Assembly: GCA_033764315.1 (NCBI GenBank)
Contig: JANRJA010000130.1
Span: 1 to 55,551, forward strand
Source: Oculatellaceae cyanobacterium bins.114
GTDB taxonomy: Bacteria; Cyanobacteriota; Cyanobacteriia; Elainellales; Elainellaceae
Length of the DNA stretch: 55,551 bases
Reading direction: 5' to 3'
Position 1 is the first letter of the stretch. The number at the start of each line of letters is the position of its first letter. This document shows positions 1-55,551 of the stretch, piece after piece. Made by a program: the position numbers and the translations under genes. A model generated the notes under the pieces. The model ran no database searches, was not told the origin of the DNA, and was given only the letters and a program-made list of their open reading frames with translations.

Positions 1-2
1 GA

Positions 3-117
3 ACGATTGTCGTGAATCTGTTTCGGGGACACGGGTATAGCTCAATTACTCAAGCCATTCGTCGGGTTGCCCATGATATCCCTCGCCTTTTTTCCTTTTT
101 TCAGTAGATCAGCCCTG
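3..117 (+). mobile_element. 3' end of an ISAs1-family transposase (partial, cut by the window edge) plus right terminal repeat
   Basis: Frame 3 reads TIVVNLFRGHGYSSITQAIRRVAHDIPRLFSFFQ* (stop 105-107), which resembles cyanobacterial ISAs1 transposase C-termini. It is followed by ATCAGCCCTG (108-117), the reverse complement of a CAGGG-type ISAs1 end. Not in the ORF track. Confidence 0.65.
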
Positions 118-255
118 CCCCCAATAGGGGCTTAGGGGAGCCTGTTTTTCACATACTTGCAACAACCCTGCACCTAGTCTGGAAGCAAACAGAGATCTGT
201 GTACAGGGTAGCCATATCACTCACATTTAGGTCGCTTTAAATAACGCTTGCACGT

Positions 256-975
256 TTACACAAATTTCACTTTATAGAGTTGAAACAATTCTCCTGGCAA
301 TGTTTTGACAACTTTGGCATGGGCAGATTGCACCATCGCCTGCCACTCTGACAGGGGTTCTAAAAACACCTCTGACCCCAGGTACGTTTCTAAGATTGCC
401 CAGTTTTCAGCATCTGGCGCATCCGGATTCAACACGTCAAACACAAACACCCCATCTGGCTTTAAAACTCGTTTCGCTTCTGCCAAGACCAGTTGCCAAT
501 AACTCAAGGGGTAGTAGCAACTAAAGCCCGTTGCAATCACCTGATCAAATTGATTGGCTTCATATTTCAGATCATGGGCTGCGCCCAGTTGCACACCCTT
601 AAATAACTTTGAGTTCAATTGAGGACCCCGTGAATTCAGCGTGTCTCGTGCCATCACGCTAATATCCTGTCCATAAAATACGGCTTCCCAGTCACGCCAA
701 GGATAGATTAAAAAGCTGACACCACAGCCTACATCTAAACAGCGTTGCTGTTTTAATGGCTTTGAGATCTCCCAAAACGGTGAAGCAATGCGGGGAGCAA
801 GCGCACCTGATTTCCACTCTCGATAAATCGGCATATCTTCGACTTCAGCAGGTAAATCAAATACTTCTCGCCGATAGTCACGATTAAACCGCAGTGTAAC
901 GATGTTAATTCGAGTTTGCCAATCTTCAGAGCGATCGCCCAAAAAACCAGACAGATTTGCTTGTCGTCCAACCAT
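256..975 (-). CDS. Class I SAM-dependent methyltransferase
   Basis: SAM motif I LDVGCG, FDQVIA, and RVLKPDG post-motif. Confidence 0.85.
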   Translation of the reverse strand: MVGRQANLSGFLGDRSEDWQTRINIVTLRFNRDYRREVFDLPAEVEDMPIYREWKSGALAPRIASPFWEISKPLKQQRCLDVGCGVSFLIYPWRDWEAVFYGQDISVMARDTLNSRGPQLNSKLFKGVQLGAAHDLKYEANQFDQVIATGFSCYYPLSYWQLVLAEAKRVLKPDGVFVFDVLNPDAPDAENWAILETYLGSEVFLEPLSEWQAMVQSAHAKVVKTLPGELFQLYKVKFV

Positions 976-1001
976 TGCGATCGCTCCTCAACCCGTGTTT
1001 C

Positions 1002-1184
1002 TTAACCTTTTAATGCCCGATTAAAATTTTGTCGATACGATTTATTAGCAATCAACAAAACTGGCCACATCAGAGCCAAATACAGTTTTCCCTGACTAAA
1101 GTTGGTGCGATGGAAGCCTGTCCAAAATTTCCAAATTCCACCCACATAGGCTCCTAAAAGAATTAAACCTAATAAAGTTCCCAC
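1002..1184 (-). CDS. Small membrane protein (hypothetical)
   Basis: 60 aa with two hydrophobic segments; AGGAG RBS before the GTG start; 26 nt upstream of the methyltransferase. Confidence 0.7.
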   Translation of the reverse strand: MGTLLGLILLGAYVGGIWKFWTGFHRTNFSQGKLYLALMWPVLLIANKSYRQNFNRALKG

Positions 1185-1563
1185 GATAGTTTCTCCTAAT
1201 TCGCTTTGCAGCGCATCAACGTTCTTGCATTTTACTCAAGTGTAGGATAGCCAACGGAAATCTTGCCAAACCTCAAAGTATGTTTAATAACCTGTTCCAA
1301 TTCAACCGGGATGTCGTTACGATCCTTAAAAGGGGTGGGATTAAGCTTAAAGGGAAGGATGAGTTTGGCAACGACGTTTCTAGACACGAACCGAATAATT
1401 AGCTTTTAAGGCCAAAAGCAGACTATTAATTTAATTTTTCAACCCAGACCGGAAGGAATATCTAAGTGTACTCTTACCGTCCATTGAAGTAATCGTTAAC
1501 CACCACCTAACCACAACCAATGCCATTAATTTTAATAAAGATGGCTAATCGCAAGGAGAATGT

Positions 1564-4131
1564 ATGCGTGCAGTGCTGATGGCTGGAGGCTCAGGCACAC
1601 GGCTTAGACCACTGACCTGTGACCTGCCAAAACCAATGGTGCCCATCCTCAATCGCCCCATTGCTGAGCACATTATCAATTTGCTCAAACGGCACCATAT
1701 TACTGAAATCATTGCCACCCTGCATTACCTGCCGGATGTCATGCGGGACTATTTTCAAGATGGCAATAATTTTGGAGTGCAAATCACGTATGCCGTTGAA
1801 GAAGATCAGCCGCTAGGAACCGCTGGGTGTGTCAAAAATGTTGCAGAGTTGTTAGATGAAACGTTTTTAGTCATCAGTGGTGATAGCATCACTGATTTTG
1901 ACTTAACCGCTGCGATCCAGTTTCACAAGCAACGGCAGGCAAAAGCGACGTTAATTTTGACGCATGTCCCTAATCCACTAGAGTTTGGGGTCGTGATCAC
2001 TGACGAACACTATCGCATTCGTCGCTTCTTAGAAAAACCATCAAGTAGTGAAATTTTTTCAGACACGGTCAATACAGGCACTTATATTTTGGAACCAGAG
2101 GTACTCGATTACCTGCCCTTTGATCAAGAGTCTGATTTTTCTAAAGATTTATTTCCACTGTTGCTTGAAAAAAATGAACCGATGTACGGCTACATCGCTG
2201 AAGGCTATTGGTGCGATGTAGGGCATTTAGATGCTTACCGAGAAGCCCATTATGCAGCGTTGCATCGTCGGGTCAATTTGAATGTGCAGTACGAAGAGCG
2301 ATCGCCCAGTTTATGGATCGGTCAAAACACCTACATCGACCCCACAGCTCGCATTGAGACCCCTGTGATCATTGGCAATAACTGTCGAGTCGGTGCCAGG
2401 GTACAAATCGAGTCTGGGACAGTCATTGGCGACAACGTCACGATTGGAGCCGATGCAGACCTAAAACGCCCGATTGTGTGGAATGGCGTCATTATTGGGG
2501 AAGAGGTGCACCTGCGGGCCTGTGTTGCAGCTCGTGGCACTCGTGTCGATCGCCGTGCTCATGTCTTAGAAGGAGCGATTGTCGGTTCTCTCTCGGTCAT
2601 TGGCGAAGAAGCCCTGATCAACCCTGATGTGCGCATCTGGCCTAGCAAAAAGATCGAGCCAGGTGCCATTCTCAATATGAACTTGATCTGGGGCCACGCC
2701 GCTCATCGCAATCTGTTTGGACAACGGGGCGTTTCTGGTCTAGCCAATGTCGATATCACCCCAGAATTTGCCGTACGCTTAGGGGCTGCCTTTGGTTCAA
2801 CCCTAAAACCGGGCTCTCATGTCACCGTCTCTCGCGATCAACGCAGCATCTCTCGCATGGTGTCGCGATCGCTCATTGCGGGGTTGATGTCAGTCGGCAT
2901 CCACATTCATAATCTCGAAGCCGCCTCAATTCCGGTTGCTCGTGCCGTTGTTCCAACCCTGCCAGTAATGGGGGGTATTCATGTCCGTATTCATCCGGAG
3001 CGATCGGATCACATTTTGATTGAGTTTTTTGACCACAAAGGCATCAATCTTTCTAAAGCACGGGAAAAGAAAATTGAAGGGGCTTACTTCAAAGAAGATT
3101 TTCGGCGAGCCCAAATTCAAGAGATTGGTAATGTCACCTACGTCACTCAGGCGACTGATATCTACAGTGCGATGTTTGAACGCCATCTCAGAGTCGATGC
3201 CGTTCGCAATACCAAATCAAAGGTTGTAATTGACTATGCCTACGCAGTTTCTGGAGCTGTTTTGCCGCTGCTGTTAGCAAAATTTGGCTGTGATGCGGTC
3301 GTTCTCAATGCTAGTTTGAGTCAAACGATTCCCTCTCTCAGCGATCGCGAAGTATTGTTAAACCAACTGGGGCATGTGGTCGAGGCACTCAAGGCAAGCT
3401 TTGGCGTGCAGGTTTCTGCTAATGGAGAGCAGTTAATCCTAGTAGACGAATCAGGGAGTGCTATTCGCGGCGAGATGTTGACCGCCTTGATGACCCACTT
3501 AATTCTGACGGAACACCCTAGAGGCAGCATTGTTGTTCCTGTTAACACCTCCAATGCGATCGAGCAGATTGCTCACCGCCATGATGGTCGCGTCATTCGC
3601 ACTAAAGCCAATCCCACAGCGTTAATGGAAGCCTGCCATACCAATCGCGACGTTGTTTTGGGAGGCAGTGGTGATATGGGCTTTATTTTTCCCCAATTAC
3701 ATCCTGGGTTTGATGCCATGTTCTGCATTGCTAAATTGATAGAAATGTTAACAGTGCAAAGCTACAACGCCATTGGTAGTAACCGCCGCACCTTAGGCCA
3801 AATTCGAGCTGAGTTACCGCGAGTGTGCCACAAAACCCTATCCGTGCGTTGCCCCTGGACTGTTAAAGGAGCATTGATGCGACGACTGGTTGAAACCCAC
3901 TCTTCTGAACATTTAGAACTGATTGATGGAGTGAAGATTTTAAATCCACGTCATGATAGCTGGCTTCTGGTGTTACCTGATGCAAGCGAACCGATGGTGC
4001 ACTTATTTGCCGATAGCAACGATCGCGGTTGGGTCGATGAGACGCTGCGTGAGTACCGAACCTATGTGCAAGAATTTGTCGATCAGGAACAGGACGTTGA
4101 GAAAGGCGATATTGATCTGGTTAACGCTTAA
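1564..4131 (+). CDS. Mannose-1-phosphate guanylyltransferase-like protein (NTP transferase + left-handed beta-helix + phosphohexomutase-like domains)
   Basis: [16 protein letters not shown] nucleotidyltransferase motif, hexapeptide repeats, LFGQRGVSG start of a PGM/PMM fold; AAGGAG RBS. Confidence 0.9.
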
Positions 4132-4239
4132 GCACTACTTCGTTGAGGTCTTTCCAGTTCTAGCTTTCATTTGCTAAAATAGTACTCCGGTACTACCACT
4201 CTCAGTGATTCAGTGATTTGATTCAATGCATCAAACTCC

Positions 4240-4282
4240 AGCATGGATTGTTGTATAGTCCAACCGCACAACAATCCATGCT
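4240..4282. repeat. Perfect 15-bp inverted repeat (terminator or structured leader)
   Basis: AGCATGGATTGTTGT (4240-4254) / ACAACAATCCATGCT (4268-4282), 13-nt loop. Confidence 0.75.
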
Positions 4283-4350
4283 TCAAAAACCGATCCATGC
4301 AAGCGGTCTGTTAAGTGTATATTGGGTGGAATATTAAGAGGTGCTGAGTT

Positions 4351-4848
4351 ATGAACAGCTTTATTTTAATGGCAGAGATTATTCAGGAACCGCAATTGCG
4401 TTATACATCTGATAATCAAACGCCAATCGCTGAAATGATGGTGCAATTTGAGGGTCTACGCGAAGACTCACCACCTGAAACCCTGCGCGTTGTTGGCTGG
4501 GGTAACTTGGCACAGGAAATCCAAGAGAAGTATCACGAAGGCGATCGCCTCGTGATAGAAGGGCGGCTTAACATCAACACCATCGATCGCCCCGAAGGTT
4601 TTAAAGAAAAACGAGCTGAACTTACCGCTCAACGGATTCATAAAATTGCCGCCGATGCAACCCTCAGCACAACATCTGTCAAACCTGTCTCAAGCAACAC
4701 CGACAGTGCGGCTAAAGCCCGCAGTGCAGCCCCTAAAACTAGCAAGCCAGCAACGTCTAAATCAACTGTCGCAGAATCCTCTTCTGCAAAAGCAGCGACC
4801 TATTCTGCTTCTAGCAGTGAGGCAGAATATGACGATATTCCATTCTAA
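4351..4848 (+). CDS. ssb: Single-stranded DNA-binding protein
   Basis: OB-fold (PQLRYT, VVGWG, EGRL), low-complexity linker, acidic C-terminal tip DDIPF. Confidence 0.9.
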   Translation: MNSFILMAEIIQEPQLRYTSDNQTPIAEMMVQFEGLREDSPPETLRVVGWGNLAQEIQEKYHEGDRLVIEGRLNINTIDRPEGFKEKRAELTAQRIHKIAADATLSTTSVKPVSSNTDSAAKARSAAPKTSKPATSKSTVAESSSAKAATYSASSSEAEYDDIPF

Positions 4849-4850
4849 AA

Positions 4851-5522
4851 ATGGGGATCTATACCTACGCCTTCTTGCGCCATTCTCCTGAACCCCTAGA
4901 CTTGCCCACGGGTATTTCTGGTTCATTACATTTGATTACGGTCAACCAGATCTGTGCCCTAGTTGAACCAGAGTTAGAGTTTGAAGCACTGCAACAAAAC
5001 GATAGTCAACTCTTGCAAGCTGTCATTGCTCACGATCGCGTGTTGCAAGAAGTCTTTCAACAGGTTGATATACTGCCTCTGCGGTTTGGCACTCAATTTG
5101 TTTCAGAAAAAGGGTTGCTACAGCATCTGACATCTAATTATTTAACCTACTTAGACAAGTTCGCCCAATTAAAAGGGCAGGCAGAATATGTCCTGAAATT
5201 TATCCCTACAGATAAAGATGAGCCAGATATTTCTCCTGAAATCAAAGGAAAAGATTACTTTCTGGCAAAAAAACAACGTTATCAATCACAGTTAGAGCAA
5301 CAAAACCAGCGACAAAAAGAGCTAGACGACGTTAAAGCCGCGATCGCCCAGTTCTACATCGACACTCTCTATGAATCTAAAGATGGAGTTGAGCGCATCT
5401 ACTTGCTTGCCGATCGCACTCACGAAGCCGCATTGCAAGGTCAAATTCAACAGTGGCAGGCTCTCTGCACTCATTGGAGCATTAGCTTAGGCAATGCTCT
5501 GCCACCTTATCACTTTGTCTAG
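4851..5522 (+). CDS. GvpL/GvpF-family gas vesicle protein (GvpW-like)
   Basis: YTYAF N-terminus, AVIAHDRVL, LPLRFGT, GKDYF and C-terminal LPPYHFV motifs. Confidence 0.85.
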   Translation: MGIYTYAFLRHSPEPLDLPTGISGSLHLITVNQICALVEPELEFEALQQNDSQLLQAVIAHDRVLQEVFQQVDILPLRFGTQFVSEKGLLQHLTSNYLTYLDKFAQLKGQAEYVLKFIPTDKDEPDISPEIKGKDYFLAKKQRYQSQLEQQNQRQKELDDVKAAIAQFYIDTLYESKDGVERIYLLADRTHEAALQGQIQQWQALCTHWSISLGNALPPYHFV

Positions 5523-5528
5523 ACTCAG

Positions 5529-5570
5529 TACTCCTTGTAAAGCGTCACGCAAAACTCTGTACAAGGAGTA
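5529..5570. terminator. Hairpin between convergent genes (likely bidirectional terminator)
   Basis: TACTCCTTGTA (5529-5539) / TACAAGGAGTA (5560-5570). Confidence 0.6.
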
Positions 5571-5583
5571 ATCCCACTCGCAT

Positions 5584-7473
5584 CTAGAACAAACACTGAG
5601 CTGCCGCATTAATTTGCTCTTGAGGGGCGATCGCCACAGGCAAGGCAGGTAACCTGACAATCACCTGATCAGGAAAGAGATCGCTGGCAATATCCTGTCC
5701 CTCAAAGCGGTTGAGCACCACATAACGTTGGCTCATTCCCATCTTAGAGAGGGTTTCGGTCAACCGGGTTGCTTCAGCTAAAATGGCTGACTGAGCTTGC
5801 ATCACCCCAATAAACTCAGTATGTTGAGCATCTTTCAACTTCTTTTGTGCCTGCATCACTCGTTGTCTTAAGGTCCGCAGCCGTCCCATAAATTCGGTGC
5901 GTCCCACCACATCTTGATATTTAATCCACAACTTAAAAATCCAGGCCAGCCAATCCCCCAATGCCGTTGGCATCTCTAAAAAGCGCAATAAGTGACCTGT
6001 GGGAGCTGTATCTAACACAATTAAGTCTTGCTCATTTTTCTCCAGCAATTCCATAATGGTCAACAGCGACAACATCTCGTCAATCCCAGGCAATGACTGA
6101 GAGACAATCTGCCGCCATGCTTCTGGGCCATAAGCAATGCTGAGACTGGTGTCTTCTTGATTGTCACCGCTCATCATCTCCGCCAGTTCCCACAAATACT
6201 CCTCTCGAAACTGGTTTAGCACTTGCTCAGCATTAATTTCTTGAGCACTGAGATTGGGTAACAACCATTGAGGCTCATGCCCCAACAGGTGGCCCAAGGC
6301 ATCTCCTAACGAATGAGCTGGGTCAATCGAGATCACTCGAATGTTGCGATCGCGATGCTGATTTGCCATACCCCAAGCGATCGCAGCTGCCACAGTTGTT
6401 TTACCCACTCCTCCCTTACCACCGACGAGCACCAACCGCCGCCCTTGTGCAATAAAGTCATCAAATACCGGAGGAATTTTTGCCGGAAATTCAACCGTAA
6501 TGTTCAACGTTGGATGGTTCAACGTCTCACCAGACACTACACTCATCTGTTGCAATAAACAATCTAGGGCGATCGCTCCCACGGGTTCTTCAACTTGCTG
6601 CGGTACCCCAAACACAGGATGAGCCATAGCAATATCTAGAAACTGTTTTAGCAATTTCTGCTGTTGAGCATACCGACTCCACAAAGTATCAGACTGATCT
6701 GCATCCGCTGACAGCAAATGATTCACCCACACTCCCCCCAACGGAATCTGAAGCGTCTGCAATGCATCTAGAAAGCGGGTCGTTTCTAAAAGACTCAACG
6801 GCTCTGCGATCGCCACCACAAAACAAGCAGTTTGCTGAGCATCTTGCAACAGCGATCGCCCTGAGGTTAGATCCGCTTTCATCTCAGTCAGAAATCGATC
6901 CGCTTCATCCTCAATGTATCGCCCCGTAAAAGTCTGACTAATCACCCGATGTTTTTCTTGAAACAAATCCAACGCACCCAAAAAGTTATCTAAGAAATCC
7001 ATCAGCTTAAATAAATTTAAGGTGTGCCCGCTCGGAGCCATATCTACCACTACTCGATCAGCAACGCGATCGCGCAACAACCGCTGAATTTCTAAAACTG
7101 CCATTAACTCGTCTAAACCTGGAAAGCTCAAATCCCAAACGGGGCTAAGATCCTCTCCCTGCACAAAACTACCCCGCTCGACTAAAAGCTCCAACACCTT
7201 GCCATACTGAGTTTTAAACTCATTCAATAAGGTTTGAGCATTTAACGCTTGCACTTGCAAGTTGGGTAAGTCAGCTAGGGAATGGGCCGTACCATCCACC
7301 GCAATCTGCAAAACGTCTCCCAGAGAATGAGCGGGATCTGTAGAGATTAGAAGAATACGTTCATTTACAAATTGTTGCGCCCAGAAGCGCGCAAACCCAC
7401 AAGAGAGAGTAGTTTTACCTACTCCACCCTTACCGCTAAACATGGCCAAATGAAGATGATTAAATGGATGCAT
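5584..7473 (-). CDS. Tandem-domain ArsA/GET3 (TRC40)-family ATPase
   Basis: Two GKGGVGKTT deviant Walker A motifs, two DPAHSL, DMAPSGH and DTAPTGH switch II motifs. Confidence 0.9.
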   Translation of the reverse strand: MHPFNHLHLAMFSGKGGVGKTTLSCGFARFWAQQFVNERILLISTDPAHSLGDVLQIAVDGTAHSLADLPNLQVQALNAQTLLNEFKTQYGKVLELLVERGSFVQGEDLSPVWDLSFPGLDELMAVLEIQRLLRDRVADRVVVDMAPSGHTLNLFKLMDFLDNFLGALDLFQEKHRVISQTFTGRYIEDEADRFLTEMKADLTSGRSLLQDAQQTACFVVAIAEPLSLLETTRFLDALQTLQIPLGGVWVNHLLSADADQSDTLWSRYAQQQKLLKQFLDIAMAHPVFGVPQQVEEPVGAIALDCLLQQMSVVSGETLNHPTLNITVEFPAKIPPVFDDFIAQGRRLVLVGGKGGVGKTTVAAAIAWGMANQHRDRNIRVISIDPAHSLGDALGHLLGHEPQWLLPNLSAQEINAEQVLNQFREEYLWELAEMMSGDNQEDTSLSIAYGPEAWRQIVSQSLPGIDEMLSLLTIMELLEKNEQDLIVLDTAPTGHLLRFLEMPTALGDWLAWIFKLWIKYQDVVGRTEFMGRLRTLRQRVMQAQKKLKDAQHTEFIGVMQAQSAILAEATRLTETLSKMGMSQRYVVLNRFEGQDIASDLFPDQVIVRLPALPVAIAPQEQINAAAQCLF

Positions 7474-7491
7474 TAGTCTGAACCAGACGAT

Positions 7492-7500
7492 GGGAATACT
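7492..7500 (+). promoter_or_regulatory. Candidate SigJ-type extended -10 element (J-box)
   Basis: Exact GGGAATACT 150 nt upstream of the AAA ATPase start; matches the consensus known for the Nostoc punctiforme hormogonium sigma factor SigJ. Confidence 0.5.
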
Positions 7501-7650
7501 GATTTTGATCTATCTCTCTTCTGACAGGATTCTGTGGCAATCGCTCCCTATTCTCCGGTTGACAATTCCCAAAGATTGAAGAGTCATACATACACAGACT
7601 ACCCATTTCAAAGAGATAGATACACTTAAACCACAGCGCAGCACATACCA

Positions 7651-9486
7651 ATGAGTGACCTATTTAAAGGATTTGAACAACTCTTAGAACTTGCCAAAGC
7701 GTTGGAAGAGAAAGCGGAAAAAGGAGAACTCAAAGCCGACATTCAAATCAACTCCCGCCCTCTTAGTAGTATTCCCCGTCAAGGCAATATTCCCGGAGGA
7801 ATCGGCACAAGTCGTATTCGTCCCAATTCACCATCCGAAAACGCAAACTCACCCTCTGATGCCGACATCCTGGTTACACCTCCTCCAAAAGCCACCCCGA
7901 CTCCATCCTTAGAAGAAGTAGGAGGACTATCAGAGGTGCTGCGAGAACTCCGAGAACTAGTAGAGATTCCCCTCAAACGCCCTGACCTACTCACCAAAAT
8001 GGGATTAGAACCAACTCGTGGGGTTCTGATGGTGGGTCCTCCAGGAACCGGGAAAACCCTTACAGCTCGCACTTTAGCAGAGGCATTAGGGGTAAATTAC
8101 ATTGCGATCGTCGGTCCCGAAGTCATGGGCAAATACTACGGGGAAGCTGAAGCTCGACTCCGAGGTGTGTTTGAGAAAGCGACAAAAGCTGCTCCCTGTT
8201 TGGTATTTATTGACGAAATTGATAGCCTTGCCCCCGATCGCTCCAAAGTAGAGGGTGAAGTCGAAAAACGGCTTGTGGCTCAACTTTTAGGGTTGATGGA
8301 TGGCTTCGCTCAAACCAAGGGAGTTGTCGTTCTGGCAGCAACTAACCGTCCTGATCACCTCGATCCAGCCCTGCGTCGTCCCGGTCGCTTCGATCGCGAA
8401 GTCCACTTTCGGGTGCCCGATCGCGACGGTCGCCTCGAAATTCTCCGGATTCAAACTCGCTCCATGCCATTAGATGCATCTGTGGCTCTGGAAGCGATCG
8501 CCGATTTATCCGTTGGTTTTGTCGGGGCTGACCTTAAAGCTCTGTGTCAAAAAGCTGCTTATACCGCATTGCGACGGCAACTCCCGTCTCTTGACCAACC
8601 CATCCCCGACACTATAACCGTAACTCAAACTGATTTTCTCCAAGCCGCTAAGGAAATTAAGCCCTCTGTCTTACGCTCCGTCGAGATCGAGTCACCTAAT
8701 GTCGTTTGGAATCAGATCGGTGGCTTGGAAACAGTCAAACAAACTTTGCAGGAGTCCGTTGAGGGTGCTCTGCTCTATCCTGAACTCTACCAACAGACTC
8801 AGGCAAAAGCCCCCCGTGGAATTCTGTTATGGGGTCCTCCCGGTACAGGCAAAACTCTACTGGCAAAAGCCGTTGCCTCCCAAGCACGTGCTAACTTCAT
8901 TGCCGTAAACGGTCCTGAGTTGCTCAGTAAGTGGGTGGGAGCTGCCGAGCAAGCCGTTCGAGAACTCTTTACCAAAGCTCGACAAGCTGCTCCCTGTGTG
9001 ATTTTTGTCGATGAGATCGATACCCTGGCTCCAGCTCGTGGACGATTTCAAGGCGATTCAGGCATAAGCGATCGCGTCGTGGGTCAACTGCTAACTGAAC
9101 TTGACGGCTTACATGAGTGTCTCAACGTGCTACTAATAGGAGCAACTAACCGCCCCGAAGCCCTTGATCCAGCCCTCTTAAGAGCCGGACGGCTAGATTT
9201 GCAAATCAAAGTTGACCTGCCCAACCTCAACAGCCGCCTCGCCATTCTGCAAGTTCATAACCAAGACCGCCCTCTAACCAACGTAAATTTGGAGAACTGG
9301 GCAACTCAAACCACCGATTGGAATGGGGCTGACCTGGCTCTCCTGAGCAATCAAGCTGCATTAGAAGCCATTCGTCGTTATCGAGCACAAGGTCAAACAG
9401 ACCCCACTACCATTCGCATCACTAATGCCGACTTTGCAGTTGCCTATCAACTCATATATGAACAAAAGATGATGCAATCTGAATAA
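7651..9486 (+). CDS. Cdc48/p97-like double AAA+ ATPase lacking the canonical N domain
   Basis: Two GPPGTGKT Walker A, IDEID/VDEID Walker B, ATNRP..LDPAL.R.GR second regions of homology, KYYGEAE and KWVGAAE pore loops. Confidence 0.9.
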   Translation: MSDLFKGFEQLLELAKALEEKAEKGELKADIQINSRPLSSIPRQGNIPGGIGTSRIRPNSPSENANSPSDADILVTPPPKATPTPSLEEVGGLSEVLRELRELVEIPLKRPDLLTKMGLEPTRGVLMVGPPGTGKTLTARTLAEALGVNYIAIVGPEVMGKYYGEAEARLRGVFEKATKAAPCLVFIDEIDSLAPDRSKVEGEVEKRLVAQLLGLMDGFAQTKGVVVLAATNRPDHLDPALRRPGRFDREVHFRVPDRDGRLEILRIQTRSMPLDASVALEAIADLSVGFVGADLKALCQKAAYTALRRQLPSLDQPIPDTITVTQTDFLQAAKEIKPSVLRSVEIESPNVVWNQIGGLETVKQTLQESVEGALLYPELYQQTQAKAPRGILLWGPPGTGKTLLAKAVASQARANFIAVNGPELLSKWVGAAEQAVRELFTKARQAAPCVIFVDEIDTLAPARGRFQGDSGISDRVVGQLLTELDGLHECLNVLLIGATNRPEALDPALLRAGRLDLQIKVDLPNLNSRLAILQVHNQDRPLTNVNLENWATQTTDWNGADLALLSNQAALEAIRRYRAQGQTDPTTIRITNADFAVAYQLIYEQKMMQSE

Positions 9487-9549
9487 TTTGCATACAGACA
9501 CGATTAATCACGTCCCTCCCTCCTACTCCCTATTCCCCTTTTAACTCCT

Positions 9550-9813
9550 ATGCTCTCTGAACAATCAAGCGATGTCGTTCGTCAACAAGCACTCACCGTA
9601 TTAACTGCCAGTTTTGTAGCTCAAGGACATCCTCCTGAATACGCCACTCATATGGCAACTGCTGCCATTTTTCAAACCGACTTAGAGTTGAGGAATGCCC
9701 AACTCTCTCGATTATTAAGTTGGTTAAAGCAAGAACATGACGAAATTTATCAAACAGCTCTAACACTGGTTGAATCAACTCGTGCAGAGTTTGAACGACG
9801 TGTAAAAGAATAA
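9550..9813 (+). CDS. Hypothetical helical protein in the gas-vesicle locus
   Basis: 87-aa ATG ORF with protein-like composition, 63 nt downstream of the AAA gene on the same strand. Confidence 0.7.
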   Translation: MLSEQSSDVVRQQALTVLTASFVAQGHPPEYATHMATAAIFQTDLELRNAQLSRLLSWLKQEHDEIYQTALTLVESTRAEFERRVKE

Positions 9814-10378
9814 CCTCCGAGGAATCGGTTAATAAAACTATCCGGATTCAAGGAGTACTTCTAGAAAAGTTCACTAGGCTGCGTTTCTTATATACAAACA
9901 GAAACAATCAACAGAGCGGTAAGTCTAAAACTAGATTTTTTCCGGTTGAATAAGCCTAGTCTTCCCAATCTTCTAGAACGTTTTTGGTTTGTACATATCA
10001 GTACCCAAAGTGATGTCTTGGTTTCCCTAACCTGATTATTATTTTTGTTACTGATGTTAGACGCTTCTGAGAAGTGGGAATGATTGAAATAACTCCAACA
10101 CCAGAGCGAATTAGCAAACCGCTAGCCCGATTTAGAAGGCAACTCCGCTCTTGGAATTGGATAGATGTCTGCTAACAGAAGCTTCGGCATTCTTGAACAG
10201 ATTCAGTATTTTTACTAGGTGCGTCATTTTGTAAAGTGAATTTTTCAGCGTTTACGCTGTAATTTCCGCTGCATTTGAGTACCTATCCTGTTCTTAGAAT
10301 TCGACTTTTGCTGACTCTTTCATGAGAGAGCAAGACATACTAAAGTCCCCGCATGTAACTCGTTTTAGGTGATTTATC

Positions 10379-10597
10379 ATGGCTGTTGAAAAAGTAAACT
10401 CTTCCTCTAGCTTGGCTGAAGTTGTTGACCGCATCCTCGACAAAGGTATCGTGGTTGATGCTTGGGTTCGTGTTTCCTTGGTTGGTATTGAATTACTAGC
10501 GATCGAAGCTCGCGTTGTTATTGCTTCCGTAGAAACCTACTTGAAGTATGCAGAAGCTGTTGGTTTAACTGCTCAAGCAGCAGTGCCCTCTGCGTAA
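10379..10597 (+). CDS. gvpA: Gas vesicle structural protein GvpA
   Basis: [64 protein letters not shown] is the canonical GvpA sequence. Confidence 0.98.
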
Positions 10598-10605
10598 AGA
10601 TTCCC

Positions 10606-10627
10606 TGGGGAGCCAGTTGGCTCCCCA
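10606..10627 (+). terminator. GC-rich stem-loop after gvpA (mRNA stabiliser or partial terminator)
   Basis: TGGGGAGCCA-GT-TGGCTCCCCA, no U-tract. Confidence 0.7.
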
Positions 10628-10681
10628 CAGCCCTCCCTACATCTGTAAACGCTATTTCTAGCCTCGCAGGAGGAAATTCCC

Positions 10682-11986
10682 GTGACTGCCTTCAAAGATC
10701 TGTGGCAAGAACAGAGGCGACTACGCCAAGCAGAAATATTACTGCGTAAACAAGAAGTACGAGACATCCTCACCTCATTTGAGCAAGAACGCCAAGTAAT
10801 GGCATCTCAGCTCCGGGACGATCTCAATCTTTTTCAATTAGAACTACAACACGAAACTCAAACATTTCTGACAAACGCCAATAAACAGCGACAAGCTCAA
10901 GCGGAACAGCTAACTCAGCTGCTCCGTAATTTTGTTCAGATCCTGCAATATCAAACCGCTGAATTTTTAGCTGCTAGTGCCGCCGATCGCTCTCTCATGG
11001 CACAACAGTTAACTCAAGATTTAAGCCGTTTTCACTCTCGTTTGATCACATCAGTTATTACCCTACGGCAAGCATTGCAAGCAAGAATGCAAGAGATTCA
11101 GGCAGAAGTTCAAATGCTGCAAGCCGAAACGCAAGACATGCTAGTTGTTAACCGTGAACAAAGGCTTCAAGCTAAAGAGCTGATGGTTCAAGAACTGGCC
11201 GCTTTTGTAGATGGATTGCGGATTGATGTGCAAAACTATCTCTCTGAACTAGAGCTCGTGAGACAAGATCGAGCACAGCAACTACAGCAAATGTTGCAAC
11301 TCGACCGGGAACGGCGCACCACCGAGGTTGATGCTATGTTCCAAGAATTATCAGAGTTCAGAACAGAGTTGCGACAATATTGTGTAAACCTGCGCTCACT
11401 GGTTTGGGGTGGGGAAGGAGCATCTCAGCCGGAAGCAGTAAAATCTCAAGCACCCCAACCTAAGCCACAACCTAAACCACAACCCCAAGTGCAACCCAGA
11501 GGGAGAGTTGTTGCAGCCACCAGAACCATGCCAAGAGCAGTGCCTCAAGTCAGAGCAACAACACCAACGATTCAATCGGTTGCAGCTAAACACTCTCAAA
11601 CAGCTCAGGCAACTCAACCAACCGTTCAGACACCAATAGCGAGTGCTCCAACTCCTTCCCCTGCTGAACTTCAGCCTGTAGTGACACCTTCCCAACCTGC
11701 TGTGATTACTCCAGCACCAATGACCGAAGCAACGATTGCCCAACCCGAAGTTTTAACGGTTGTTACCAATCCTAGCCCTAAACCAGTGCAATTAGATTCC
11801 GCTGAACTGGAAAAAGAAATCTATAACCATGTTCATCAAGTCAAAGGTGCACGGTTGACTGAGATTGAGTCAGCATTGGGAATTAATCGCTTCCAAGCCG
11901 TTGATGCACTCCGCTCCTTGATCAAAAAGGGGTTAATTACACAACGCGATCGCATTTACCTAATTCAAGAGGAAGCTAGTCTGTGA
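10682..11986 (+). CDS. gvpC: GvpC-like gas vesicle protein with Pro/Thr/Gln linker and C-terminal winged-helix domain
   Basis: 33-aa helical repeats (e.g. [33 protein letters not shown]); position between gvpA and gvpN; AGGAGG RBS. Confidence 0.85.
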
Positions 11987-13284
11987 CTACTGTTTTACGA
12001 GCCAGCCCCCGGCGTTTCGTCAACACCCCCGCTGTTGAACGAGTCGCTACACGAGCCTTACGTTATCTCCAATCAGGCTTTTCAGTACACTTGCGTGGTC
12101 CTGCCGGAACAGGCAAAACAACGCTAGCTCTGCATCTAGCCGATCTATTAAGCCGCCCCATCATGCTGTTGTTTGGTGATGATGAGTTCAAAACATCTGA
12201 CCTCATTGGCAACCAATCCGGTTATACCCGCAAAAAAGTCGTCGATAACTTTATTCACAGTGTTGTTAAGGTTGAGGACGAGCTGCGACAAAACTGGGTT
12301 GATTCGCGTCTAACCTTGGCATGTCGAGAAGGCTTTACCCTGGTATATGACGAGTTTAACCGCTCTCGCCCAGAGGTCAACAACGTCCTCTTGTCAGCAC
12401 TAGAGGAAAAGCTGTTGGTTCTGCCACCCAGCAACAATCGCACCGAATATATTCGAGTCAATCCTCATTTTCGAGCAATTTTTACCTCAAACCCAGAGGA
12501 ATATTGTGGGGTTCACGACACTCAGGATGCGTTGATGGATCGACTGATCACCATCAACATGCCTGAGCCTGACGAATTAACTCAGCAAGAGATTGCGGTG
12601 CAAAAAACAGGAATTGACCGAGAAAGTGCGTTAACGATCGTGCGATTAGTCAAGGCGTTTCGGACTCGCACCAGTGCCGAAAAGTCATCCGGTTTGCGGT
12701 CTTGCTTGATGCTGGCGAAGGTGTGTCATGAACATGGCATCTTAGCTATGCCTGAAAATCCTGAGTTTCGGGATATCTGTCAAGATGTCTTGCTGTCGCG
12801 CACAGGTTTACCGTTGCATGAGTCTACTCAACTCCTCTGGCAGCTTTTTAATGACCTCATTTGCAACGTTGAAAGTCAACCTGAAGTACCGATCACAACT
12901 GATGTACCTGCATTAGAAACGTTGATTGAGTCTAAAGTTGAGGTCATGTCAACTTCTCAAGCAATAGATTCTGGTGTCGCTGTACAAGCAACTGTAGAAG
13001 ATACACTGCCACAACCAACAGTAGATTTGAAAGCAATGACTCCAGAAGAGGAACTGCTTCACGTCGCTCCTTCGTTTGTTGAAGATGTTCCCCATGAACA
13101 GGCAGTTTATACCTATCTACAAGCGTCGCAAAATGCTCGTCCTTCAGAAATTGAAGCAGCATTAAATATCAGTCGTTATGAAACGGTCAACGCATTGCGT
13201 TCTTTAACTGCAAAAGGGCTACTGACTCATAAGGGCACCGCAGGTGCATCTGCTTATCGACTCAGTACCTCAAACGAAGGGTGA
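11983..13284 (+). CDS. gvpN: Gas vesicle AAA+ ATPase GvpN with C-terminal extension
   Basis: [46 protein letters not shown] overlap with gvpC. Confidence 0.95.
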
Positions 13285-13288
13285 GACC

Positions 13289-13630
13289 ATGACTGCAACA
13301 GTTCAACGAACTCCAAGCAACTCAAATCGTGCCATCACGACGTCTACTTCAGGCTCTACTCTAGCCGATGTACTAGAACGAGTGCTTGACAAGGGTATTG
13401 TGATTGCAGGAGATATCTCTGTTTCTGTGGGCTCCACAGAATTACTGAGTATCCGTATCCGCCTCCTCATATCATCTGTGGATAAAGCCAAAGAGATTGG
13501 GATCAACTGGTGGGAAAACGATCCTTACCTCAGTAGTCAATCTAATCAATTACTGGAGTCTAATCGCCAACTCCAAACTCGCATTGAAAGCCTAGAAACA
13601 GAGCTAAAGGCTCTCCGGGCAGCACCATAA
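13289..13630 (+). CDS. gvpJ: Gas vesicle protein GvpJ
   Basis: TLADVLERVLDKGIVIAGDISVSVGSTELL..INWWENDPYLSS; start moved to ATG 13289, just after the gvpN stop. Confidence 0.92.
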   Translation: MTATVQRTPSNSNRAITTSTSGSTLADVLERVLDKGIVIAGDISVSVGSTELLSIRIRLLISSVDKAKEIGINWWENDPYLSSQSNQLLESNRQLQTRIESLETELKALRAAP

Positions 13631-13728
13631 TAGAGTATGGTCTGAAAGCTAGGTTAGCTTTTAGTTTTGGTGTAAAGGGGGTGAGATCCAAAAATCAGGT
13701 TCTACCAATTCTTATCGTAATATAGCGA

Positions 13729-13932
13729 ATGAGCATGATTACCATTAAATCAATGAAGCAAATTCCAACTTGCAAGTTGTTACGGGGATTTCGCTCAGGG
13801 GGCTCTCGATTGCGATCAACTGATGGTGAACGGAGTCGCATCATGGCAGGATATGCTGAAATACAGATGCAAGAGACTCGTCGCCAGTGGCTCAAGGATA
13901 TTTGGTATAACCGGGAGACAGGACGATGCTAA
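13729..13932 (+). CDS. Small hypothetical protein in the gvp operon
   Basis: 67-aa ATG ORF on the operon strand; overlaps the next ORF by 7 nt. Confidence 0.55.
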   Translation: MSMITIKSMKQIPTCKLLRGFRSGGSRLRSTDGERSRIMAGYAEIQMQETRRQWLKDIWYNRETGRC

Positions 13933-14108
13933 TCAAGAATCAAACTAACCCACTGTATTCAACAAAACAACATCAGCCCATCAGCTCAGAACACTATCGC
14001 CAAATGTTAGCCCGTGATGGTGAACGTCGGTTCTATGAATGGCATAGTACCTTTTTACAATACCAAAAGGAATTTTTGAGACAACTCGAACAGTCTCGTC
14101 AGCGTTAA
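13926..14108 (+). CDS. Small hypothetical protein in the gvp operon
   Basis: 60-aa ATG ORF with AGGA RBS; ends 9 nt before gvpK. Confidence 0.6.
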   Translation: MLIKNQTNPLYSTKQHQPISSEHYRQMLARDGERRFYEWHSTFLQYQKEFLRQLEQSRQR

Positions 14109-14117
14109 GCTTAATTC

Positions 14118-14588
14118 ATGCCTTCTGACTCACCCATTCAAATTTCTCCAGGCGACAATCTAGAACCCCATCAGGGACCCAACGCCGGTCTAGCTCCATT
14201 GCTGTTAACAGTAGTGGAGCTTGTGCGTCAATTAATGGAAGCCCAAGTGATTCGTCGTATGGAATCAGGAGAATTGAGTGATTCTGATTTGGAACGGGCA
14301 GCCGACAGTTTACGTAAACTGGAAGAGCAAGTTGTCAATCTTTGTGACATATTTGAGATTGATCCAGCTGATTTAAATATTGACTTAGGAGAAATTGGGA
14401 CTTTGCTACCCAAAAGCAACGGTTACTATCCAGGAGAAACATCAACGAACCCATCGATTTTGGAATTGCTCGATCGCCTGCTAAATGTAGGGGTGGTTGT
14501 TGAGGGTGAGGTGGATCTGGGTCTGGCACAGTTGAATTTAATTCATGCAAAGCTGCGATTAGTGTTGACCTCTAAACCAATATCTTGA
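14118..14588 (+). CDS. gvpK: Gas vesicle protein GvpK
   Basis: GLAPLLLTVVELVRQLMEAQVIRRM..LNIDLGEIGTL plus GvpA-like C-terminal LELLDRLL. Confidence 0.93.
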   Translation: MPSDSPIQISPGDNLEPHQGPNAGLAPLLLTVVELVRQLMEAQVIRRMESGELSDSDLERAADSLRKLEEQVVNLCDIFEIDPADLNIDLGEIGTLLPKSNGYYPGETSTNPSILELLDRLLNVGVVVEGEVDLGLAQLNLIHAKLRLVLTSKPIS

Positions 14589-14690
14589 CTCATAAATCTC
14601 TTGCATAAGTCAATTTTTGAGGATGTGAATTGTTGTGCTGCTAGGCAATACAACGGTTCAAATTTGACCTTTAATCTCATAGTACAGATA

Positions 14691-14759
14691 TATAGCAGTC
14701 CTAAATCAGTTGTGAGATGGGCGGGTTGTGAGAGGCGCACCCCATTTGGGATTGCTGTA
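14691..14759. repeat. 69-bp MITE-like dispersed repeat, copy 1
   Basis: Ends TATAGCAGTCCTAAAT / ATTTGGGATTGCTGTA; closely similar copy at 39334-39402 and same left end at 55436. Confidence 0.8.
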
Positions 14760-14866
14760 TTACTTTGAATAACTCTGTCTAATATCCCGAAAAGATGTGA
14801 ACAATGCGGTAGGGAGTAGGGAAGTATTAGGTTATGGCTGTCCTGCCAGCATTTAGAGGGTGAATT

Positions 14867-15604
14867 ATGGGATATGGTCTTTATTTATATGGTATCTTCC
14901 CGCTTCCGGGGCCTCAAGATTTGCATCTAGAGGGCTTGGATAAACAGCCTGTTGGTACGCATAGGATTGACGAATTTGTGTTTCTCTATTCAGATGCTCA
15001 ACAGGAGCGATATCTCGCCAGTCGCAAGAATTTATTAGGGCACGAGAAGGTGTTGGAGCAGGCGATGGAGCAGGGCTATCGGACACTGTTACCGTTGCAA
15101 TTTGGGTTAACGATTGAAAACTGGGAAACGGTGGAGCAGCAATTAATTACTCCTCAAGGCGACGCTTTGAAACAGTTGTTTGCGAAGTTGGCTGGACATC
15201 GGGAGGTTGGGGTCAAAGTGTTTTGGGATCAAAATGCTGAATTGGAAACTTTGATGCAGGAGGATGAGGAGTTGCGTGTAAAGCGCGATCGCCTCGAAGG
15301 AAAATCCCTCAGCATGGATCAAATTGTTCAAATCGGACAAGCCATTGAACAGGCAATAAAGGATCGGAAACAAGCCATTATTAGTCTATTTCAAACTACT
15401 CTCAATCCATTGGCGATCGAAATTGTTGAGAATGATGTGTTAACCGATACTATGATTTACAACGCAGCGTACTTGATTCCCTGGGATACCGAGCCTCATT
15501 TTGGTGAGCAAGTTGAACTACTGGATCAGGAGTTTGAAGGTCGGCTTAAGATCCGCTACAACAACTTCACGGCTCCCTATAATTTTGCTCAAGCAAGAGA
15601 CTAA
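14867..15604 (+). CDS. gvpF: Gas vesicle protein GvpF (GvpL/F family)
   Basis: LYLYGIF, RYLASRKNLLGHEKVLE, LPLQFG, IRYNNFTAPYNFA. Confidence 0.92.
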   Translation: MGYGLYLYGIFPLPGPQDLHLEGLDKQPVGTHRIDEFVFLYSDAQQERYLASRKNLLGHEKVLEQAMEQGYRTLLPLQFGLTIENWETVEQQLITPQGDALKQLFAKLAGHREVGVKVFWDQNAELETLMQEDEELRVKRDRLEGKSLSMDQIVQIGQAIEQAIKDRKQAIISLFQTTLNPLAIEIVENDVLTDTMIYNAAYLIPWDTEPHFGEQVELLDQEFEGRLKIRYNNFTAPYNFAQARD

Positions 15605-15665
15605 ATGGGTTTGTCCTCCTGCTTTTTGTTGCTATTTTGAACTGACCCTCATTGGAGACTTTTAT

Positions 15666-15923
15666 ATGTTTCTTGACTTACTCTTAACTCCTATTACAGC
15701 TCCGATCTCAGGCGTTAATTGGATCGCTGAAAAGATTTTGGAACGGGCAGATGCTGAGTTGGATGACAAAGAAAATTTGAGTAAGCGTCTATTGGCATTG
15801 CAACTAGCATTTGATATGGGGGATATTTCGGAGGAAGAATTTGAAGTTCAGGAAGAGGAGTTGTTACTAGCCATTCAGACAGTTGAGGATGAAGCTAGAG
15901 CCGCTGCAGAAGAGGACGCTTAA
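15666..15923 (+). CDS. gvpG: Gas vesicle protein GvpG
   Basis: LLLTPITAPISGVNWIAEKI..LLALQLAFDMGDISEEEFEVQEEELL; start moved to ATG 15666 (GGAG RBS). Confidence 0.9.
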   Translation: MFLDLLLTPITAPISGVNWIAEKILERADAELDDKENLSKRLLALQLAFDMGDISEEEFEVQEEELLLAIQTVEDEARAAAEEDA

Positions 15924-15950
15924 CCCACTCCCTCGCTGATTTTTTTAGGT

Positions 15951-16763
15951 TTATGACTCTATTACGGGGGTAAATTGGTGAACTGCCCGGATCAAATCGT
16001 TGGGAGTACCGATATCTAAATACATTCCCCGGTCAAAGATTTCTGCTTCAACTCTCAGACCCGCATCAATTCCAGCTTGGATGACATCTCCGATAGGCAA
16101 TTCGCGCTGTCCAGGTTGCTGCCAATGTTCTGGGGGAATGGTCGCTAAGTAGTGGTGCAGAAATTGGGTAAAAGTGGGTGTCCAAAGGGCGATCGCCCAC
16201 ATGTATTTCAGATTAGTAGAGGCTGGCTTCTCAATAATTTTGTGTACTTGACCTGTCGGGCTGACTTCAACCATTCCGGCTTTCTGGTATTGCTCAGTAG
16301 GAAACAAACCCAATACCACCTCTGCTTGAGTTGCCGCTTGATGATTGACAAGGTGCACAAATGCATCTTCTGGATCAAACAAAATGTCAGGAAACCCCAA
16401 AGCCACCAACGAAGTCTGAATGAATGGGTAAGCCTGATCCAGAGTGTATGGAATTCCATAGGGCACATGCACTGTCAAATAACCAAGACGCATATCTAGC
16501 ATGGTGCCGTCACCCAAATAGGTTGGGATGTCCCACTTGCCCGGACGTAAGACCACAAATGCTTTATGAATCCCCGCTAAGCGCATCTTTTCTAAGAGAT
16601 AATGACAAACGACCTTGGGGCGCAGAGTACTATTAGTACCAACAGCATGAAATCCAATGGGATACAGTTCCTTACTCACAGGTAATGGGGAAATTCGAGT
16701 TGCCTGTCCTCCAGCGGGAAGAAGCCCCACTATGTCAAGAGTTACAGGATGATTGTTTGTCAT
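15951..16763 (-). CDS. Sugar-phosphate nucleotidyltransferase (RmlA/dTDP-glucose pyrophosphorylase-like)
   Basis: LLPAGGQATRISPLPVSKEL, IIEKP, YLDIGTP. Confidence 0.85.
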   Translation of the reverse strand: MTNNHPVTLDIVGLLPAGGQATRISPLPVSKELYPIGFHAVGTNSTLRPKVVCHYLLEKMRLAGIHKAFVVLRPGKWDIPTYLGDGTMLDMRLGYLTVHVPYGIPYTLDQAYPFIQTSLVALGFPDILFDPEDAFVHLVNHQAATQAEVVLGLFPTEQYQKAGMVEVSPTGQVHKIIEKPASTNLKYMWAIALWTPTFTQFLHHYLATIPPEHWQQPGQRELPIGDVIQAGIDAGLRVEAEIFDRGMYLDIGTPNDLIRAVHQFTPVIES

Positions 16764-16971
16764 ACAGGAGACCCTATAAAAGCCTTTACCCCATTTTTAC
16801 AAACTCACTGCAAAGCTCTGCCTTTAATTAAAAACACATAGATGAATTCAAAGAATGGATGAAGATCGAGAGGATGGCTAGTGATGTTCCGGGGGCATTG
16901 ATTACCATATAACCGATAGTTGCTCAGTCGCTGCGGTTTTTTTCAATACAACACTCTTAGACTGCGACATT

Positions 16972-18639
16972 ATGGTGAAAAAAAAGCGCAAGCGGAATGA
17001 ACAGCCTGAACCAGATGGCACAGGAAAGGTTGAACTCACTCTCAAAGAACGTTTAGCCCAAAAGCGTAAAGCTGAACGTTTGCGCAAGGAGTTAATTGTT
17101 TTTACGGCACTCGCCCTTTTATTTGCGGCTGTTGTTGGTTTTTTAGTGGGGTTAACGAGTGGGATCAAGCCAGCTATCGGCGTTACGGTGGGATTACTTT
17201 GTACCACCCTTTCCTTTAAATATCCTCGTCAGGCACTGTGGGCTTTCTTAATTTACTTGCCCTTTGGTGGCACGATCACCTACTTGATTGGCAACAGTCC
17301 ATTGCTTCAGCTTGCTAAAGATGGGTTTTATATTCCAGCTCTATTTGGGGTTGTGCAATATTGTCGTCGAGAGCAACTCCCCGTATTGGTTCCCAAAGGG
17401 TTAGTGCCGCCTCTACTCATTCTGTTAACCTTCTGCTTATTGACATTGACCTTTGTCAATGGCTCACAGCAACTCAATCCAGCAGAATTTACCCTTGGAG
17501 AAGAGGTGCTGCTTGAGAATCCTTTAGGGATGGGAATCTTGGGACTCAAGGTTTTGATTGGTTACATCCCCCTGATTATTTGTGGCTATTATTTGATTCG
17601 CAACAGAAAAGATCTGATGTTTCTGATGCGTTTGACCGTTGTTCTGGTCTTAATTGCTTGTGGGCTAGCGTTTGTTCAATACCTGCTTTTACAGAATGGG
17701 AGTTGTGACGGAACTCGGTTTGAAGAAGGTTCCGATTTATTTAAGGCTAGTTTGCAAGCCAGATGCTTTGTTGGAGGTGCTTTACTCTACAGCCCTGAGC
17801 ACGGTCAGATTCGTTTGCCTGGAACGTTTGTGGCCCCTTGGCAGTGGGGATGGTTTTTAATCTCGGCAGGTTTTTTGGCATTTGCCCCTGCCTTTAATGA
17901 CCCTAAACCATTTTGGAGAACGTTGAGTTTGGTTTCTCTTGGCTCAGTTGTTGTCATGTCGGTCTTATCTGGACAACGGATTGCCTTGGGAATTGTGCCA
18001 GTAGCCCTCATTTCGTTATTGATTCTCACAGGTCAAATCATTTATCTCAAACGTTTCCTACCAACAGCAGTGGTGCTGGGAGCCCTATTAAGTTTCATCG
18101 CCGTTAGTAACCCTGCTATTTTGCAAGAACGGATTGAAAGTTTTCAAAATCGTTGGAATGCCTCACCGCCTACGACTTTCATCATGAACCAATTTGGTTG
18201 GGCAATCAGTTCTCAAGAAGGTTTCTTGGGTAATGGGTTAGGGAGGGCGACCAATTCGGCGCGATCGCTTGGCAACACCCAACTGATTGAGACTTATTAT
18301 CCCAAGATGATCTACGAGATCGGGATTTTTGGAACGTTAGCTTTTTTAGTCTTCGTCACAACCTTAGTTTTTCTAACCTTTAGGGCATACCGTTCCGTTC
18401 GGGACACAAGCTTGCGCCCTTATGGAGCGGCCATCTGGCTATTTGTCTTGTTTATCAGCTATAACACCTACTACTACCCGTTAGATGTAGACCCTGTCGC
18501 CGTCTATTACTGGTTCTTTGCAGGAGTCGTGTTGAAGCTACCTGAAATTGAACGGCAGGAAAAGCGAGAAGCCCTTGAACAGGCGAAACCGGTTGAGAAG
18601 AAGAAGCGACTACTTCAACGCAGCCAGGGATTTTCTTAA
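16972..18639 (+). CDS. hpsL: Hormogonium polysaccharide membrane protein HpsL-like (O-antigen ligase/polymerase fold)
   Basis: Polytopic membrane protein with RLPGTFVAPWQW, GNGLGRATNS, YNTYYYPLDVDP; heads a three-glycosyltransferase operon. Confidence 0.75.
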   Translation: MVKKKRKRNEQPEPDGTGKVELTLKERLAQKRKAERLRKELIVFTALALLFAAVVGFLVGLTSGIKPAIGVTVGLLCTTLSFKYPRQALWAFLIYLPFGGTITYLIGNSPLLQLAKDGFYIPALFGVVQYCRREQLPVLVPKGLVPPLLILLTFCLLTLTFVNGSQQLNPAEFTLGEEVLLENPLGMGILGLKVLIGYIPLIICGYYLIRNRKDLMFLMRLTVVLVLIACGLAFVQYLLLQNGSCDGTRFEEGSDLFKASLQARCFVGGALLYSPEHGQIRLPGTFVAPWQWGWFLISAGFLAFAPAFNDPKPFWRTLSLVSLGSVVVMSVLSGQRIALGIVPVALISLLILTGQIIYLKRFLPTAVVLGALLSFIAVSNPAILQERIESFQNRWNASPPTTFIMNQFGWAISSQEGFLGNGLGRATNSARSLGNTQLIETYYPKMIYEIGIFGTLAFLVFVTTLVFLTFRAYRSVRDTSLRPYGAAIWLFVLFISYNTYYYPLDVDPVAVYYWFFAGVVLKLPEIERQEKREALEQAKPVEKKKRLLQRSQGFS

Positions 18640-18662
18640 ACTCAGATATTTAAAATTAACTG

Positions 18663-19718
18663 TTGACCCAACTAGACTTAGGAGAAAAATTTGTGGCTTT
18701 ACCCCCGATCTCTATCGTTATCCCGACTTATCGTCGTGAACAAATCCTACGGGAAACCCTGGAGAATGTGCTTCAACAGGATTATCCTAATTACGAAGTA
18801 ATCGTAGTTGACCAAACTCAAACTCACGAGCCTGAAACTGAGAGTTGCTTGAATGAGTTGGCGGCCAACCAAAAAATTCGCCTGTTTAAAGTGACATGGG
18901 CAAGTCTACCTGGGGCTCGCAATTATGCAGTCAGGCGATCGCTGGGAGAGATTATCTTATTCCTCGACGATGATGTGCTTTTACCCTCTGGGTTCTTAGC
19001 CGCTCATGCTAAAAATTTCTTAGAACGACCTGAAGTGGGAGCCGTTGCAGGACGAGTCTTTGATCGAATGAAGTTGGCAGATTCTGGTGGAGATTTAACA
19101 ATTGACTATCTTCCACCCGAAGCTATGGATCCAGGAATCGCTTGGTATCACATCGATCTAGTTCACACTGTCAAGCCCCAACGAGTTTTGACAGCTAGGG
19201 GCTGCAATATGTCCTATCGACGAGAGATTTTTGAGAAGCATGGTGTGTGGTTTGATGAGCGGTTCCGGGGCAGTGCAGTGCGGGAAGAATCAGATTTTTG
19301 TCTGCGCATTCGCAAGACGGGCTATCACATTTGGTATGACCCCGATGCCCATCTAGTGCATTTAGGCGAGGAAACAGGGGGATGCCACGATATCACAACG
19401 CGATCGCTGCAATATCAAATCACCTTCTACCACAACCATTTCTTAATGGGCTTGAAAAATCTGAATGCGTCACAAGCACTCCGATTATTTGCTCGTTTGT
19501 TTGATTGTCATGTTTTGGGGCGACCTCCCTGTCACAAAAGTGGCTCCCCAATCAAAATTCTCACGCGCTTCTGCTTTTATCTCATTGGTTTTTTGAAGGC
19601 GTTAACAACCTTGATTAAGTCACTTTGGGATAAGGGTCAAATTTTTACTCAACAAGACAAGGAGATTCAGCTACAAGCCTCTCCTTTTATTAAACCGTCA
19701 TCGGTTATGAGTCGTTAG
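18663..19718 (+). CDS. hpsN: GT2 glycosyltransferase, HpsN-like
   Basis: ISIVIPTY, VVDQ, ARN, FLDDD; operon context. TTG start is uncertain. Confidence 0.75.
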   Translation: MTQLDLGEKFVALPPISIVIPTYRREQILRETLENVLQQDYPNYEVIVVDQTQTHEPETESCLNELAANQKIRLFKVTWASLPGARNYAVRRSLGEIILFLDDDVLLPSGFLAAHAKNFLERPEVGAVAGRVFDRMKLADSGGDLTIDYLPPEAMDPGIAWYHIDLVHTVKPQRVLTARGCNMSYRREIFEKHGVWFDERFRGSAVREESDFCLRIRKTGYHIWYDPDAHLVHLGEETGGCHDITTRSLQYQITFYHNHFLMGLKNLNASQALRLFARLFDCHVLGRPPCHKSGSPIKILTRFCFYLIGFLKALTTLIKSLWDKGQIFTQQDKEIQLQASPFIKPSSVMSR

Positions 19719-19783
19719 ACTATCCATCCTGATCGAATCAGTGATTAACGTTTTAATGCCCCCTCCTTCAATTTTCACCACTT

Positions 19784-20977
19784 ATGAAAATTCTGGTTGC
19801 AAGTCATACCTATATCGTTGATCTGAATTGCGAAAAGCTCAGAGTCATGGCGGCGTTAGAGCCGGGAACTGAGGTAACGGTTGTTGTTCCTCGACGGTGG
19901 AAACCAGGTGGGGTTCAGAACAAGATTATTGAGACTCAACTCAAGCAAGAGGGAGCATTTCAAATCGTTCCTGTATCAAACTTTAGCCAAAACAATCAGG
20001 GATTACTGACGTTTGGAGCTGATTTAGTATCGTTGTTACGGCGATTTCGCCCTGATGTGATCCAGGTTGAGCAGGGTTCTAAAGCTCTGGGCTATGCCGA
20101 ATTTATCACCCTCAATCGGTTGTTGGGATTGGGTGCAAAGAATGTATTTTTTACGTGGTGGAACATTCCCTACCAGTTAAAGTTTCCGATCTCGTGGTTA
20201 GAAGCTTACAATCTGCGGAATACTGATGGGTTAATTGCCGGAAACCAGGATGGAGTCGAGATTTTACGACAACAGGGCTATCACGGACCAGCACGGGTGT
20301 TACCACAACTAGGGGTTGATGAGAGTCTGTTTCGCCCACAACTGCAACCTGACTTAGCTGCTCAACTAGGGATTCAACCCAATGAGTTTGTGGTGGGTTT
20401 TGTAGGGCGGTTTGTCGAAGAAAAAGGACTACTCACACTCAGCAAAGCTTTGGCCGGTTTGAAGGATCGCCCCTGGAAGTGGTTGTTACTTGGTCGAGGT
20501 CCGTTGAAAGAGACATTGATGCAACAGGCGATCGCAGATGGTATTCAAGATCGTTTGATTTGGGTCGAGAGTGTGCCTCATGACACGGTACCCCATTACA
20601 TCAATTTAATGAGCACATTAGTATTACCTTCTGAAACCACCGATAAGTTTAAAACGTTAACGTCGGTCGGGTGGAAGGAGCAGTTTGGGCATGTGTTAAT
20701 TGAAGCAATGGCATGCCAAGTTCCCGTTATTGGTTCTGATTCTGGTGAAATTCCCTTTGTGATCGATCAGGCAGGGCTGACCTTTCCAGAAGGCAATGCC
20801 ACCGAATTGCGCGATCGCCTCCTGCAATTAATGACTCACCCAACTCGTTCAGTAGAATTAGCCAAACGAGGATATGAACGAGCCATGTCCTTATATACCA
20901 ACAAGGCGATCGCCCAGCAACAACTTGATTTCTATAAATCTCTAATTGAGAAGAACGAGTCCGCGAAATTGAATTGA
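19784..20977 (+). CDS. hpsO: GT4 glycosyltransferase, HpsO-like
   Basis: GFVGRFVEEKG, WKEQFGHVLIEAMACQVPVIGSDSG. Confidence 0.78.
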   Translation: MKILVASHTYIVDLNCEKLRVMAALEPGTEVTVVVPRRWKPGGVQNKIIETQLKQEGAFQIVPVSNFSQNNQGLLTFGADLVSLLRRFRPDVIQVEQGSKALGYAEFITLNRLLGLGAKNVFFTWWNIPYQLKFPISWLEAYNLRNTDGLIAGNQDGVEILRQQGYHGPARVLPQLGVDESLFRPQLQPDLAAQLGIQPNEFVVGFVGRFVEEKGLLTLSKALAGLKDRPWKWLLLGRGPLKETLMQQAIADGIQDRLIWVESVPHDTVPHYINLMSTLVLPSETTDKFKTLTSVGWKEQFGHVLIEAMACQVPVIGSDSGEIPFVIDQAGLTFPEGNATELRDRLLQLMTHPTRSVELAKRGYERAMSLYTNKAIAQQQLDFYKSLIEKNESAKLN

Positions 20978-21039
20978 CAAGCCACCTGAGTTAACAGCGG
21001 CATTTAACAACATCACAATTTAATACTTACAGCATTCCT

Positions 21040-22242
21040 ATGCCCCACCCTCTTCGCATTCTCCAAATCGTTCCGTCGATCTCGCTAGTTTATGGAGGTC
21101 CCAGCCAAATGGTGCTGGGGTTCTCTGGTGCGCTAGCACGACAAGGGGCAGAGGTAACGATTCTCACTACCGACTCGAATGGAGATGCAGGTCAGGCTCC
21201 GCTAGACGTACCTCTCGATCGCCCAGTCTCTCAAGATGGCTATCAAATTCGCTACTTCCGGTGTTCTCCGTTCCGTCGTTATAAGTTTTCTCTGGGGCTA
21301 CTCCAATGGTTAGCCAGTCACGCTCGTGAGTTTGATCTGGCTCACATCCATGCCTTGTTTTCGCCTGTGAGTTCAGTTGCAGCAACCGTGGCGCGATCGC
21401 AAAAATTGCCTTATTTGCTGCGTCCACTGGGGACTCTCGACCCCGCTGATTTGCAGAAAAAGCGTCGCCTCAAACAAATTTACGCGGCTCTTTTAGAGCG
21501 TCCTAATCTAGCAGGAGCGGCAGCCATTCACTTTACCAGCGATCAAGAAGCCAAAGTATCAGAAAGATTTGGAGTGACAACGCGAGATCTCGTTCTACCA
21601 CTGGGAGTGAGCCTGCCTCAAGTTCACAGTTTTGATGGCGCAAGCACCGATGTTTTGGCAGAACTGGGGATTCCGGGCGATCGCCCTCGTGTGCTATTTA
21701 TGTCTCGCATTGATCCTAAAAAGGGACTCGATCTGTTGATTCCTGCTCTGGAACAGCTTCTAAAAGAAGGATTACAATTTCATCTCATTTTGGCTGGAGC
21801 TAACCCTCAAGATCCTACCTATGAGACCAAAATTCATACTCAAATCAAAACCTCCCCTTTAGGGCAACATGCCACCATCACTGGGTTTGTCACTGGCGAC
21901 GCAAAAACAGCTCTTCTGCAAAATGCTGACCTATTTGTATTGCCTTCTTACTATGAAAATTTTGGAATCGCTGTCGCAGAAGCAATGGCTGTTGGCATTC
22001 CGGTAGTCATCTCTGATCAGGTGCATATTTGGCAAGAGGTACAAGCAGCAGATGCAGGGTGGGTCAGTACTTGCACTGTCGAATCGTTGACAGCTCAATT
22101 GAGAGACGCATTGGACAATGCAAACGAACGCCAACGTCGGGGTGCCCTAGCGCAAACCCATGCCCTAAAACACTATAGCTGGGATGCGATCGCCCAACAA
22201 ACGCTGCGAGCCTATCAACAGATCTTGGCAAGCAAACTCTAG
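21040..22242 (+). CDS. hpsP: GT4 glycosyltransferase, HpsP-like
   Basis: YGGPS, FMSRIDPKKG, PSYYENFGIAVAEAMA. Confidence 0.78.
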   Translation: MPHPLRILQIVPSISLVYGGPSQMVLGFSGALARQGAEVTILTTDSNGDAGQAPLDVPLDRPVSQDGYQIRYFRCSPFRRYKFSLGLLQWLASHAREFDLAHIHALFSPVSSVAATVARSQKLPYLLRPLGTLDPADLQKKRRLKQIYAALLERPNLAGAAAIHFTSDQEAKVSERFGVTTRDLVLPLGVSLPQVHSFDGASTDVLAELGIPGDRPRVLFMSRIDPKKGLDLLIPALEQLLKEGLQFHLILAGANPQDPTYETKIHTQIKTSPLGQHATITGFVTGDAKTALLQNADLFVLPSYYENFGIAVAEAMAVGIPVVISDQVHIWQEVQAADAGWVSTCTVESLTAQLRDALDNANERQRRGALAQTHALKHYSWDAIAQQTLRAYQQILASKL

Positions 22243-22264
22243 AATATTAACGGCTGATAGGGGT

Positions 22265-22942
22265 TTAGCTAGCAAACTGGTTTCCACGTTTTAAGGATTC
22301 CAGTGCCTCATCCATCTCAACCTGGTGAAACTCACCATAAAATCGACTCACACTAAAAAATGACTCAGGACTGGCTAAGATAATGACGCGATCGCCCCAA
22401 TGTCCTAACGTGTGTACCATATGTTTTGGGGCAACCGGGGCACAGATCAAGATTTGGGCTGGGCGTTTTGCCCGCAGTGCACGTGCTGCAACCGCCATCG
22501 TCATCCCAGTAGCAATGCCATCATCTACTAAAATGGCGATCGCTCCCTGTGCATCCACAAGGGGTCGCAGGTCTTTAAACTGAGCCAGTTGAGCCTGTGC
22601 CTTAGTTTGTGCTTGCTGCAATGCAGTGCGCCAAGTGCCATTATTCAACTGCATAAAACACTCTTGACGCGATCGAATCACATGCCCATCTGCCGTGACC
22701 GCCCCGATCGCCAACTCAGGATTTTCTGGACGAGTAATTTTTTTAGCCACCACAACATCTAGCGGACAATGTAACAATTGCGCTAATGGCTCGGCAATCG
22801 GTAGGCCACCTTTGGGCAACGCATAGACAATCGGTTTGACCCCAGACTGAGTTGCACTCAAGTTTGCCATCTCTACAAGGACAGCTTGGGCAAGTTGATG
22901 ACCCGCATCGTGACGATCGTGAAACAATGGAAAATTAGGCAT
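22265..22942 (-). CDS. Type I phosphoribosyltransferase family protein
   Basis: FHDRHDAG, ALPKGG, PELAIGA, PRPP-binding VDDGIATG; ATG 22942 preceded by GGAGG. Confidence 0.88.
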   Translation of the reverse strand: MPNFPLFHDRHDAGHQLAQAVLVEMANLSATQSGVKPIVYALPKGGLPIAEPLAQLLHCPLDVVVAKKITRPENPELAIGAVTADGHVIRSRQECFMQLNNGTWRTALQQAQTKAQAQLAQFKDLRPLVDAQGAIAILVDDGIATGMTMAVAARALRAKRPAQILICAPVAPKHMVHTLGHWGDRVIILASPESFFSVSRFYGEFHQVEMDEALESLKRGNQFAS

Positions 22943-23181
22943 AGCTCCCTCCAACTATACTTGGGGGATCATCTTAATCATGCCTGATTTTTGTCAGATT
23001 GAACTGTATCGAACGGTTTATCTATTTTCGTGATATCTTTTCTGTCTTGACGAGGACTTTAGAAATCGAAGATTCACTCTAAAATAATAGTTCTTGACGT
23101 TGCCTGTCTGACTTCCTGAGGCTTTTATGCATCTACCGGAATTTCTGCCAAGGCACTCAACGCCTTTAGATTCAATAATTC

Positions 23182-23883
23182 ATGGATAGTAAAGAGCAAA
23201 TTGACCTGTTCAATCTGGCAGAAGTTGAAACACCCGCTCTTCCGGTTGATTTCAACCCAGACCTGATTCCCACCAGTGCTAAAATCCCCATTCCTCGTAG
23301 CATCTACTCTTCAATGGAAGAGATTAAGGTGCACTGCAACCAATGTCAGAGGTGTGACTTGGGAGCAACTCGAACTCATGCTGTCGTCAGTCGAGGCAGT
23401 GTTGAGGCACCTATCCTGCTTATTGGAGAAGGGCCGGGGCAAAATGAAGATGAAACTGGCACGCCTTTTGTTGGAAAGGCCGGACAACTGCTAGACAAAA
23501 TTTTAGACTCTGTGCAACTCACCGAGGCAGATGTTTTTATTTGTAATATCGTCAAGTGCCGTCCTCCCGGAAATCGCACACCCACAACCGACGAGATGGA
23601 TGCCTGTAGACCTTACCTGCTTGAGCAGATTCGCATGGTCGATCCTAAAATTATTTTGCTGACAGGGGCTTCATCGGTCAAAGGCTTAACTGGAGATAAA
23701 CGGGGAATTACTAAAATTCGGGGCGAGTGGCTTGAGTGGGATAACCGTTTGTGTATGCCTATCTTTCACCCTGCCTATTTATTACGCAATGCCTCACGCG
23801 ACAAAGGCAGTCCCAAGTGGCTAATGTGGCAGGATATTCAGAAAGTGCGTGCTAAATTGGACGAAATTCGGGCACAGGCTTAA
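23182..23883 (+). CDS. Family 4 uracil-DNA glycosylase (4Fe-4S)
   Basis: CxxC, GEGPG..ED..G.PFVG, KCRPPGNR, FHPAYLLRN. Confidence 0.92.
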   Translation: MDSKEQIDLFNLAEVETPALPVDFNPDLIPTSAKIPIPRSIYSSMEEIKVHCNQCQRCDLGATRTHAVVSRGSVEAPILLIGEGPGQNEDETGTPFVGKAGQLLDKILDSVQLTEADVFICNIVKCRPPGNRTPTTDEMDACRPYLLEQIRMVDPKIILLTGASSVKGLTGDKRGITKIRGEWLEWDNRLCMPIFHPAYLLRNASRDKGSPKWLMWQDIQKVRAKLDEIRAQA

Positions 23884-23895
23884 GTAGGGAAATAG

Positions 23896-23941
23896 TAAAG
23901 TGTGAAAGAGACGCGATTAATCGCGTCTCTTTCACACTTTA
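23896..23941. terminator. 46-bp perfect palindrome between convergent UDG and sdhA genes
   Basis: TAAAGTGTGAAAGAGACGCGATT|AATCGCGTCTCTTTCACACTTTA, checked base by base. Confidence 0.8.
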
Positions 23942-23949
23942 GTCTCTCT

Positions 23950-25677
23950 TTAATATTTCCGCTCTTGAGGTTGAAACATGGTGATGGCTACAGGCAGTTC
24001 GCGAATATCAATTCCAGCAGGAGAATAGTAAGCCATCGTGTGCTTCAGAAAATTGCCATCATCCCGATCAGGATAATCTTCTCGACAGTGGGCACCTCGA
24101 CTCTCTCGACGATTGAGGGCACTCGTAAGGATCACTTCACCCACGGCTAATAAGCTCTGCAACTCCAATGCCTCAGTCACTTCTGTATTCCAAAGTTTAC
24201 CTTTGTCATCTAGATAAATCTTTTGGGCCTGTTGACGAATTTGTTGCAATTTGTCTAGTCCTTCCTGCATTAGGGTTTCTGTACGAAAGACGCCGCAATA
24301 GTCAGTCATGCAATCTTGGAATGCTTGCCTGACTTGAGCAATCCGGTATTCTCCAGACTGATTCAACAAGGCTTGTAGCTGTTGTGCTGCCGATGTCAAA
24401 TAGCGTTTTTCGTCGAGATCAGGCAGTTTACGATTTTGAACATATTGGGCGATCGCCGCTCCAGTTCTGCGCCCATAAACCACACACTCCAACAAGGAAT
24501 TACTGCCCAACCGATTAGCCCCATGAACCGAAACGCAAGCGGTTTCTCCGGCTGCAAAGAATCCCTCAGTTAGACTCTCTGAACTACTACGGACTCTGCC
24601 ATCTGTATTGACCGGAATGCCCCCCATTGAGTAGTGAACAGTAGGGCGGACAGGCATTGGCTGATGAACTGCATCAATCCCTACTAGGCGATGAGCTTCT
24701 TCCCAGCAAAAGGGCACTCGGCTCATGATTTTCTCTTCACCCATGTGACGCAAATCCAGATAGACAAATGGACCTCCGGCACTGCCATCAGGATAAGCAC
24801 CCCGTCCCGCGCGGATTTCTTTAGTAATCGCTCGTGAAGTAATGTCTCGCGGAGCTAACTCCATCCGACTAGGAGCGTAATTTGCCATGAAGCGATCGCC
24901 CCCAGCATTAATTAGATAGGCTCCTTCCCCTCGTACCGCTTCTGAAATCAAAACCCCAACTGGATATAAGCCAGTCGGGTGAAACTGGACAAACTCCATA
25001 TCTTCAAGGGGCAATCCAGCCGCAGCAGTCATCGCCAACCCATCTCCAGTCGAGGCATAGTCATTAGAGGTAGTGTTATAGACCCGACCATAACCACCCG
25101 TTGCAAACATCACCGCCTTGGCTCGCACAATCTCAATCTGAGCATTGCGGATGTTAAACATGACCAGTCCCTTCGCCTGACCCTCTTCAAAAATCAAGCG
25201 CATGACATACCATTCGTCATAGACCTTGACACCGTAGCGCATCAAGTTAGAAATCAACTCATGCAGAATGGCGTGTCCCGTTTTATCGGCTGCATAGCAC
25301 GTCCGATTATGGGAATGCCCGCCAAAAGCACGTTGAGCGATTCGACCATCAGACAGGCGTGAAAACAACACCCCCATATGCTCTAAATCGATCACTACAT
25401 CCGGTGCTTCACGCGTCAAAATCTCGACCGCATCTTGATCCGCCAGGTAATCTGACCCTTTAACAGTGTCAAAAGCGTGGGCTTCCCAACTATCTTCAGC
25501 ATCAACATTTTTAAGAGTGGCAGCAATTCCACCCTGAGCCGCTACAGAGTGCGATCGAATCGGGTGAGTCTTAGCCACTACAGCAACATTTAGCCGAGAA
25601 TCTGTGCGGGCAATTTCCACAGCCGCACGTGACCCAGCCAATCCGCCGCCAACAATGATCACGTCATGCTCAATCAT
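23950..25677 (-). CDS. sdhA: Succinate dehydrogenase/fumarate reductase flavoprotein subunit
   Basis: VGGGLAG, RSHSVAAQGG (FAD-linked His), QFHPT, HGANRLGSNSL, RESRGAH. Confidence 0.95.
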   Translation of the reverse strand: MIEHDVIIVGGGLAGSRAAVEIARTDSRLNVAVVAKTHPIRSHSVAAQGGIAATLKNVDAEDSWEAHAFDTVKGSDYLADQDAVEILTREAPDVVIDLEHMGVLFSRLSDGRIAQRAFGGHSHNRTCYAADKTGHAILHELISNLMRYGVKVYDEWYVMRLIFEEGQAKGLVMFNIRNAQIEIVRAKAVMFATGGYGRVYNTTSNDYASTGDGLAMTAAAGLPLEDMEFVQFHPTGLYPVGVLISEAVRGEGAYLINAGGDRFMANYAPSRMELAPRDITSRAITKEIRAGRGAYPDGSAGGPFVYLDLRHMGEEKIMSRVPFCWEEAHRLVGIDAVHQPMPVRPTVHYSMGGIPVNTDGRVRSSSESLTEGFFAAGETACVSVHGANRLGSNSLLECVVYGRRTGAAIAQYVQNRKLPDLDEKRYLTSAAQQLQALLNQSGEYRIAQVRQAFQDCMTDYCGVFRTETLMQEGLDKLQQIRQQAQKIYLDDKGKLWNTEVTEALELQSLLAVGEVILTSALNRRESRGAHCREDYPDRDDGNFLKHTMAYYSPAGIDIRELPVAITMFQPQERKY

Positions 25678-25845
25678 GCTCAACTCATCATAAAAACAGC
25701 ATTCTCATCTATCGTGACGCAAAAAAAAGCCTCTACCCAAGAGCAGAGAACTTTTTTAAGAAACGGAGTCATTTGATCATGATAAAAGCGGATTGTGAAT
25801 TCTCCGTCTTCTATCATCGTGAAGATTCCTCTTGCAAATTTAGAA

Positions 25846-26157
25846 TTAGCTCGCCGCTTGAGCGGGCCGTTGAGTCGTTACGGTGCTAGATTCCAACTTT
25901 TTTTCAGCCGCGGCATCTAAGGGTGAGAATTGAATATGATTCAATAGCGTTGTGACAAACGCGAATAAAAGAAATGGCAAAGACAGCACCAAGATCAAAC
26001 CAACTGTTGCCAGAGCATAAATAGGACGGCTAGCCCCCATTAAAGCAAGAGCCGATGCCAAACTTAGAAAAATGACAATCAACCAAACGACAATCTGGCC
26101 GTAAATATCGCCAAAGGAAAGCGTGCAGACAACTTGATATTTAGGTATCTTATCCAT
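25846..26157 (-). CDS. Small two-helix membrane protein (hypothetical)
   Basis: 103 aa with two long hydrophobic segments. Confidence 0.75.
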   Translation of the reverse strand: MDKIPKYQVVCTLSFGDIYGQIVVWLIVIFLSLASALALMGASRPIYALATVGLILVLSLPFLLFAFVTTLLNHIQFSPLDAAAEKKLESSTVTTQRPAQAAS

Positions 26158-26282
26158 GACAGTTCCGTTAATAACCCAGTTAAAGTTCTAGAGTAAGATG
26201 CTCCCAGAGTTTTGCATAGTTTGTCTAAATTTTCTTAAAAGGTTGCAACAGGGCTTTACAATCTGTTTTGGATTGCAACATC

Positions 26283-26903
26283 ATGACTGGGCATAGCACT
26301 TCCTCCGCTAGGGTTATCACTCCTCCTCATCGATACGTGTTGTTCTATAAACCCTACGATGTGCTGACACAGTTTACTGATGAGGCAGGTGTAAATAGGT
26401 CGCCTAGAAAAACTCTCAAAGATTACATTCCAGTACCCAATGTTTATCCTGTGGGCCGGCTCGATCGCGACAGTGAAGGGTTGTTGCTCCTCACCGACAA
26501 TGGTCGGCTTCAGCACCGCTTGACCGATCCCAAGTTTCATCATCCTCGTACTTACTGGGTTCAAGTTGAGCGCATTCCTGACCAAGCTGCCTTACAACAT
26601 TTGCAGCGAGGAGTTAAGATTCAGAATTACCAAACGCGCCCCGCAACCGTAAAATTACTGGTAGATGATCCACAATTACCACCACGAGATCCGCCGATCC
26701 GCTTTCGCAAATCGGTACCAACAGCCTGGTTAGAAATGACACTCACTGAGGGTCGCAATCGTCAGATACGTCGAATGACCGCTGCTGTTGGTTTTCCAAC
26801 ATTGCGGTTAGTGCGAGTCGCAATCGCCCACTTACAATTAGACGGGTTAGAGCCAGGTCAATGGCGAGAGCTATCTAAGAACGAACTCAAGCTGCTCAAT
26901 TAA
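26283..26903 (+). CDS. rluE: rRNA pseudouridine synthase, RsuA/RluE family
   Basis: [42 protein letters not shown]; no S4 domain. Confidence 0.85.
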
Positions 26904-27242
26904 CTAAGTATATTCACCGTATACGCACTACTTTCTCTACAATTGCAACGTTTGTGTAAAGCAAAACATCCTTTACAGCAACCTCTATTTGTGGGTTGAA
27001 TCAAGATATAGCACTTTTGTTTTTTGATACTTCAGTTCTGGGTAACCTAGAGAGGGGCTATGCCAACTATGGCTTTTCAAACCTATCGTGTAACCTGTAA
27101 AAGTAATACCTTTCGTAAGTTGCTAGTCCACAGTAGATTGTTCGTAACAATTCTGTAAAAAAATACCCAGAATTGATGTCATGCAGTGAATACTGAGATT
27201 CAGAGCCACTGGCAGTTATAACGGGAGTAAGGAAGTCCCAAG

Positions 27243-29273
27243 ATGCTTGTTTGTCCCCAATGTCAGTTTGAGAACCCAGATGATCATAAATTTTGTCAGA
27301 AGTGCGGTGTTTCTCTGACAGAAGTTGTTTGTCCCGGTTGTGATGCAACAGTTCCCTCTGATGTAGAACAGTGTCCTCATTGCGGCACAACAACAGGAAC
27401 CTTTTGGTGGGCAGTTCAACTGCCTAACCCCTCGGTCACACAATCTCAGACAACTGCTCAAACGACGCCTCAAGCAGCTATTGCCCCTCCCCAATATCTT
27501 GATCCCCAGAAAAGATATAAACTCCTCGACCCTCTTCTTCCTTCCAGCTCAGTTCAGGATGCAGAAGCACAAGTTCTAGATTGCCAACCTTACCAACCCA
27601 CTCTCATCGATATTCTTCAGGAGCAGTCGCCCGAGTTCTTTAATGAGCTAGAGACAACAGAAAGATTTTCAAACCCCAGTGATGCTATGTCTTCGACAGA
27701 GGAAACCTCTTTAATTAAAGATTTGACCGTTCCAGCGATCGCTCAGACCTATCTAGCACTGCAATCCCAACTTCATCCTTCACTACCCAAACTACATGAT
27801 GCTTGGGAACAAGATGGACAAGCCACCCTGCTATTAGAAGATCGTTCAGAACTAACTTTATTATCCGATGCTTGGAGTTCTGACGATGTCTTGCCGTTGC
27901 AAATTTTGCATTGGCTCTATCAAATGACAGAAGTTTGGAAATTATTAGAACCTCATCACTGTTGTCAAAGCCTTTTAGAGCTAAGCAATCTGCGAATTGA
28001 TGAAGACCAGTTATTGTGCTTACAGCGACTCTACTTTGAAACACCAGAGCACGTATTGCAGCTCAAACATCTGGGGCGTTTGTGGCAACTGCTGTTTCAA
28101 ATGTCACAGCGTACTCAATTAGGGTCACTCGTGCGTCTATGTCACGATTTAGAATCCGGTGAAGTCACTGACATAGAGACATTACAGGCTCAGTTTGAAG
28201 CGATCGCCAATGAATTGCAACCTGAGGTAGCTCAACCCCCTACTTCTCCACCGCTACCCCCTCCAAATCTGTTAGAGGATAGCGATCGAACTATCGAACT
28301 GCCTCCTCCTCCCAATCTGTCTTCTGCCTCATTCCCAACCGCTGACATGAGTGTTTCAAGCAGCCCAACTCGATTTGAGTTAGGCAACCTGGAAGACGAC
28401 ACTACGGGCGAGGGCGACGACATTCCGACGGTCGTGCTGCCCATGAAGCTGATTAATTTAGAAGATGCAGGACGCACCGATGTTGGCAAACAACGAGAGC
28501 ACAACGAAGACTGCTTTAGCATTCAAGTTGACCTGAAGAAATTAGAAAGTCCTTCTGGTCGTACAGTGCAGGCTAAAGGACTTTACATTTTGTGTGATGG
28601 CATGGGTGGACATGCCGGAGGTGAAGTTGCGAGTGCAATGGCCGTTGAAACCCTGAAAAAATATTTTGAGGCTAACTGGCATGAGCAATTGCCCTCCGAG
28701 GAAAGCATTCGTGAAGCGATTCAACTCACTAACAAAGCAATTTATGACTTGAATCAGCAAAATGATCGCTCTGGTAGCGGTCGGATGGGAACAACATTAG
28801 TGTTGTTATTAGTACACGATACTCATGCTGCGATCGCCCATGTTGGAGATAGCCGTCTCTATCGCTTTAGCCGTCGTCGAGGGCTTGAACAAATCACAGT
28901 GGATCACGAAGTGGGTCAACGTGAAATTCAACGAGGTGTAGAACCTGCAATCGCCTATGCTCGACCTGATGCTTATCAGTTAACTCAAGCTTTAGGCCCA
29001 CGAGACGAAAACTTCGTCAACCCAGATGTACAGTTCATCGAATTAAGCGAAGATCTGTTGCTGTTGCTGTGTTCTGACGGACTGACGGACAACGATTTGC
29101 TAGAGACCCATTGGCGGACTCACGTTGAGCCACTCATTAGCTCTCAAACCAATCTTGAGCAAGGAGTTAGCCAACTGATTGACTTAGCCAACCACTACAA
29201 CGGTCACGATAACATCACCGCAGTGGTCATTAGAACAAAAGTCCGACCTAACCTGGAACAGTTAAAACGCTAA
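27243..29273 (+). CDS. PP2C-family Ser/Thr phosphatase with N-terminal double zinc ribbon
   Basis: Four CxxC pairs; REHNED, CDGMGGH, MGTT, AHVGDSR, LCSDGL, GHDNIT. Confidence 0.92.
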   Translation: MLVCPQCQFENPDDHKFCQKCGVSLTEVVCPGCDATVPSDVEQCPHCGTTTGTFWWAVQLPNPSVTQSQTTAQTTPQAAIAPPQYLDPQKRYKLLDPLLPSSSVQDAEAQVLDCQPYQPTLIDILQEQSPEFFNELETTERFSNPSDAMSSTEETSLIKDLTVPAIAQTYLALQSQLHPSLPKLHDAWEQDGQATLLLEDRSELTLLSDAWSSDDVLPLQILHWLYQMTEVWKLLEPHHCCQSLLELSNLRIDEDQLLCLQRLYFETPEHVLQLKHLGRLWQLLFQMSQRTQLGSLVRLCHDLESGEVTDIETLQAQFEAIANELQPEVAQPPTSPPLPPPNLLEDSDRTIELPPPPNLSSASFPTADMSVSSSPTRFELGNLEDDTTGEGDDIPTVVLPMKLINLEDAGRTDVGKQREHNEDCFSIQVDLKKLESPSGRTVQAKGLYILCDGMGGHAGGEVASAMAVETLKKYFEANWHEQLPSEESIREAIQLTNKAIYDLNQQNDRSGSGRMGTTLVLLLVHDTHAAIAHVGDSRLYRFSRRRGLEQITVDHEVGQREIQRGVEPAIAYARPDAYQLTQALGPRDENFVNPDVQFIELSEDLLLLLCSDGLTDNDLLETHWRTHVEPLISSQTNLEQGVSQLIDLANHYNGHDNITAVVIRTKVRPNLEQLKR

Positions 29274-29319
29274 CAGAGCCAGCTAGATAAATGAGATCAA
29301 TGAGTAATCATAAACAAAG

Positions 29320-29358
29320 CTTTAGTTCAACCGGTTTAGAGGATCAGTTGAACTAAAG
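29320..29358. terminator. Hairpin between convergent genes
   Basis: CTTTAGTTCAAC / GTTGAACTAAAG. Confidence 0.6.
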
Positions 29359-29368
29359 GAGGATGTCC

Positions 29369-29602
29369 TCAGTTTTCTTCCCAAGTTTCAACAGCGAGCA
29401 AATCGCTGATTGGGTCACGCATTGAAAAGTCAAAGTCTTCTAACTCCTTCTTCCAATATGACCATTCATCTCCATACAGAAGAGCAATCTTCCAAATGCT
29501 GTCAGTTGGTTTGATTGCTTTTGATTCTACAAGTGAGCGCACCTTACCTTGAAATTTCACCATTGGGTGAATGACCTGCTGGTTCATTACAGTTCTAGCC
29601 AT
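29369..29602 (-). CDS. DUF4327-family cyanobacterial protein
   Basis: HPMVKFQGKVRSLVES..PTDSIWKIALLYGDEW..F.MRDPISDLLAVETWEE. Confidence 0.8.
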   Translation of the reverse strand: MARTVMNQQVIHPMVKFQGKVRSLVESKAIKPTDSIWKIALLYGDEWSYWKKELEDFDFSMRDPISDLLAVETWEEN

Positions 29603-30083
29603 GAATAAATTTTGAAATATCTATCTGAAACACATCCTGGCTTGGTTCAGCACCATCTACACGTAGCTCTTGGGCTGCCAGGAATTTGCCTCTAACGCAT
29701 CATCGTATCACAAACTTTTAGAAACGGTTGGGCAGAGCCTCTTGGATCAAACGTAATTGATGATTTTAATTAAAAAAATTTAATCAATAATTAAAGATTA
29801 TGCAAAGATTACGCCTCTAGCTACGTGCCATCTCTTGTCTCTATAGAGAGGTAGAGACTCGCCAATCTGGTGAACGATGTAAGACTGACTAGAGGTGAGA
29901 CTGACTAAAGAACAGAGGTTTGCGGGGCTTTGAATCTATCGTTAAAGCGCGAACCTATCTACAAGAGTGATCCAGATTGAATTACTATGAAGCAGGAATT
30001 AACATCAACCATTAGCTTTAATTTTAAGTTGTTAGGCTTTATAATTAGACTTTTGGGTAACGATTAGAGAGAGGAATCGATAA

Positions 30084-30704
30084 ATGTCGCGATACCGGGG
30101 CCCGCGCCTCAGAATTGTACGCCGCTTAGGTGAATTACCAGGTTTAACCCGCAAGGCTACTAAAGCCTCAGGAAAACGATCTTATCCTCCTGGGCAGCAT
30201 GGTCAGGCTCGCAAAAAGCGTTCTGAATATGCTGTTCGTCTAGAGGAAAAGCAAAAGCTCCGCTTTAATTATGGTTTGAGTGAGCGGCAGATGCTGCGCT
30301 ATGTGCGTAAGGCTCGTCGTGCCGCTGGTTCAACCGGGCAAGTTTTGTTGCAGTTGCTAGAGATGCGCCTAGACAACACTATCTTTCGGATGGGTATGGC
30401 TCCTACCATTCCAGCCGCGCGACAGTTGGTGAACCACGGTCATGTCACTGTGAATGGTCGTGTCGTCAATATTCCTAGCTATCAATGCAAGGCTGGAGAA
30501 GTGGTTGGGGTCAGAGATAGCGAGCGTTCTCGCAAACTCGTTCAAGACAACTTACAGTTCCCTGGTTTAGCTCATCTGCCCAGTCATTTAGAATTTGACA
30601 AAAATACGCTGGTTGGCAAAGTCAACAGCATTGTCGAACGAGAGTGGGTTGCACTTCAGGTCAACGAATTGCTTGTGGTTGAATACTATTCACGTCAGGC
30701 ATAG
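30084..30704 (+). CDS. rpsD: 30S ribosomal protein S4
   Basis: [30 protein letters not shown]. Confidence 0.98.
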
Positions 30705-30778
30705 CCTTTTATATCAAACATAGATTGTATTGGACGCACCTTGCGGCTGTGGTGCGACATTAAAGTCTTCTCGTCTAG

Positions 30779-30803
30779 CCCTCTGATCCCGTCAATCAGA
30801 GGG
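30779..30803. terminator. Hairpin between convergent rpsD and moaA
   Basis: CCCTCTGAT / ATCAGAGGG followed by TTT. Confidence 0.6.
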
Positions 30804-30824
30804 TTTGCTTTATGAAGGATGGTT

Positions 30825-31814
30825 TTATCCACCAATTTGAGACATTGTTCTTGCATAGGCTGTCCCAGTTGTGCCTGAGTCACGGAGTTTGTAATTAATC
30901 TCAGGCTTAATAGCCAGCAAGTGCTGCACCTGTCCTCGAATGTCAGCGATGGGGATGCCTGCCCGCAGCATTGTTTTCAAGTCAATTTGCTCGGCTTCAT
31001 TGAGCAAACAGGGGCGCAACCAGCCATCCGCAGAGACTCTCATGCGATTACAGCGATCGCAGAAGCATTCAGACATCTGGCTAATAAACCCCAAAGTTCC
31101 TTTGGCACCTGGAATACGAAAGACATCAGCCGGTCCATTTCCGCGCACAGAAGATTCTTCTAACCCCCAGCGATCGCGAATAGTTTGACGAATCGTTTCT
31201 GAGGCGACCCAACCTTTGTCTTGAAATAATCCGGCATTACCAATGGGCATAAACTCAATAAAGCGAATATGCCATGCTCGCTCGATACTGAGAGCGGCTA
31301 GATTGAGAATCTCGTGATCGTTGACTCCAGGAATCACGACTACATTGAGCTTAAGAGGATCAAATCCAACTTGGTAAGCCGTTTGAATTCCATTCCAAAC
31401 CTGCTGCCAGCGTGAGCGTCCTTGATGTCCTACGATTTTGTCAAAGATATCTGACTCTAGTGAATCAAGACTGATGTTAATGCGCCGTAATCCAGCATTG
31501 TAGAGATCCTGTGCCATGCCTGCCAGTAAAAAAGCATTGGTTGTCATCGACAGGTCTTGGGTCTGAGGCAAGGCTGCGATCGCGCGTACAATCTCAACCA
31601 CACCAGGACGCAGTAATGGCTCACCACCCGTTAGTCGAAAGCGAGTAAATCCACAGGGAACAAACACCTCGCGCAACAGAGTTAACAACTCCTCCTGGCT
31701 CAGCACATCCTGCTGTCGGATATATTCCAACTCTGTGCCTTCAGGCATACAGTATTGACACCGAAAATTACAGCGATCGATGAGACTGATACGCAGATAA
31801 TCGATAGAGTTCAC
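30825..31814 (-). CDS. moaA: GTP 3',8-cyclase MoaA
   Basis: [26 protein letters not shown]-terminal MSQIGG. Confidence 0.96.
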
Positions 31815-32144
31815 GATGTTATCCTACCTGACTGGGCTGAACCACAATGCTAAAGACAAACCACCCCAGGACGTTGACGGGCGTTTATCCCACTGGGGAA
31901 GTGCTTCGCATTGCTTTACATTTATTGAAAGGTCTATCTCTGATATTACCTGAAGTAAATGAGAGCCATCCCAGATTTAGATAAGGCTAGGTTTAGAGAG
32001 ATTTCTATGATTTGCCTTGAATCATCGCCATCCCCCTTATTTCACATTCTGCACTGACGCTAAAGATTGCGATTTATAACCTGGTGTTGTCAGCTACAGT
32101 TCCTTCAATCGACCTGGCAAACAATTGAGGCTTGAGGATGGCTT

Positions 32145-33878
32145 ATGAATATCAAACCTCTCATTATTGTTTGTGGCTTAGGTCGCACCGGGCATAAAAT
32201 CTTTTCCCTGCTGAAGCAACAAGGTGCACAAGTTATTGGTGTGCATTCTCATCCTCTTGGCGATCTTCAGGATCAGATGCTTCAGGATCACATCGTCACT
32301 GGGGATTTGCGCTCTGCAACAACACTGATTCAAGCTGGCATTGCCGATGCTCATACCTTAGTGCTGGCAAACAGCGATGATGCCTTGAATTTAGCGATTT
32401 TGACGCAAGCAAGAGTTCTGAACCCTCAAATCCGGATTATCAACCGTCTGTACAATACGAGCCTCGGAAATCGCCTTGATCAGACGCTTCCTAACCATTT
32501 CAGCATGAGTGTTGCTGCCCTCTCAGCCCCTGTGTTTACGTTTGCTGCTATGGGAAATCGGGCAATTGGGCAACTACGTCTGTTTCAACAAACATGGCCG
32601 ATTCACGAAGAATACATCGATGCTCAACATCCCTGGTGGGGCCTCACTCTCACAAACTTGTGGGAAAATCGCGATCGCATGTTGATCTATTACTTACCCA
32701 GCGATGACACTCTGGATTTAGTGTCGGCTGTGACTCAAGAACAACCTCTGCGGGAAGGCGATCGCCTCATCATTGCGACAAAACCTCACATTCAACAAAA
32801 CCGTCGCTCCCTCTTGCAGGCAATCTTGGGACTACTCACTCGCCTGCGGCAATTTCAACGGCATGTGCGTCCAACCCTGGTCATGCTGCTGGTGTTAACA
32901 GTCACGATCGTATCAGCAACCCTAACCTACACCGCCGCAAACTTTCATGTCTCTCTCGTCGATGCCCTTTATTTCGCGGTTGGTATGATCACGGGTGCTG
33001 GAGGCAATGAAAGCATTGCAGAAAAAGCTCCTGTTGAGATCAAAGTTTTCACCGTCATCATGATGTTGATTGGCACAGCTGTTATTGGAATTTGCTATGC
33101 CTTGCTCAACGATCTTATTTTAGGAACTCGTTTACAACAGCTCTGGCAAACCTTTCCCATTCCGCATCGACATCACTACATTATTTGCGGATTAGGTGGC
33201 GTAGGAATGCAGGTTGTGCATCAACTGCATGCAAATGGATGCAGTGTTATTGTCATTGAAACTGATCCTAACAATCGCTTTTTAACAGCTATTCATGCCT
33301 TAAAGATTCCAGTATTGCAAAGCGATGCCAGTTTGCCTGAAACACTGCTCAAAGCTCACATCAAACAAGCCGAAGCCCTGTTAGCGGTTACCAGTGACGA
33401 TGTGACCAACTTAGAGATCGCCTTGACCGCTAAAGGATTAGCTCCAAACATTTCCGTAGTCGTTCGCAATCAAGACCCACAATTTGCACCTCTGGCACAA
33501 CAGGTGTTCGATTTTGAAGCCGTTTTGAGTCCAGCAGAACTAGCCGCCCCGTCATTTGCTGCTGCGGCTCTAGGTGGACAAGTATTTGGCAACGGAATGA
33601 CAGCTAATACTCTGTGGGTTGCTCTGGCTACGATGATTACGTCAGGTCATCCGTTTTATGGCAAACCAGTCAAAGATATTGCGATCGCCACTGACTTAGT
33701 GCCGTTGTATTTAGAAACCAACCAGCGCACTATACATGGGTGGGAGCTTTTAGAAGCCACCTTGAACATGGGCGATGTCCTCTATCTCACCATACCTGCG
33801 GCTCATTTAGAACAACTTTGGAGAGCCAGTCCTCATCCCCTCTCTATGTCACCTGCTGCGGCCCGACCCATCTTTTAG
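32145..33878 (+). CDS. TrkA/RCK-domain potassium channel family protein
   Basis: Two Rossmann motifs (VCGLGRTG, ICGLGGVG) flanking a two-TM pore region (DALYFAVGMITGAGG, non-canonical filter). Confidence 0.88.
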   Translation: MNIKPLIIVCGLGRTGHKIFSLLKQQGAQVIGVHSHPLGDLQDQMLQDHIVTGDLRSATTLIQAGIADAHTLVLANSDDALNLAILTQARVLNPQIRIINRLYNTSLGNRLDQTLPNHFSMSVAALSAPVFTFAAMGNRAIGQLRLFQQTWPIHEEYIDAQHPWWGLTLTNLWENRDRMLIYYLPSDDTLDLVSAVTQEQPLREGDRLIIATKPHIQQNRRSLLQAILGLLTRLRQFQRHVRPTLVMLLVLTVTIVSATLTYTAANFHVSLVDALYFAVGMITGAGGNESIAEKAPVEIKVFTVIMMLIGTAVIGICYALLNDLILGTRLQQLWQTFPIPHRHHYIICGLGGVGMQVVHQLHANGCSVIVIETDPNNRFLTAIHALKIPVLQSDASLPETLLKAHIKQAEALLAVTSDDVTNLEIALTAKGLAPNISVVVRNQDPQFAPLAQQVFDFEAVLSPAELAAPSFAAAALGGQVFGNGMTANTLWVALATMITSGHPFYGKPVKDIAIATDLVPLYLETNQRTIHGWELLEATLNMGDVLYLTIPAAHLEQLWRASPHPLSMSPAAARPIF

Positions 33879-33880
33879 GC

Positions 33881-34110
33881 TTGGCGACTGAAATCGCAGA
33901 CTTCGGTGTGAGCCTCTGCGGGTTGCAGCAAACTTTGATCCATCTAATTCGCGGCGAAGCTCAGTCGAGCCGTCGAGGCGCAAACTTCGATTGGATAGAC
34001 ATGAATTCAATTCGGTAGCTACAGCACGAAATATAGCCGTAGTGGAACCCCTGGCTGGGAGCACCGCCCCCCACCCCCCCTATGTCCTAAGTTAGCTGGC
34101 CACAGCCATA
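33881..34110. repeat. Composite of short palindromic and MITE-like repeats
   Basis: GCGACTGAAATCGC hairpin; 34003-34030 resembles 47613-47640; TATAGCCGTAG..CCACAGCCATA element at 34032-34110. Confidence 0.6.
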
Positions 34111-34680
34111 CCATGATTTTTTCCAGTTGACTCTAGAGAATTCACGGATTATTCTTTCAAGCCAACTTAAGTGATTTAATCGTCAATCAATCTCTTAGCC
34201 TCATCTTTTCTCAGAGATTGTACTGAGGTTTTTAAACCTTTGATTCACATTTCTATAAATTAAAACCAAGTCGTTTGTTTGGATTCAGTCATCTTGTTTT
34301 ACTTAAAGACAAAAGCATTAAAGCAACCACTGTCTTATTACTTCATTTAAGTAGATAAACAACAATTGAATTTCTAAACTTAAAAACTCCATTTCAAAAG
34401 GCTTATAACTATTTCCATTTCCTAAAAAGACCTTATTTAAAGAGGGGCGATCGCCATAGACCGTAGATAGAAACTGGGATCTCAAAACTTCTTAATTTTT
34501 GCAAACACAAGTTCAAAGAGATATACACAATCTTGTGTCGGCTTATGTATGCATTTGTAACCTAAATCATTCACTTCTTTCAGAAGACCAGAAGTCAGTA
34601 ATAATCCCATATAAATCTACTAATTTCACTGTTAAAAAAGAGCTAATCGATTAAACCATTACCTATTCAGGAGAGCACTC

Positions 34681-35235
34681 ATGGCACTGGAGCCACGTGA
34701 ATTTTTAGTTCGAGTAGAAACGCGTATTGGGTTTACCAACGAAGATAAATCTATCCTCAAACAAAATGCAGATTGGGGATTACAAGTTGCTCCAGAAATG
34801 GCAGATCATTTTTATGCTTTCTTAGGTCGAGATGCAGAAATGAATGCAATTTTAAACGGCTCAGAAGGTCGTATTCACCGTCTACGAGAAACCTTCATTC
34901 AATGGTTTCATGAAATGTTTACTGGTATGGATGATTGGCAAGATGTTTATGCAAGCCGTCGTTGGCGTATTGGGCTAGTTCATGTGCAAATTGGTATTGG
35001 CCCTCAACACGTTGTACCAGCTATGGCTGTTGTGGTTCATGAAGTTGGTAAACGGCTTCAAGTAGATGGCAAAACAGAGACAGTCAGAGATGCTTTGAGC
35101 AAAATTTGTATGATTGATCTCGCCTTTATTGAGCAAGCCTATGTTGAGGTTTCATCCGCTGCTGTACTGCGCGAAACGGGTTGGACGGAAGGCTTATTCC
35201 GACGATTAATTACGACTGGCGCAGGCACAATGTAA
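34681..35235 (+). CDS. Stand-alone protoglobin / sensor-globin domain protein
   Basis: GFTNED, DHFY (B10 Tyr), RIGLVHVQIG (F8 proximal His), as in HemAT-type sensor globins; AGGAG RBS. Confidence 0.85.
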   Translation: MALEPREFLVRVETRIGFTNEDKSILKQNADWGLQVAPEMADHFYAFLGRDAEMNAILNGSEGRIHRLRETFIQWFHEMFTGMDDWQDVYASRRWRIGLVHVQIGIGPQHVVPAMAVVVHEVGKRLQVDGKTETVRDALSKICMIDLAFIEQAYVEVSSAAVLRETGWTEGLFRRLITTGAGTM

Positions 35236-35302
35236 CCCGCACTACAACTCCACTCCTCTTGTTCTTTTCGACTTATTATTTCAAACTCAAGGAGTTTCAA
35301 CT

Positions 35303-35674
35303 ATGGCTATTAGCACTGAAAAATTAACCCATGTTTTACAGGATTTCGTAACATCAACCAACGATGTTCAAGGTGCGGCAATTGTCACCCCTGATGGCTT
35401 GCCACTTGCAGCTAGTTTGCCAGGTGGCATGGATGAAGAACGGGTCTCTGCTATGTCTGCTGCAATGCTCTCTCTGGGCGAACGCATTGGTAATGAGCTT
35501 GCTAGAGGCGGAGTCGAGCGAATTTATGTTGAAGGTGACAAAGGCTTTGGAATCTTAACCAGTTGTGGTGAAGACGCTGTTTTTCTAGTTCTAGCTAATC
35601 AATCTGCAAAACAAGGCCTTTTGATGTTAGAAATCAAACGTGCTTTATCAGAACTAAAAGCAATCTTGATGTAG
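35303..35674 (+). CDS. Roadblock/LC7-domain protein (MglB-like)
   Basis: AAIVTPDGLPLAASL..ERVSAMSAAMLSLGER..VEGDKG. Confidence 0.9.
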   Translation: MAISTEKLTHVLQDFVTSTNDVQGAAIVTPDGLPLAASLPGGMDEERVSAMSAAMLSLGERIGNELARGGVERIYVEGDKGFGILTSCGEDAVFLVLANQSAKQGLLMLEIKRALSELKAILM

Positions 35675-35779
35675 TTTGATCAGGGAATTTTAAGGAGTTG
35701 GTCTGAGCGATTAAACTCAGCCTATCAATCTAGTAACAGTAAGACTTGATAGAAAACAAGTGTATCTCAATTTTGTATG

Positions 35780-35826
35780 GGTAGTGCGAGCATCTCGTTT
35801 ATCAGCAAGATGCCTGTCCCATTACC
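35780..35826. repeat. REP-like imperfect palindrome
   Basis: GGTAGTG..GCATCT..AGATGC..CATTACC. Confidence 0.5.
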
Positions 35827-35987
35827 TTCGATCAACTTACAACTGTGAGGTACTCCCATAAAGAACTTACAAAAATAAAAATTAATGAGTTCTTTTCAAT
35901 CACTTACGGCTGTTAATAGATTGCCTTTTATCCCTTTTAATTCCCTATCCTTTTCCTTGCCTTTATTTCCTACTGCTTTAACGTTAT

Positions 35988-36533
35988 ATGGAAATCATGC
36001 GACTGGTTGTAACCGGACCTGTAGGAGCTGGAAAATCTACTTTTATTCGTTCAGTAAGTGAGATTGAGGTGGTCGATACCGATCGCCGAGCAACAGACGA
36101 AACCGCCCTTTTAAAGAAGAAAACGACAGTTGCATTTGATTTTGGGCGACTTCAGTTTGGTTCTGATATGGCGTTGCACTTGTATGGTACTCCTGGACAG
36201 TCCCGTTTTGATTTTATGTGGGATATTTTGATTCGCAAGGCCCATGCCTATATTTTGCTAGTTGCGGCTCATCGTCCCCATGAGTTTCGTGATGCCCGTC
36301 GTATTTTGACATTTATGAGGCGGCGATCGCCTGCACCGATGATCATTGGCTTAACCCATGCCGATTGCGAGGGTGCTTGGGATGAAGAAAATGTAGCGAT
36401 CGCGATTGGTCATCTTGACTCTCAACAGCGACCTCTAATTGTTAAAGTGAATGCCACAGAAACAGCTTCAGTGGCACATGCTGTTTTGGCATTAGTACAA
36501 ACCTCCCTCCAAACAAATTGTTTAGTTAGTTGA
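35988..36533 (+). CDS. Small Ras-like GTPase of the MglA/CvnD group
   Basis: G1 GPVGAGKST, G2 TTVAFDFG, G3 GTPGQSRF, degenerate G4 THAD, G5 NAT. Confidence 0.88.
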   Translation: MEIMRLVVTGPVGAGKSTFIRSVSEIEVVDTDRRATDETALLKKKTTVAFDFGRLQFGSDMALHLYGTPGQSRFDFMWDILIRKAHAYILLVAAHRPHEFRDARRILTFMRRRSPAPMIIGLTHADCEGAWDEENVAIAIGHLDSQQRPLIVKVNATETASVAHAVLALVQTSLQTNCLVS

Positions 36534-36652
36534 ATCTGTTAGAAGTACTACCCTTCACAGATAAATGAATTTTGTGTGTTGGTTTCTCACCCATAACCAA
36601 TCAATCCTACTTAGCTAGGAAGGCACAAACTGAGTCAGCAGAGGCAAAGGAT

Positions 36653-37513
36653 ATGGCAATCACAGGGTATTTAACGGAATTTTCACTGGCAGAGATTTTT
36701 CAATTGCTGGAGCAAGGCCGCAAAACTGGACTGTTAGGTATTTCTAAACTTTCAGAAGCAAAAGAGGAAAGCAGAAATCACTATATTTGGTTTAGCCAAG
36801 GGCGCATTGTTGGAGCAGCACAAACCCTCGACCATCAAGGGTTAATTGGTCTGATTAGCCAACGAGGTTGGTTAGGCGATCGCGCTGCTTTTAAGCTGGC
36901 ACAAAGTTGCAAACTTGATACACCCATTGGGTTGTGTCTCAAATCGCAAGGGGTGTTACAAGCTGAACAACTCAAGCTGCTGTTTTATACCCAGGTCATG
37001 CGACAGGTCTGTGCCCTTTTTGAACTAAAAGATGGCTGGTTTCAATTTGATGGCAAAGCTCCACTCCCCCCTTCTGAAATGACGGGACTGAGTGCTCCTG
37101 CGACAGAAGTAACTTTGGCAGGCTTACGAGCTCTTAAAGACTGGAGCGCATTGAAAGACAAACTGCCTGACCCCGCTTCTAGCATTATCAGCGTTGTCGA
37201 TGGCAAGCCCGATTTAAAGCTCAATCAACTGGAGTGGCAGGTGTGGGAATTCACAAATGGCACCTTGCCCCTAAAGGCGATCGCTCAGCAAATGCGTCTA
37301 ACTATCGAGCAACTGCAACACATTGCCTTTCGGTTGATGGTGGTTGGGCTAATAGAAGAACTTCCCATCTTAGATTCCGTCACTGCTCCTCAGCCGACAG
37401 AATTGTTATTTCCCAGCGAACCCTCTGCGATCGCCACTGAAACCTCTGACGCTTCAAAAGTCAGCCAAACATTTCTACAAAACCTGGTTGGTTTTCTCAA
37501 AGGCAAAATGTAA
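36653..37513 (+). CDS. DUF4388 / PATAN-domain protein
   Basis: GYLTEFSLAEIFQLLEQGRKTGLL..IWFSQGRIVGA..FELKDGWFQF and a C-terminal HTH-like segment; start moved to ATG 36653. Confidence 0.85.
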   Translation: MAITGYLTEFSLAEIFQLLEQGRKTGLLGISKLSEAKEESRNHYIWFSQGRIVGAAQTLDHQGLIGLISQRGWLGDRAAFKLAQSCKLDTPIGLCLKSQGVLQAEQLKLLFYTQVMRQVCALFELKDGWFQFDGKAPLPPSEMTGLSAPATEVTLAGLRALKDWSALKDKLPDPASSIISVVDGKPDLKLNQLEWQVWEFTNGTLPLKAIAQQMRLTIEQLQHIAFRLMVVGLIEELPILDSVTAPQPTELLFPSEPSAIATETSDASKVSQTFLQNLVGFLKGKM

Positions 37514-37539
37514 AACGCCCGGAGCGAAGGAGAGAGGTT

Positions 37540-37728
37540 ATGGCCTTGTTTTTAGGAATATTAGAATTTTTAGAGTTTGTGGGAACTCCCTTAGGGTTGG
37601 CAACCAGCCTTTGGATCAGCTTCTACTATTTTGCTGAGCAAACTCTAGGGTTTGATCTATGGTTGGCCGCACTACTACCTGGAGTTTTAGCCGTCGATCT
37701 ATATTTTTATCTCAAACAAATCGATTAA
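37540..37728 (+). CDS. Small membrane protein (hypothetical)
   Basis: 62 aa, hydrophobic; strong AAGGAGAGAGG RBS; 26 nt after the DUF4388 stop. Confidence 0.65.
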   Translation: MALFLGILEFLEFVGTPLGLATSLWISFYYFAEQTLGFDLWLAALLPGVLAVDLYFYLKQID

Positions 37729-37758
37729 AGTCGGTTCTTGTGCGGACCTATACGATGG

Positions 37759-37788
37759 GTGGAGAGGCCGTTAAAACGACCCCTCCAC
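37759..37788. terminator. Hairpin between convergent genes
   Basis: GTGGAG..CGTT-AA-AACG..CTCCAC. Confidence 0.5.
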
Positions 37789-37822
37789 TTAAGAAGCTCC
37801 TGACACAAATCACCCTTCAAAG

Positions 37823-39004
37823 CTAGTGGTGATGATGGTGATCCCCGTGATGGTGATCGTCATGGTGGTGGTGATCGCCATGATGGTGGTCATGGGAATG
37901 AGCTTGTGAAGCTGCAAGGGTAGGATTGACAGCTAAAGCCTGTTCAGTCAACAAATCAGCAATCAAAGGATTTGCCCACTCTGCCGCCATCTTTAAGAAC
38001 TCTGGCCGATCATTAACACAGGGCATTTGCACATAGGTCACATCAGGACGTTGGCGACGTAGATCGTGAATGATGTGATCGACATCTAGTAGCGTCTCGT
38101 GATTTTCAGTGGCAAACCCAATGGGCATAAACACGATTGCGGTTGCTCCCAACTCCATCAAGTTTCGGGCAGCTAAGTCTGCATTGGGCTGAGTCCATTC
38201 GATCAGAGGAGTTTGGTGGTTCAACCAACCCACAGAGATCAGGGGATAGCGATGGATCAACCGCTCCCGAACTCGCTCATAGAGTGCTTGACTTTCGTCA
38301 ATGCCAGAGGTGAAGCCTTTTGCCTTGTGAGGGCAACCGTGATTCATCAACACAATGCCCGTTTGAGAGGGCAAATGAGCGACTTCTAGATAGGCTTTGA
38401 TTTTCTCTTCAACCATTTGAGCCATTAGATTGATGTAATCAGGCTCATTGTAGAAAGAGGGAATATAACGCATCCCTTTGACCCAATGCTCAGCACCATC
38501 ACTCAAGTGGGCTAGAGCTTTGTTAACCTGTTCAACCGCAATGCCGCTAGTAAAGATTGAGTCTACGACTAACAGAGGATAGATGAGAATCTTGCTAAAC
38601 CCCTGAGCTTTGATCTCAGTCAAAACCTGTTCTGGCAGAAAAGGAGCACAGAAGTTAAATGCTTTGAAAACTTGAATGCGATCGCCCCATTGAGCTTTAA
38701 GGTGCTGTTCAATTCCAACCCTTTGTTGCTCAAAAATTGCATTATGAGGCGAAATAAAGTGATTGTGTTGATGGCTCCACTCATGCAGATCAAAAACTGC
38801 CAATAACTTCGCCAGTGGCGGATAAATCCAGGTTGGGACAGGAGCAAACTTAGCCGTTAACAGATTTAGAGCTTGTTCGTTGTAATTGGCAAAGTCTTCA
38901 TAGCTCTCGACTTCCCCATACCCCATCAATAAAACAGCGACCCGCTCAGTGGGGGAACCCTGATTAGAAACCTGCTGTTGCAGTTTTTCGGGAGTAGCAA
39001 CCAC
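37823..39004 (-). CDS. hemH: Ferrochelatase-family chelatase with His-rich tail and no CAB domain
   Basis: VAVLLMGYG, ISPHN, MNHGCP, W..P, PIGFATENHETL; GTG 39004 preceded by GAGGTG. Confidence 0.8.
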   Translation of the reverse strand: MVATPEKLQQQVSNQGSPTERVAVLLMGYGEVESYEDFANYNEQALNLLTAKFAPVPTWIYPPLAKLLAVFDLHEWSHQHNHFISPHNAIFEQQRVGIEQHLKAQWGDRIQVFKAFNFCAPFLPEQVLTEIKAQGFSKILIYPLLVVDSIFTSGIAVEQVNKALAHLSDGAEHWVKGMRYIPSFYNEPDYINLMAQMVEEKIKAYLEVAHLPSQTGIVLMNHGCPHKAKGFTSGIDESQALYERVRERLIHRYPLISVGWLNHQTPLIEWTQPNADLAARNLMELGATAIVFMPIGFATENHETLLDVDHIIHDLRRQRPDVTYVQMPCVNDRPEFLKMAAEWANPLIADLLTEQALAVNPTLAASQAHSHDHHHGDHHHHDDHHHGDHHHHH

Positions 39005-39333
39005 GCTAATCACCTCAATGAATAAAGTTCTTGAATGCAATTGATAACAAACCCAGCAAAACCACCGTATCCCATAGCTTCGGTCAAGACTGTAGAGCCG
39101 ATTTTCACTTAAAGCCCTGTTTGAGCGTGGATTTCAAGTGCTCCATTGGCTGAACCGTCAGGACAACTGCTAGGGTTACACGTTTGCTGTGCGTTGATTC
39201 TTCTTAGGGTAGCATCCCCCCAATGGGGATGTGTAAACGAATTAAAGAATCTATGAAAGGGAGTATGCCAAAAGTGAAGAGATTATCGGCGAAATCAACG
39301 GGAAGTCTTTTGATTTCAAACGATCGCCCCTGC

Positions 39334-39402
39334 GATAGCAGTCCTACATCAGTTGTGAGATGAGCGGATTGTGAGAGGCACACCCCATTGGGAGTGGCTA
39401 TA
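39334..39402. repeat. 69-bp MITE-like dispersed repeat, copy 2
   Basis: ATAGCAGTCCTACATCAGTTGTGAGATGAGCGGATTGTGAGAGGCACACCCCATTGGGAGTGGCTATA aligns with 14691-14759. Confidence 0.8.
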
Positions 39403-39472
39403 TCCCACACCCAACTTGTAGCCAATGCTTATAGCCAACGCTTGTAGCCAACAATGTAGTATTTTGCGGTTG

Positions 39473-40600
39473 CTAATCTGCCCATAGTCGCCGCCGAGGA
39501 GACCCCGCTAATCGCTGATGAGCATCTCGCAGCAGGGAGGGAATATCGAGATTTTCGGGGCACCGGGGCAAACAATCCCCGCAGTCTGTACAGCGATCGC
39601 CTCGACGCCCAGGAAACCAATGTCCCGCATTTTCAAACATGCCATAACGATATTGACCGTAGGTTGTCATGTCGTAAGCGACGGCCAGATTACGTAATCT
39701 TAAAATCTCAGGGATCTGAATATTTTCTGGACAAGGCAAACAGGCATAGCATTGACTACAGCGATCGCTCTCTAAAGCAGCCGATTGTCGGGTGTGGAGA
39801 CGCTCCAATCCCTCCTGCTCAACCGAGGTCAAGGGCTGATCGCGATCGCTCACCCTCAATGGCACCTCTAACTCCTCTGGAGTGGCTGCCCCTAGACTCA
39901 ATGTGGTAATGCGGCGATCTCTGAGTAAAAATCGATAGTTTAACTCTAAAGGTGAAAAAGGCTGACACAACTCGACCAAGGCTAGCGGTGGAGTAAACAG
40001 CATTCCCCCTTTGTCAGCGGGAGAAATGATAAAGACTCCCATATCCTTTTGGTGAGCTTGCTCAATGGCAGGGGCATTGCGTTGAAAAAAATAGTTGTAA
40101 TGCAAACTCACAAACTCAAACTGATCGGTGGCGATCGCCCGCATGATCACCTCTAGAGGGGCATGAGTCGAAAACCCAATATGACGGACTCGACCCTCAA
40201 TCACGGCCTGTTGCAGTGCCTTCATACACCCGTTAGGAGCCTCAATCCAACTCAGGTGCTCCCAAGTATTTAAGCCATGAACGGCCAGACAGTCCACCGA
40301 CTCTAAGCCCAAACGGGTTAACGATTCGTCGATTTGACGGGTCATGCTTGCGGCATCGGGAGTCGGTGGAATTTTGGTGGTGATAAACAAGCGATCGCGG
40401 TCAAGTCCAGACTGGAGTGCTGCACCCACATAGAGTTCACTATTGCCATAGCCCCTAGCGGTTTCAAAATGGTTGATCCCCAAGGCGATCGCCCGTTTTA
40501 TAATGTTTACCGCATTCTCTTGAGAGGCTAAAAACCGCATTGTTCCCAGAGAGAACACAGACAACGATAATTCTGTTTTGCCAAATCGACGATACTTCAT
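39473..40600 (-). CDS. Aldo/keto reductase with C-terminal 4Fe-4S dicluster domain
   Basis: MKYRRFGKT..LGTM, FETARGYG, IGFSTH; CSQCYACLPCP and CTDCGDCLPRCP. Confidence 0.9.
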   Translation of the reverse strand: MKYRRFGKTELSLSVFSLGTMRFLASQENAVNIIKRAIALGINHFETARGYGNSELYVGAALQSGLDRDRLFITTKIPPTPDAASMTRQIDESLTRLGLESVDCLAVHGLNTWEHLSWIEAPNGCMKALQQAVIEGRVRHIGFSTHAPLEVIMRAIATDQFEFVSLHYNYFFQRNAPAIEQAHQKDMGVFIISPADKGGMLFTPPLALVELCQPFSPLELNYRFLLRDRRITTLSLGAATPEELEVPLRVSDRDQPLTSVEQEGLERLHTRQSAALESDRCSQCYACLPCPENIQIPEILRLRNLAVAYDMTTYGQYRYGMFENAGHWFPGRRGDRCTDCGDCLPRCPENLDIPSLLRDAHQRLAGSPRRRLWAD

Positions 40601-40694
40601 GAGACAGTTGGGAAAGCAAAGCTTTACAGAGCTGATCCCCGGCTTCTGGCAGAAACCGGGGATCAGAGGAATCACCACTTCAGCTGGATAGTAA

Positions 40695-41198
40695 TTAACT
40701 CTCGCCGCTTTTAGATTGCCCCCGTTGGGTAAAATCTTCTGGACGCAAATTGGCTAGAAAATCTCGGAAGGCTTGACGCTCTGCTTCATCGGCTTCTCGA
40801 TCTACTGGAATGGAGGCATCAGCAACCACTTCTTCAACAACCCAGATTGAGCTTTTAGTCCGCAAGGCAATGGCGATCGCATCACTAGGGCGAGCATCAA
40901 TTTCTTTCTTGATTTCTCCTTGACGAACCGTTAAAACTGCGTAAAACGTGTTGTCTTGCAAGGAATGAATTACAACCCTTTCCAGGGTCATATCCCAATC
41001 TTCCAAGATATTGACAATTAAATCGTGAGTTAGAGGGCGGGGTGGAGTTTGATTCTCTAAAGCACCGATAATTGCCCTTGCTTGGTCTTGACCAATGTAA
41101 ATCGGAAGCTGGCGACGATCCCCCGCGTCTCTCAATAACACGATCGGACTACGGGTTGCAGCATCTAAGGCAATTCCAGCGACTTTCATTTCGATCAT
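40695..41198 (-). CDS. Bifunctional nuclease family protein (DUF151)
   Basis: LPIYIG, PPRPLTHDL, IDARPSDAIAIA. Confidence 0.92.
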   Translation of the reverse strand: MIEMKVAGIALDAATRSPIVLLRDAGDRRQLPIYIGQDQARAIIGALENQTPPRPLTHDLIVNILEDWDMTLERVVIHSLQDNTFYAVLTVRQGEIKKEIDARPSDAIAIALRTKSSIWVVEEVVADASIPVDREADEAERQAFRDFLANLRPEDFTQRGQSKSGES

Positions 41199-41663
41199 TG
41201 ACTTAGCCTCTAGAATCCATTAAACAAAAGACGGGCAGATGGAGAATAAATGGACTTAAACCAAACCAATACTGACTGTGAGCCACTGTAACCACTGACT
41301 CTATAACCTCAGGGGTATATTTACAGCCGTGTTCTGTCAAGGAGCTACCCCCAGAGAGCCTAAACTCACTAAAGACTGAGCAAGTATGACAAGATCTAAG
41401 TTAGCCACTGAACGCCTTTAAAGGGTTAATGTTTCAAAAGTTTATTGAACTCCAGTATGCCCTGATCTTGTCTCTAATCCATAGTCTAATTCCGAAACTT
41501 TGACTAAAAAGTTTCATTGAATTAGATGTCACAAACCCATACATTTGTTCTTAATGTATTGTAGATGGATTAAACGTCTTCCTATAAGAAATACGACAGC
41601 CAGCCTACATTTCAGGGTAGATTAGGGGCTACTTCCTTAGTGTGACAGATTTTCTAGAAAGCC

Positions 41664-42389
41664 GTGTTTACAGGATTGATTCAATCGATCGGAACGATTC
41701 AACAGACAGGTGACGACGAACTCCAGATCACCTGGGGATCCGCATCCCTTGCTCCATTACAAGATGGTTTGGCAATTGGTGACAGTATTGCAGTAGACGG
41801 AATCTGCCTAACTGTTACTCAAATTGTCTCCTCTGGGTTTTTGGCATCTGCTTCACCCGAAACCTTGCACCGCACTACCTTAGAGCAACTACAGGGCACT
41901 GCCCGTGTCAACCTGGAAGCCTCTTTGCGCGTGGGGAGCAAGCTAGGAGGGCATTTTGTCACGGGTCACGTAGATGGAGTGGGTTATCTAGAAGCAGCTG
42001 TTTCCACAGCCAACGCTTGGGAAATCAGTTTTGCCGTCCCCGATGCCAGGGTCTCTCGCTATATTGTCTCTAAGGGCAGTATCGCTGTGAATGGGGTGAG
42101 TCTCACGGTGGCAGAATGTAGCCCAACTGGAGACTGGTTTAAGGTGGCAGTCATTCCACTGACGTATGCTGAGACTAACCTGCAATATCTGACTCCTGGC
42201 AGCCCAGTAAATTTAGAAGGGGATGTCTTGGGCAAGTATGTCGAGAAGTTTTTGCGGTTGGCGTCTCCCTCAAACGACCGAGCCGTTGCTGAGTTGGGGT
42301 GGATGATGCGCAGTAGTTCTCCTGATGGAGCGATCGCCCAAGCTGACGAGTTGACCCCTGCTTTTTTGGCAGAGCATGGGTATTTGTAA
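41664..42389 (+). CDS. ribE: Riboflavin synthase (alpha chain)
   Basis: MFTGLI, GDSIAVDGICLTV, GGHFVTGHVD, KGSIAVNGVSLTV, VNLEGD. Confidence 0.95.
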   Translation: MFTGLIQSIGTIQQTGDDELQITWGSASLAPLQDGLAIGDSIAVDGICLTVTQIVSSGFLASASPETLHRTTLEQLQGTARVNLEASLRVGSKLGGHFVTGHVDGVGYLEAAVSTANAWEISFAVPDARVSRYIVSKGSIAVNGVSLTVAECSPTGDWFKVAVIPLTYAETNLQYLTPGSPVNLEGDVLGKYVEKFLRLASPSNDRAVAELGWMMRSSSPDGAIAQADELTPAFLAEHGYL

Positions 42390-42398
42390 GCTCACTGC

Positions 42399-43154
42399 CT
42401 ACTTCAAAATCTGTTGAGCCACCTTTTGAACCTCGTGAGTATAGACGTGATTGGTGTACTCCAAACAAAAGATTCCTGAGCTAGACAACTGCACCATCTC
42501 ATCATTGAGCGGGAAAATACCAATCACAGGTGCCCGAAACTTTTGTTCGATTTGCTCCTCAATCGATTTAAAGTCGTGACTTGGCAACACTTTATTGATC
42601 ACCAAAGAAATTTTGGCAGTGTCGAGTTTACGAGCGACCTGTAAAGTCACGGCTGTCCCTTGAAAGTCTTGGCGATCGGGGCGCAGAATGATGATCAAGT
42701 TGTCGGAGATGGCAATAGACAATAGGGTTTCTTTATTTAACCCAGGATGGGTGTCGATAAATAAATAATCTAGGTTTAAGCCCTGACAGAGATGGCGCAC
42801 CCCATCATTGAGCATAGTGACGCTATAGCCCTCATTGAGAATTCGGGCAATTTCACCCGCTTTGATGCTAGAGGGAATGAGATGAATCGTGCCACCGCTT
42901 TTAGATACGGCATCTGGGGTGACATCATAGGCTGCTTCACCAATCGTGCAGCGACCCCAGAGATAATCGTTGAGCGATCGCGCCATTGTGCTTTCATCTA
43001 GCCCAAAAATGACATGAATCCCTGGAGATTGAATATCTGTATCAATAATGCCAACGCGATGACCTTGCCCAGCAACGACCGCAGACAGGTTGGCGGTCAG
43101 ATTAGACTTGCCGGTTCCACCACGGAATGAGTGTATGGAGATAATTTTTGTCAT
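42399..43154 (-). CDS. MinD/ParA-family ATPase, atypical RGGTGKS subtype
   Basis: IISIHSFRGGTGKS, IIDTDIQSPG, IDTHPG, VINKV; no C-terminal amphipathic helix. Confidence 0.88.
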   Translation of the reverse strand: MTKIISIHSFRGGTGKSNLTANLSAVVAGQGHRVGIIDTDIQSPGIHVIFGLDESTMARSLNDYLWGRCTIGEAAYDVTPDAVSKSGGTIHLIPSSIKAGEIARILNEGYSVTMLNDGVRHLCQGLNLDYLFIDTHPGLNKETLLSIAISDNLIIILRPDRQDFQGTAVTLQVARKLDTAKISLVINKVLPSHDFKSIEEQIEQKFRAPVIGIFPLNDEMVQLSSSGIFCLEYTNHVYTHEVQKVAQQILK

Positions 43155-43192
43155 GCATCCGCTCCCTGTCTGCTTGTTATCTTAATCATCCA

Positions 43193-44974
43193 TTACTCTG
43201 TGGTATCGTCTTGGCGATGCGAAGCAGTTCCTCCATCGGGATCAGCACCCTGACTTCGCAATCGTTTGGCCTCTTGCTGCAATTGGCGTAAGTATCCTGT
43301 TTCATAATCATCCTCTACTGGTGCACTCGTTTCTATATCAGACGTTTCAATCAACTCAGAGGATGGCTGTTCATGGCTCACCTCACTGTCTCGTTGCTCT
43401 CTCAACATCCTTGCCTTCTGTTGCAGGTTTTTGAGATAGTCTGCACCATCATCTGATTCTGAAACCTTTTTAGGTTCTAGGCTAGAAGGCTCAGCTACTT
43501 CCGATGCAGATGCATCTTCGGCACCCAAGCCATCACCCCGTTGCCCCCTTAAACTTTTGGCTCTTTGTTGTAAATCTTGGAAGTAATCTGTTTCAGTAAT
43601 TTCAGAGACCTGCTTCTCAAGTTTCTCATGATCAATCTCAATATTAAGCTTGAGGAAAGTTTTAACTTGGCGATAGACGTTTTGACCGTAAGTACTCTTA
43701 TTAAAACGATCAACTAAAACAGCTCCAGCTGCGGTGATAACGAAGGCGATCGCCGGGGGAACAAGAGGAATCCAACCATTGTTTAAGAAGACTAGGAAAC
43801 AAGTGCCATAGAGAACACCCACTGAGACTAGAATCATACCGCCAAATTTGAGAGGATGGCGGGCATACCATGCCAATACTCCACCGACTAATGACCATCC
43901 AAAAATCCAGATAATCTCAATTGAGTTATTCCACGTCCAAATGGTCGATTGCCCATCTAAAACAGCCCCTAAGATTTGGCTGACCACCTGAGCATGAACG
44001 ATGACCCCTGACATCTTCTGGTCGTCATCTTCTCCAGCACTGTATGGAGTATAAAAATCATCTTTGGCTTCAGGAGTGGTATATCCAATTAAAACAACAC
44101 GATCGCGAATCAGCTCAGGATTAATCCGTCCTTCTAGAACATCACTCAGGCTAACTTGAGCCGCGACATGATGGGACGATCGATAATCCAGCATAATCTG
44201 AAACCCAGCTGAATCGGCCGATTGGTAAGCTCCAGTCGTTGGTTCAAATGGATAAAAGGAAGTTGAGCCTAGTTTCAACACTCCAGAGGGAGTCAACTCA
44301 GCAGTCACATTCTGAGGGGCAAGATAGTGCAGTGCCAATTGCAAACTTAACGCTACCAGAGGGGCATTGGGATCACTGCAAAAGTGTTTGATTGAATTGG
44401 GTCGATTAGAAGGTGGAGGAACAACTAATAGGAGGCTACGGCGCAAAGTCCCCCCCGGATCAACCACTAAATCAGCAAAGCCAATTCGATCACCAGGAAT
44501 ATCTGGCGGCGGCGGAGTACCAGGTTCATCTGAAGCACTAACTTTGCAAACCGTGATAATGCGATCGCTCTGCTGCAATACGCCCAATAACTCCTCTCGT
44601 CCTTCCCCAATTGGAATATCCCGCATGATGTCTAACCCAATCACACGCGGATTCTGTTCCTCTAAAACTGTCAACAACTTAGCGAGTGTGCGATCAGAGA
44701 TAGGCCACTCTTGACGACGTTGAATATCGTCTTCTGTAATGCCAACAATAAGCAGTCGATCGTCTTCTCCTTTATCAGGTTGGCTCCGAACGAGATGATC
44801 GTAGGCAGCCAATTCCATGCCCTGCAAACCCCCTAAATAGCGTAACCCCAACAGCAGGGAGGTTAGCGTCAAGCTAGTAAACAAGACTGGACGACCCACG
44901 TCTAGCAAAACTGGCTTAACCTGGTCAAACCAGGGTACTTTAGATTGAATAGCCTCTAACAAACGACGGGGCAT
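43193..44974 (-). CDS. CHASE2-domain transmembrane sensor without a catalytic output domain
   Basis: N-terminal TM, LLIVGITEDD..WPISD, IGLDI, VVDPGG..RR, VLIG, DDFYTPY, GVIVHAQVVSQIL, three TM helices, then a short repeated cytoplasmic tail. Confidence 0.9.
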   Translation of the reverse strand: MPRRLLEAIQSKVPWFDQVKPVLLDVGRPVLFTSLTLTSLLLGLRYLGGLQGMELAAYDHLVRSQPDKGEDDRLLIVGITEDDIQRRQEWPISDRTLAKLLTVLEEQNPRVIGLDIMRDIPIGEGREELLGVLQQSDRIITVCKVSASDEPGTPPPPDIPGDRIGFADLVVDPGGTLRRSLLLVVPPPSNRPNSIKHFCSDPNAPLVALSLQLALHYLAPQNVTAELTPSGVLKLGSTSFYPFEPTTGAYQSADSAGFQIMLDYRSSHHVAAQVSLSDVLEGRINPELIRDRVVLIGYTTPEAKDDFYTPYSAGEDDDQKMSGVIVHAQVVSQILGAVLDGQSTIWTWNNSIEIIWIFGWSLVGGVLAWYARHPLKFGGMILVSVGVLYGTCFLVFLNNGWIPLVPPAIAFVITAAGAVLVDRFNKSTYGQNVYRQVKTFLKLNIEIDHEKLEKQVSEITETDYFQDLQQRAKSLRGQRGDGLGAEDASASEVAEPSSLEPKKVSESDDGADYLKNLQQKARMLREQRDSEVSHEQPSSELIETSDIETSAPVEDDYETGYLRQLQQEAKRLRSQGADPDGGTASHRQDDTTE

Positions 44975-45629
44975 GGCAAAGTCAACGAGGGATGAACCTG
45001 ATTATGGGGCAGGAGTCAATCTTTGAAAATGTACAAAACCAAATATCTCTTTAGAAACCAGATCTGCACCCTACATATACCCTCATGCATAAATCTGCCG
45101 TAGTCAACGTAATGATCTTACAGATGAACAACAAACATGCTTGGTAGTCTAACCCGTTGAGTAGTCATCAAGATCCTCCTAGTCAAGCGTGAACCAGCTT
45201 AGCTCCGGTGTATCGCCGACGCAGGATAGTAGTAAATATTACTACAGTTCATTCATGGCTCACCATCAAATACACGACGCTTCCAGCAAATTAGATACTT
45301 CTTTAGGCATTACGTACCTTGTTTTTCTCAAACAATTATGCAATTGTTATATTTTTTATCTTGAGATAATAACTGGACTCACCTCTAATTTGCCCGTAAT
45401 TTTTGTGTTTCAAACTGTGTAATATATTGGCACGATTTCTCAGCAACCTGATTAGATTAATTAAGAGGTAGATAGGATTGTGGTTTTGCGGATTAAACAG
45501 ACTTGGCTGTGGAGTAAACTATTAAGCTTAACTTAGTTGGGCAGCGATTGCCAAACGTTTTAGGCTTTGGCTATTTCATAAAACTTTTGAGTTACACATT
45601 CGTCCATATATTCTTGTAGAGCGATAACG

Positions 45630-46352
45630 ATGGCAAGGCTATTTCTGCGTCTTACTTCTATTTCTGCTTCCTTGTTCCTGGGCTTAATCGTACCTATCGG
45701 GGTCTCCACTGCCGTCCTTGCACAAAGTATTCAATTTAATGCCCCTTCTATTGGCGCACCTGGTAATCGGGAGTCAGGTGCATCTCGGAGTGCTCCTTGT
45801 GCCACTAGCGATCGCGGATTAAAAGCACTGTTACCAGAAACGAATGTCGGCTTGACGACAGAAGCTCGTCCTACATTTTTTGCCTACATTCCTCCCTCCT
45901 CTGCTAAAACCGCAGAATTTATCCTCTATGAAGATGGCACCGACGAACTGATTTATAGCACGGCTTTAGACATCACTGGTGAGTCGGGTATTGCCAACAT
46001 CAGCCTCCCTTCTGACCCTAATATTCCTTCTCTAGAAGTCAACAAAACCTATTACTGGTATTTCACAGTCATTTGTGATGCTGATGATCGCTCGGCTGAC
46101 ATGACTGTTCAAGGCACCATCCAACGGGTTCCTGTCAGTTCAGATTTGGCGCGCCAGTTAGCCTCCGCCTCATCTCAAGAACGTCCAGCTATTTATGCAG
46201 CAGCGGGTATTTGGCAAGATGCTCTGGCTGCTCTAGCAGCTCTCAATCGCCTTGAGCCTAACAACCCCAATGTTCGCTCAAATTGGAACTCATTGCTAGC
46301 AGCGGTTGGCTTGCAAGATATTGCCAATGAGCAGCTTTTTGATCAAAATTAG
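45630..46352 (+). CDS. DUF928-domain exported protein
   Basis: Signal peptide; G.PGNRESGASR, ALLP..GLT...PTFFAYIP, YYWYF, YAAAGIWQDAL, WNSLL..VGL. Confidence 0.88.
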   Translation: MARLFLRLTSISASLFLGLIVPIGVSTAVLAQSIQFNAPSIGAPGNRESGASRSAPCATSDRGLKALLPETNVGLTTEARPTFFAYIPPSSAKTAEFILYEDGTDELIYSTALDITGESGIANISLPSDPNIPSLEVNKTYYWYFTVICDADDRSADMTVQGTIQRVPVSSDLARQLASASSQERPAIYAAAGIWQDALAALAALNRLEPNNPNVRSNWNSLLAAVGLQDIANEQLFDQN

Positions 46353-46437
46353 TTACACAAAATGTAGCGAATTTGACTATTGGGTGCAAATAAAGAAAGC
46401 ATATTCAATTAATCCGCTGAGATCCGTTCGGGGGATC

Positions 46438-47583
46438 ATGGCAAAGCAAAAAAACCAACAGACACAGCCAAGCTCTAAGCTCAATTCTCGCAAGATTACT
46501 TCGCTCATGCAGCTTCATGGTCTAATCCAGAAGCAATTGCATCAGCGGCTAGATCCGGTTATCAATTGGTTTATTAACTCGCCCACTTGGTTAATCGTTA
46601 GTCTTGCTTTATTGGTTCTGGCAGGTCTTGACTTATGGAGTGCATCGGACAAGGTTCAATCGATTCGAGATGGAATCTCTATATTGCTTGATCGCGTAGA
46701 AGCGATGGGGGTTTTGGCGGCTGTTGTCATCTTCATTAAAGAGGCTCCTCTGCGAATTGCCATGAAACACTACGAGGCATGGAAAGCGATTGATGCGGCT
46801 CATGGCATCAAAACCAGCTATGCCCGTTATCACGCTTTTGAAGACCTGTGCAAGGCTGGAGTAAGTCTGAAAGGGTTAGATATCTCCGGTGCGGATCTTA
46901 ACGCCATTAATTTGCATAAGGCTGATTTGAGCAACGCCAATTTAAGAGAAGCCCAGTTTCAGGGAGCCATTTTGTCTCAAGCTAACTTGAGTAAAGCGGA
47001 TTTGAGTGGTGCTGATCTGTTGAACGTCGATTTTCGGGGAGCTGACCTGCGGGGAACTGACTTGCGGGGAGCTAATCTCAATGGCGCAAACATGAATGGG
47101 GCAAACTTAAGTGGAGCGAATCTGGGTAACGCAAATTTGAAAATTGCCGATCTTAAATTTGCCAATCTGCGGGGAGCAAATTTAAAAGGAGCCAGTTTAC
47201 GAGGGGCAAACCTACAAGGAGCCAGTTTATATCTAGCAGACGTGACTCAAGCCAACTTGAGTAAGACTGACATGGCCCAAACTGATTTGAGTCAGGCCGT
47301 CTTTAGGGGCACCAACTTGTCGATGGCACATCTCAATGGAGCCTGTTTTCATCGAGCGATCTTAGTCGAGGCAGACCTCTGGGGAGCAGAGCTGAGTCAA
47401 GCAGATTTAGATGGTGCAAACTTTAAAGGGGCACAAGGACTGACCCTAGCCCAAGTTAAAACAGCCTTAAATTGGGAGCAGGCAACCTATGACGAAGGCT
47501 TTTTGCAGGAAAGCAATTTGCCTGCAACGGCAGAGCCTTCCTTAACTGATTTGCTCTATAAGAAGCTGACAGGGGATATCTAA
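46438..47583 (+). CDS. Membrane-anchored pentapeptide-repeat protein
   Basis: Two hydrophobic segments then a long A(D/N)Lxx array; start moved to ATG 46438. Confidence 0.88.
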   Translation: MAKQKNQQTQPSSKLNSRKITSLMQLHGLIQKQLHQRLDPVINWFINSPTWLIVSLALLVLAGLDLWSASDKVQSIRDGISILLDRVEAMGVLAAVVIFIKEAPLRIAMKHYEAWKAIDAAHGIKTSYARYHAFEDLCKAGVSLKGLDISGADLNAINLHKADLSNANLREAQFQGAILSQANLSKADLSGADLLNVDFRGADLRGTDLRGANLNGANMNGANLSGANLGNANLKIADLKFANLRGANLKGASLRGANLQGASLYLADVTQANLSKTDMAQTDLSQAVFRGTNLSMAHLNGACFHRAILVEADLWGAELSQADLDGANFKGAQGLTLAQVKTALNWEQATYDEGFLQESNLPATAEPSLTDLLYKKLTGDI

Positions 47584-47584
47584 G

Positions 47585-47801
47585 TAACGTCAGTTCGGTT
47601 TAAGCAGCCCAGCGAATCAATTCGCGGCTACCAGAACGAAGTCCGCCTTCGCAGACTGGCAAAATCAAAGGTTTACTGAACCGATGCAGGTCGTTTTTGA
47701 GAAAGGGCATACTCTAGCCAAAGATTTCACCTTTACACCTCGGCCCAACTACGGGTCTATTGCTATAACCCTAAGGCGGGTTTGGCTCCTCAACCGAATT
47801 G
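47585..47801. repeat. Degenerate MITE-like element between convergent genes
   Basis: CAGTTCGGTT (47591-47600) / AACCGAATTG (47792-47801) termini; internal GCGAATCAATTCGC and AGTCCGCCTTCGCAGACT hairpins. Confidence 0.55.
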
Positions 47802-47816
47802 TAACCAGAAGTCACC

Positions 47817-50480
47817 TTATAACCAATTGCCGACAATGACATAGGGTGCCCAGTAATAGGGATGTTGGCGCAACTCAGGAACTTGTAGCACCTTGAGTTG
47901 CGCTTGACGTAATGCTTCAGCTTTGGTTAATGCTGCCTCATTCAATCCTTGATAAAACTGATTCATTAAGAGAGCCGTTGCTTCATCGCTCACCTGCCAA
48001 AGAGTTGCCAAAGTGCTACGTGCACCTGCTCGGACTGCAATTCCGGCTAAGCCCAAGGCCGCTTGGCGATCGCCCGCTGCCGTTTGACAAGCACTAAGCA
48101 CCAGCAACTCAATCGGATTTGTTTGAGTCAGGTCAGCTGTTTGCAACAACGTGTTGAGTTGGTTAATGTTGATGCGATCATCCCAGGTGAGAATAAACGT
48201 TTGCTCTAACTCAGAGCTAAATTTGCCGTGAGTCGCCAAGTGAACGATAGAAACTGGGTTTTCTGAGATTTCAGATTGAAAGCCTGTGCTAGTAAAGCTT
48301 TCATTGAGTAGGATGCGGCTTTGTACTTCTTGTTGAATTTGCTGTAACTCTGGCAATACGCTTGGCAATGCCGAAAAGCCTTGCCGAGATTCGGTTAGCC
48401 CTGCTGTCAAAACTTTTAACTGTGCTATCTGAAGGGGGCGAGGGTCTAGCAATTGCAGCCCTGGTGTCAATGCCAGACTATATTTTTCTAATAAATAGTT
48501 TTGTCCATCATTTAACACTGCCATTGGCACATTTCGGAGCGAGCCATCTAGCACAAACACCAATGTTTTAGTGCCACTATTGGCGAGATCCGTTTCAGCC
48601 GGACGAATGATCCAGTCATAGAGACGTCGCGCCAGTGGCAGAAATTGGCGGCTTGTCCGAGTAACCAGACTCCGCCGGATCTGGGTAATTGTGTTTTCAA
48701 TTTCCTCTCTAGGGACTGGGCTGGAATAATGACGCAGAGGCTGCTGAGGCAGACTGATCACCACTTCTAAGCGATCGTCCAAAATGATGGGATAGACTAC
48801 TGTAGCTTCGGCATCTAGTTGATCGATGCTAACGGATTTAGCATCTAAACAGGCTTCCCGAAAAAAGTTGTCTAGCTCTGCCAACTGCAAAGACTCAATC
48901 ACTTTACGAGCCTTTTCTAAATTGTCTTGGCTGGTTTCATTGCCATCTGGGGTTAACAACAAACTTACAAGTTGTCGGTGAATTGGTTCTACACTTTCTT
49001 GAAACGAAAGTTGCACTTCTGGATTAATGGCAACTAAATCGTTGCGTAAGCTCTGCAATGTATCCACTGCACTGCTGTAAGCGGCGATCGCCCCGGCATA
49101 TTTATCAACCCGAGTTGCCTGTAAATCTGCTTCTGCTTTAAGAATGCGCCCCAACTGCCATTGCCAGCGATAGGCAATATCAGAAGCATTAACGGTTTGT
49201 GCTAAGACCAATGCTTGCTCAGTGAGAGTTTTAGCTCTAGCTAACTGACCTGACTTTTCATATAAACCCCCTAAGCTTCCCAAAGCAAAAGATTCTGCCC
49301 GTAAATCGGTCAAGGCTTGAGCGTGTTGCCGTGCTCTCAGCAGTATCTGTTCGGCGGTTGGTGATCCGGTTTCACCCATTTGATGAGACGACACCCTGCC
49401 CAAGCGCATTAAACTCTGAGCAAAATTTACTTGAGCGTAGGTTAGTGCCTGACTGTGGGGAAGGCGATCGAGTTGCACCGTAATTTGGGGAACCAACTGT
49501 TGAGCTTGAGCCACTTGGTCAGTATCAATCAGCAGACTCAGTTGATTGAGTTCTGCTCGAGCTTTAGTCAACGGCAAGGGAGCCATCGCAGCCGCTTGTT
49601 GGTAAAACTCTAACGCCGTGCCTGCATCACCTTGAGCACGAGCCGTGTTACCCAGACTAAATTGAGTAGCACTGATTTCGTTAGGAAGTTGCAACTGTTG
49701 GGCGATCGCCAGAGCCGCTTCTAACATTTGTTGCGATCGGGCGAGCGAGCCGATCCCCTGTAAGGCTTCGCCTAAACTGCGTAGAGCGACAATTTTGGTG
49801 GGGGAGTCAGGTTGGCTTTGCAGGGTTTCAGTCAGTGGTGCAAGAGTGGCGATCGCCCGCCGATAAAACCCTAAAGATTGCAGTGCTTGTGCCTGATTGA
49901 TCTGATTGCGCAATGCGCCCGTTTCATCACCCAATTGTTGATAAATAGCAGTTGCCTGCTCCCAAGTTGTCAATGCTTGCTCAGTTTGACCCTGTTGTAG
50001 TTGCAAACTTCCTTGTAAGTTGAGCACTCGTGCCAATGTAGGGAGGCGGTTGGCATTCGTGGAGGATTGCACCTGTTGCAAACTCGTGGCGATCGCCTCA
50101 TTTGCAGCGGCTAAATTGCCCATTGTTTGGTAGACCAATGCCAGATTGCGGAGTGCCATCGCCTGTCCCAGACTATTGCCCTCTGCTTCATAGGCTTGAA
50201 TGGCACGTTGTAAAGTGGCGATCGCATCAGAATATTGCCCGGTTTCATACAACTGCTGCCCTGTTTGAGCCAACATCGCCGCACTGGGGCTTTGACTCAA
50301 CACAGGAGTCGCCGCAACACACAGCAACACCGTCAGGACAAAAGGAAGGATGAACCGGAACGGATGACGGATGACAGAGAAAGTACGAAACTGACCCTTT
50401 TGATCCTTTGACCTTGTGCTTTTAGCCTGCCTCAAAACGGTGTGTAGACGATGGAAAAATAAACCCCACTTTCTTGCCAT
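47817..50480 (-). CDS. TPR + CHAT (caspase HetF-associated) domain protein, probably exported
   Basis: Hydrophobic signal/TM segment, TPR array, YRWQWQLG, VHLATHG and LVLSACQT catalytic dyad, HPYYWAPY..VGNWL. Confidence 0.9.
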   Translation of the reverse strand: MARKWGLFFHRLHTVLRQAKSTRSKDQKGQFRTFSVIRHPFRFILPFVLTVLLCVAATPVLSQSPSAAMLAQTGQQLYETGQYSDAIATLQRAIQAYEAEGNSLGQAMALRNLALVYQTMGNLAAANEAIATSLQQVQSSTNANRLPTLARVLNLQGSLQLQQGQTEQALTTWEQATAIYQQLGDETGALRNQINQAQALQSLGFYRRAIATLAPLTETLQSQPDSPTKIVALRSLGEALQGIGSLARSQQMLEAALAIAQQLQLPNEISATQFSLGNTARAQGDAGTALEFYQQAAAMAPLPLTKARAELNQLSLLIDTDQVAQAQQLVPQITVQLDRLPHSQALTYAQVNFAQSLMRLGRVSSHQMGETGSPTAEQILLRARQHAQALTDLRAESFALGSLGGLYEKSGQLARAKTLTEQALVLAQTVNASDIAYRWQWQLGRILKAEADLQATRVDKYAGAIAAYSSAVDTLQSLRNDLVAINPEVQLSFQESVEPIHRQLVSLLLTPDGNETSQDNLEKARKVIESLQLAELDNFFREACLDAKSVSIDQLDAEATVVYPIILDDRLEVVISLPQQPLRHYSSPVPREEIENTITQIRRSLVTRTSRQFLPLARRLYDWIIRPAETDLANSGTKTLVFVLDGSLRNVPMAVLNDGQNYLLEKYSLALTPGLQLLDPRPLQIAQLKVLTAGLTESRQGFSALPSVLPELQQIQQEVQSRILLNESFTSTGFQSEISENPVSIVHLATHGKFSSELEQTFILTWDDRININQLNTLLQTADLTQTNPIELLVLSACQTAAGDRQAALGLAGIAVRAGARSTLATLWQVSDEATALLMNQFYQGLNEAALTKAEALRQAQLKVLQVPELRQHPYYWAPYVIVGNWL

Positions 50481-52234
50481 GTGCGTTCCCTCGTGTCTAC
50501 AGAAACTAATGGAATACCCCAATCTAATCGAGCTGTGAGGCGATCGCTCTGTCGCCACTGCAACCCCAAACCAACTGATATCAAACCATTGGGGTCAGGA
50601 TTTTCGCCCTCAGCGTTCCAACCTACCCCAACATCCATAAACGGGATGAGATGCAAAACGCCGTCAAGCGGGCGCGATCGCAAAATTGGCAACCGCACCT
50701 CTGCTGAGGCTAGAGCACCATTATCCGTCAACAAAAAATCTTGTCGATAGCCGCGTACGCTGGTCTGTCCCCCCAGGCCAAACTGCTCTAAAGACACCAG
50801 AGGCGCATCGGCTAACTGCACCTCACCCCGCACCAACAACAATGTGTCAGGAGCTAACAACCGCACCCATTGAGTTTGTCCACGCCATGCCAAAAAGCGA
50901 CTATCAGGGCCCACCTCATTCACCGTTGAGTCGAGTGCATCTAACCCCAAACTGAACTGCGATCGCGCTGCAAAAACTTCCTGGCTTCTCTGTTGCGTCC
51001 ACTCTTGGGTAAATCGCAACACTGAGACACGAGTTCGTCCCTCTGCATCTGCGCCCACGCCAGGGAAGGGCACAGGCTCTCCAATCAGGTCTTCTAAAAA
51101 CTCACTCTGGCTTTCGCGCCGAGAGGCAGTCAGACTCAATGCAAATTCTTGAGTGGGGGTTTGAAGCAGAGGCTGACGAAAACCCACCTCGTAATAGCGA
51201 GAATCTGATTGAATATCAAGGGCATTAAACGGTTCCTCAACCACATCACTCTGAGCAATCCCATAGTTCAAAATCAACGTGCCATTGCGGGGGTTAAGGG
51301 GGATCACATAACTCGCATCCAAGGCGTCGCTGCCCGAAGTGTTGGCATAACTCACACTCAACACATCTCCCTGACCCAAGAGATTGGCTTGATTCGCTTG
51401 AATCTGCCTACGCCAACTACCCACACTCGGCGATCGCCCATTATTAGTGACCAGTTGCAGACTAAAGGGGTCACTTTCGGTCACCTCTACGTCTAGCACA
51501 CTCGAACCCGGACGAACACTGCTGGATAGCTCAGCCGAGATGTTATTAATTTGAGGATCGATCTGGAGCAGTTGCAATCTTTCTAATAATCGCTGCACGT
51601 TAAACGGGGTCATAGTGGCGATCGCCAATCGGTCGCGCACATAGCTAGAATTTAGCCGACGAGTGCCCGTCACGTTAATCGCCTCAACCCTGCCCTCCAT
51701 AACTTGAATCGTTACCACCCCATTGACAGGTTCTTGAGGCGGCAAAAACGCGCCAGAGTTAATGTAACCCCGACTGACATAGAGTTGCGTCACGGCTGAC
51801 CTCACCTGCAACAGTTCGGCAAAGGTCAGGTTGCGATTGAGATAAGGAGCCGTTAGCGCAGCCCAGTCGGCCTCACCAAACACCGTGCTACCCACAATCT
51901 CAAATCGCTCAACAAAGACCGTTTCCTCACTGGGTGCTGGTTCCGGAGCGGGAGCTACTGGCTCCGTCACCTCAGGAGGTGGAGTATTCAGCAATTCATC
52001 TGCTGGAGCAGGAGTCTCTGGCAGGGAGAGTGGCTCAATCGGCGGTGGCAAAGTGTCTCGCTGGGGCACGGGCGGCACTTGAGCCACTTCACTCCCTAGA
52101 GAGGAATCTAGATTTGGTAAGGCTTGTGCGATCGCCCCACGATGCTGAATCACATCACTTGCAACAGCGCAAACGCTGCCCAAGATGACAAGCCACCCTA
52201 CACGATGCCATTTGTAACATTGACAATTTGGCAT
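50432..52234 (-). CDS. ShlB/FhaC/HecB (TpsB) outer-membrane transporter
   Basis: POTRA (LYVSRGYINSGA), EQFGLGGQTSVRGY barrel loop, terminal Phe. Confidence 0.92.
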   Translation of the reverse strand: MPNCQCYKWHRVGWLVILGSVCAVASDVIQHRGAIAQALPNLDSSLGSEVAQVPPVPQRDTLPPPIEPLSLPETPAPADELLNTPPPEVTEPVAPAPEPAPSEETVFVERFEIVGSTVFGEADWAALTAPYLNRNLTFAELLQVRSAVTQLYVSRGYINSGAFLPPQEPVNGVVTIQVMEGRVEAINVTGTRRLNSSYVRDRLAIATMTPFNVQRLLERLQLLQIDPQINNISAELSSSVRPGSSVLDVEVTESDPFSLQLVTNNGRSPSVGSWRRQIQANQANLLGQGDVLSVSYANTSGSDALDASYVIPLNPRNGTLILNYGIAQSDVVEEPFNALDIQSDSRYYEVGFRQPLLQTPTQEFALSLTASRRESQSEFLEDLIGEPVPFPGVGADAEGRTRVSVLRFTQEWTQQRSQEVFAARSQFSLGLDALDSTVNEVGPDSRFLAWRGQTQWVRLLAPDTLLLVRGEVQLADAPLVSLEQFGLGGQTSVRGYRQDFLLTDNGALASAEVRLPILRSRPLDGVLHLIPFMDVGVGWNAEGENPDPNGLISVGLGLQWRQSDRLTARLDWGIPLVSVDTRERTWQESGVYFSIVYTPF

Positions 52235-52238
52235 TCAA

Positions 52239-52247
52239 CCCTCACAC
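52239..52247 (-). promoter_or_regulatory. Candidate Yfr1 sRNA target site over the tpsB ribosome-binding region
   Basis: mRNA reads GUGUGAGGG 4 nt upstream of the AUG; complementary to the Yfr1 loop ACUCCUCACAC (8 Watson-Crick pairs + 1 G-U). Confidence 0.5.
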
Positions 52248-52452
52248 ACAATCACTCCTGCTGTTCAGAATATACGGTGACAGGAGGATTTTGAAGCTTT
52301 TTCAAAAAAAAGCATTCAATGGCACTCTGACCCCATCAAAACAGCACCTTAAAGGAGATTCCAGTGACATCAAATCGTGGAGTCCTTAAATTCCTCTTAG
52401 GGACAAAACTTTCTAAATATGCATAAGGGGATTTGGTTGAGAAGTACAACAG

Positions 52453-52487
52453 CTTGAATGCAAACACCCACTTGAATGCAAACACCC
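52453..52487 (+). repeat. Tandem 17-bp direct repeat
   Basis: CTTGAATGCAAACACCC at 52453-52469 and 52471-52487. Confidence 0.85.
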
Positions 52488-52523
52488 CATTCCACACCAA
52501 ACCTCAGCAAAGGAGAGCGTGTC

Positions 52524-53609
52524 ATGACGACCTATTTCAGCATCACTCAACTCACTGATAACGATACGTTTGATGGTTTAGCTCAAGTCTCGTCTTTTGG
52601 AGATGTCGTCTGGGAACACGACTTTAGTGACAGCGATATCGACATCCAATATTACAACGGCCTAACTAACACAACATCTACGATTGCAATTGACGTTAAC
52701 AATGAATTCAACCCTCGTATTTCATCCTTTGGAGACGTCGTATACGAGTATGAATATAGCGACACTGACATTGACTTAGGGTTTTATGATGTGCTCACAG
52801 ATACAAGCGACATCATCATTAATAGTGAGAATAATGAGTTGAATGCTCAAATTAATGGTGCCTACATTGTTTATCAGTATCAATACAGCGAAACCGATAG
52901 TGATATCTACCTCTACAACATCGTCGCAGGAACAGAGAGGGCGATCGCCACTACCACACAAAACGAGTTAAACCCTGATATTGAAGGGAACTACGTTGTC
53001 TACGAATCTGAGTTTAGTGAAACTGATTCCGATTTATATTTGCATAACATTGCCTCTGGCATCACAACGGCGATCGCCACATCTGGCAACAACGAACACA
53101 ACGCCCAAGTGTCAGAAAACGGCAACGTCGTTTATGAATATGACTACAGTGAAACCGATACCGATCTTTATCTCTACAACGCCTCTACTGGAGAATCCAC
53201 TGCTTTAGCAAACAGTATCTACGACGAGGTTAACGCCCAAATTGCAGGCAACTATATTGCTTGGCAAGCGTGGGATGGCACGGACTGGGAAGTTTATCGG
53301 CACGACAGCCTGACAGGAAGCACTGTCCAGATTACAGACAACACGGTCGATGACATCGGTGCTCAAGTGTCTACTCAGGGCTATGTCGTCTGGGAGCACT
53401 TCTATAGTGCTTCTGACATTGACATTCATCTGTTTGATGGCAACTCCACTCAATGGCTGGCAGCTAGCTTCAACAACGAAATCAATCCTTATATCTCTGG
53501 TTCTTATGTCAGTTGGCAAGCTTGGGATGGCAGCGACTGGGAAGTGTTTAGAGCACAGTTGTCATCCACTCCGATTGCATCCTCTGTTTCGACCTCTATT
53601 GTGGGATAG
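52524..53609 (+). CDS. Acidic repeat protein, probable 8-bladed beta-propeller
   Basis: Eight ~42-44-aa repeats (NExNxxIxGxYVVYE..SETDxDxYLYN); AAGGAG RBS before ATG 52524. Confidence 0.8.
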   Translation: MTTYFSITQLTDNDTFDGLAQVSSFGDVVWEHDFSDSDIDIQYYNGLTNTTSTIAIDVNNEFNPRISSFGDVVYEYEYSDTDIDLGFYDVLTDTSDIIINSENNELNAQINGAYIVYQYQYSETDSDIYLYNIVAGTERAIATTTQNELNPDIEGNYVVYESEFSETDSDLYLHNIASGITTAIATSGNNEHNAQVSENGNVVYEYDYSETDTDLYLYNASTGESTALANSIYDEVNAQIAGNYIAWQAWDGTDWEVYRHDSLTGSTVQITDNTVDDIGAQVSTQGYVVWEHFYSASDIDIHLFDGNSTQWLAASFNNEINPYISGSYVSWQAWDGSDWEVFRAQLSSTPIASSVSTSIVG

Positions 53610-53686
53610 GGCGACGAATTGAGTGTGCCTAAAGCACGGCTCGGTGTTCAAGCCAGAAAAAAAGTTGAGTACAGCGCAGGAATAGT

Positions 53687-53727
53687 AGCTCTCCGATTTC
53701 TCTCCAGAAGTCAGAGAGCTTTTTTTA
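53687..53727 (+). terminator. Rho-independent terminator
   Basis: AGCTCTC..GAGAGCT stem followed by a T-run. Confidence 0.75.
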
Positions 53728-53847
53728 AGGAGGATACCCGTTCACAGCAAGGGGGGAAATCATCAATCCGATGACATAGTCATAACGAGTACGCATTAGG
53801 TACACTATGAATATGTTGCCCTTAACCATTACAGAGGACTGAGTCCT

Positions 53848-54414
53848 ATGCTCAAGTTTGTTGGTATTGCTGGAAGTTTAAGACCCGATTCCTATAGCCA
53901 ACTCGCTTTGCAAGCTGCTGCACAACGGGTTGAAGCATTAGGAGCCACCGTCGAGGTGCTTGATTTGCGATCGCTCAACTTGCCTTTTTGTCATGGCGGT
54001 GACAGCTATCCTGATTACCCCGATGTTGAAAAGCTACGCCAAGCCTTTCGTCAAGCCGATGGCATTATTCTCTCTACTCCTGAATATCATGGGAGTGTCA
54101 GTGGAGTCCTCAAAAATGCTCTGGATTTAATGAGCTTTAGCGAATTTTCAGACAAGGTGACTGGGTTGATCAGCGTTTTAGGAGGACAGTCCAATAGCAA
54201 CGCCCTCAACGATCTGCGAGTTATCATGCGATGGGTTCACGCCTGGACTATTCCTGAACAGGTGGCCATTGGTCAGGCATGGAAAGCCTTTAATGACGAG
54301 GGTCAACTCACAGATGCCGCCTTGATCAAGCGGTTGGATGAATTTGCTCAAAGTCTGGTCGAAAATACCTATAAGCTGCGGAGCACATCCTACCAAGACA
54401 AGTCTGTCGCGTAA
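53848..54414 (+). CDS. NADPH-dependent FMN reductase
   Basis: AGSLRPDSYS, TPEYHGSVSGVLKNALD. Confidence 0.92.
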   Translation: MLKFVGIAGSLRPDSYSQLALQAAAQRVEALGATVEVLDLRSLNLPFCHGGDSYPDYPDVEKLRQAFRQADGIILSTPEYHGSVSGVLKNALDLMSFSEFSDKVTGLISVLGGQSNSNALNDLRVIMRWVHAWTIPEQVAIGQAWKAFNDEGQLTDAALIKRLDEFAQSLVENTYKLRSTSYQDKSVA

Positions 54415-54571
54415 GCATTACCTTGACCTTGAAATACCGCATTATTGAGAATTGTTAAATGATAGATTGGCGTCTTCTTATGCCGTACTCAGCCAATCTC
54501 AAGATCAATGATTTATTCTCAATAACTAGTGGCATAGCTATCTCAATTATCTGTCGGAGACATTAGGCGAT

Positions 54572-55000
54572 ATGACAACCTCAAAACACGAACAATTTGA
54601 AATCGTTAAATCTGAAACAGAGTGGCAAAAAACTCTGACCCCAGAACAGTTTTATGTGCTGCGCAAACACGGCACTGAGCGGGCAGGCACCAGTCCACTC
54701 GACAAAAACTATGAAACAGGCACCTATACCTGTGCAGGGTGTGGTCAAGCACTATTTACCTCAGGCACTAAATTCAACAGTGGCACGGGTTGGCCCAGTT
54801 TTTATGCGCCCATTGAGGGGGCGATCGCGATCTCTGTCGATCGTTCGCTATTTATGACTCGGGTTGAGGTTCACTGTAGCCGCTGTGGTGGACATTTGGG
54901 TCATGTCTTTGAGGACGGCCCTCGACCCACCGGACAACGCTATTGCATGAATGGAGTTGCGCTTGAATTCACTCCATCGGATTCAGACAGCGTTGCATAG
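54572..55000 (+). CDS. msrB: Peptide-methionine (R)-S-oxide reductase
   Basis: GTERA, two CxxC, SGTGWPSF, GHLGHVFEDGP, RYCMN. Confidence 0.96.
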   Translation: MTTSKHEQFEIVKSETEWQKTLTPEQFYVLRKHGTERAGTSPLDKNYETGTYTCAGCGQALFTSGTKFNSGTGWPSFYAPIEGAIAISVDRSLFMTRVEVHCSRCGGHLGHVFEDGPRPTGQRYCMNGVALEFTPSDSDSVA

Positions 55001-55084
55001 CTTTGGCGCCATCTTTTTCAAGATAGCCTCTTGGTATTGAAGTTTTAGAGCCACTTTACTAATACTTCTTGTGAATACTCTGAC

Positions 55085-55122
55085 AGGCATTAAGCATTCT
55101 GTGAACTGATTGCTTGATGCCT
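55085..55122 (+). terminator. Hairpin downstream of msrB
   Basis: AGGCATTAAGCA / TGCTTGATGCCT followed by ATTTTATT. Confidence 0.55.
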
Positions 55123-55183
55123 ATTTTATTGCTCATACCAATTCCAATTAAAAATACGGTAGATATTTGGGTAGTCCTAAACA

Positions 55184-55222
55184 AGTAAGGATATACCGCT
55201 CGGAGCGTGGCATATCCTTACT
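55184..55222. repeat. REP-like palindrome
   Basis: AGTAAGGATAT..GCTCGGAGC..ATATCCTTACT. Confidence 0.55.
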
Positions 55223-55393
55223 CAAAAATCATTACTTTTAGAAGACTACCAATATTTGAACAAATTTGGTGGTGTCAAACTCTTTCCTAACCCTGATGTA
55301 TTCACAAAGCCCTTTAAACCAGCATTACTCTTTGTATCTGTTGAGTACAACAAAGAGTAAATAATACTTAAAATCTATTCAAAAACCTGTTGT

Positions 55394-55418
55394 GTAGCGT
55401 GGGCAATACCCACCTTAC
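55394..55418. repeat. GTAG-type REP-like palindrome
   Basis: GTAGCGTGGGCAATACCCACCTTAC. Confidence 0.55.
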
Positions 55419-55435
55419 ATCAGTTTCAGAAACCA

Positions 55436-55551
55436 TATAGCAGTCCTAAATCATTTGTGAAATTAGGAGGTTGTGAGAGTCGGGCCCCCCCCGGGGGGGG
55501 CGCGCACCAACCAATTAGTGTTTGGATATTTTTTGGTTTTTTGTTTTGTTG
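55436..55551. repeat. Left end of a TATAGCAGTCCTAAAT-family element, running off the window
   Basis: TATAGCAGTCCTAAATCATTTGTGA..GTTGTGAGAG matches 14691; the sequence then becomes low-complexity. Confidence 0.7.

Follow-up and report, generated by a model that had tools for sequence, protein, structure and literature searches.

A central question raised by this locus is how a haem globin that has no output domain of its own could be connected to a signalling pathway. It occupies positions 34681-37728 of the window, the whole 55,551-nucleotide stretch of contig JANRJA010000130.1 (Oculatellaceae cyanobacterium bins.114) that we analysed. ORF calls and Pfam searches identify five co-oriented genes on the + strand, encoding in order a protoglobin-family globin, a Roadblock/LC7 protein, an MglA/CvnD-like small GTPase, a DUF4388 (PATAN) protein and a hydrophobic protein of 62 residues (Table 1). 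We propose, with about even confidence, that this operon is a putative Roadblock/MglA-like small-GTPase switch with the stand-alone haem globin as its input sensor.

Table 1. Coordinates of the genes and AT-rich regions at the locus (window positions).
Feature	Position	Strand	Remark
AT-rich non-coding leader/promoter region	34105-34680	.	GC 0.31-0.37
Globin ORF	34681-35235	+	184 aa
Roadblock/LC7 ORF	35303-35674	+	123 aa
AT-rich Roadblock-GTPase spacer	35675-35987	.	313 nt, GC about 0.36
GTPase ORF	35988-36533	+	181 aa
DUF4388 ORF, longest form	36572-37513	+	313 aa from TTG start
DUF4388 gene, preferred start	36653-37513	+	ATG, 286 aa
Small hydrophobic protein ORF	37540-37728	+	62 aa

The initial annotation, made from the sequence before any database search, had described five co-oriented genes behind an AT-rich upstream region and no kinase or receiver domain among them. 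The ORFs lie exactly where it had placed them, and Pfam likewise finds no kinase or receiver domain in the five genes, nor a HATPase or HisKA domain in these or the flanking genes. The non-coding region spans 33879-34680, with its AT-rich part beginning at about 34105 (~575 nt; flanking genes have a GC content of 0.44-0.55), and a GGAG-type ribosome-binding site lies 8-12 nt ahead of the globin ATG. The upstream region contains a single promoter-like site, which does not rise above shuffled expectation; promoter-like and terminator-like sites at the locus as a whole show no excess over that expectation either, and Rfam gave no match between 33800 and 38000 at E up to 1. The spacer between the Roadblock and GTPase genes, which holds no ORF of at least 45 aa, is a possible internal promoter. 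For the DUF4388 gene we prefer the ATG start because of conservation and because this methionine is aligned in 44/44 sequences. A role in anti-phage defence was discarded, PADLOC yielding only a P-loop match (E 0.003).

By sequence the globin falls in the sensor (S) family, of the protoglobin/globin-coupled sensor (GCS) type: Pfam Protoglobin (PF11563) matches at E 1.2e-19 (71.3 bits against a cut-off of 25) and is the only domain in the protein. Its PDB matches include 8H17, 'Tlr1989 protein' (E 2.8e-80), and the globin of AfGcHK (5OHE, 7.6e-14), with the GsGCS and HemAT globin domains as further relatives. Tyr45 and His101 align with the residues of AfGcHK that we take to be B10 and F8, and both are invariant in 56/56 globin sequences, as is Cys143 in the same alignment. 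From these residues the haem pocket is judged intact and haem binding is predicted. A globin-coupled sensor proper has a fused transmitter (MCP, GGDEF, kinase, STAS etc.), and none is present here; a search for longer fused relatives also found none at E up to 1e-5, which is weak evidence. The protein is thus classed as a single-domain sensor globin, in keeping with the initial reading of a globin that retains its F8 histidine and B10 tyrosine and lacks a fused output. Past the Pfam match, residues 157-184 form a tail in which 19/28 positions are at least 90% conserved. We rejected photoglobin, a non-haem globin, as an identity, since its family differs from protoglobin; the photoglobin paper mentions neither Roadblock nor GTPase.

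On sequence, the globin is assigned as an orthologue of Tlr1989 of Thermosynechococcus, and the match is full-length. The genome encoding the exact 8H17 chain carries the same Roadblock, GTPase and DUF4388 operon with the globin at its head; unlike the locus studied here, that operon ends in a hemerythrin gene and not in one for a small membrane protein. Mathur et al. (2023, Int J Biol Macromol 240:124471) probably describe this protein as their 'single sensor hemoglobin domain', apparently studying it in isolation. A literature search under the name tlr1989 returned nothing.

The Roadblock protein is MglB/CvnB-like (Robl_LC7, E 4.8e-19), and its profile matches the PDB entries 7F8M (2.6e-29), 9JUE (3.6e-25) and cvnB5 (3LEQ, 4.4e-13). 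The GTPase matches ATP_bind_1 (3.8e-13), with Ras and Roc also above cut-off. Its P-loop reads GPVGAGKS, switch I contains TT, G3 is GTPGQ and G4 is T-H-x-D, in the window KKTTVAFDFG, GTPGQ and LTHAD; the initial annotation had pointed out the TTVAFDFG and GTPGQ motifs and the atypical THAD G4, all of which the sequence bears out. Across 57 sequences G10, G13, G15, K16, T46, T47 and G67-Q71 are invariant, and T123, H124 and D126 are each at least 90% conserved. A single-sequence PDB search with the GTPase gave nothing meaningful; its profile matches Arf/Ras at about 1e-10 and aligns THxD with NKxD (NKQD of Arf1). The canonical G4 [NT]KxD is thus replaced by T-H-A-D, in which the aspartate is kept, making guanine specificity plausible. 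MglA groups 2-5 have TT and GTPGQ in common, and some lie near PATAN genes (PMC4316618). By the scheme of Wuichet and Sogaard-Andersen (2014) the protein is classed with groups 2-5, or the CvnD type: it has GTPGQ in G3, a threonine replacing the group 1 arginine and a coupled MglB gene in the adjacent Robl_LC7 gene, and it lacks the features of group 1, whose G2 threonine is flanked by an intrinsic arginine finger and whose G3 reads TVPGQ.

DUF4388 (PF14332) is found in the fourth protein at E 8e-29 for the 286-aa form (100.6 bits against a cut-off of 25; 1e-28 in the window-wide Pfam scan) and in 44/44 of its relatives. An AlphaFold2 model (pLDDT 83.9, pTM 0.73) contains a C-terminal winged helix (about 166-240), a disordered linker and a conserved terminal helix. 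With VIA-align, residues 166-244 gave their best matches to winged helices of GATOR1/SEA subunits (8FW5_B, Z 9.3; 8ADL_S, Z 8.8) and many to MarR/ArsR/AsnC proteins at Z about 6. The protein is therefore predicted to end in a winged helix, which would be compatible with DNA- or protein-binding output. PatA-type regulators have a receiver (REC) domain; here there is no Response_reg match, and the winged helix is found instead. DUF742 (CvnC) was matched by 1/44 PATAN proteins, at E 0.044. A PDB search with the protein sequence found nothing meaningful, Foldseek with the whole model nothing at E up to 0.001, and the PATAN domain itself had no structural match among the VIA-align matches listed; for the C-terminal part the protein atlas offered leads only, including one PatA_N/HTH_24 cluster at 0.86.

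The 62-aa protein has two hydrophobic segments (about 1-20 and 36-58) and is likely a small membrane protein. It belongs to no Pfam family and no named protein-atlas cluster. Its inclusion in the gene set by the initial annotation was justified, as it is a real conserved gene: tblastn finds relatives at E 1e-7 to 1e-20, and homologues lie directly 3' of the DUF4388 gene in 22/24 type I loci, the operon type of the window.

If these genes act together, they should recur together. Of 81 loci, 75 contain Roadblock, 67 the GTPase, 48 DUF4388 and 32 a V4R-like gene, with all module genes on one strand in 81/81 and at least six recurrent gene orders. The module gene nearest the globin is Roadblock for 58/84 globin genes (median gap 81 nt), whereas four globin genes have no module gene within 1.5 kb; among these and the 33 loci lacking DUF4388, some are short contigs. 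In a phylum sample of 401 genomes, 33 held the globin and 39 the GTPase; the two co-occurred in 30, always within about 3 kb of each other, counts that shared ancestry inflates. Paralogous modules in one MAG keep matched globin subtypes (L028 versus L029; L018 versus L067), and identities of globins and their adjacent Roadblock proteins correlate in a Mantel comparison (r 0.58, reached in 0/2000 permutations), r again being inflated by shared ancestry. We conclude that the five genes are a conserved unit, recurring in dozens of genomes more often than by chance. The globin is nevertheless an optional input and not a core part, since 9/39 GTPase-bearing genomes lack it and 3/33 globin-bearing genomes have no GTPase match with the query used.

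Flanking genes differ between lineages, and no candidate target genes are conserved beside the operon. A haem-metabolism link through the ferrochelatase-like neighbour was dropped, as this neighbour occurs in 0/80 related loci; so was one through the ChuX/HutX-like neighbour of Nostocales, which is on the opposite strand together with PhoH, S21 and KH genes and also stands beside globin-less modules.

What occupies the sensor position when this globin is missing? Locus L096 has a module of this kind with a globin of a second lineage (31% identical), and so do 7/9 long metagenome loci, on high-GC contigs (six by Pfam, one by tblastn only). Globin-less modules have a protein of V4R/TRAPPC3/H-NOX fold in the globin's slot (Foldseek E 4e-6, TM 0.67-0.69); a PDB search with its profile gave nothing meaningful. 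A hemerythrin gene follows the operon in 9/81 loci and in the Tlr1989 organism, and is a partner in 11 loci overall. The slot thus appears interchangeable between a second globin lineage and a V4R/H-NOX-fold protein, or extended by an added hemerythrin. The V4R-like protein was not found in the window's own genome (90.7% complete), and we rejected the idea that the window hides a gene for a V4R-like protein or a hemerythrin, the best tblastn hits (E 0.15 and 0.29, respectively) both lying outside the 313-nt spacer.

Parts of this arrangement are already known and had not been credited in the initial annotation: the PATAN-MglB-MglA neighbourhood (Makarova 2006, as cited in PMC4316618), the crystal structure 8H17 and HGbRL of Methylacidiphilum infernorum, a fusion of a globin to Roadblock/LC7 (PMC4476040). 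HGbRL likewise couples a haem globin to Roadblock, and in the authors' proposal movement of the globin, driven by its ligand, is passed on to the Roadblock part; it is, however, a single polypeptide whose globin is HGbI/flavohaemoglobin-like and not of the sensor (protoglobin) family, and it is confined to one genus, has no assigned function and is not encoded with a GTPase or PATAN gene. The MglA/MglB switch of Myxococcus xanthus and Thermus thermophilus also pairs a Ras-like GTPase having a PGQ-type G3 with a Roadblock-fold regulator, often near PATAN genes, but the GTPase of the window has TT in place of the intrinsic group 1 arginine, together with GTPGQ and THxD, and its input would be a globin and not the Frz chemosensory pathway; no RomR or RomX was seen.

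Actinobacterial conservons (CvnA-D) combine, in one operon, a sensor, Roadblock (CvnB), a small winged-helix-type CvnC/DUF742 protein and a GTPGQ GTPase (CvnD). Besides the cvnB5 match of the Roadblock profile, the GTPase matches ATP_bind_1, as CvnD-type proteins presumably do. In contrast to conservons, the locus has a soluble haem globin as sensor where they have the CvnA membrane histidine kinase, its predicted winged helix is fused to PATAN, and its G4 is THxD and not NxFD. A Roadblock platform, a GTPase, a V4R/TRAPPC3 fold and a winged-helix regulator also recur in Ragulator-Rag-GATOR1, TRAPP and the Asgard Roadblock/TRAPPC3/small-GTPase sets (PMC10933270), a resemblance of parts only, with middling Z scores, that does not imply homology of whole systems; the Asgard genes, moreover, are mostly not in operons (PMC10933270). 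The combination of globin, Roadblock, GTPase and DUF4388 itself we did not find described in the literature, in agreement with the earlier remark that no characterisation was known, and PMC13408092 contains nothing on cyanobacterial modules; a Fur-regulon paper in which both 'roadblock' and 'GTPase' occur proved irrelevant.

Based on this organization, we reasoned that the globin dimer would bind a diatomic gas, most likely O2, with NO, CO or a haem redox change as alternatives; gas binding is suggested by the fold, the intact pocket and the orthologue. The Roadblock dimer may then receive the ligand state, possibly by way of the globin's conserved C-terminal tail of 28 residues, and would set the GTP/GDP state of the GTPase, by homology with MglB-MglA and conservon CvnB. 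The GTPase would in turn engage the PATAN/winged-helix protein as adaptor or effector, which the 62-aa protein may hold at the membrane, and this adaptor would target a localised machine, for which the best candidate is the type IV pilus motor (PilB/PilC): PATAN domains bind this motor in Synechocystis, where PixE is reported to bind PilB1 and PilC through its PATAN domain (bioRxiv 10.1101/2021.06.11.447907). In the PATAN-REC regulators of PatA type (PixE, PixG, LsiR, PatA) this domain is the reported output; the protein of the window differs in having a winged helix and conserved terminal helix and no receiver, so that control would come from the GTPase and not from phosphorylation. Evidence for the pilus link comes from another species' PATAN-REC proteins and from one neighbouring taxis operon; one globin-less module (1 of about 95 cyanobacterial loci) is followed, co-oriented, by genes for PATAN-REC, CheY, CheW and multi-GAF proteins. 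The window's own genome encodes four T2SSE ATPases. Of the gas-sensing G-protein switch put forward initially, the conserved unit, the haem pocket and the MglA group 2-5/CvnD GTPase hold, but the suggested 'aerotactic reversal of filaments' is too narrow, because the unicellular Tlr1989 organism has an identical operon and the DUF4388 gene is absent from 33/81 loci.

The same input could serve another output, namely transcription through the winged helix, or cell division, differentiation or envelope processes, as with PatA and conservons. The similarity of the C-terminal fold to both MarR/ArsR/AsnC and GATOR1/SEA proteins, HTH_36 and MarR_2 Pfam matches in distant relatives, and a HisKA_3 kinase with a NarL-type regulator directly upstream on the same strand in five Nostocaceae loci are consistent with this, as are conservons that regulate development and gyrase (PMC4316618) and a reported interaction of PatA's PATAN domain with the divisome (PMC7380572). 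However, HTH matches in close relatives are sub-threshold (at most 4/44 for any one family), the lineage-specific flanks offer no conserved target genes, and Han et al. dispute a DNA-binding role for PatA-type proteins; we regard such an output as rather doubtful. Alternatively, what the haem senses might be not an external gas but the redox state of the cell, or its haem or iron status (Fe(III)/Fe(II), hexacoordination), the module tuning physiology to the photosynthetic redox state and not serving taxis. The invariant Cys143 would fit, a hemerythrin partner could sense iron or redox as well as O2, and for oxygenic phototrophs, which make their own O2, an external O2 gradient may be a noisy cue. 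Sequence alone does not separate gas from redox sensing. The pairing of Tyr-B10 and His-F8 typifies the pocket of globin-coupled sensors that bind O2, and we consider the redox reading unlikely. Finally, that the globin is an enzyme or buffer (NO dioxygenase, peroxidase, haem/O2 store), co-expressed with the GTPase module or its client, seems improbable: the missing output domain and fused forms (weak evidence), haem-related neighbours in some lineages (ferrochelatase-like here, ChuX/HutX-like in Nostocales) and protoglobins with reported enzyme activity, such as the nitrite reductase M. acetivorans Pgb (PMC4020757), are outweighed by the globin's S-family membership, with sensor domains (AfGcHK, GsGCS, HemAT) as its nearest characterised relatives, by a slot that other modules fill with ligand-sensor folds or a second globin lineage, by the HGbRL fusion, which argues for direct coupling, and by the distribution and strand of the haem-related neighbours described above.

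Returning to the globin-gated switch, we tentatively extend it to a widespread, modular prokaryotic 'receptor-coupled G-protein' system, which we hold possible: interchangeable stand-alone ligand binders (two sensor-globin lineages, the V4R/H-NOX-fold protein and hemerythrin) would attach to a Roadblock dimer and control an MglA-like GTPase that drives a membrane PATAN/winged-helix adaptor. This would be a gas-sensing route without phosphorylation, methylation or cyclic nucleotides and, by parts list, a bacterial counterpart of Ragulator-Rag-GATOR sensing; the interchangeable slot would allow a comparison of different ligands driving the same switch. Stand-alone sensor globins and the non-myxobacterial MglA-like GTPases of groups 2-5 have both been without assigned function, and through the shared operon each gains a partner that can be tested. 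Should the globin gate the switch, a haem gas sensor would signal through a small G protein and not through a fused kinase, cyclase or chemoreceptor domain, and the combination suggests a route by which cyanobacteria could couple oxygen-type signals to a G-protein switch. The system lends itself to experiment: a crystal structure (8H17) exists for the orthologous globin, the organism encoding that globin has the operon too, and pilus-motility assays are reported to be established in related Thermosynechococcus strains (PMC9090330).

The operon is a real, conserved variant of the Roadblock/small-GTPase module, and its haem globin is likely the input of that module. Its ORFs are collected in the table below; an NCBIfam search of them added only a sub-threshold small_GTP match. 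The coordinates of the fourth gene are those of its longest ORF, and judging from the alignment its start is most likely the ATG at 36653, which would give a protein of 286 aa, because conservation begins there and a methionine occupies that column in 44/44 aligned relatives. The literature searched, which spans few subscription journals, yielded no description of a globin-Roadblock-GTPase combination, and the term 'globin' is absent from PMC4316618.

Genes of the operon and their immediate neighbours
Feature	Position	Strand	Pfam evidence
K+ channel-like protein, 577 aa	32145-33878	+	two TrkA-N domains around an Ion_trans_2 segment
Protoglobin-family globin	34681-35235	+	Protoglobin, 1.2e-19
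Roadblock protein	35303-35674	+	Robl_LC7, 4.8e-19
Small GTPase	35988-36533	+	ATP_bind_1, 3.8e-13; Ras and Roc above cut-offs
PATAN protein, longest ORF	36572-37513	+	DUF4388, 1e-28
62-aa protein	37540-37728	+	matches no family
Ferrochelatase-family protein	37823-39040	-	1.5e-39; weak CbiX match

The initial annotation had read these genes as a candidate switch in which a haem globin feeds a Roadblock/MglA-like GTPase, and the grouping on which that reading was built held up: the module recurs around the globin, its parts carrying intact motifs and showing tight, repeated genomic coupling. Scanning one genome per species for the globin gave 300 relatives, and the best 80 of these (71-78% identity), all cyanobacterial by title except for a few MAGs and one labelled Sericytochromatia, were used for neighbourhoods. 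With crude gene calls clustered over these 80 loci and the window, and short contigs counted as they stand, we found Roadblock in 75 of the 81 loci, the GTPase in 67, DUF4388 in 48, a 161-aa V4R-like protein (cluster c4) in 32 and an NB-ARC/TPR protein in 8. The module genes all lie on the same strand (81/81 loci) and their order is permuted: 20 loci, the window among them, have globin-Roadblock-GTPase-DUF4388, five have V4R-like-Roadblock-GTPase-DUF4388-globin and another five DUF4388-Roadblock-globin-GTPase-Roadblock-V4R-like, while DUF4388-GTPase-Roadblock-(V4R-like)-globin is also among the commonest. The module gene closest to the globin is Roadblock for 58 of 84 globin genes (median gap 81 nt), and otherwise V4R-like (9), DUF4388 (7), the GTPase (4) or another globin (2); four have no module gene within 1.5 kb. 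Across a phylum sample of 401 genomes, in which counts are descriptive because related genomes are not independent, the globin occurs in 33 and the GTPase in 39; 30 have both, every pair within ~3 kb, three have the globin without the GTPase (one of these globins being a 41-residue remnant) and nine the GTPase without the globin. One genome, G314, has in-frame TAA stops in the globin and in a nearby GTPase copy, and two TAA stops likewise in a second GTPase copy; this module copy appears to be decaying.

Globin sub-clusters track module architecture. Even inside one MAG the globin subtype fits its module, with L028 belonging to the operon type of the window (type I) and L029 to type II, and the same holds for L018 versus L067. 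Identities of globins and of their adjacent Roadblock proteins are correlated (Mantel r 0.58, reached by 0/2000 permutations), a value inflated by shared phylogeny. Type II modules (L013, L014, L029, L038, L043, L063, L067, L074, L076 and L078) contain no PATAN gene; they comprise two or three tandem Roadblock-GTPase pairs and a V4R-like gene, often followed directly by a gene for a 520-730-aa NB-ARC/TPR (STAND) protein. They are a different output architecture with the same globin.

The best PDB match of the globin is 8H17 ('Tlr1989 protein'), full length at E 2.8e-80, followed by the sensor-globin domains of AfGcHK (7.6e-14), GsGCS and HemAT. Tyr45 and His101 are invariant (56/56 sequences) and align with the AfGcHK positions that we take to be B10 and F8. 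In the tail past the Pfam globin match (residues 157-184), conservation is unusually high, reaching 90% or more at 19 of 28 positions. A globin-coupled sensor proper has a fused transmitter, whereas the window globin lacks one and is thus not a member of that class; a search to E 1e-5, which is weak evidence, found no longer, fused relatives. Because the globin of locus L094 is identical to the 8H17 chain, letter for letter, the organism of the crystallised globin has the operon, in the form Protoglobin-Robl-GTPase-DUF4388-Hemerythrin.

The sensor protein of the module appears to be interchangeable. Globin-less V4R-like-Roadblock-GTPase-DUF4388 modules occur in GTPase-only genomes (L086, L087, L088, L090, L091 and L095). 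The c4 protein, in which four cysteines are conserved, has just a weak, sub-threshold Pfam match to V4R (E 0.0017); in Foldseek, its model (pLDDT 80.7) matches the sensory V4R domains of MopR, PoxR and DmpR (E 4e-6 to 1e-5, TM 0.66-0.69) and TRAPPC3/Bet3 (1.6e-5), with a weaker match to H-NOX (3.9e-4). Hemerythrin lies 3' of the operon in 9/81 loci, and in L094 and L098 besides. At L096, a protoglobin just 31% identical to that of the window, retaining FY and the proximal His, precedes Roadblock-DUF4388-GTPase. Relatives of this second globin were found at 32 metagenome loci, and nine of the long ones were examined for the module: by Pfam six carry it (L104, L107, L114, L120, L127 and L129), with Robl_LC7, DUF4388, an ATP_bind_1/Ras-like GTPase and, once, V4R (7.9e-10); L118 carries it by tblastn only, and L101 and L111 lack it. 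Among the 32, a GC content of 66-72% and the near-absence of the HIP1 motif suggest a non-cyanobacterial origin for L108, L112, L114, L118 and L119.

The Roadblock profile matches the solved Roadblock proteins 7F8M (2.6e-29) and 9JUE (3.6e-25), and also Streptomyces cvnB5 (4.4e-13). Across 57 sequences of the GTPase there is no variation at the P-loop residues G10, G13, G15 and K16, at T46 and T47, or along G67-T-P-G-Q71; the G4 motif reads T-H-x-D, in which T, H and D are each at least 90% conserved over the same set, and aligns with NKQD of Arf1. According to Wuichet & Sogaard-Andersen (PMC4316618), MglA groups 2-5 are defined by TT and GTPGQ and group 5 is present in cyanobacteria. The window GTPase has both TT and GTPGQ; unlike MglA group 1 it lacks the intrinsic arginine, and so does not belong there. 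The system would work in the manner of either MglA/MglB or conservon modules; the operon is not itself a conservon, since it lacks a CvnA kinase. Five Nostocaceae loci (L022, L041, L044, L048 and L087), with the module V4R-like-Roadblock-GTPase-DUF4388(-globin), have a HisKA_3 kinase and a NarL/LuxR-type response regulator directly upstream on the same strand, a kinase that recalls that of conservons.

The AlphaFold2 model of the PATAN protein (pLDDT 83.9, pTM 0.73) comprises the PATAN domain, a strand-helix-helix-helix-strand unit (177-237), a disordered linker (242-270) and a conserved terminal helix (272-284). In VIA-align, residues 166-244 of the model superpose on winged-helix domains, best on GATOR1 chain 8FW5_B (Z 9.3, 73 residues, rmsd 2.7), then on SEA complex chain 8ADL_S (Z 8.8), and at Z ~6 on dozens of MarR/ArsR/AsnC regulators. 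Pfam gave close relatives only sub-threshold HTH matches (HTH_47 4/44, Sigma70_r4 3/44, PafC 3/44, DUF742 1/44) and distant ones HTH_36 at 2.6e-4 and MarR_2 at 3.6e-5. Unlike PatA-type regulators, the protein has no receiver domain, and it is therefore not one of them. In the genome from which the window comes (6.6 Mb, 251 contigs, 90.7% complete), the globin, Roadblock, GTPase and DUF4388 genes are each single-copy; a six-frame HMM search of that genome returned one DUF4388 match at E <=0.001, and PatA-type PATAN-REC regulators may have been missed by that search or be absent from the assembly. The 62-aa protein has two hydrophobic stretches, and homologues lie directly 3' of the DUF4388 gene in 22 of 24 loci of the window's operon type.

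By homology, a Roadblock dimer would play the regulatory part of MglB and CvnB towards the GTPase, and the PATAN domain would be a protein-binding output. Gene adjacency and the HGbRL fusion (PMC4476040) suggest that the globin signals to the Roadblock protein; more speculatively, its conserved tail might be a docking element, the 62-aa protein might anchor the PATAN adaptor, and the target might be the pilus motor. We give the globin about an even chance of being the input sensor, and consider a pilus output rather doubtful. Han et al. (bioRxiv 10.1101/2021.06.11.447907) showed that PixE binds PilB1 and PilC through its PATAN domain, which suffices to reverse phototaxis, and add that PATAN genes often have MglA/MglB homologues nearby. 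Such proximity is likewise described, with reference to Makarova 2006, for some of the MglA genes in groups 1 and 5 (PMC4316618). At L086 (8084-12499), the globin-less module is followed by co-oriented PATAN-REC, CheY and CheW genes and a multi-GAF protein running off the locus, a taxis-type, phototaxis-type chemosensory operon that is a single case. The window's own genome encodes four T2SSE-family ATPases.

By Pfam, the flanking genes on both sides are unrelated to the operon: upstream lie the TrkA-N/ion-channel protein, MoaA, ribosomal protein S4 and a PP2C phosphatase, and downstream, on the opposite strand, the ferrochelatase-like protein with its His-rich tail and an aldo-keto reductase. 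The ferrochelatase-family gene adjoins the operon in 0/80 related loci; its product has a long C-terminal His/Asp-rich tail, HSHDHHHGDHHHHDDHHHGDHHHHH, by which it looks more like a Ni/Co chelatase or metallochaperone than a canonical cyanobacterial HemH. The K+ channel-like gene directly precedes the AT-rich spacer, and among the related loci a 74%-identical homologue lies upstream of the globin only in L005. That spacer, described from the outset as an AT-rich upstream region, is indeed non-coding (33879-34680), with a GC content of 0.31-0.37 from ~34105, and GGAG sits ahead of the globin ATG. One copy of the HIP1 palindrome GCGATCGC falls inside this leader (34446-34457), and its density over the whole window, ~13.7 per 10 kb, is typical of cyanobacteria.

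Follow-up and report, generated by a model that had tools for sequence, protein, structure and literature searches.

The window analyzed here is the complete stretch of 55,551 nucleotides of contig JANRJA010000130.1 from the Oculatellaceae cyanobacterium bins.114. Two neighboring genes on its reverse strand encode a CHASE2 receptor and a MinD-like ATPase of the SIMIBI class, and a gene for a DUF928 protein with a signal-like N-terminal segment is read divergently from them (Table 1). Since the short gap between the receptor and ATPase genes contains a ribosome-binding site and no terminator-like site, the two genes probably form one operon. Pfam searches of all 42 ORFs in the window, five of which matched no family at all, revealed no members of the MinC, MinE, or ParB families, in agreement with an initial sequence-only reading of this DNA that had noted no minC, minE, or parB gene nearby. 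PADLOC models were applied to the receptor, the ATPase, and the DUF928, pentapeptide, and CHAT proteins, as well as to two proteins encoded in related loci; nothing but weak P-loop and TPR matches appeared, and an assignment of the locus to a defense system was dropped.

Table 1. Positions in the window of the receptor and ATPase genes, their sequence features, and the divergent neighboring gene.
Feature	Position	Strand	Details
MinD-like (SIMIBI) ATPase gene, RGGTGKS subfamily	42399..43154	-	ORF, 251 aa
Deviant Walker A motif RGGTGKS	43104..43124	-	Residues 11-17; Arg replaces the signature Lys
Intergenic gap between receptor and ATPase genes, 38 nt	43155..43192	-	GGGAG 9 nt before the ATPase ATG; no terminator-like site
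CHASE2 receptor gene	43193..44974	-	ORF, 593 aa; CHASE2 is the only Pfam domain
Third helix 2 copy, GYLRQLQQEAKRLR	43256..43297	-	Residues 560-573; domain E 6.8e-3
Second helix 2 copy, DYLKNLQQKARMLR	43400..43441	-	Residues 512-525; domain E 3.8e-4
Full copy of the candidate output motif	43547..43669	-	Residues 436-476; profile domain E 8.5e-28
Three TM helices 3' of CHASE2	43715..43924	-	Residues 351-420; hydropathy peaks
CHASE2 extracytoplasmic sensor domain	43877..44860	-	Residues 39-366; PF05226, E 1.7e-66, 224.9 bits vs cut-off 26.3
DUF928 protein gene, N-terminal signal-like segment	45630..46352	+	Pfam DUF928, E 4.4e-63; divergent from receptor

The receptor is a CHASE2 protein by its score, which exceeds the gathering score of the family, and by the position of the domain between transmembrane helices. 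Hydropathy analysis points to four such helices (residues 26-48, 351-369, 379-397, and 402-420); the three that follow CHASE2 had been recognized before, and the one at the N-terminus is to be added to them. One helix ahead of the sensor domain and three behind it place the C-terminal tail of 169 aa (residues 425-593), in which 36 acidic residues stand against 22 basic ones, in the cytoplasm. CHASE2 domains are usually found upstream of cyclase, GGDEF, or kinase domains. Even at E<=10, Pfam detected neither a catalytic nor any other domain in the tail of this receptor, and NCBIfam contributed none at E<=0.01, which bears out the earlier observation that neither kinase, cyclase, nor phosphatase follows the sensor; the protein consequently does not belong to the CHASE2 receptors with an enzymatic output (cyclase, GGDEF/EAL, kinase). 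The complete receptor had no NCBIfam match, and a search of the ESM Atlas with the tail yielded no usable feature match and structural neighbors with TM values below 0.35, apart from entries repeating CHASE2 or HAMP-GAF proteins.

What the tail does contain is a motif of about 45 aa with the consensus IEID..K..QV.EITETDYF..LQ.KA..LR. In its full copy, a first helix ending in ..IEID..K..QV.EITET is followed by a kink at TD and by a second helix, YFQDLQQRAKSLR. This second helix, [DG]Y[FL]xxLQQxAxxLR, occurs three times in the receptor (residues 463-476, 512-525, and 560-573), and the two linkers separating the repeats are acidic (9 D+E in 35 residues and 12 D+E in 34 residues). A profile made from the motifs of other proteins recognized these three stretches and nothing else in the six reading frames of the window. 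The sequence-only reading, which had described a tail of about 170 aa with one complete motif, two additional copies of its last helix, and acidic linkers, was therefore accurate on this point. The helix-kink-helix arrangement is seen in the AF2 model of P0185, a homologue in which the motif is fused to the ATPase: a helix spanning residues 166-213 is followed by a kink and by a helix spanning residues 216-238, and the linker from the motif to the ATPase (residues 241-248) is modeled with a pLDDT below 50.

We searched 1,835,955,588 representative proteins with the motif profile A1 and obtained matches to 2211 protein clusters at E<=1e-3, 929 of them at E<=1e-10. Pfam analysis of the best 150 of the 2211 matches identified HAMP, dCache, GAF, REC, CHASE2, CHASE3, CHASE4, MASE1, PAS, Tll0287-like, nSTAND1, and WD40 domains, among others, and cNMP-binding domains also occur in sensor architectures bearing the motif. 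Cyclase, GGDEF, EAL, and phosphatase domains were absent from these 150 proteins, and a complete histidine kinase was found in a single one. The motif ended no more than 15 aa from the C-terminus in 117 of the best 150 matches, and no more than 30 aa from it in 131. Two or more motif stretches were present in 13 of the 150; these are mostly CHASE2 proteins, although several are not. Multivalency of the kind envisaged by the earlier reading, for which the receptor has three helix copies, is not a general property of the motif. Across phyla, the E, T, D, F, L, and R of the motif hardly vary in proteins in which sensor and ATPase are separate. Alignment A1 shows a conservation of the Tyr of 90% or more; in many fused homologues this residue is changed, e.g., to H in the A3 consensus ATDHF and to F in P0024 and P0195. 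The motif runs straight on from HAMP helices.

The tail was compared, along with four other motif proteins, with Pfam (E<=10) and, along with four motif-bearing proteins of which two are fusions, with NCBIfam (E<=0.01); only noise was found, and neither collection has a model that covers the motif. Some sources name homologues 'adenylate cyclase'. In searches of the openly accessible literature, PMC1592074 and PMC8195603 included, we found no description of the motif, of the RGGTGKS subfamily of ATPases, or of the pairing of CHASE2 with a MinD-like protein. Taken together, the motif is a conserved, modular C-terminal element common to many sensor types, and the suggestion of the sequence-only reading that it recurs on other sensors as an unnamed module proved to be correct.

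The ATPase matches the Pfam families AAA_31, ParA, and CbiA (E 5e-18 to 1e-14) and is thus a member of the SIMIBI (ParA/MinD) group. Its residues 8-18 read HSFRGGTGKSN, and R11 aligns with the signature K of KGGTGKT in the MinD protein of A. fulgidus (1hyq). The Arg substitution and the 38-nt distance of the gene from the receptor gene are as had been read from the DNA. R11 is invariant in 24 orthologues, as are GGTGKS, DTD, and DTHPG; the orthologues are 51-84% identical and are distributed over Cyanobacteria, Chloroflexota, Actinomycetota, and Acidobacteriota. Of the 49 ATPase ORFs in motif loci, 47 have RGGTGKS, as do 108 of the 120 long homologues listed and all 120 near-length matches listed. 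Among PDB entries, 1hyq matched the ATPase sequence with an E of 4.7e-18, and Foldseek superimposed the model of P0185 on the same structure (E 3.9e-15; TM 0.87, normalized by target), with further structural matches to 4rz3 and 5j1j. The ATPase falls outside every named family with which we compared it. Its best match, archaeal MinD (TIGR01969), gave 97.5 bits against a cut-off of 201.75, and lower scores were obtained for the KGGVGR-motif variant AAA ATPase (NF047398; 67.6 bits, cut-off 90, with RGGTGKS here in place of that motif), for the bacterial septum-site protein MinD (TIGR01968; 57.0 bits, cut-off 212.9, its signature lysine being Arg here), and for the ParA partition ATPase (NF041546; 46.8 bits, cut-off 180). 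Database names of the homologues are generic, e.g., 'MinD/ParA family protein'; a close one is recorded from the filamentous cyanobacterium Leptolyngbya boryana. The C-termini of the 24 orthologues are variable, with no conserved extension past the last core helix.

A membrane protein encoded just 5' of a MinD-related P-loop protein, which it might activate through a short cytoplasmic C-terminus, recalls the bacterial tyrosine (BY) kinases and their activators in the style of CapA/CapB, and the ATPase could in that case phosphorylate the Tyr of TDYF or its own tail. The strong conservation of the motif Tyr in A1 and weak matches to BY-kinase models would be in keeping with such an enzyme. The match to TIGR01007 (E 4.7e-9), however, amounts to 36.1 bits against a cut-off of 108.05, and MinD models score higher; the C-terminus of the ATPase, ...EYTNHVYTHEVQKVAQQILK, has no tyrosine cluster and is not conserved, and the motif Tyr is replaced by H or F in many fused homologues. 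We consider a tyrosine kinase of this type very improbable.

To assess the genomic surroundings of the motif, we confirmed 288 of 320 pattern matches in genome contigs and retained 80 loci. A close orthologue of the ATPase was encoded in 48 of these (E 6e-34 to 5e-140). Among the 79 loci with a called motif ORF, the ATPase gene followed directly downstream on the same strand in 39, at distances from -4 to 1320 nt, and seven of the gene pairs overlap by 4 nt. For 27 of the 79 motif genes, no ATPase was encoded within at least 900 nt downstream, so that any coupling would there have to occur in trans, with an ATPase from another locus. In 96 of the 120 long ATPase homologues listed, the motif lies directly N-terminal of the ATPase domain in the order sensor-motif-linker-ATPase, the linker being a separate stretch of variable length; such fusions include cNMP-binding-motif-ATPase, HisKA-REC-motif-ATPase, dCache-motif-ATPase, and PAS-motif-ATPase proteins. 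Operon position and natural fusions tie the motif genetically to one ATPase subfamily, that with RGGTGKS, and the search for the motif, its architectures, and its neighbors proposed by the sequence-only reading thereby returned the linkage that this reading had suggested. The cyanobacterial receptor shows the full combination: a match to A1, a C-terminal position on an output-less sensor, and an adjacent RGGTGKS ATPase. Its DUF928 neighbor likewise recurs: of the 19 loci L001-L019, which are cyanobacterial and encode CHASE2 proteins with the motif, 15 have it in divergent orientation. The DUF928 protein is possibly a periplasmic accessory, and the conserved DUF928-CHASE2-ATPase order in cyanobacteria hints at an as yet unstudied periplasmic input.

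These data bear on the idea that the tail is the remnant of a decayed catalytic output and the ATPase an unrelated neighbor. The customary position of CHASE2 ahead of cyclase, GGDEF, or kinase domains could be cited in its favor, together with the adenylate cyclase label of some homologues. A decayed domain would nevertheless have to account for a tail free of catalytic families at E<=10, for conservation of the motif in all 2211 clusters, at the extreme C-terminus in 117 of the best 150, and for a pairing with the ATPase that 48 of 80 loci and 96 of the 120 long homologues listed have in common. We regard the chance that the tail is such a remnant, which the sequence-only reading had itself named as a possible objection, as negligible.

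A small winged-helix protein is encoded beside the ATPase in 24 of the 48 related loci that hold an ATPase gene. Fold searches with this protein gave nothing at E<=1e-3; since the best match, MarR-like 2eth, was obtained at 1.2e-3, we assign it only in generic terms as a winged-helix protein. It is probably the downstream partner of the ATPase in these 24 loci; in the window, no homologue of it was found in six frames.

Its possible DNA binding makes the winged-helix protein resemble the adaptor of a ParA system, and the fold and sequence of the ATPase are of the MinD, Soj, and FlhG type. Both features would also suit an ATPase that serves as a ParA/MinD-type motor, with the motif as an adaptor tag through which sensors are distributed or clustered and with no information passing through the ATPase. 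One tag on many sensors, often with a single ATPase gene seen, and the 27 of 79 motif genes without an adjacent ATPase would fit this picture as well. It is unlikely all the same, since positioning does not readily explain why a cargo would be fused to the motor that moves it, and the fusions (96 of the 120 long forms listed) join small soluble sensors such as cNMP-binding, PAS, and REC domains to the ATPase; moreover, the 24 orthologues show no conserved C-terminal extension that could serve in membrane targeting, and the window contains neither a centromere nor a ParB family member.

We modeled the ATPase dimer with ATP, Mg, and a 52-aa motif. Three runs scored 0.50, 0.54, and 0.50, compared with 0.01 for the best of three controls; the runs agreed in at least 89% of contacts, with a pLDDT of the partner of at least 62, and the output did not specify an interface. 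Of 157 solved complexes, 116 attain the mark applied to these scores, as do 2 of 215 mismatched pairs; scores of 0.60 or below stem from only 18 of the 157 solved complexes and from both of the mismatched pairs that pass. Complexes of MinD with peptides have already been solved, and the pass may for this reason partly reflect likeness to them. The predicted complex of dimer and peptide, a check that the sequence-only reading had asked for, accordingly stands clear of its controls but is a weak pass, and it lends weak support to a direct binding of the motif to the ATPase.

The weakness of the complex prediction would also suit a motif that is a dimerizing coiled coil or signaling-helix linker, left behind by the fission of an ancestral fusion and making no contact with the ATPase, adjacency of the genes then reflecting co-regulation only. 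The location of the motif between sensor and ATPase in the fusions and its continuity with HAMP helices are compatible with this possibility. Yet if such a linker had no partner, its E, T, D, F, L, and R residues would not have stayed near-invariant across phyla in split proteins, and one would expect neither the repetition of helix 2 in 13 of 150 proteins nor the retention of the motif at the very C-terminal end of 117 of them; what actually joins motif and ATPase in the fusions is another stretch, variable in length and modeled with low confidence. An abandoned linker is thus an improbable explanation.

We favor, as the likely reading, that receptor and ATPase constitute a signaling module in which the helix-kink-helix motif, the sole output of the receptor, couples it to a dedicated MinD-like ATPase. 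Spread, adjacency, and fusions support the earlier interpretation that the motif connects a sensor with a SIMIBI ATPase; beyond this, we infer binding and a flow of information from sensor to ATPase. The motif would dock on the ATPase chiefly via helix 2, [DG]Y[FL]xxLQxKAxxLR, which is basic and amphipathic. Since the sensors are presumably dimeric, we propose that their signaling state sets the geometry or the availability of two motif copies and might in this way control the ATP-dependent sandwich dimerization of the ATPase or its hydrolytic activity, the step that underlies all SIMIBI switches. In the CHASE2 receptor, the triplicate helix 2, borne on linkers that are acidic and flexible, may raise the local concentration of the ATPase at the membrane. 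The ATPase dimer would then act on a downstream partner.

A wider proposal, in which we place somewhat less than even confidence, is that a widespread and undescribed phosphorylation-independent architecture connects dozens of sensor types to an Arg-signature MinD-like ATPase via the shared module of about 45 aa. Sensor and ATPase would be either fused or split, the latter acting in trans with many sensors per ATPase, and the ATPase dimer might act on the winged-helix adaptor, present as a free protein or as part of large permease-like membrane proteins, and perhaps also on cyclases or a glutaminase; the window itself contains no glutaminase and, in six frames, no motif copy outside the receptor. 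If correct, this would add a SIMIBI ATPase to the modular outputs (kinases, cyclases, GGDEF/EAL, DNA-binding, and methyl-accepting domains), and the partner-helix principle of MinE and ParB would have been recruited into receptor signaling. Many bacterial sensors whose annotation shows no output (such as HAMP-only, GAF-only, or CHASE2-only proteins) go missing from signaling censuses, and the motif provides at least 2211 clusters with a candidate output and a testable partner; the naturally split and fused forms are ready constructs for structural and biochemical studies.

SIMIBI ATPases that are switched by short, basic, amphipathic partner helices are familiar from MinD with the contact helix of MinE and from ParA with the N-terminal peptide of ParB. 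The ATPase studied here resembles them in its MinD fold and in the deviation of its Walker A motif, and here, too, the presumed partner element is a short helix, amphipathic and with basic residues that are conserved, for which the complex with the ATP-bound dimer was a weak pass in modeling. It departs from MinD and ParA in the Arg at the signature position and in the absence of MinC, MinE, and ParB from the window, and, unlike the dedicated small regulators MinE and ParB, the partner helix is a C-terminal module of many kinds of sensors. ParA-like ATPases act on chemoreceptor arrays in the PpfA-TlpT and ParC-ParP systems, where, as predicted here, a receptor or array protein bears the element for the ATPase; these systems position one cargo, whereas the tag described here is found on more than 10 sensor architectures and is often fused to the ATPase. 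FleN/FlhG proteins, themselves MinD-like ATPases, control flagellar assembly and the transcription factor FleQ. They offer a precedent for the proposed use of such an enzyme as a regulatory switch rather than in division, their structures (4rz3 and 5j1j) are those matched by the model, and a possible DNA-binding partner adjoins the ATPase in related loci; in contrast to them, there is no flagellar or sigma-54 context here, and input would come from modular sensors via a dedicated motif. Transmembrane activators of BY-kinases (CapA/CapB, TkmA/PtkA), which act through a short cytoplasmic C-terminus, resemble our locus in the gene order of membrane protein and MinD-related P-loop protein, but the ATPase lacks the defining features of these kinases in score and tyrosine cluster. 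The NWETF pentapeptide at the C-terminus of chemoreceptors tethers CheR and CheB. What we propose here likewise has a soluble enzyme, common to many receptors, recruited by a short and conserved element that closes the receptor's C-terminus on a flexible linker; sequence, length, and partner are different, the partner being the presumed output and not an adaptation enzyme. In the conservons of Streptomyces, the sensor CvnA is accompanied by Roadblock and DUF742 proteins and a small GTPase; as proposed for the module described here, a P-loop NTPase switch, together with a small HTH-like protein, takes the place of a phosphorelay behind the sensor, but the switch of the conservons is Ras-like and partnered by Roadblock and DUF742 proteins, to which we found no matches, whereas that of the cyanobacterial receptor would be a SIMIBI ATPase.

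CHASE2 is the sole Pfam domain of the receptor (residues 39-366, 224.9 bits), and a scan of the protein with NCBIfam gave no match. Since hydropathy places one transmembrane helix before CHASE2 (residues 26-48) and three behind it (351-369, 379-397, and 402-420), the 169-residue tail that follows (residues 425-593) is cytoplasmic. Residues 436-476 of this tail read QVKTFLKLNIEIDHEKLEKQVSEITETDYFQDLQQRAKSLR. The last helix of the motif, a sensor C-terminal element of about 45 residues in which a first helix is joined through a kink at TD to helix 2 ([DG]Y[FL]xxLQxKAxxLR), is repeated twice more at residues 512-525 and 560-573, and the linkers between the copies contain many D, E, S, T, and P residues. 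Searching the tail against Pfam down to E<=10 yielded no meaningful family match. We aligned the corresponding tail region of 13 other proteins with that of the window receptor (alignment A1); on the six-frame translation of the window, the resulting profile matched three stretches of the receptor (E 8.5e-28, 3.8e-4, and 6.8e-3 per domain) and nothing outside its ORF. A decayed catalytic domain was considered for the tail and excluded.

Features of the window, of locus L035 and of natural ATPase fusions
Feature	Position	Strand	Size	Description
Receptor	43193..44974	-	593 aa	CHASE2 protein
ATPase	42399..43154	-	251 aa	MinD/ParA-type P-loop ATPase; Pfam AAA_31, ParA, CbiA
DUF928 protein	45630-46352	+		Pfam assignment
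Receptor neighbours	45630-50558			DUF928 (+), 425-aa pentapeptide-repeat protein (+), 913-aa TPR-CHAT protein (-)
Four consecutive genes	34681-37513	+		Protoglobin, Roadblock/LC7, Ras-like small GTPase (ATP_bind_1/Roc/Ras matches), DUF4388 protein
Ferrochelatase/CbiX-like protein	37823-39040	-		Long His/Asp-rich end ...HSHDHHHGDHHHHDDHHHGDHHHHH
Gas-vesicle cluster	4851-15604			GvpL/F (two), GvpA-like (two), GvpK; also AAA+ proteins
ArsA-like ATPase	5584-7473	-		Two-domain; in the gas-vesicle region
Zinc-ribbon phosphatase	27243-29273	+	676 aa	Double zinc ribbon N-terminal, PP2C phosphatase C-terminal
Second ATPase paralogue	5164-5994 (L035)	+		Diverged, E 2e-55; RPGTGKS in place of RGGTGKS
Fusion			~505 aa	cNMP-binding - motif - ATPase
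Fusion			~710 aa	HisKA - REC - (HAMP) - motif - ATPase; many cyanobacteria
Fusion			~760 aa	dCache - motif - ATPase
Fusion			~505 aa	PAS - motif - ATPase

Sensors of many kinds carry the motif as a modular element at their C-terminus. When the tail was used as query, 29 of 727 candidate proteins matched at E<=0.01; 20 of these were CHASE2 proteins, while the other nine possessed different architectures (e.g., HAMP with a Tll0287-like domain, GAF, HisKA-REC, or HAMP with CHASE4) and were matched in their final ~45 residues. The A1 profile retrieved 2211 of 1,835,955,588 representative proteins at E<=1e-3 (929 at E<=1e-10), in line with the suggestion in the sequence-only reading that the motif recurs on other sensors. 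That reading had also proposed listing the architectures found with such a profile. Among the best 150 matches, HAMP was the commonest Pfam domain and CHASE2 was present in nine; dCache, sCache, GAF, REC, CHASE3, CHASE4, MASE1, PAS, and Tll0287-like domains were found as well, as were nSTAND1, WD40, an ECF-type S component, DUF4118, and 5TMR-LYT. One of these proteins possesses a complete histidine kinase, and Pfam detected cyclase, GGDEF, EAL, or phosphatase domains in none of the 150. In 117 of them, no more than 15 residues separated the motif from the C-terminus, and in 131 no more than 30; more than 60 residues followed it in 11, eight of which were CHASE2 proteins with extra copies of helix 2. 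Two or more motif stretches, up to a maximum of six, were present in 13. If the motif were a pure linker remnant, both its conservation at free C-termini and the duplication of helix 2 would be left unexplained. The modular element had been thought unnamed, and neither Pfam (2025 copy) nor NCBIfam release 20 contains a model for it.

The ATPase gene lies 38 nt downstream of the receptor gene, is preceded by a GGGAG ribosome-binding site, and is separated from it by no terminator-like site. Archaeal MinD is the top-scoring named family (97.5 bits, below the cut-off of 201.75), and the closest solved relative is the MinD protein of A. fulgidus (1hyq, E 4.7e-18), whose KGGTGKT signature K sits opposite the R of RGGTGKS in the alignment. 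None of the 42 ORFs of the window belongs to the MinC, MinE, or ParB families. The distance between the two genes, the replacement of the signature Lys by Arg, the missing Min and Par partners, and, for the receptor, a tail of about 170 residues with acidic linkers, two additional last-helix copies and no enzymatic output behind CHASE2 and three transmembrane helices had all been read from the sequence; these observations are confirmed in all particulars. Orthologues of the ATPase are 51-84% identical across the phyla of the loci described below (including Cyanobacteria, Chloroflexota, and Actinomycetota), with HS.RGGTGKSN, DTD..SPG, and DTHPG being invariant in the subfamily. The family is large: every one of the 8000 scored candidates close to the ATPase in length matched at E<=1e-30, and its members are named in the source data just as 'MinD/ParA family protein' or 'MinD-like ATPase'. 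A BY-kinase-like reading fails because the ATPase lacks the defining features of that family, and the Tyr of the motif is substituted in many fusions.

Gene order and natural fusions both tie the motif to the RGGTGKS ATPase. Scanning one genome per species, we obtained 320 pattern matches, confirmed 288 and kept the best 80 loci, which derive, by record title, from Cyanobacteria (31), Chloroflexota (33), Actinomycetota (7), and other phyla (9). Close relatives of the window ATPase (E 6e-34 to 5e-140) are encoded in 48 of the 80 loci. Of the 79 loci with a called motif ORF, 39 have the ATPase gene as the immediate downstream neighbour of that ORF in the same orientation, with gaps of -4 to 1320 nt and a 4-nt overlap in seven pairs, and nine have it elsewhere within the 5-kb flank; 27 lack it although 900 nt or more of sequence follow the ORF, and four lack it with a shortened flank. 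RGGTGKS is found in 47 of 49 ATPase ORFs of the loci, the exceptions being an ORF cut by a contig end and a second paralogue with RPGTGKS. The suggested adjacency of the motif to ATPases of this type held up. In L035, the diverged paralogue precedes the regular ATPase gene and is located between the genes for the sensor and for a winged-helix protein.

A search for long homologues of the ATPase (441-2000 aa) gave 130 matches at E<=1e-20 among 2727 candidates; in 96 of the 120 listed, the motif immediately precedes the ATPase domain, a domain order that equals the gene order of the window. The spacer between the two varies from about 6 to about 110 residues: cNMP-binding and dCache fusions have 12-17, HisKA-REC fusions mostly about 40-110. 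Some HisKA-REC fusions have a degenerate or undetected motif; a smaller demand on affinity in tethered parts would be consistent with this. In an AlphaFold2 model of one fused homologue, P0185 (95-row alignment, mean pLDDT 70.5), residues 166-213 form one extended helix of the motif, up to ..EITET, and after a bend at TD the chain continues as helix 2 (216-238). The linker that follows (241-248) is modelled at low confidence (pLDDT <50) and the ATPase domain at a pLDDT of about 85-95; this domain matches the folds of MinD (1hyq, E 3.9e-15), FlhG, FleN, and Soj. A ParA-like motor that positions sensors is a possible reading, which small soluble sensor domains fused to the ATPase fit poorly.

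We predicted the complex from two copies of the ATPase alignment with ATP and Mg and, as partner, a 52-aa motif alignment. Three runs scored 0.50, 0.54, and 0.50, compared to 0.01 for the best of three controls, with at least 89% of contacts agreeing and a partner pLDDT of at least 62. Of 157 solved complexes, 116 attain the mark applied, as do two of 215 mismatched pairs, and scores <=0.60 were given to just 18 of the 157 solved complexes plus both mismatches that passed. The complex of ATPase dimer and peptide suggested by the sequence-only reading passes the mark with a grade of weak support; the score may partly reflect likeness to already solved MinD-peptide complexes. Since gene neighbourhood and fusions provide a strong prior, the prediction modestly adds to the case for binding.

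In many non-CHASE2 loci, an unnamed protein of ~110 aa adjoins the ATPase; a G[IL]F segment is conserved in its N-terminal part, and its C-terminal tail is basic. The predicted structure is a winged helix (pLDDT 73.9), with MarR-like proteins as top fold matches at E of about 1e-3 and none better. Its profile (A4) matches 25 of the 80 loci, 24 of the 48 with and one of the 32 without the ATPase (Fisher p = 4e-6). The small form occurs in L013, L021, L035, L039, L040, L049, L054, L060, L061, L063, L067, L070-L072, L075, L076, and L080, and the domain lies inside large proteins in L026, L030, L034, L039, L047, L065, L075, and L079; it is found mid-protein in membrane proteins of ~950 aa, two of eight scanned showing a permease-like region (Aa_trans, Trp_Tyr_perm) and the other six no Pfam match, and fused behind the ATPase in the homologue P0273. 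Class III cyclases (Guanylate_cyc in seven of eight tested members, often with AAA_16 and TPR) make up most of a single-linkage ORF cluster with members in 24 of the 80 loci; they are encoded near motif and ATPase genes in L006, L020, L021, L027, L044, L049, L055, and others. These recurrent cyclases and the cNMP-binding fusions hint at a link to cAMP. The L055 cyclase beside the motif gene shares the zinc-ribbon N-terminus of the window's PP2C protein.

In 15 of 19 cyanobacterial CHASE2-type loci (L001-L019), the gene upstream of the CHASE2-motif gene, transcribed divergently, encodes DUF928; given its signal-like N-terminus, this protein may act in the periplasm as a partner of CHASE2. Seven of these loci (L001, L006-L010, and L014) have a glutaminase gene behind the ATPase gene, and in L002, a locus without the ATPase, such a gene comes directly after the receptor gene; one homologue, P0180 (610 aa), is an ATPase-glutaminase fusion. 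The window encodes neither a winged-helix homologue nor a glutaminase. The protoglobin-to-DUF4388 genes, 5 kb from the receptor-ATPase pair, look like a second unconventional sensor-to-NTPase cluster, MglA/MglB-like, and the His/Asp-rich tail of the CbiX-like protein suggests a metal-storing or metal-delivery chelatase.

Sensor domain, MinD-like ATPase, and partner helix are each of a known kind. As a modular sensor output, their combination is unnamed in Pfam and NCBIfam, and full-text searches of the literature outside subscription journals returned no description of it; there is a substantial chance that it represents a distinct signalling architecture. Known partner helices of MinD/ParA proteins (MinE, ParB) are amphipathic with conserved basic residues; helix 2, itself amphipathic with conserved K and R, would resemble them, and we infer that the motif docks on the ATPase. 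With its three helix-2 copies strung along acidic linkers, the window receptor would raise the local concentration of the ATPase at the membrane, and the Arg that is invariant at the signature position probably still extends to the nucleotide of the partner protomer. Because sensors whose output is a HAMP domain or a coiled coil are dimeric and SIMIBI ATPases work via an ATP-bound sandwich dimer, the simplest model would be that the state of the sensor decides if a pair of bound ATPase protomers is able to dimerise or to carry out hydrolysis. In dimeric cyclases and kinases, activity is controlled by the register of a coiled coil, and the logic proposed here for sensor and ATPase would be alike.
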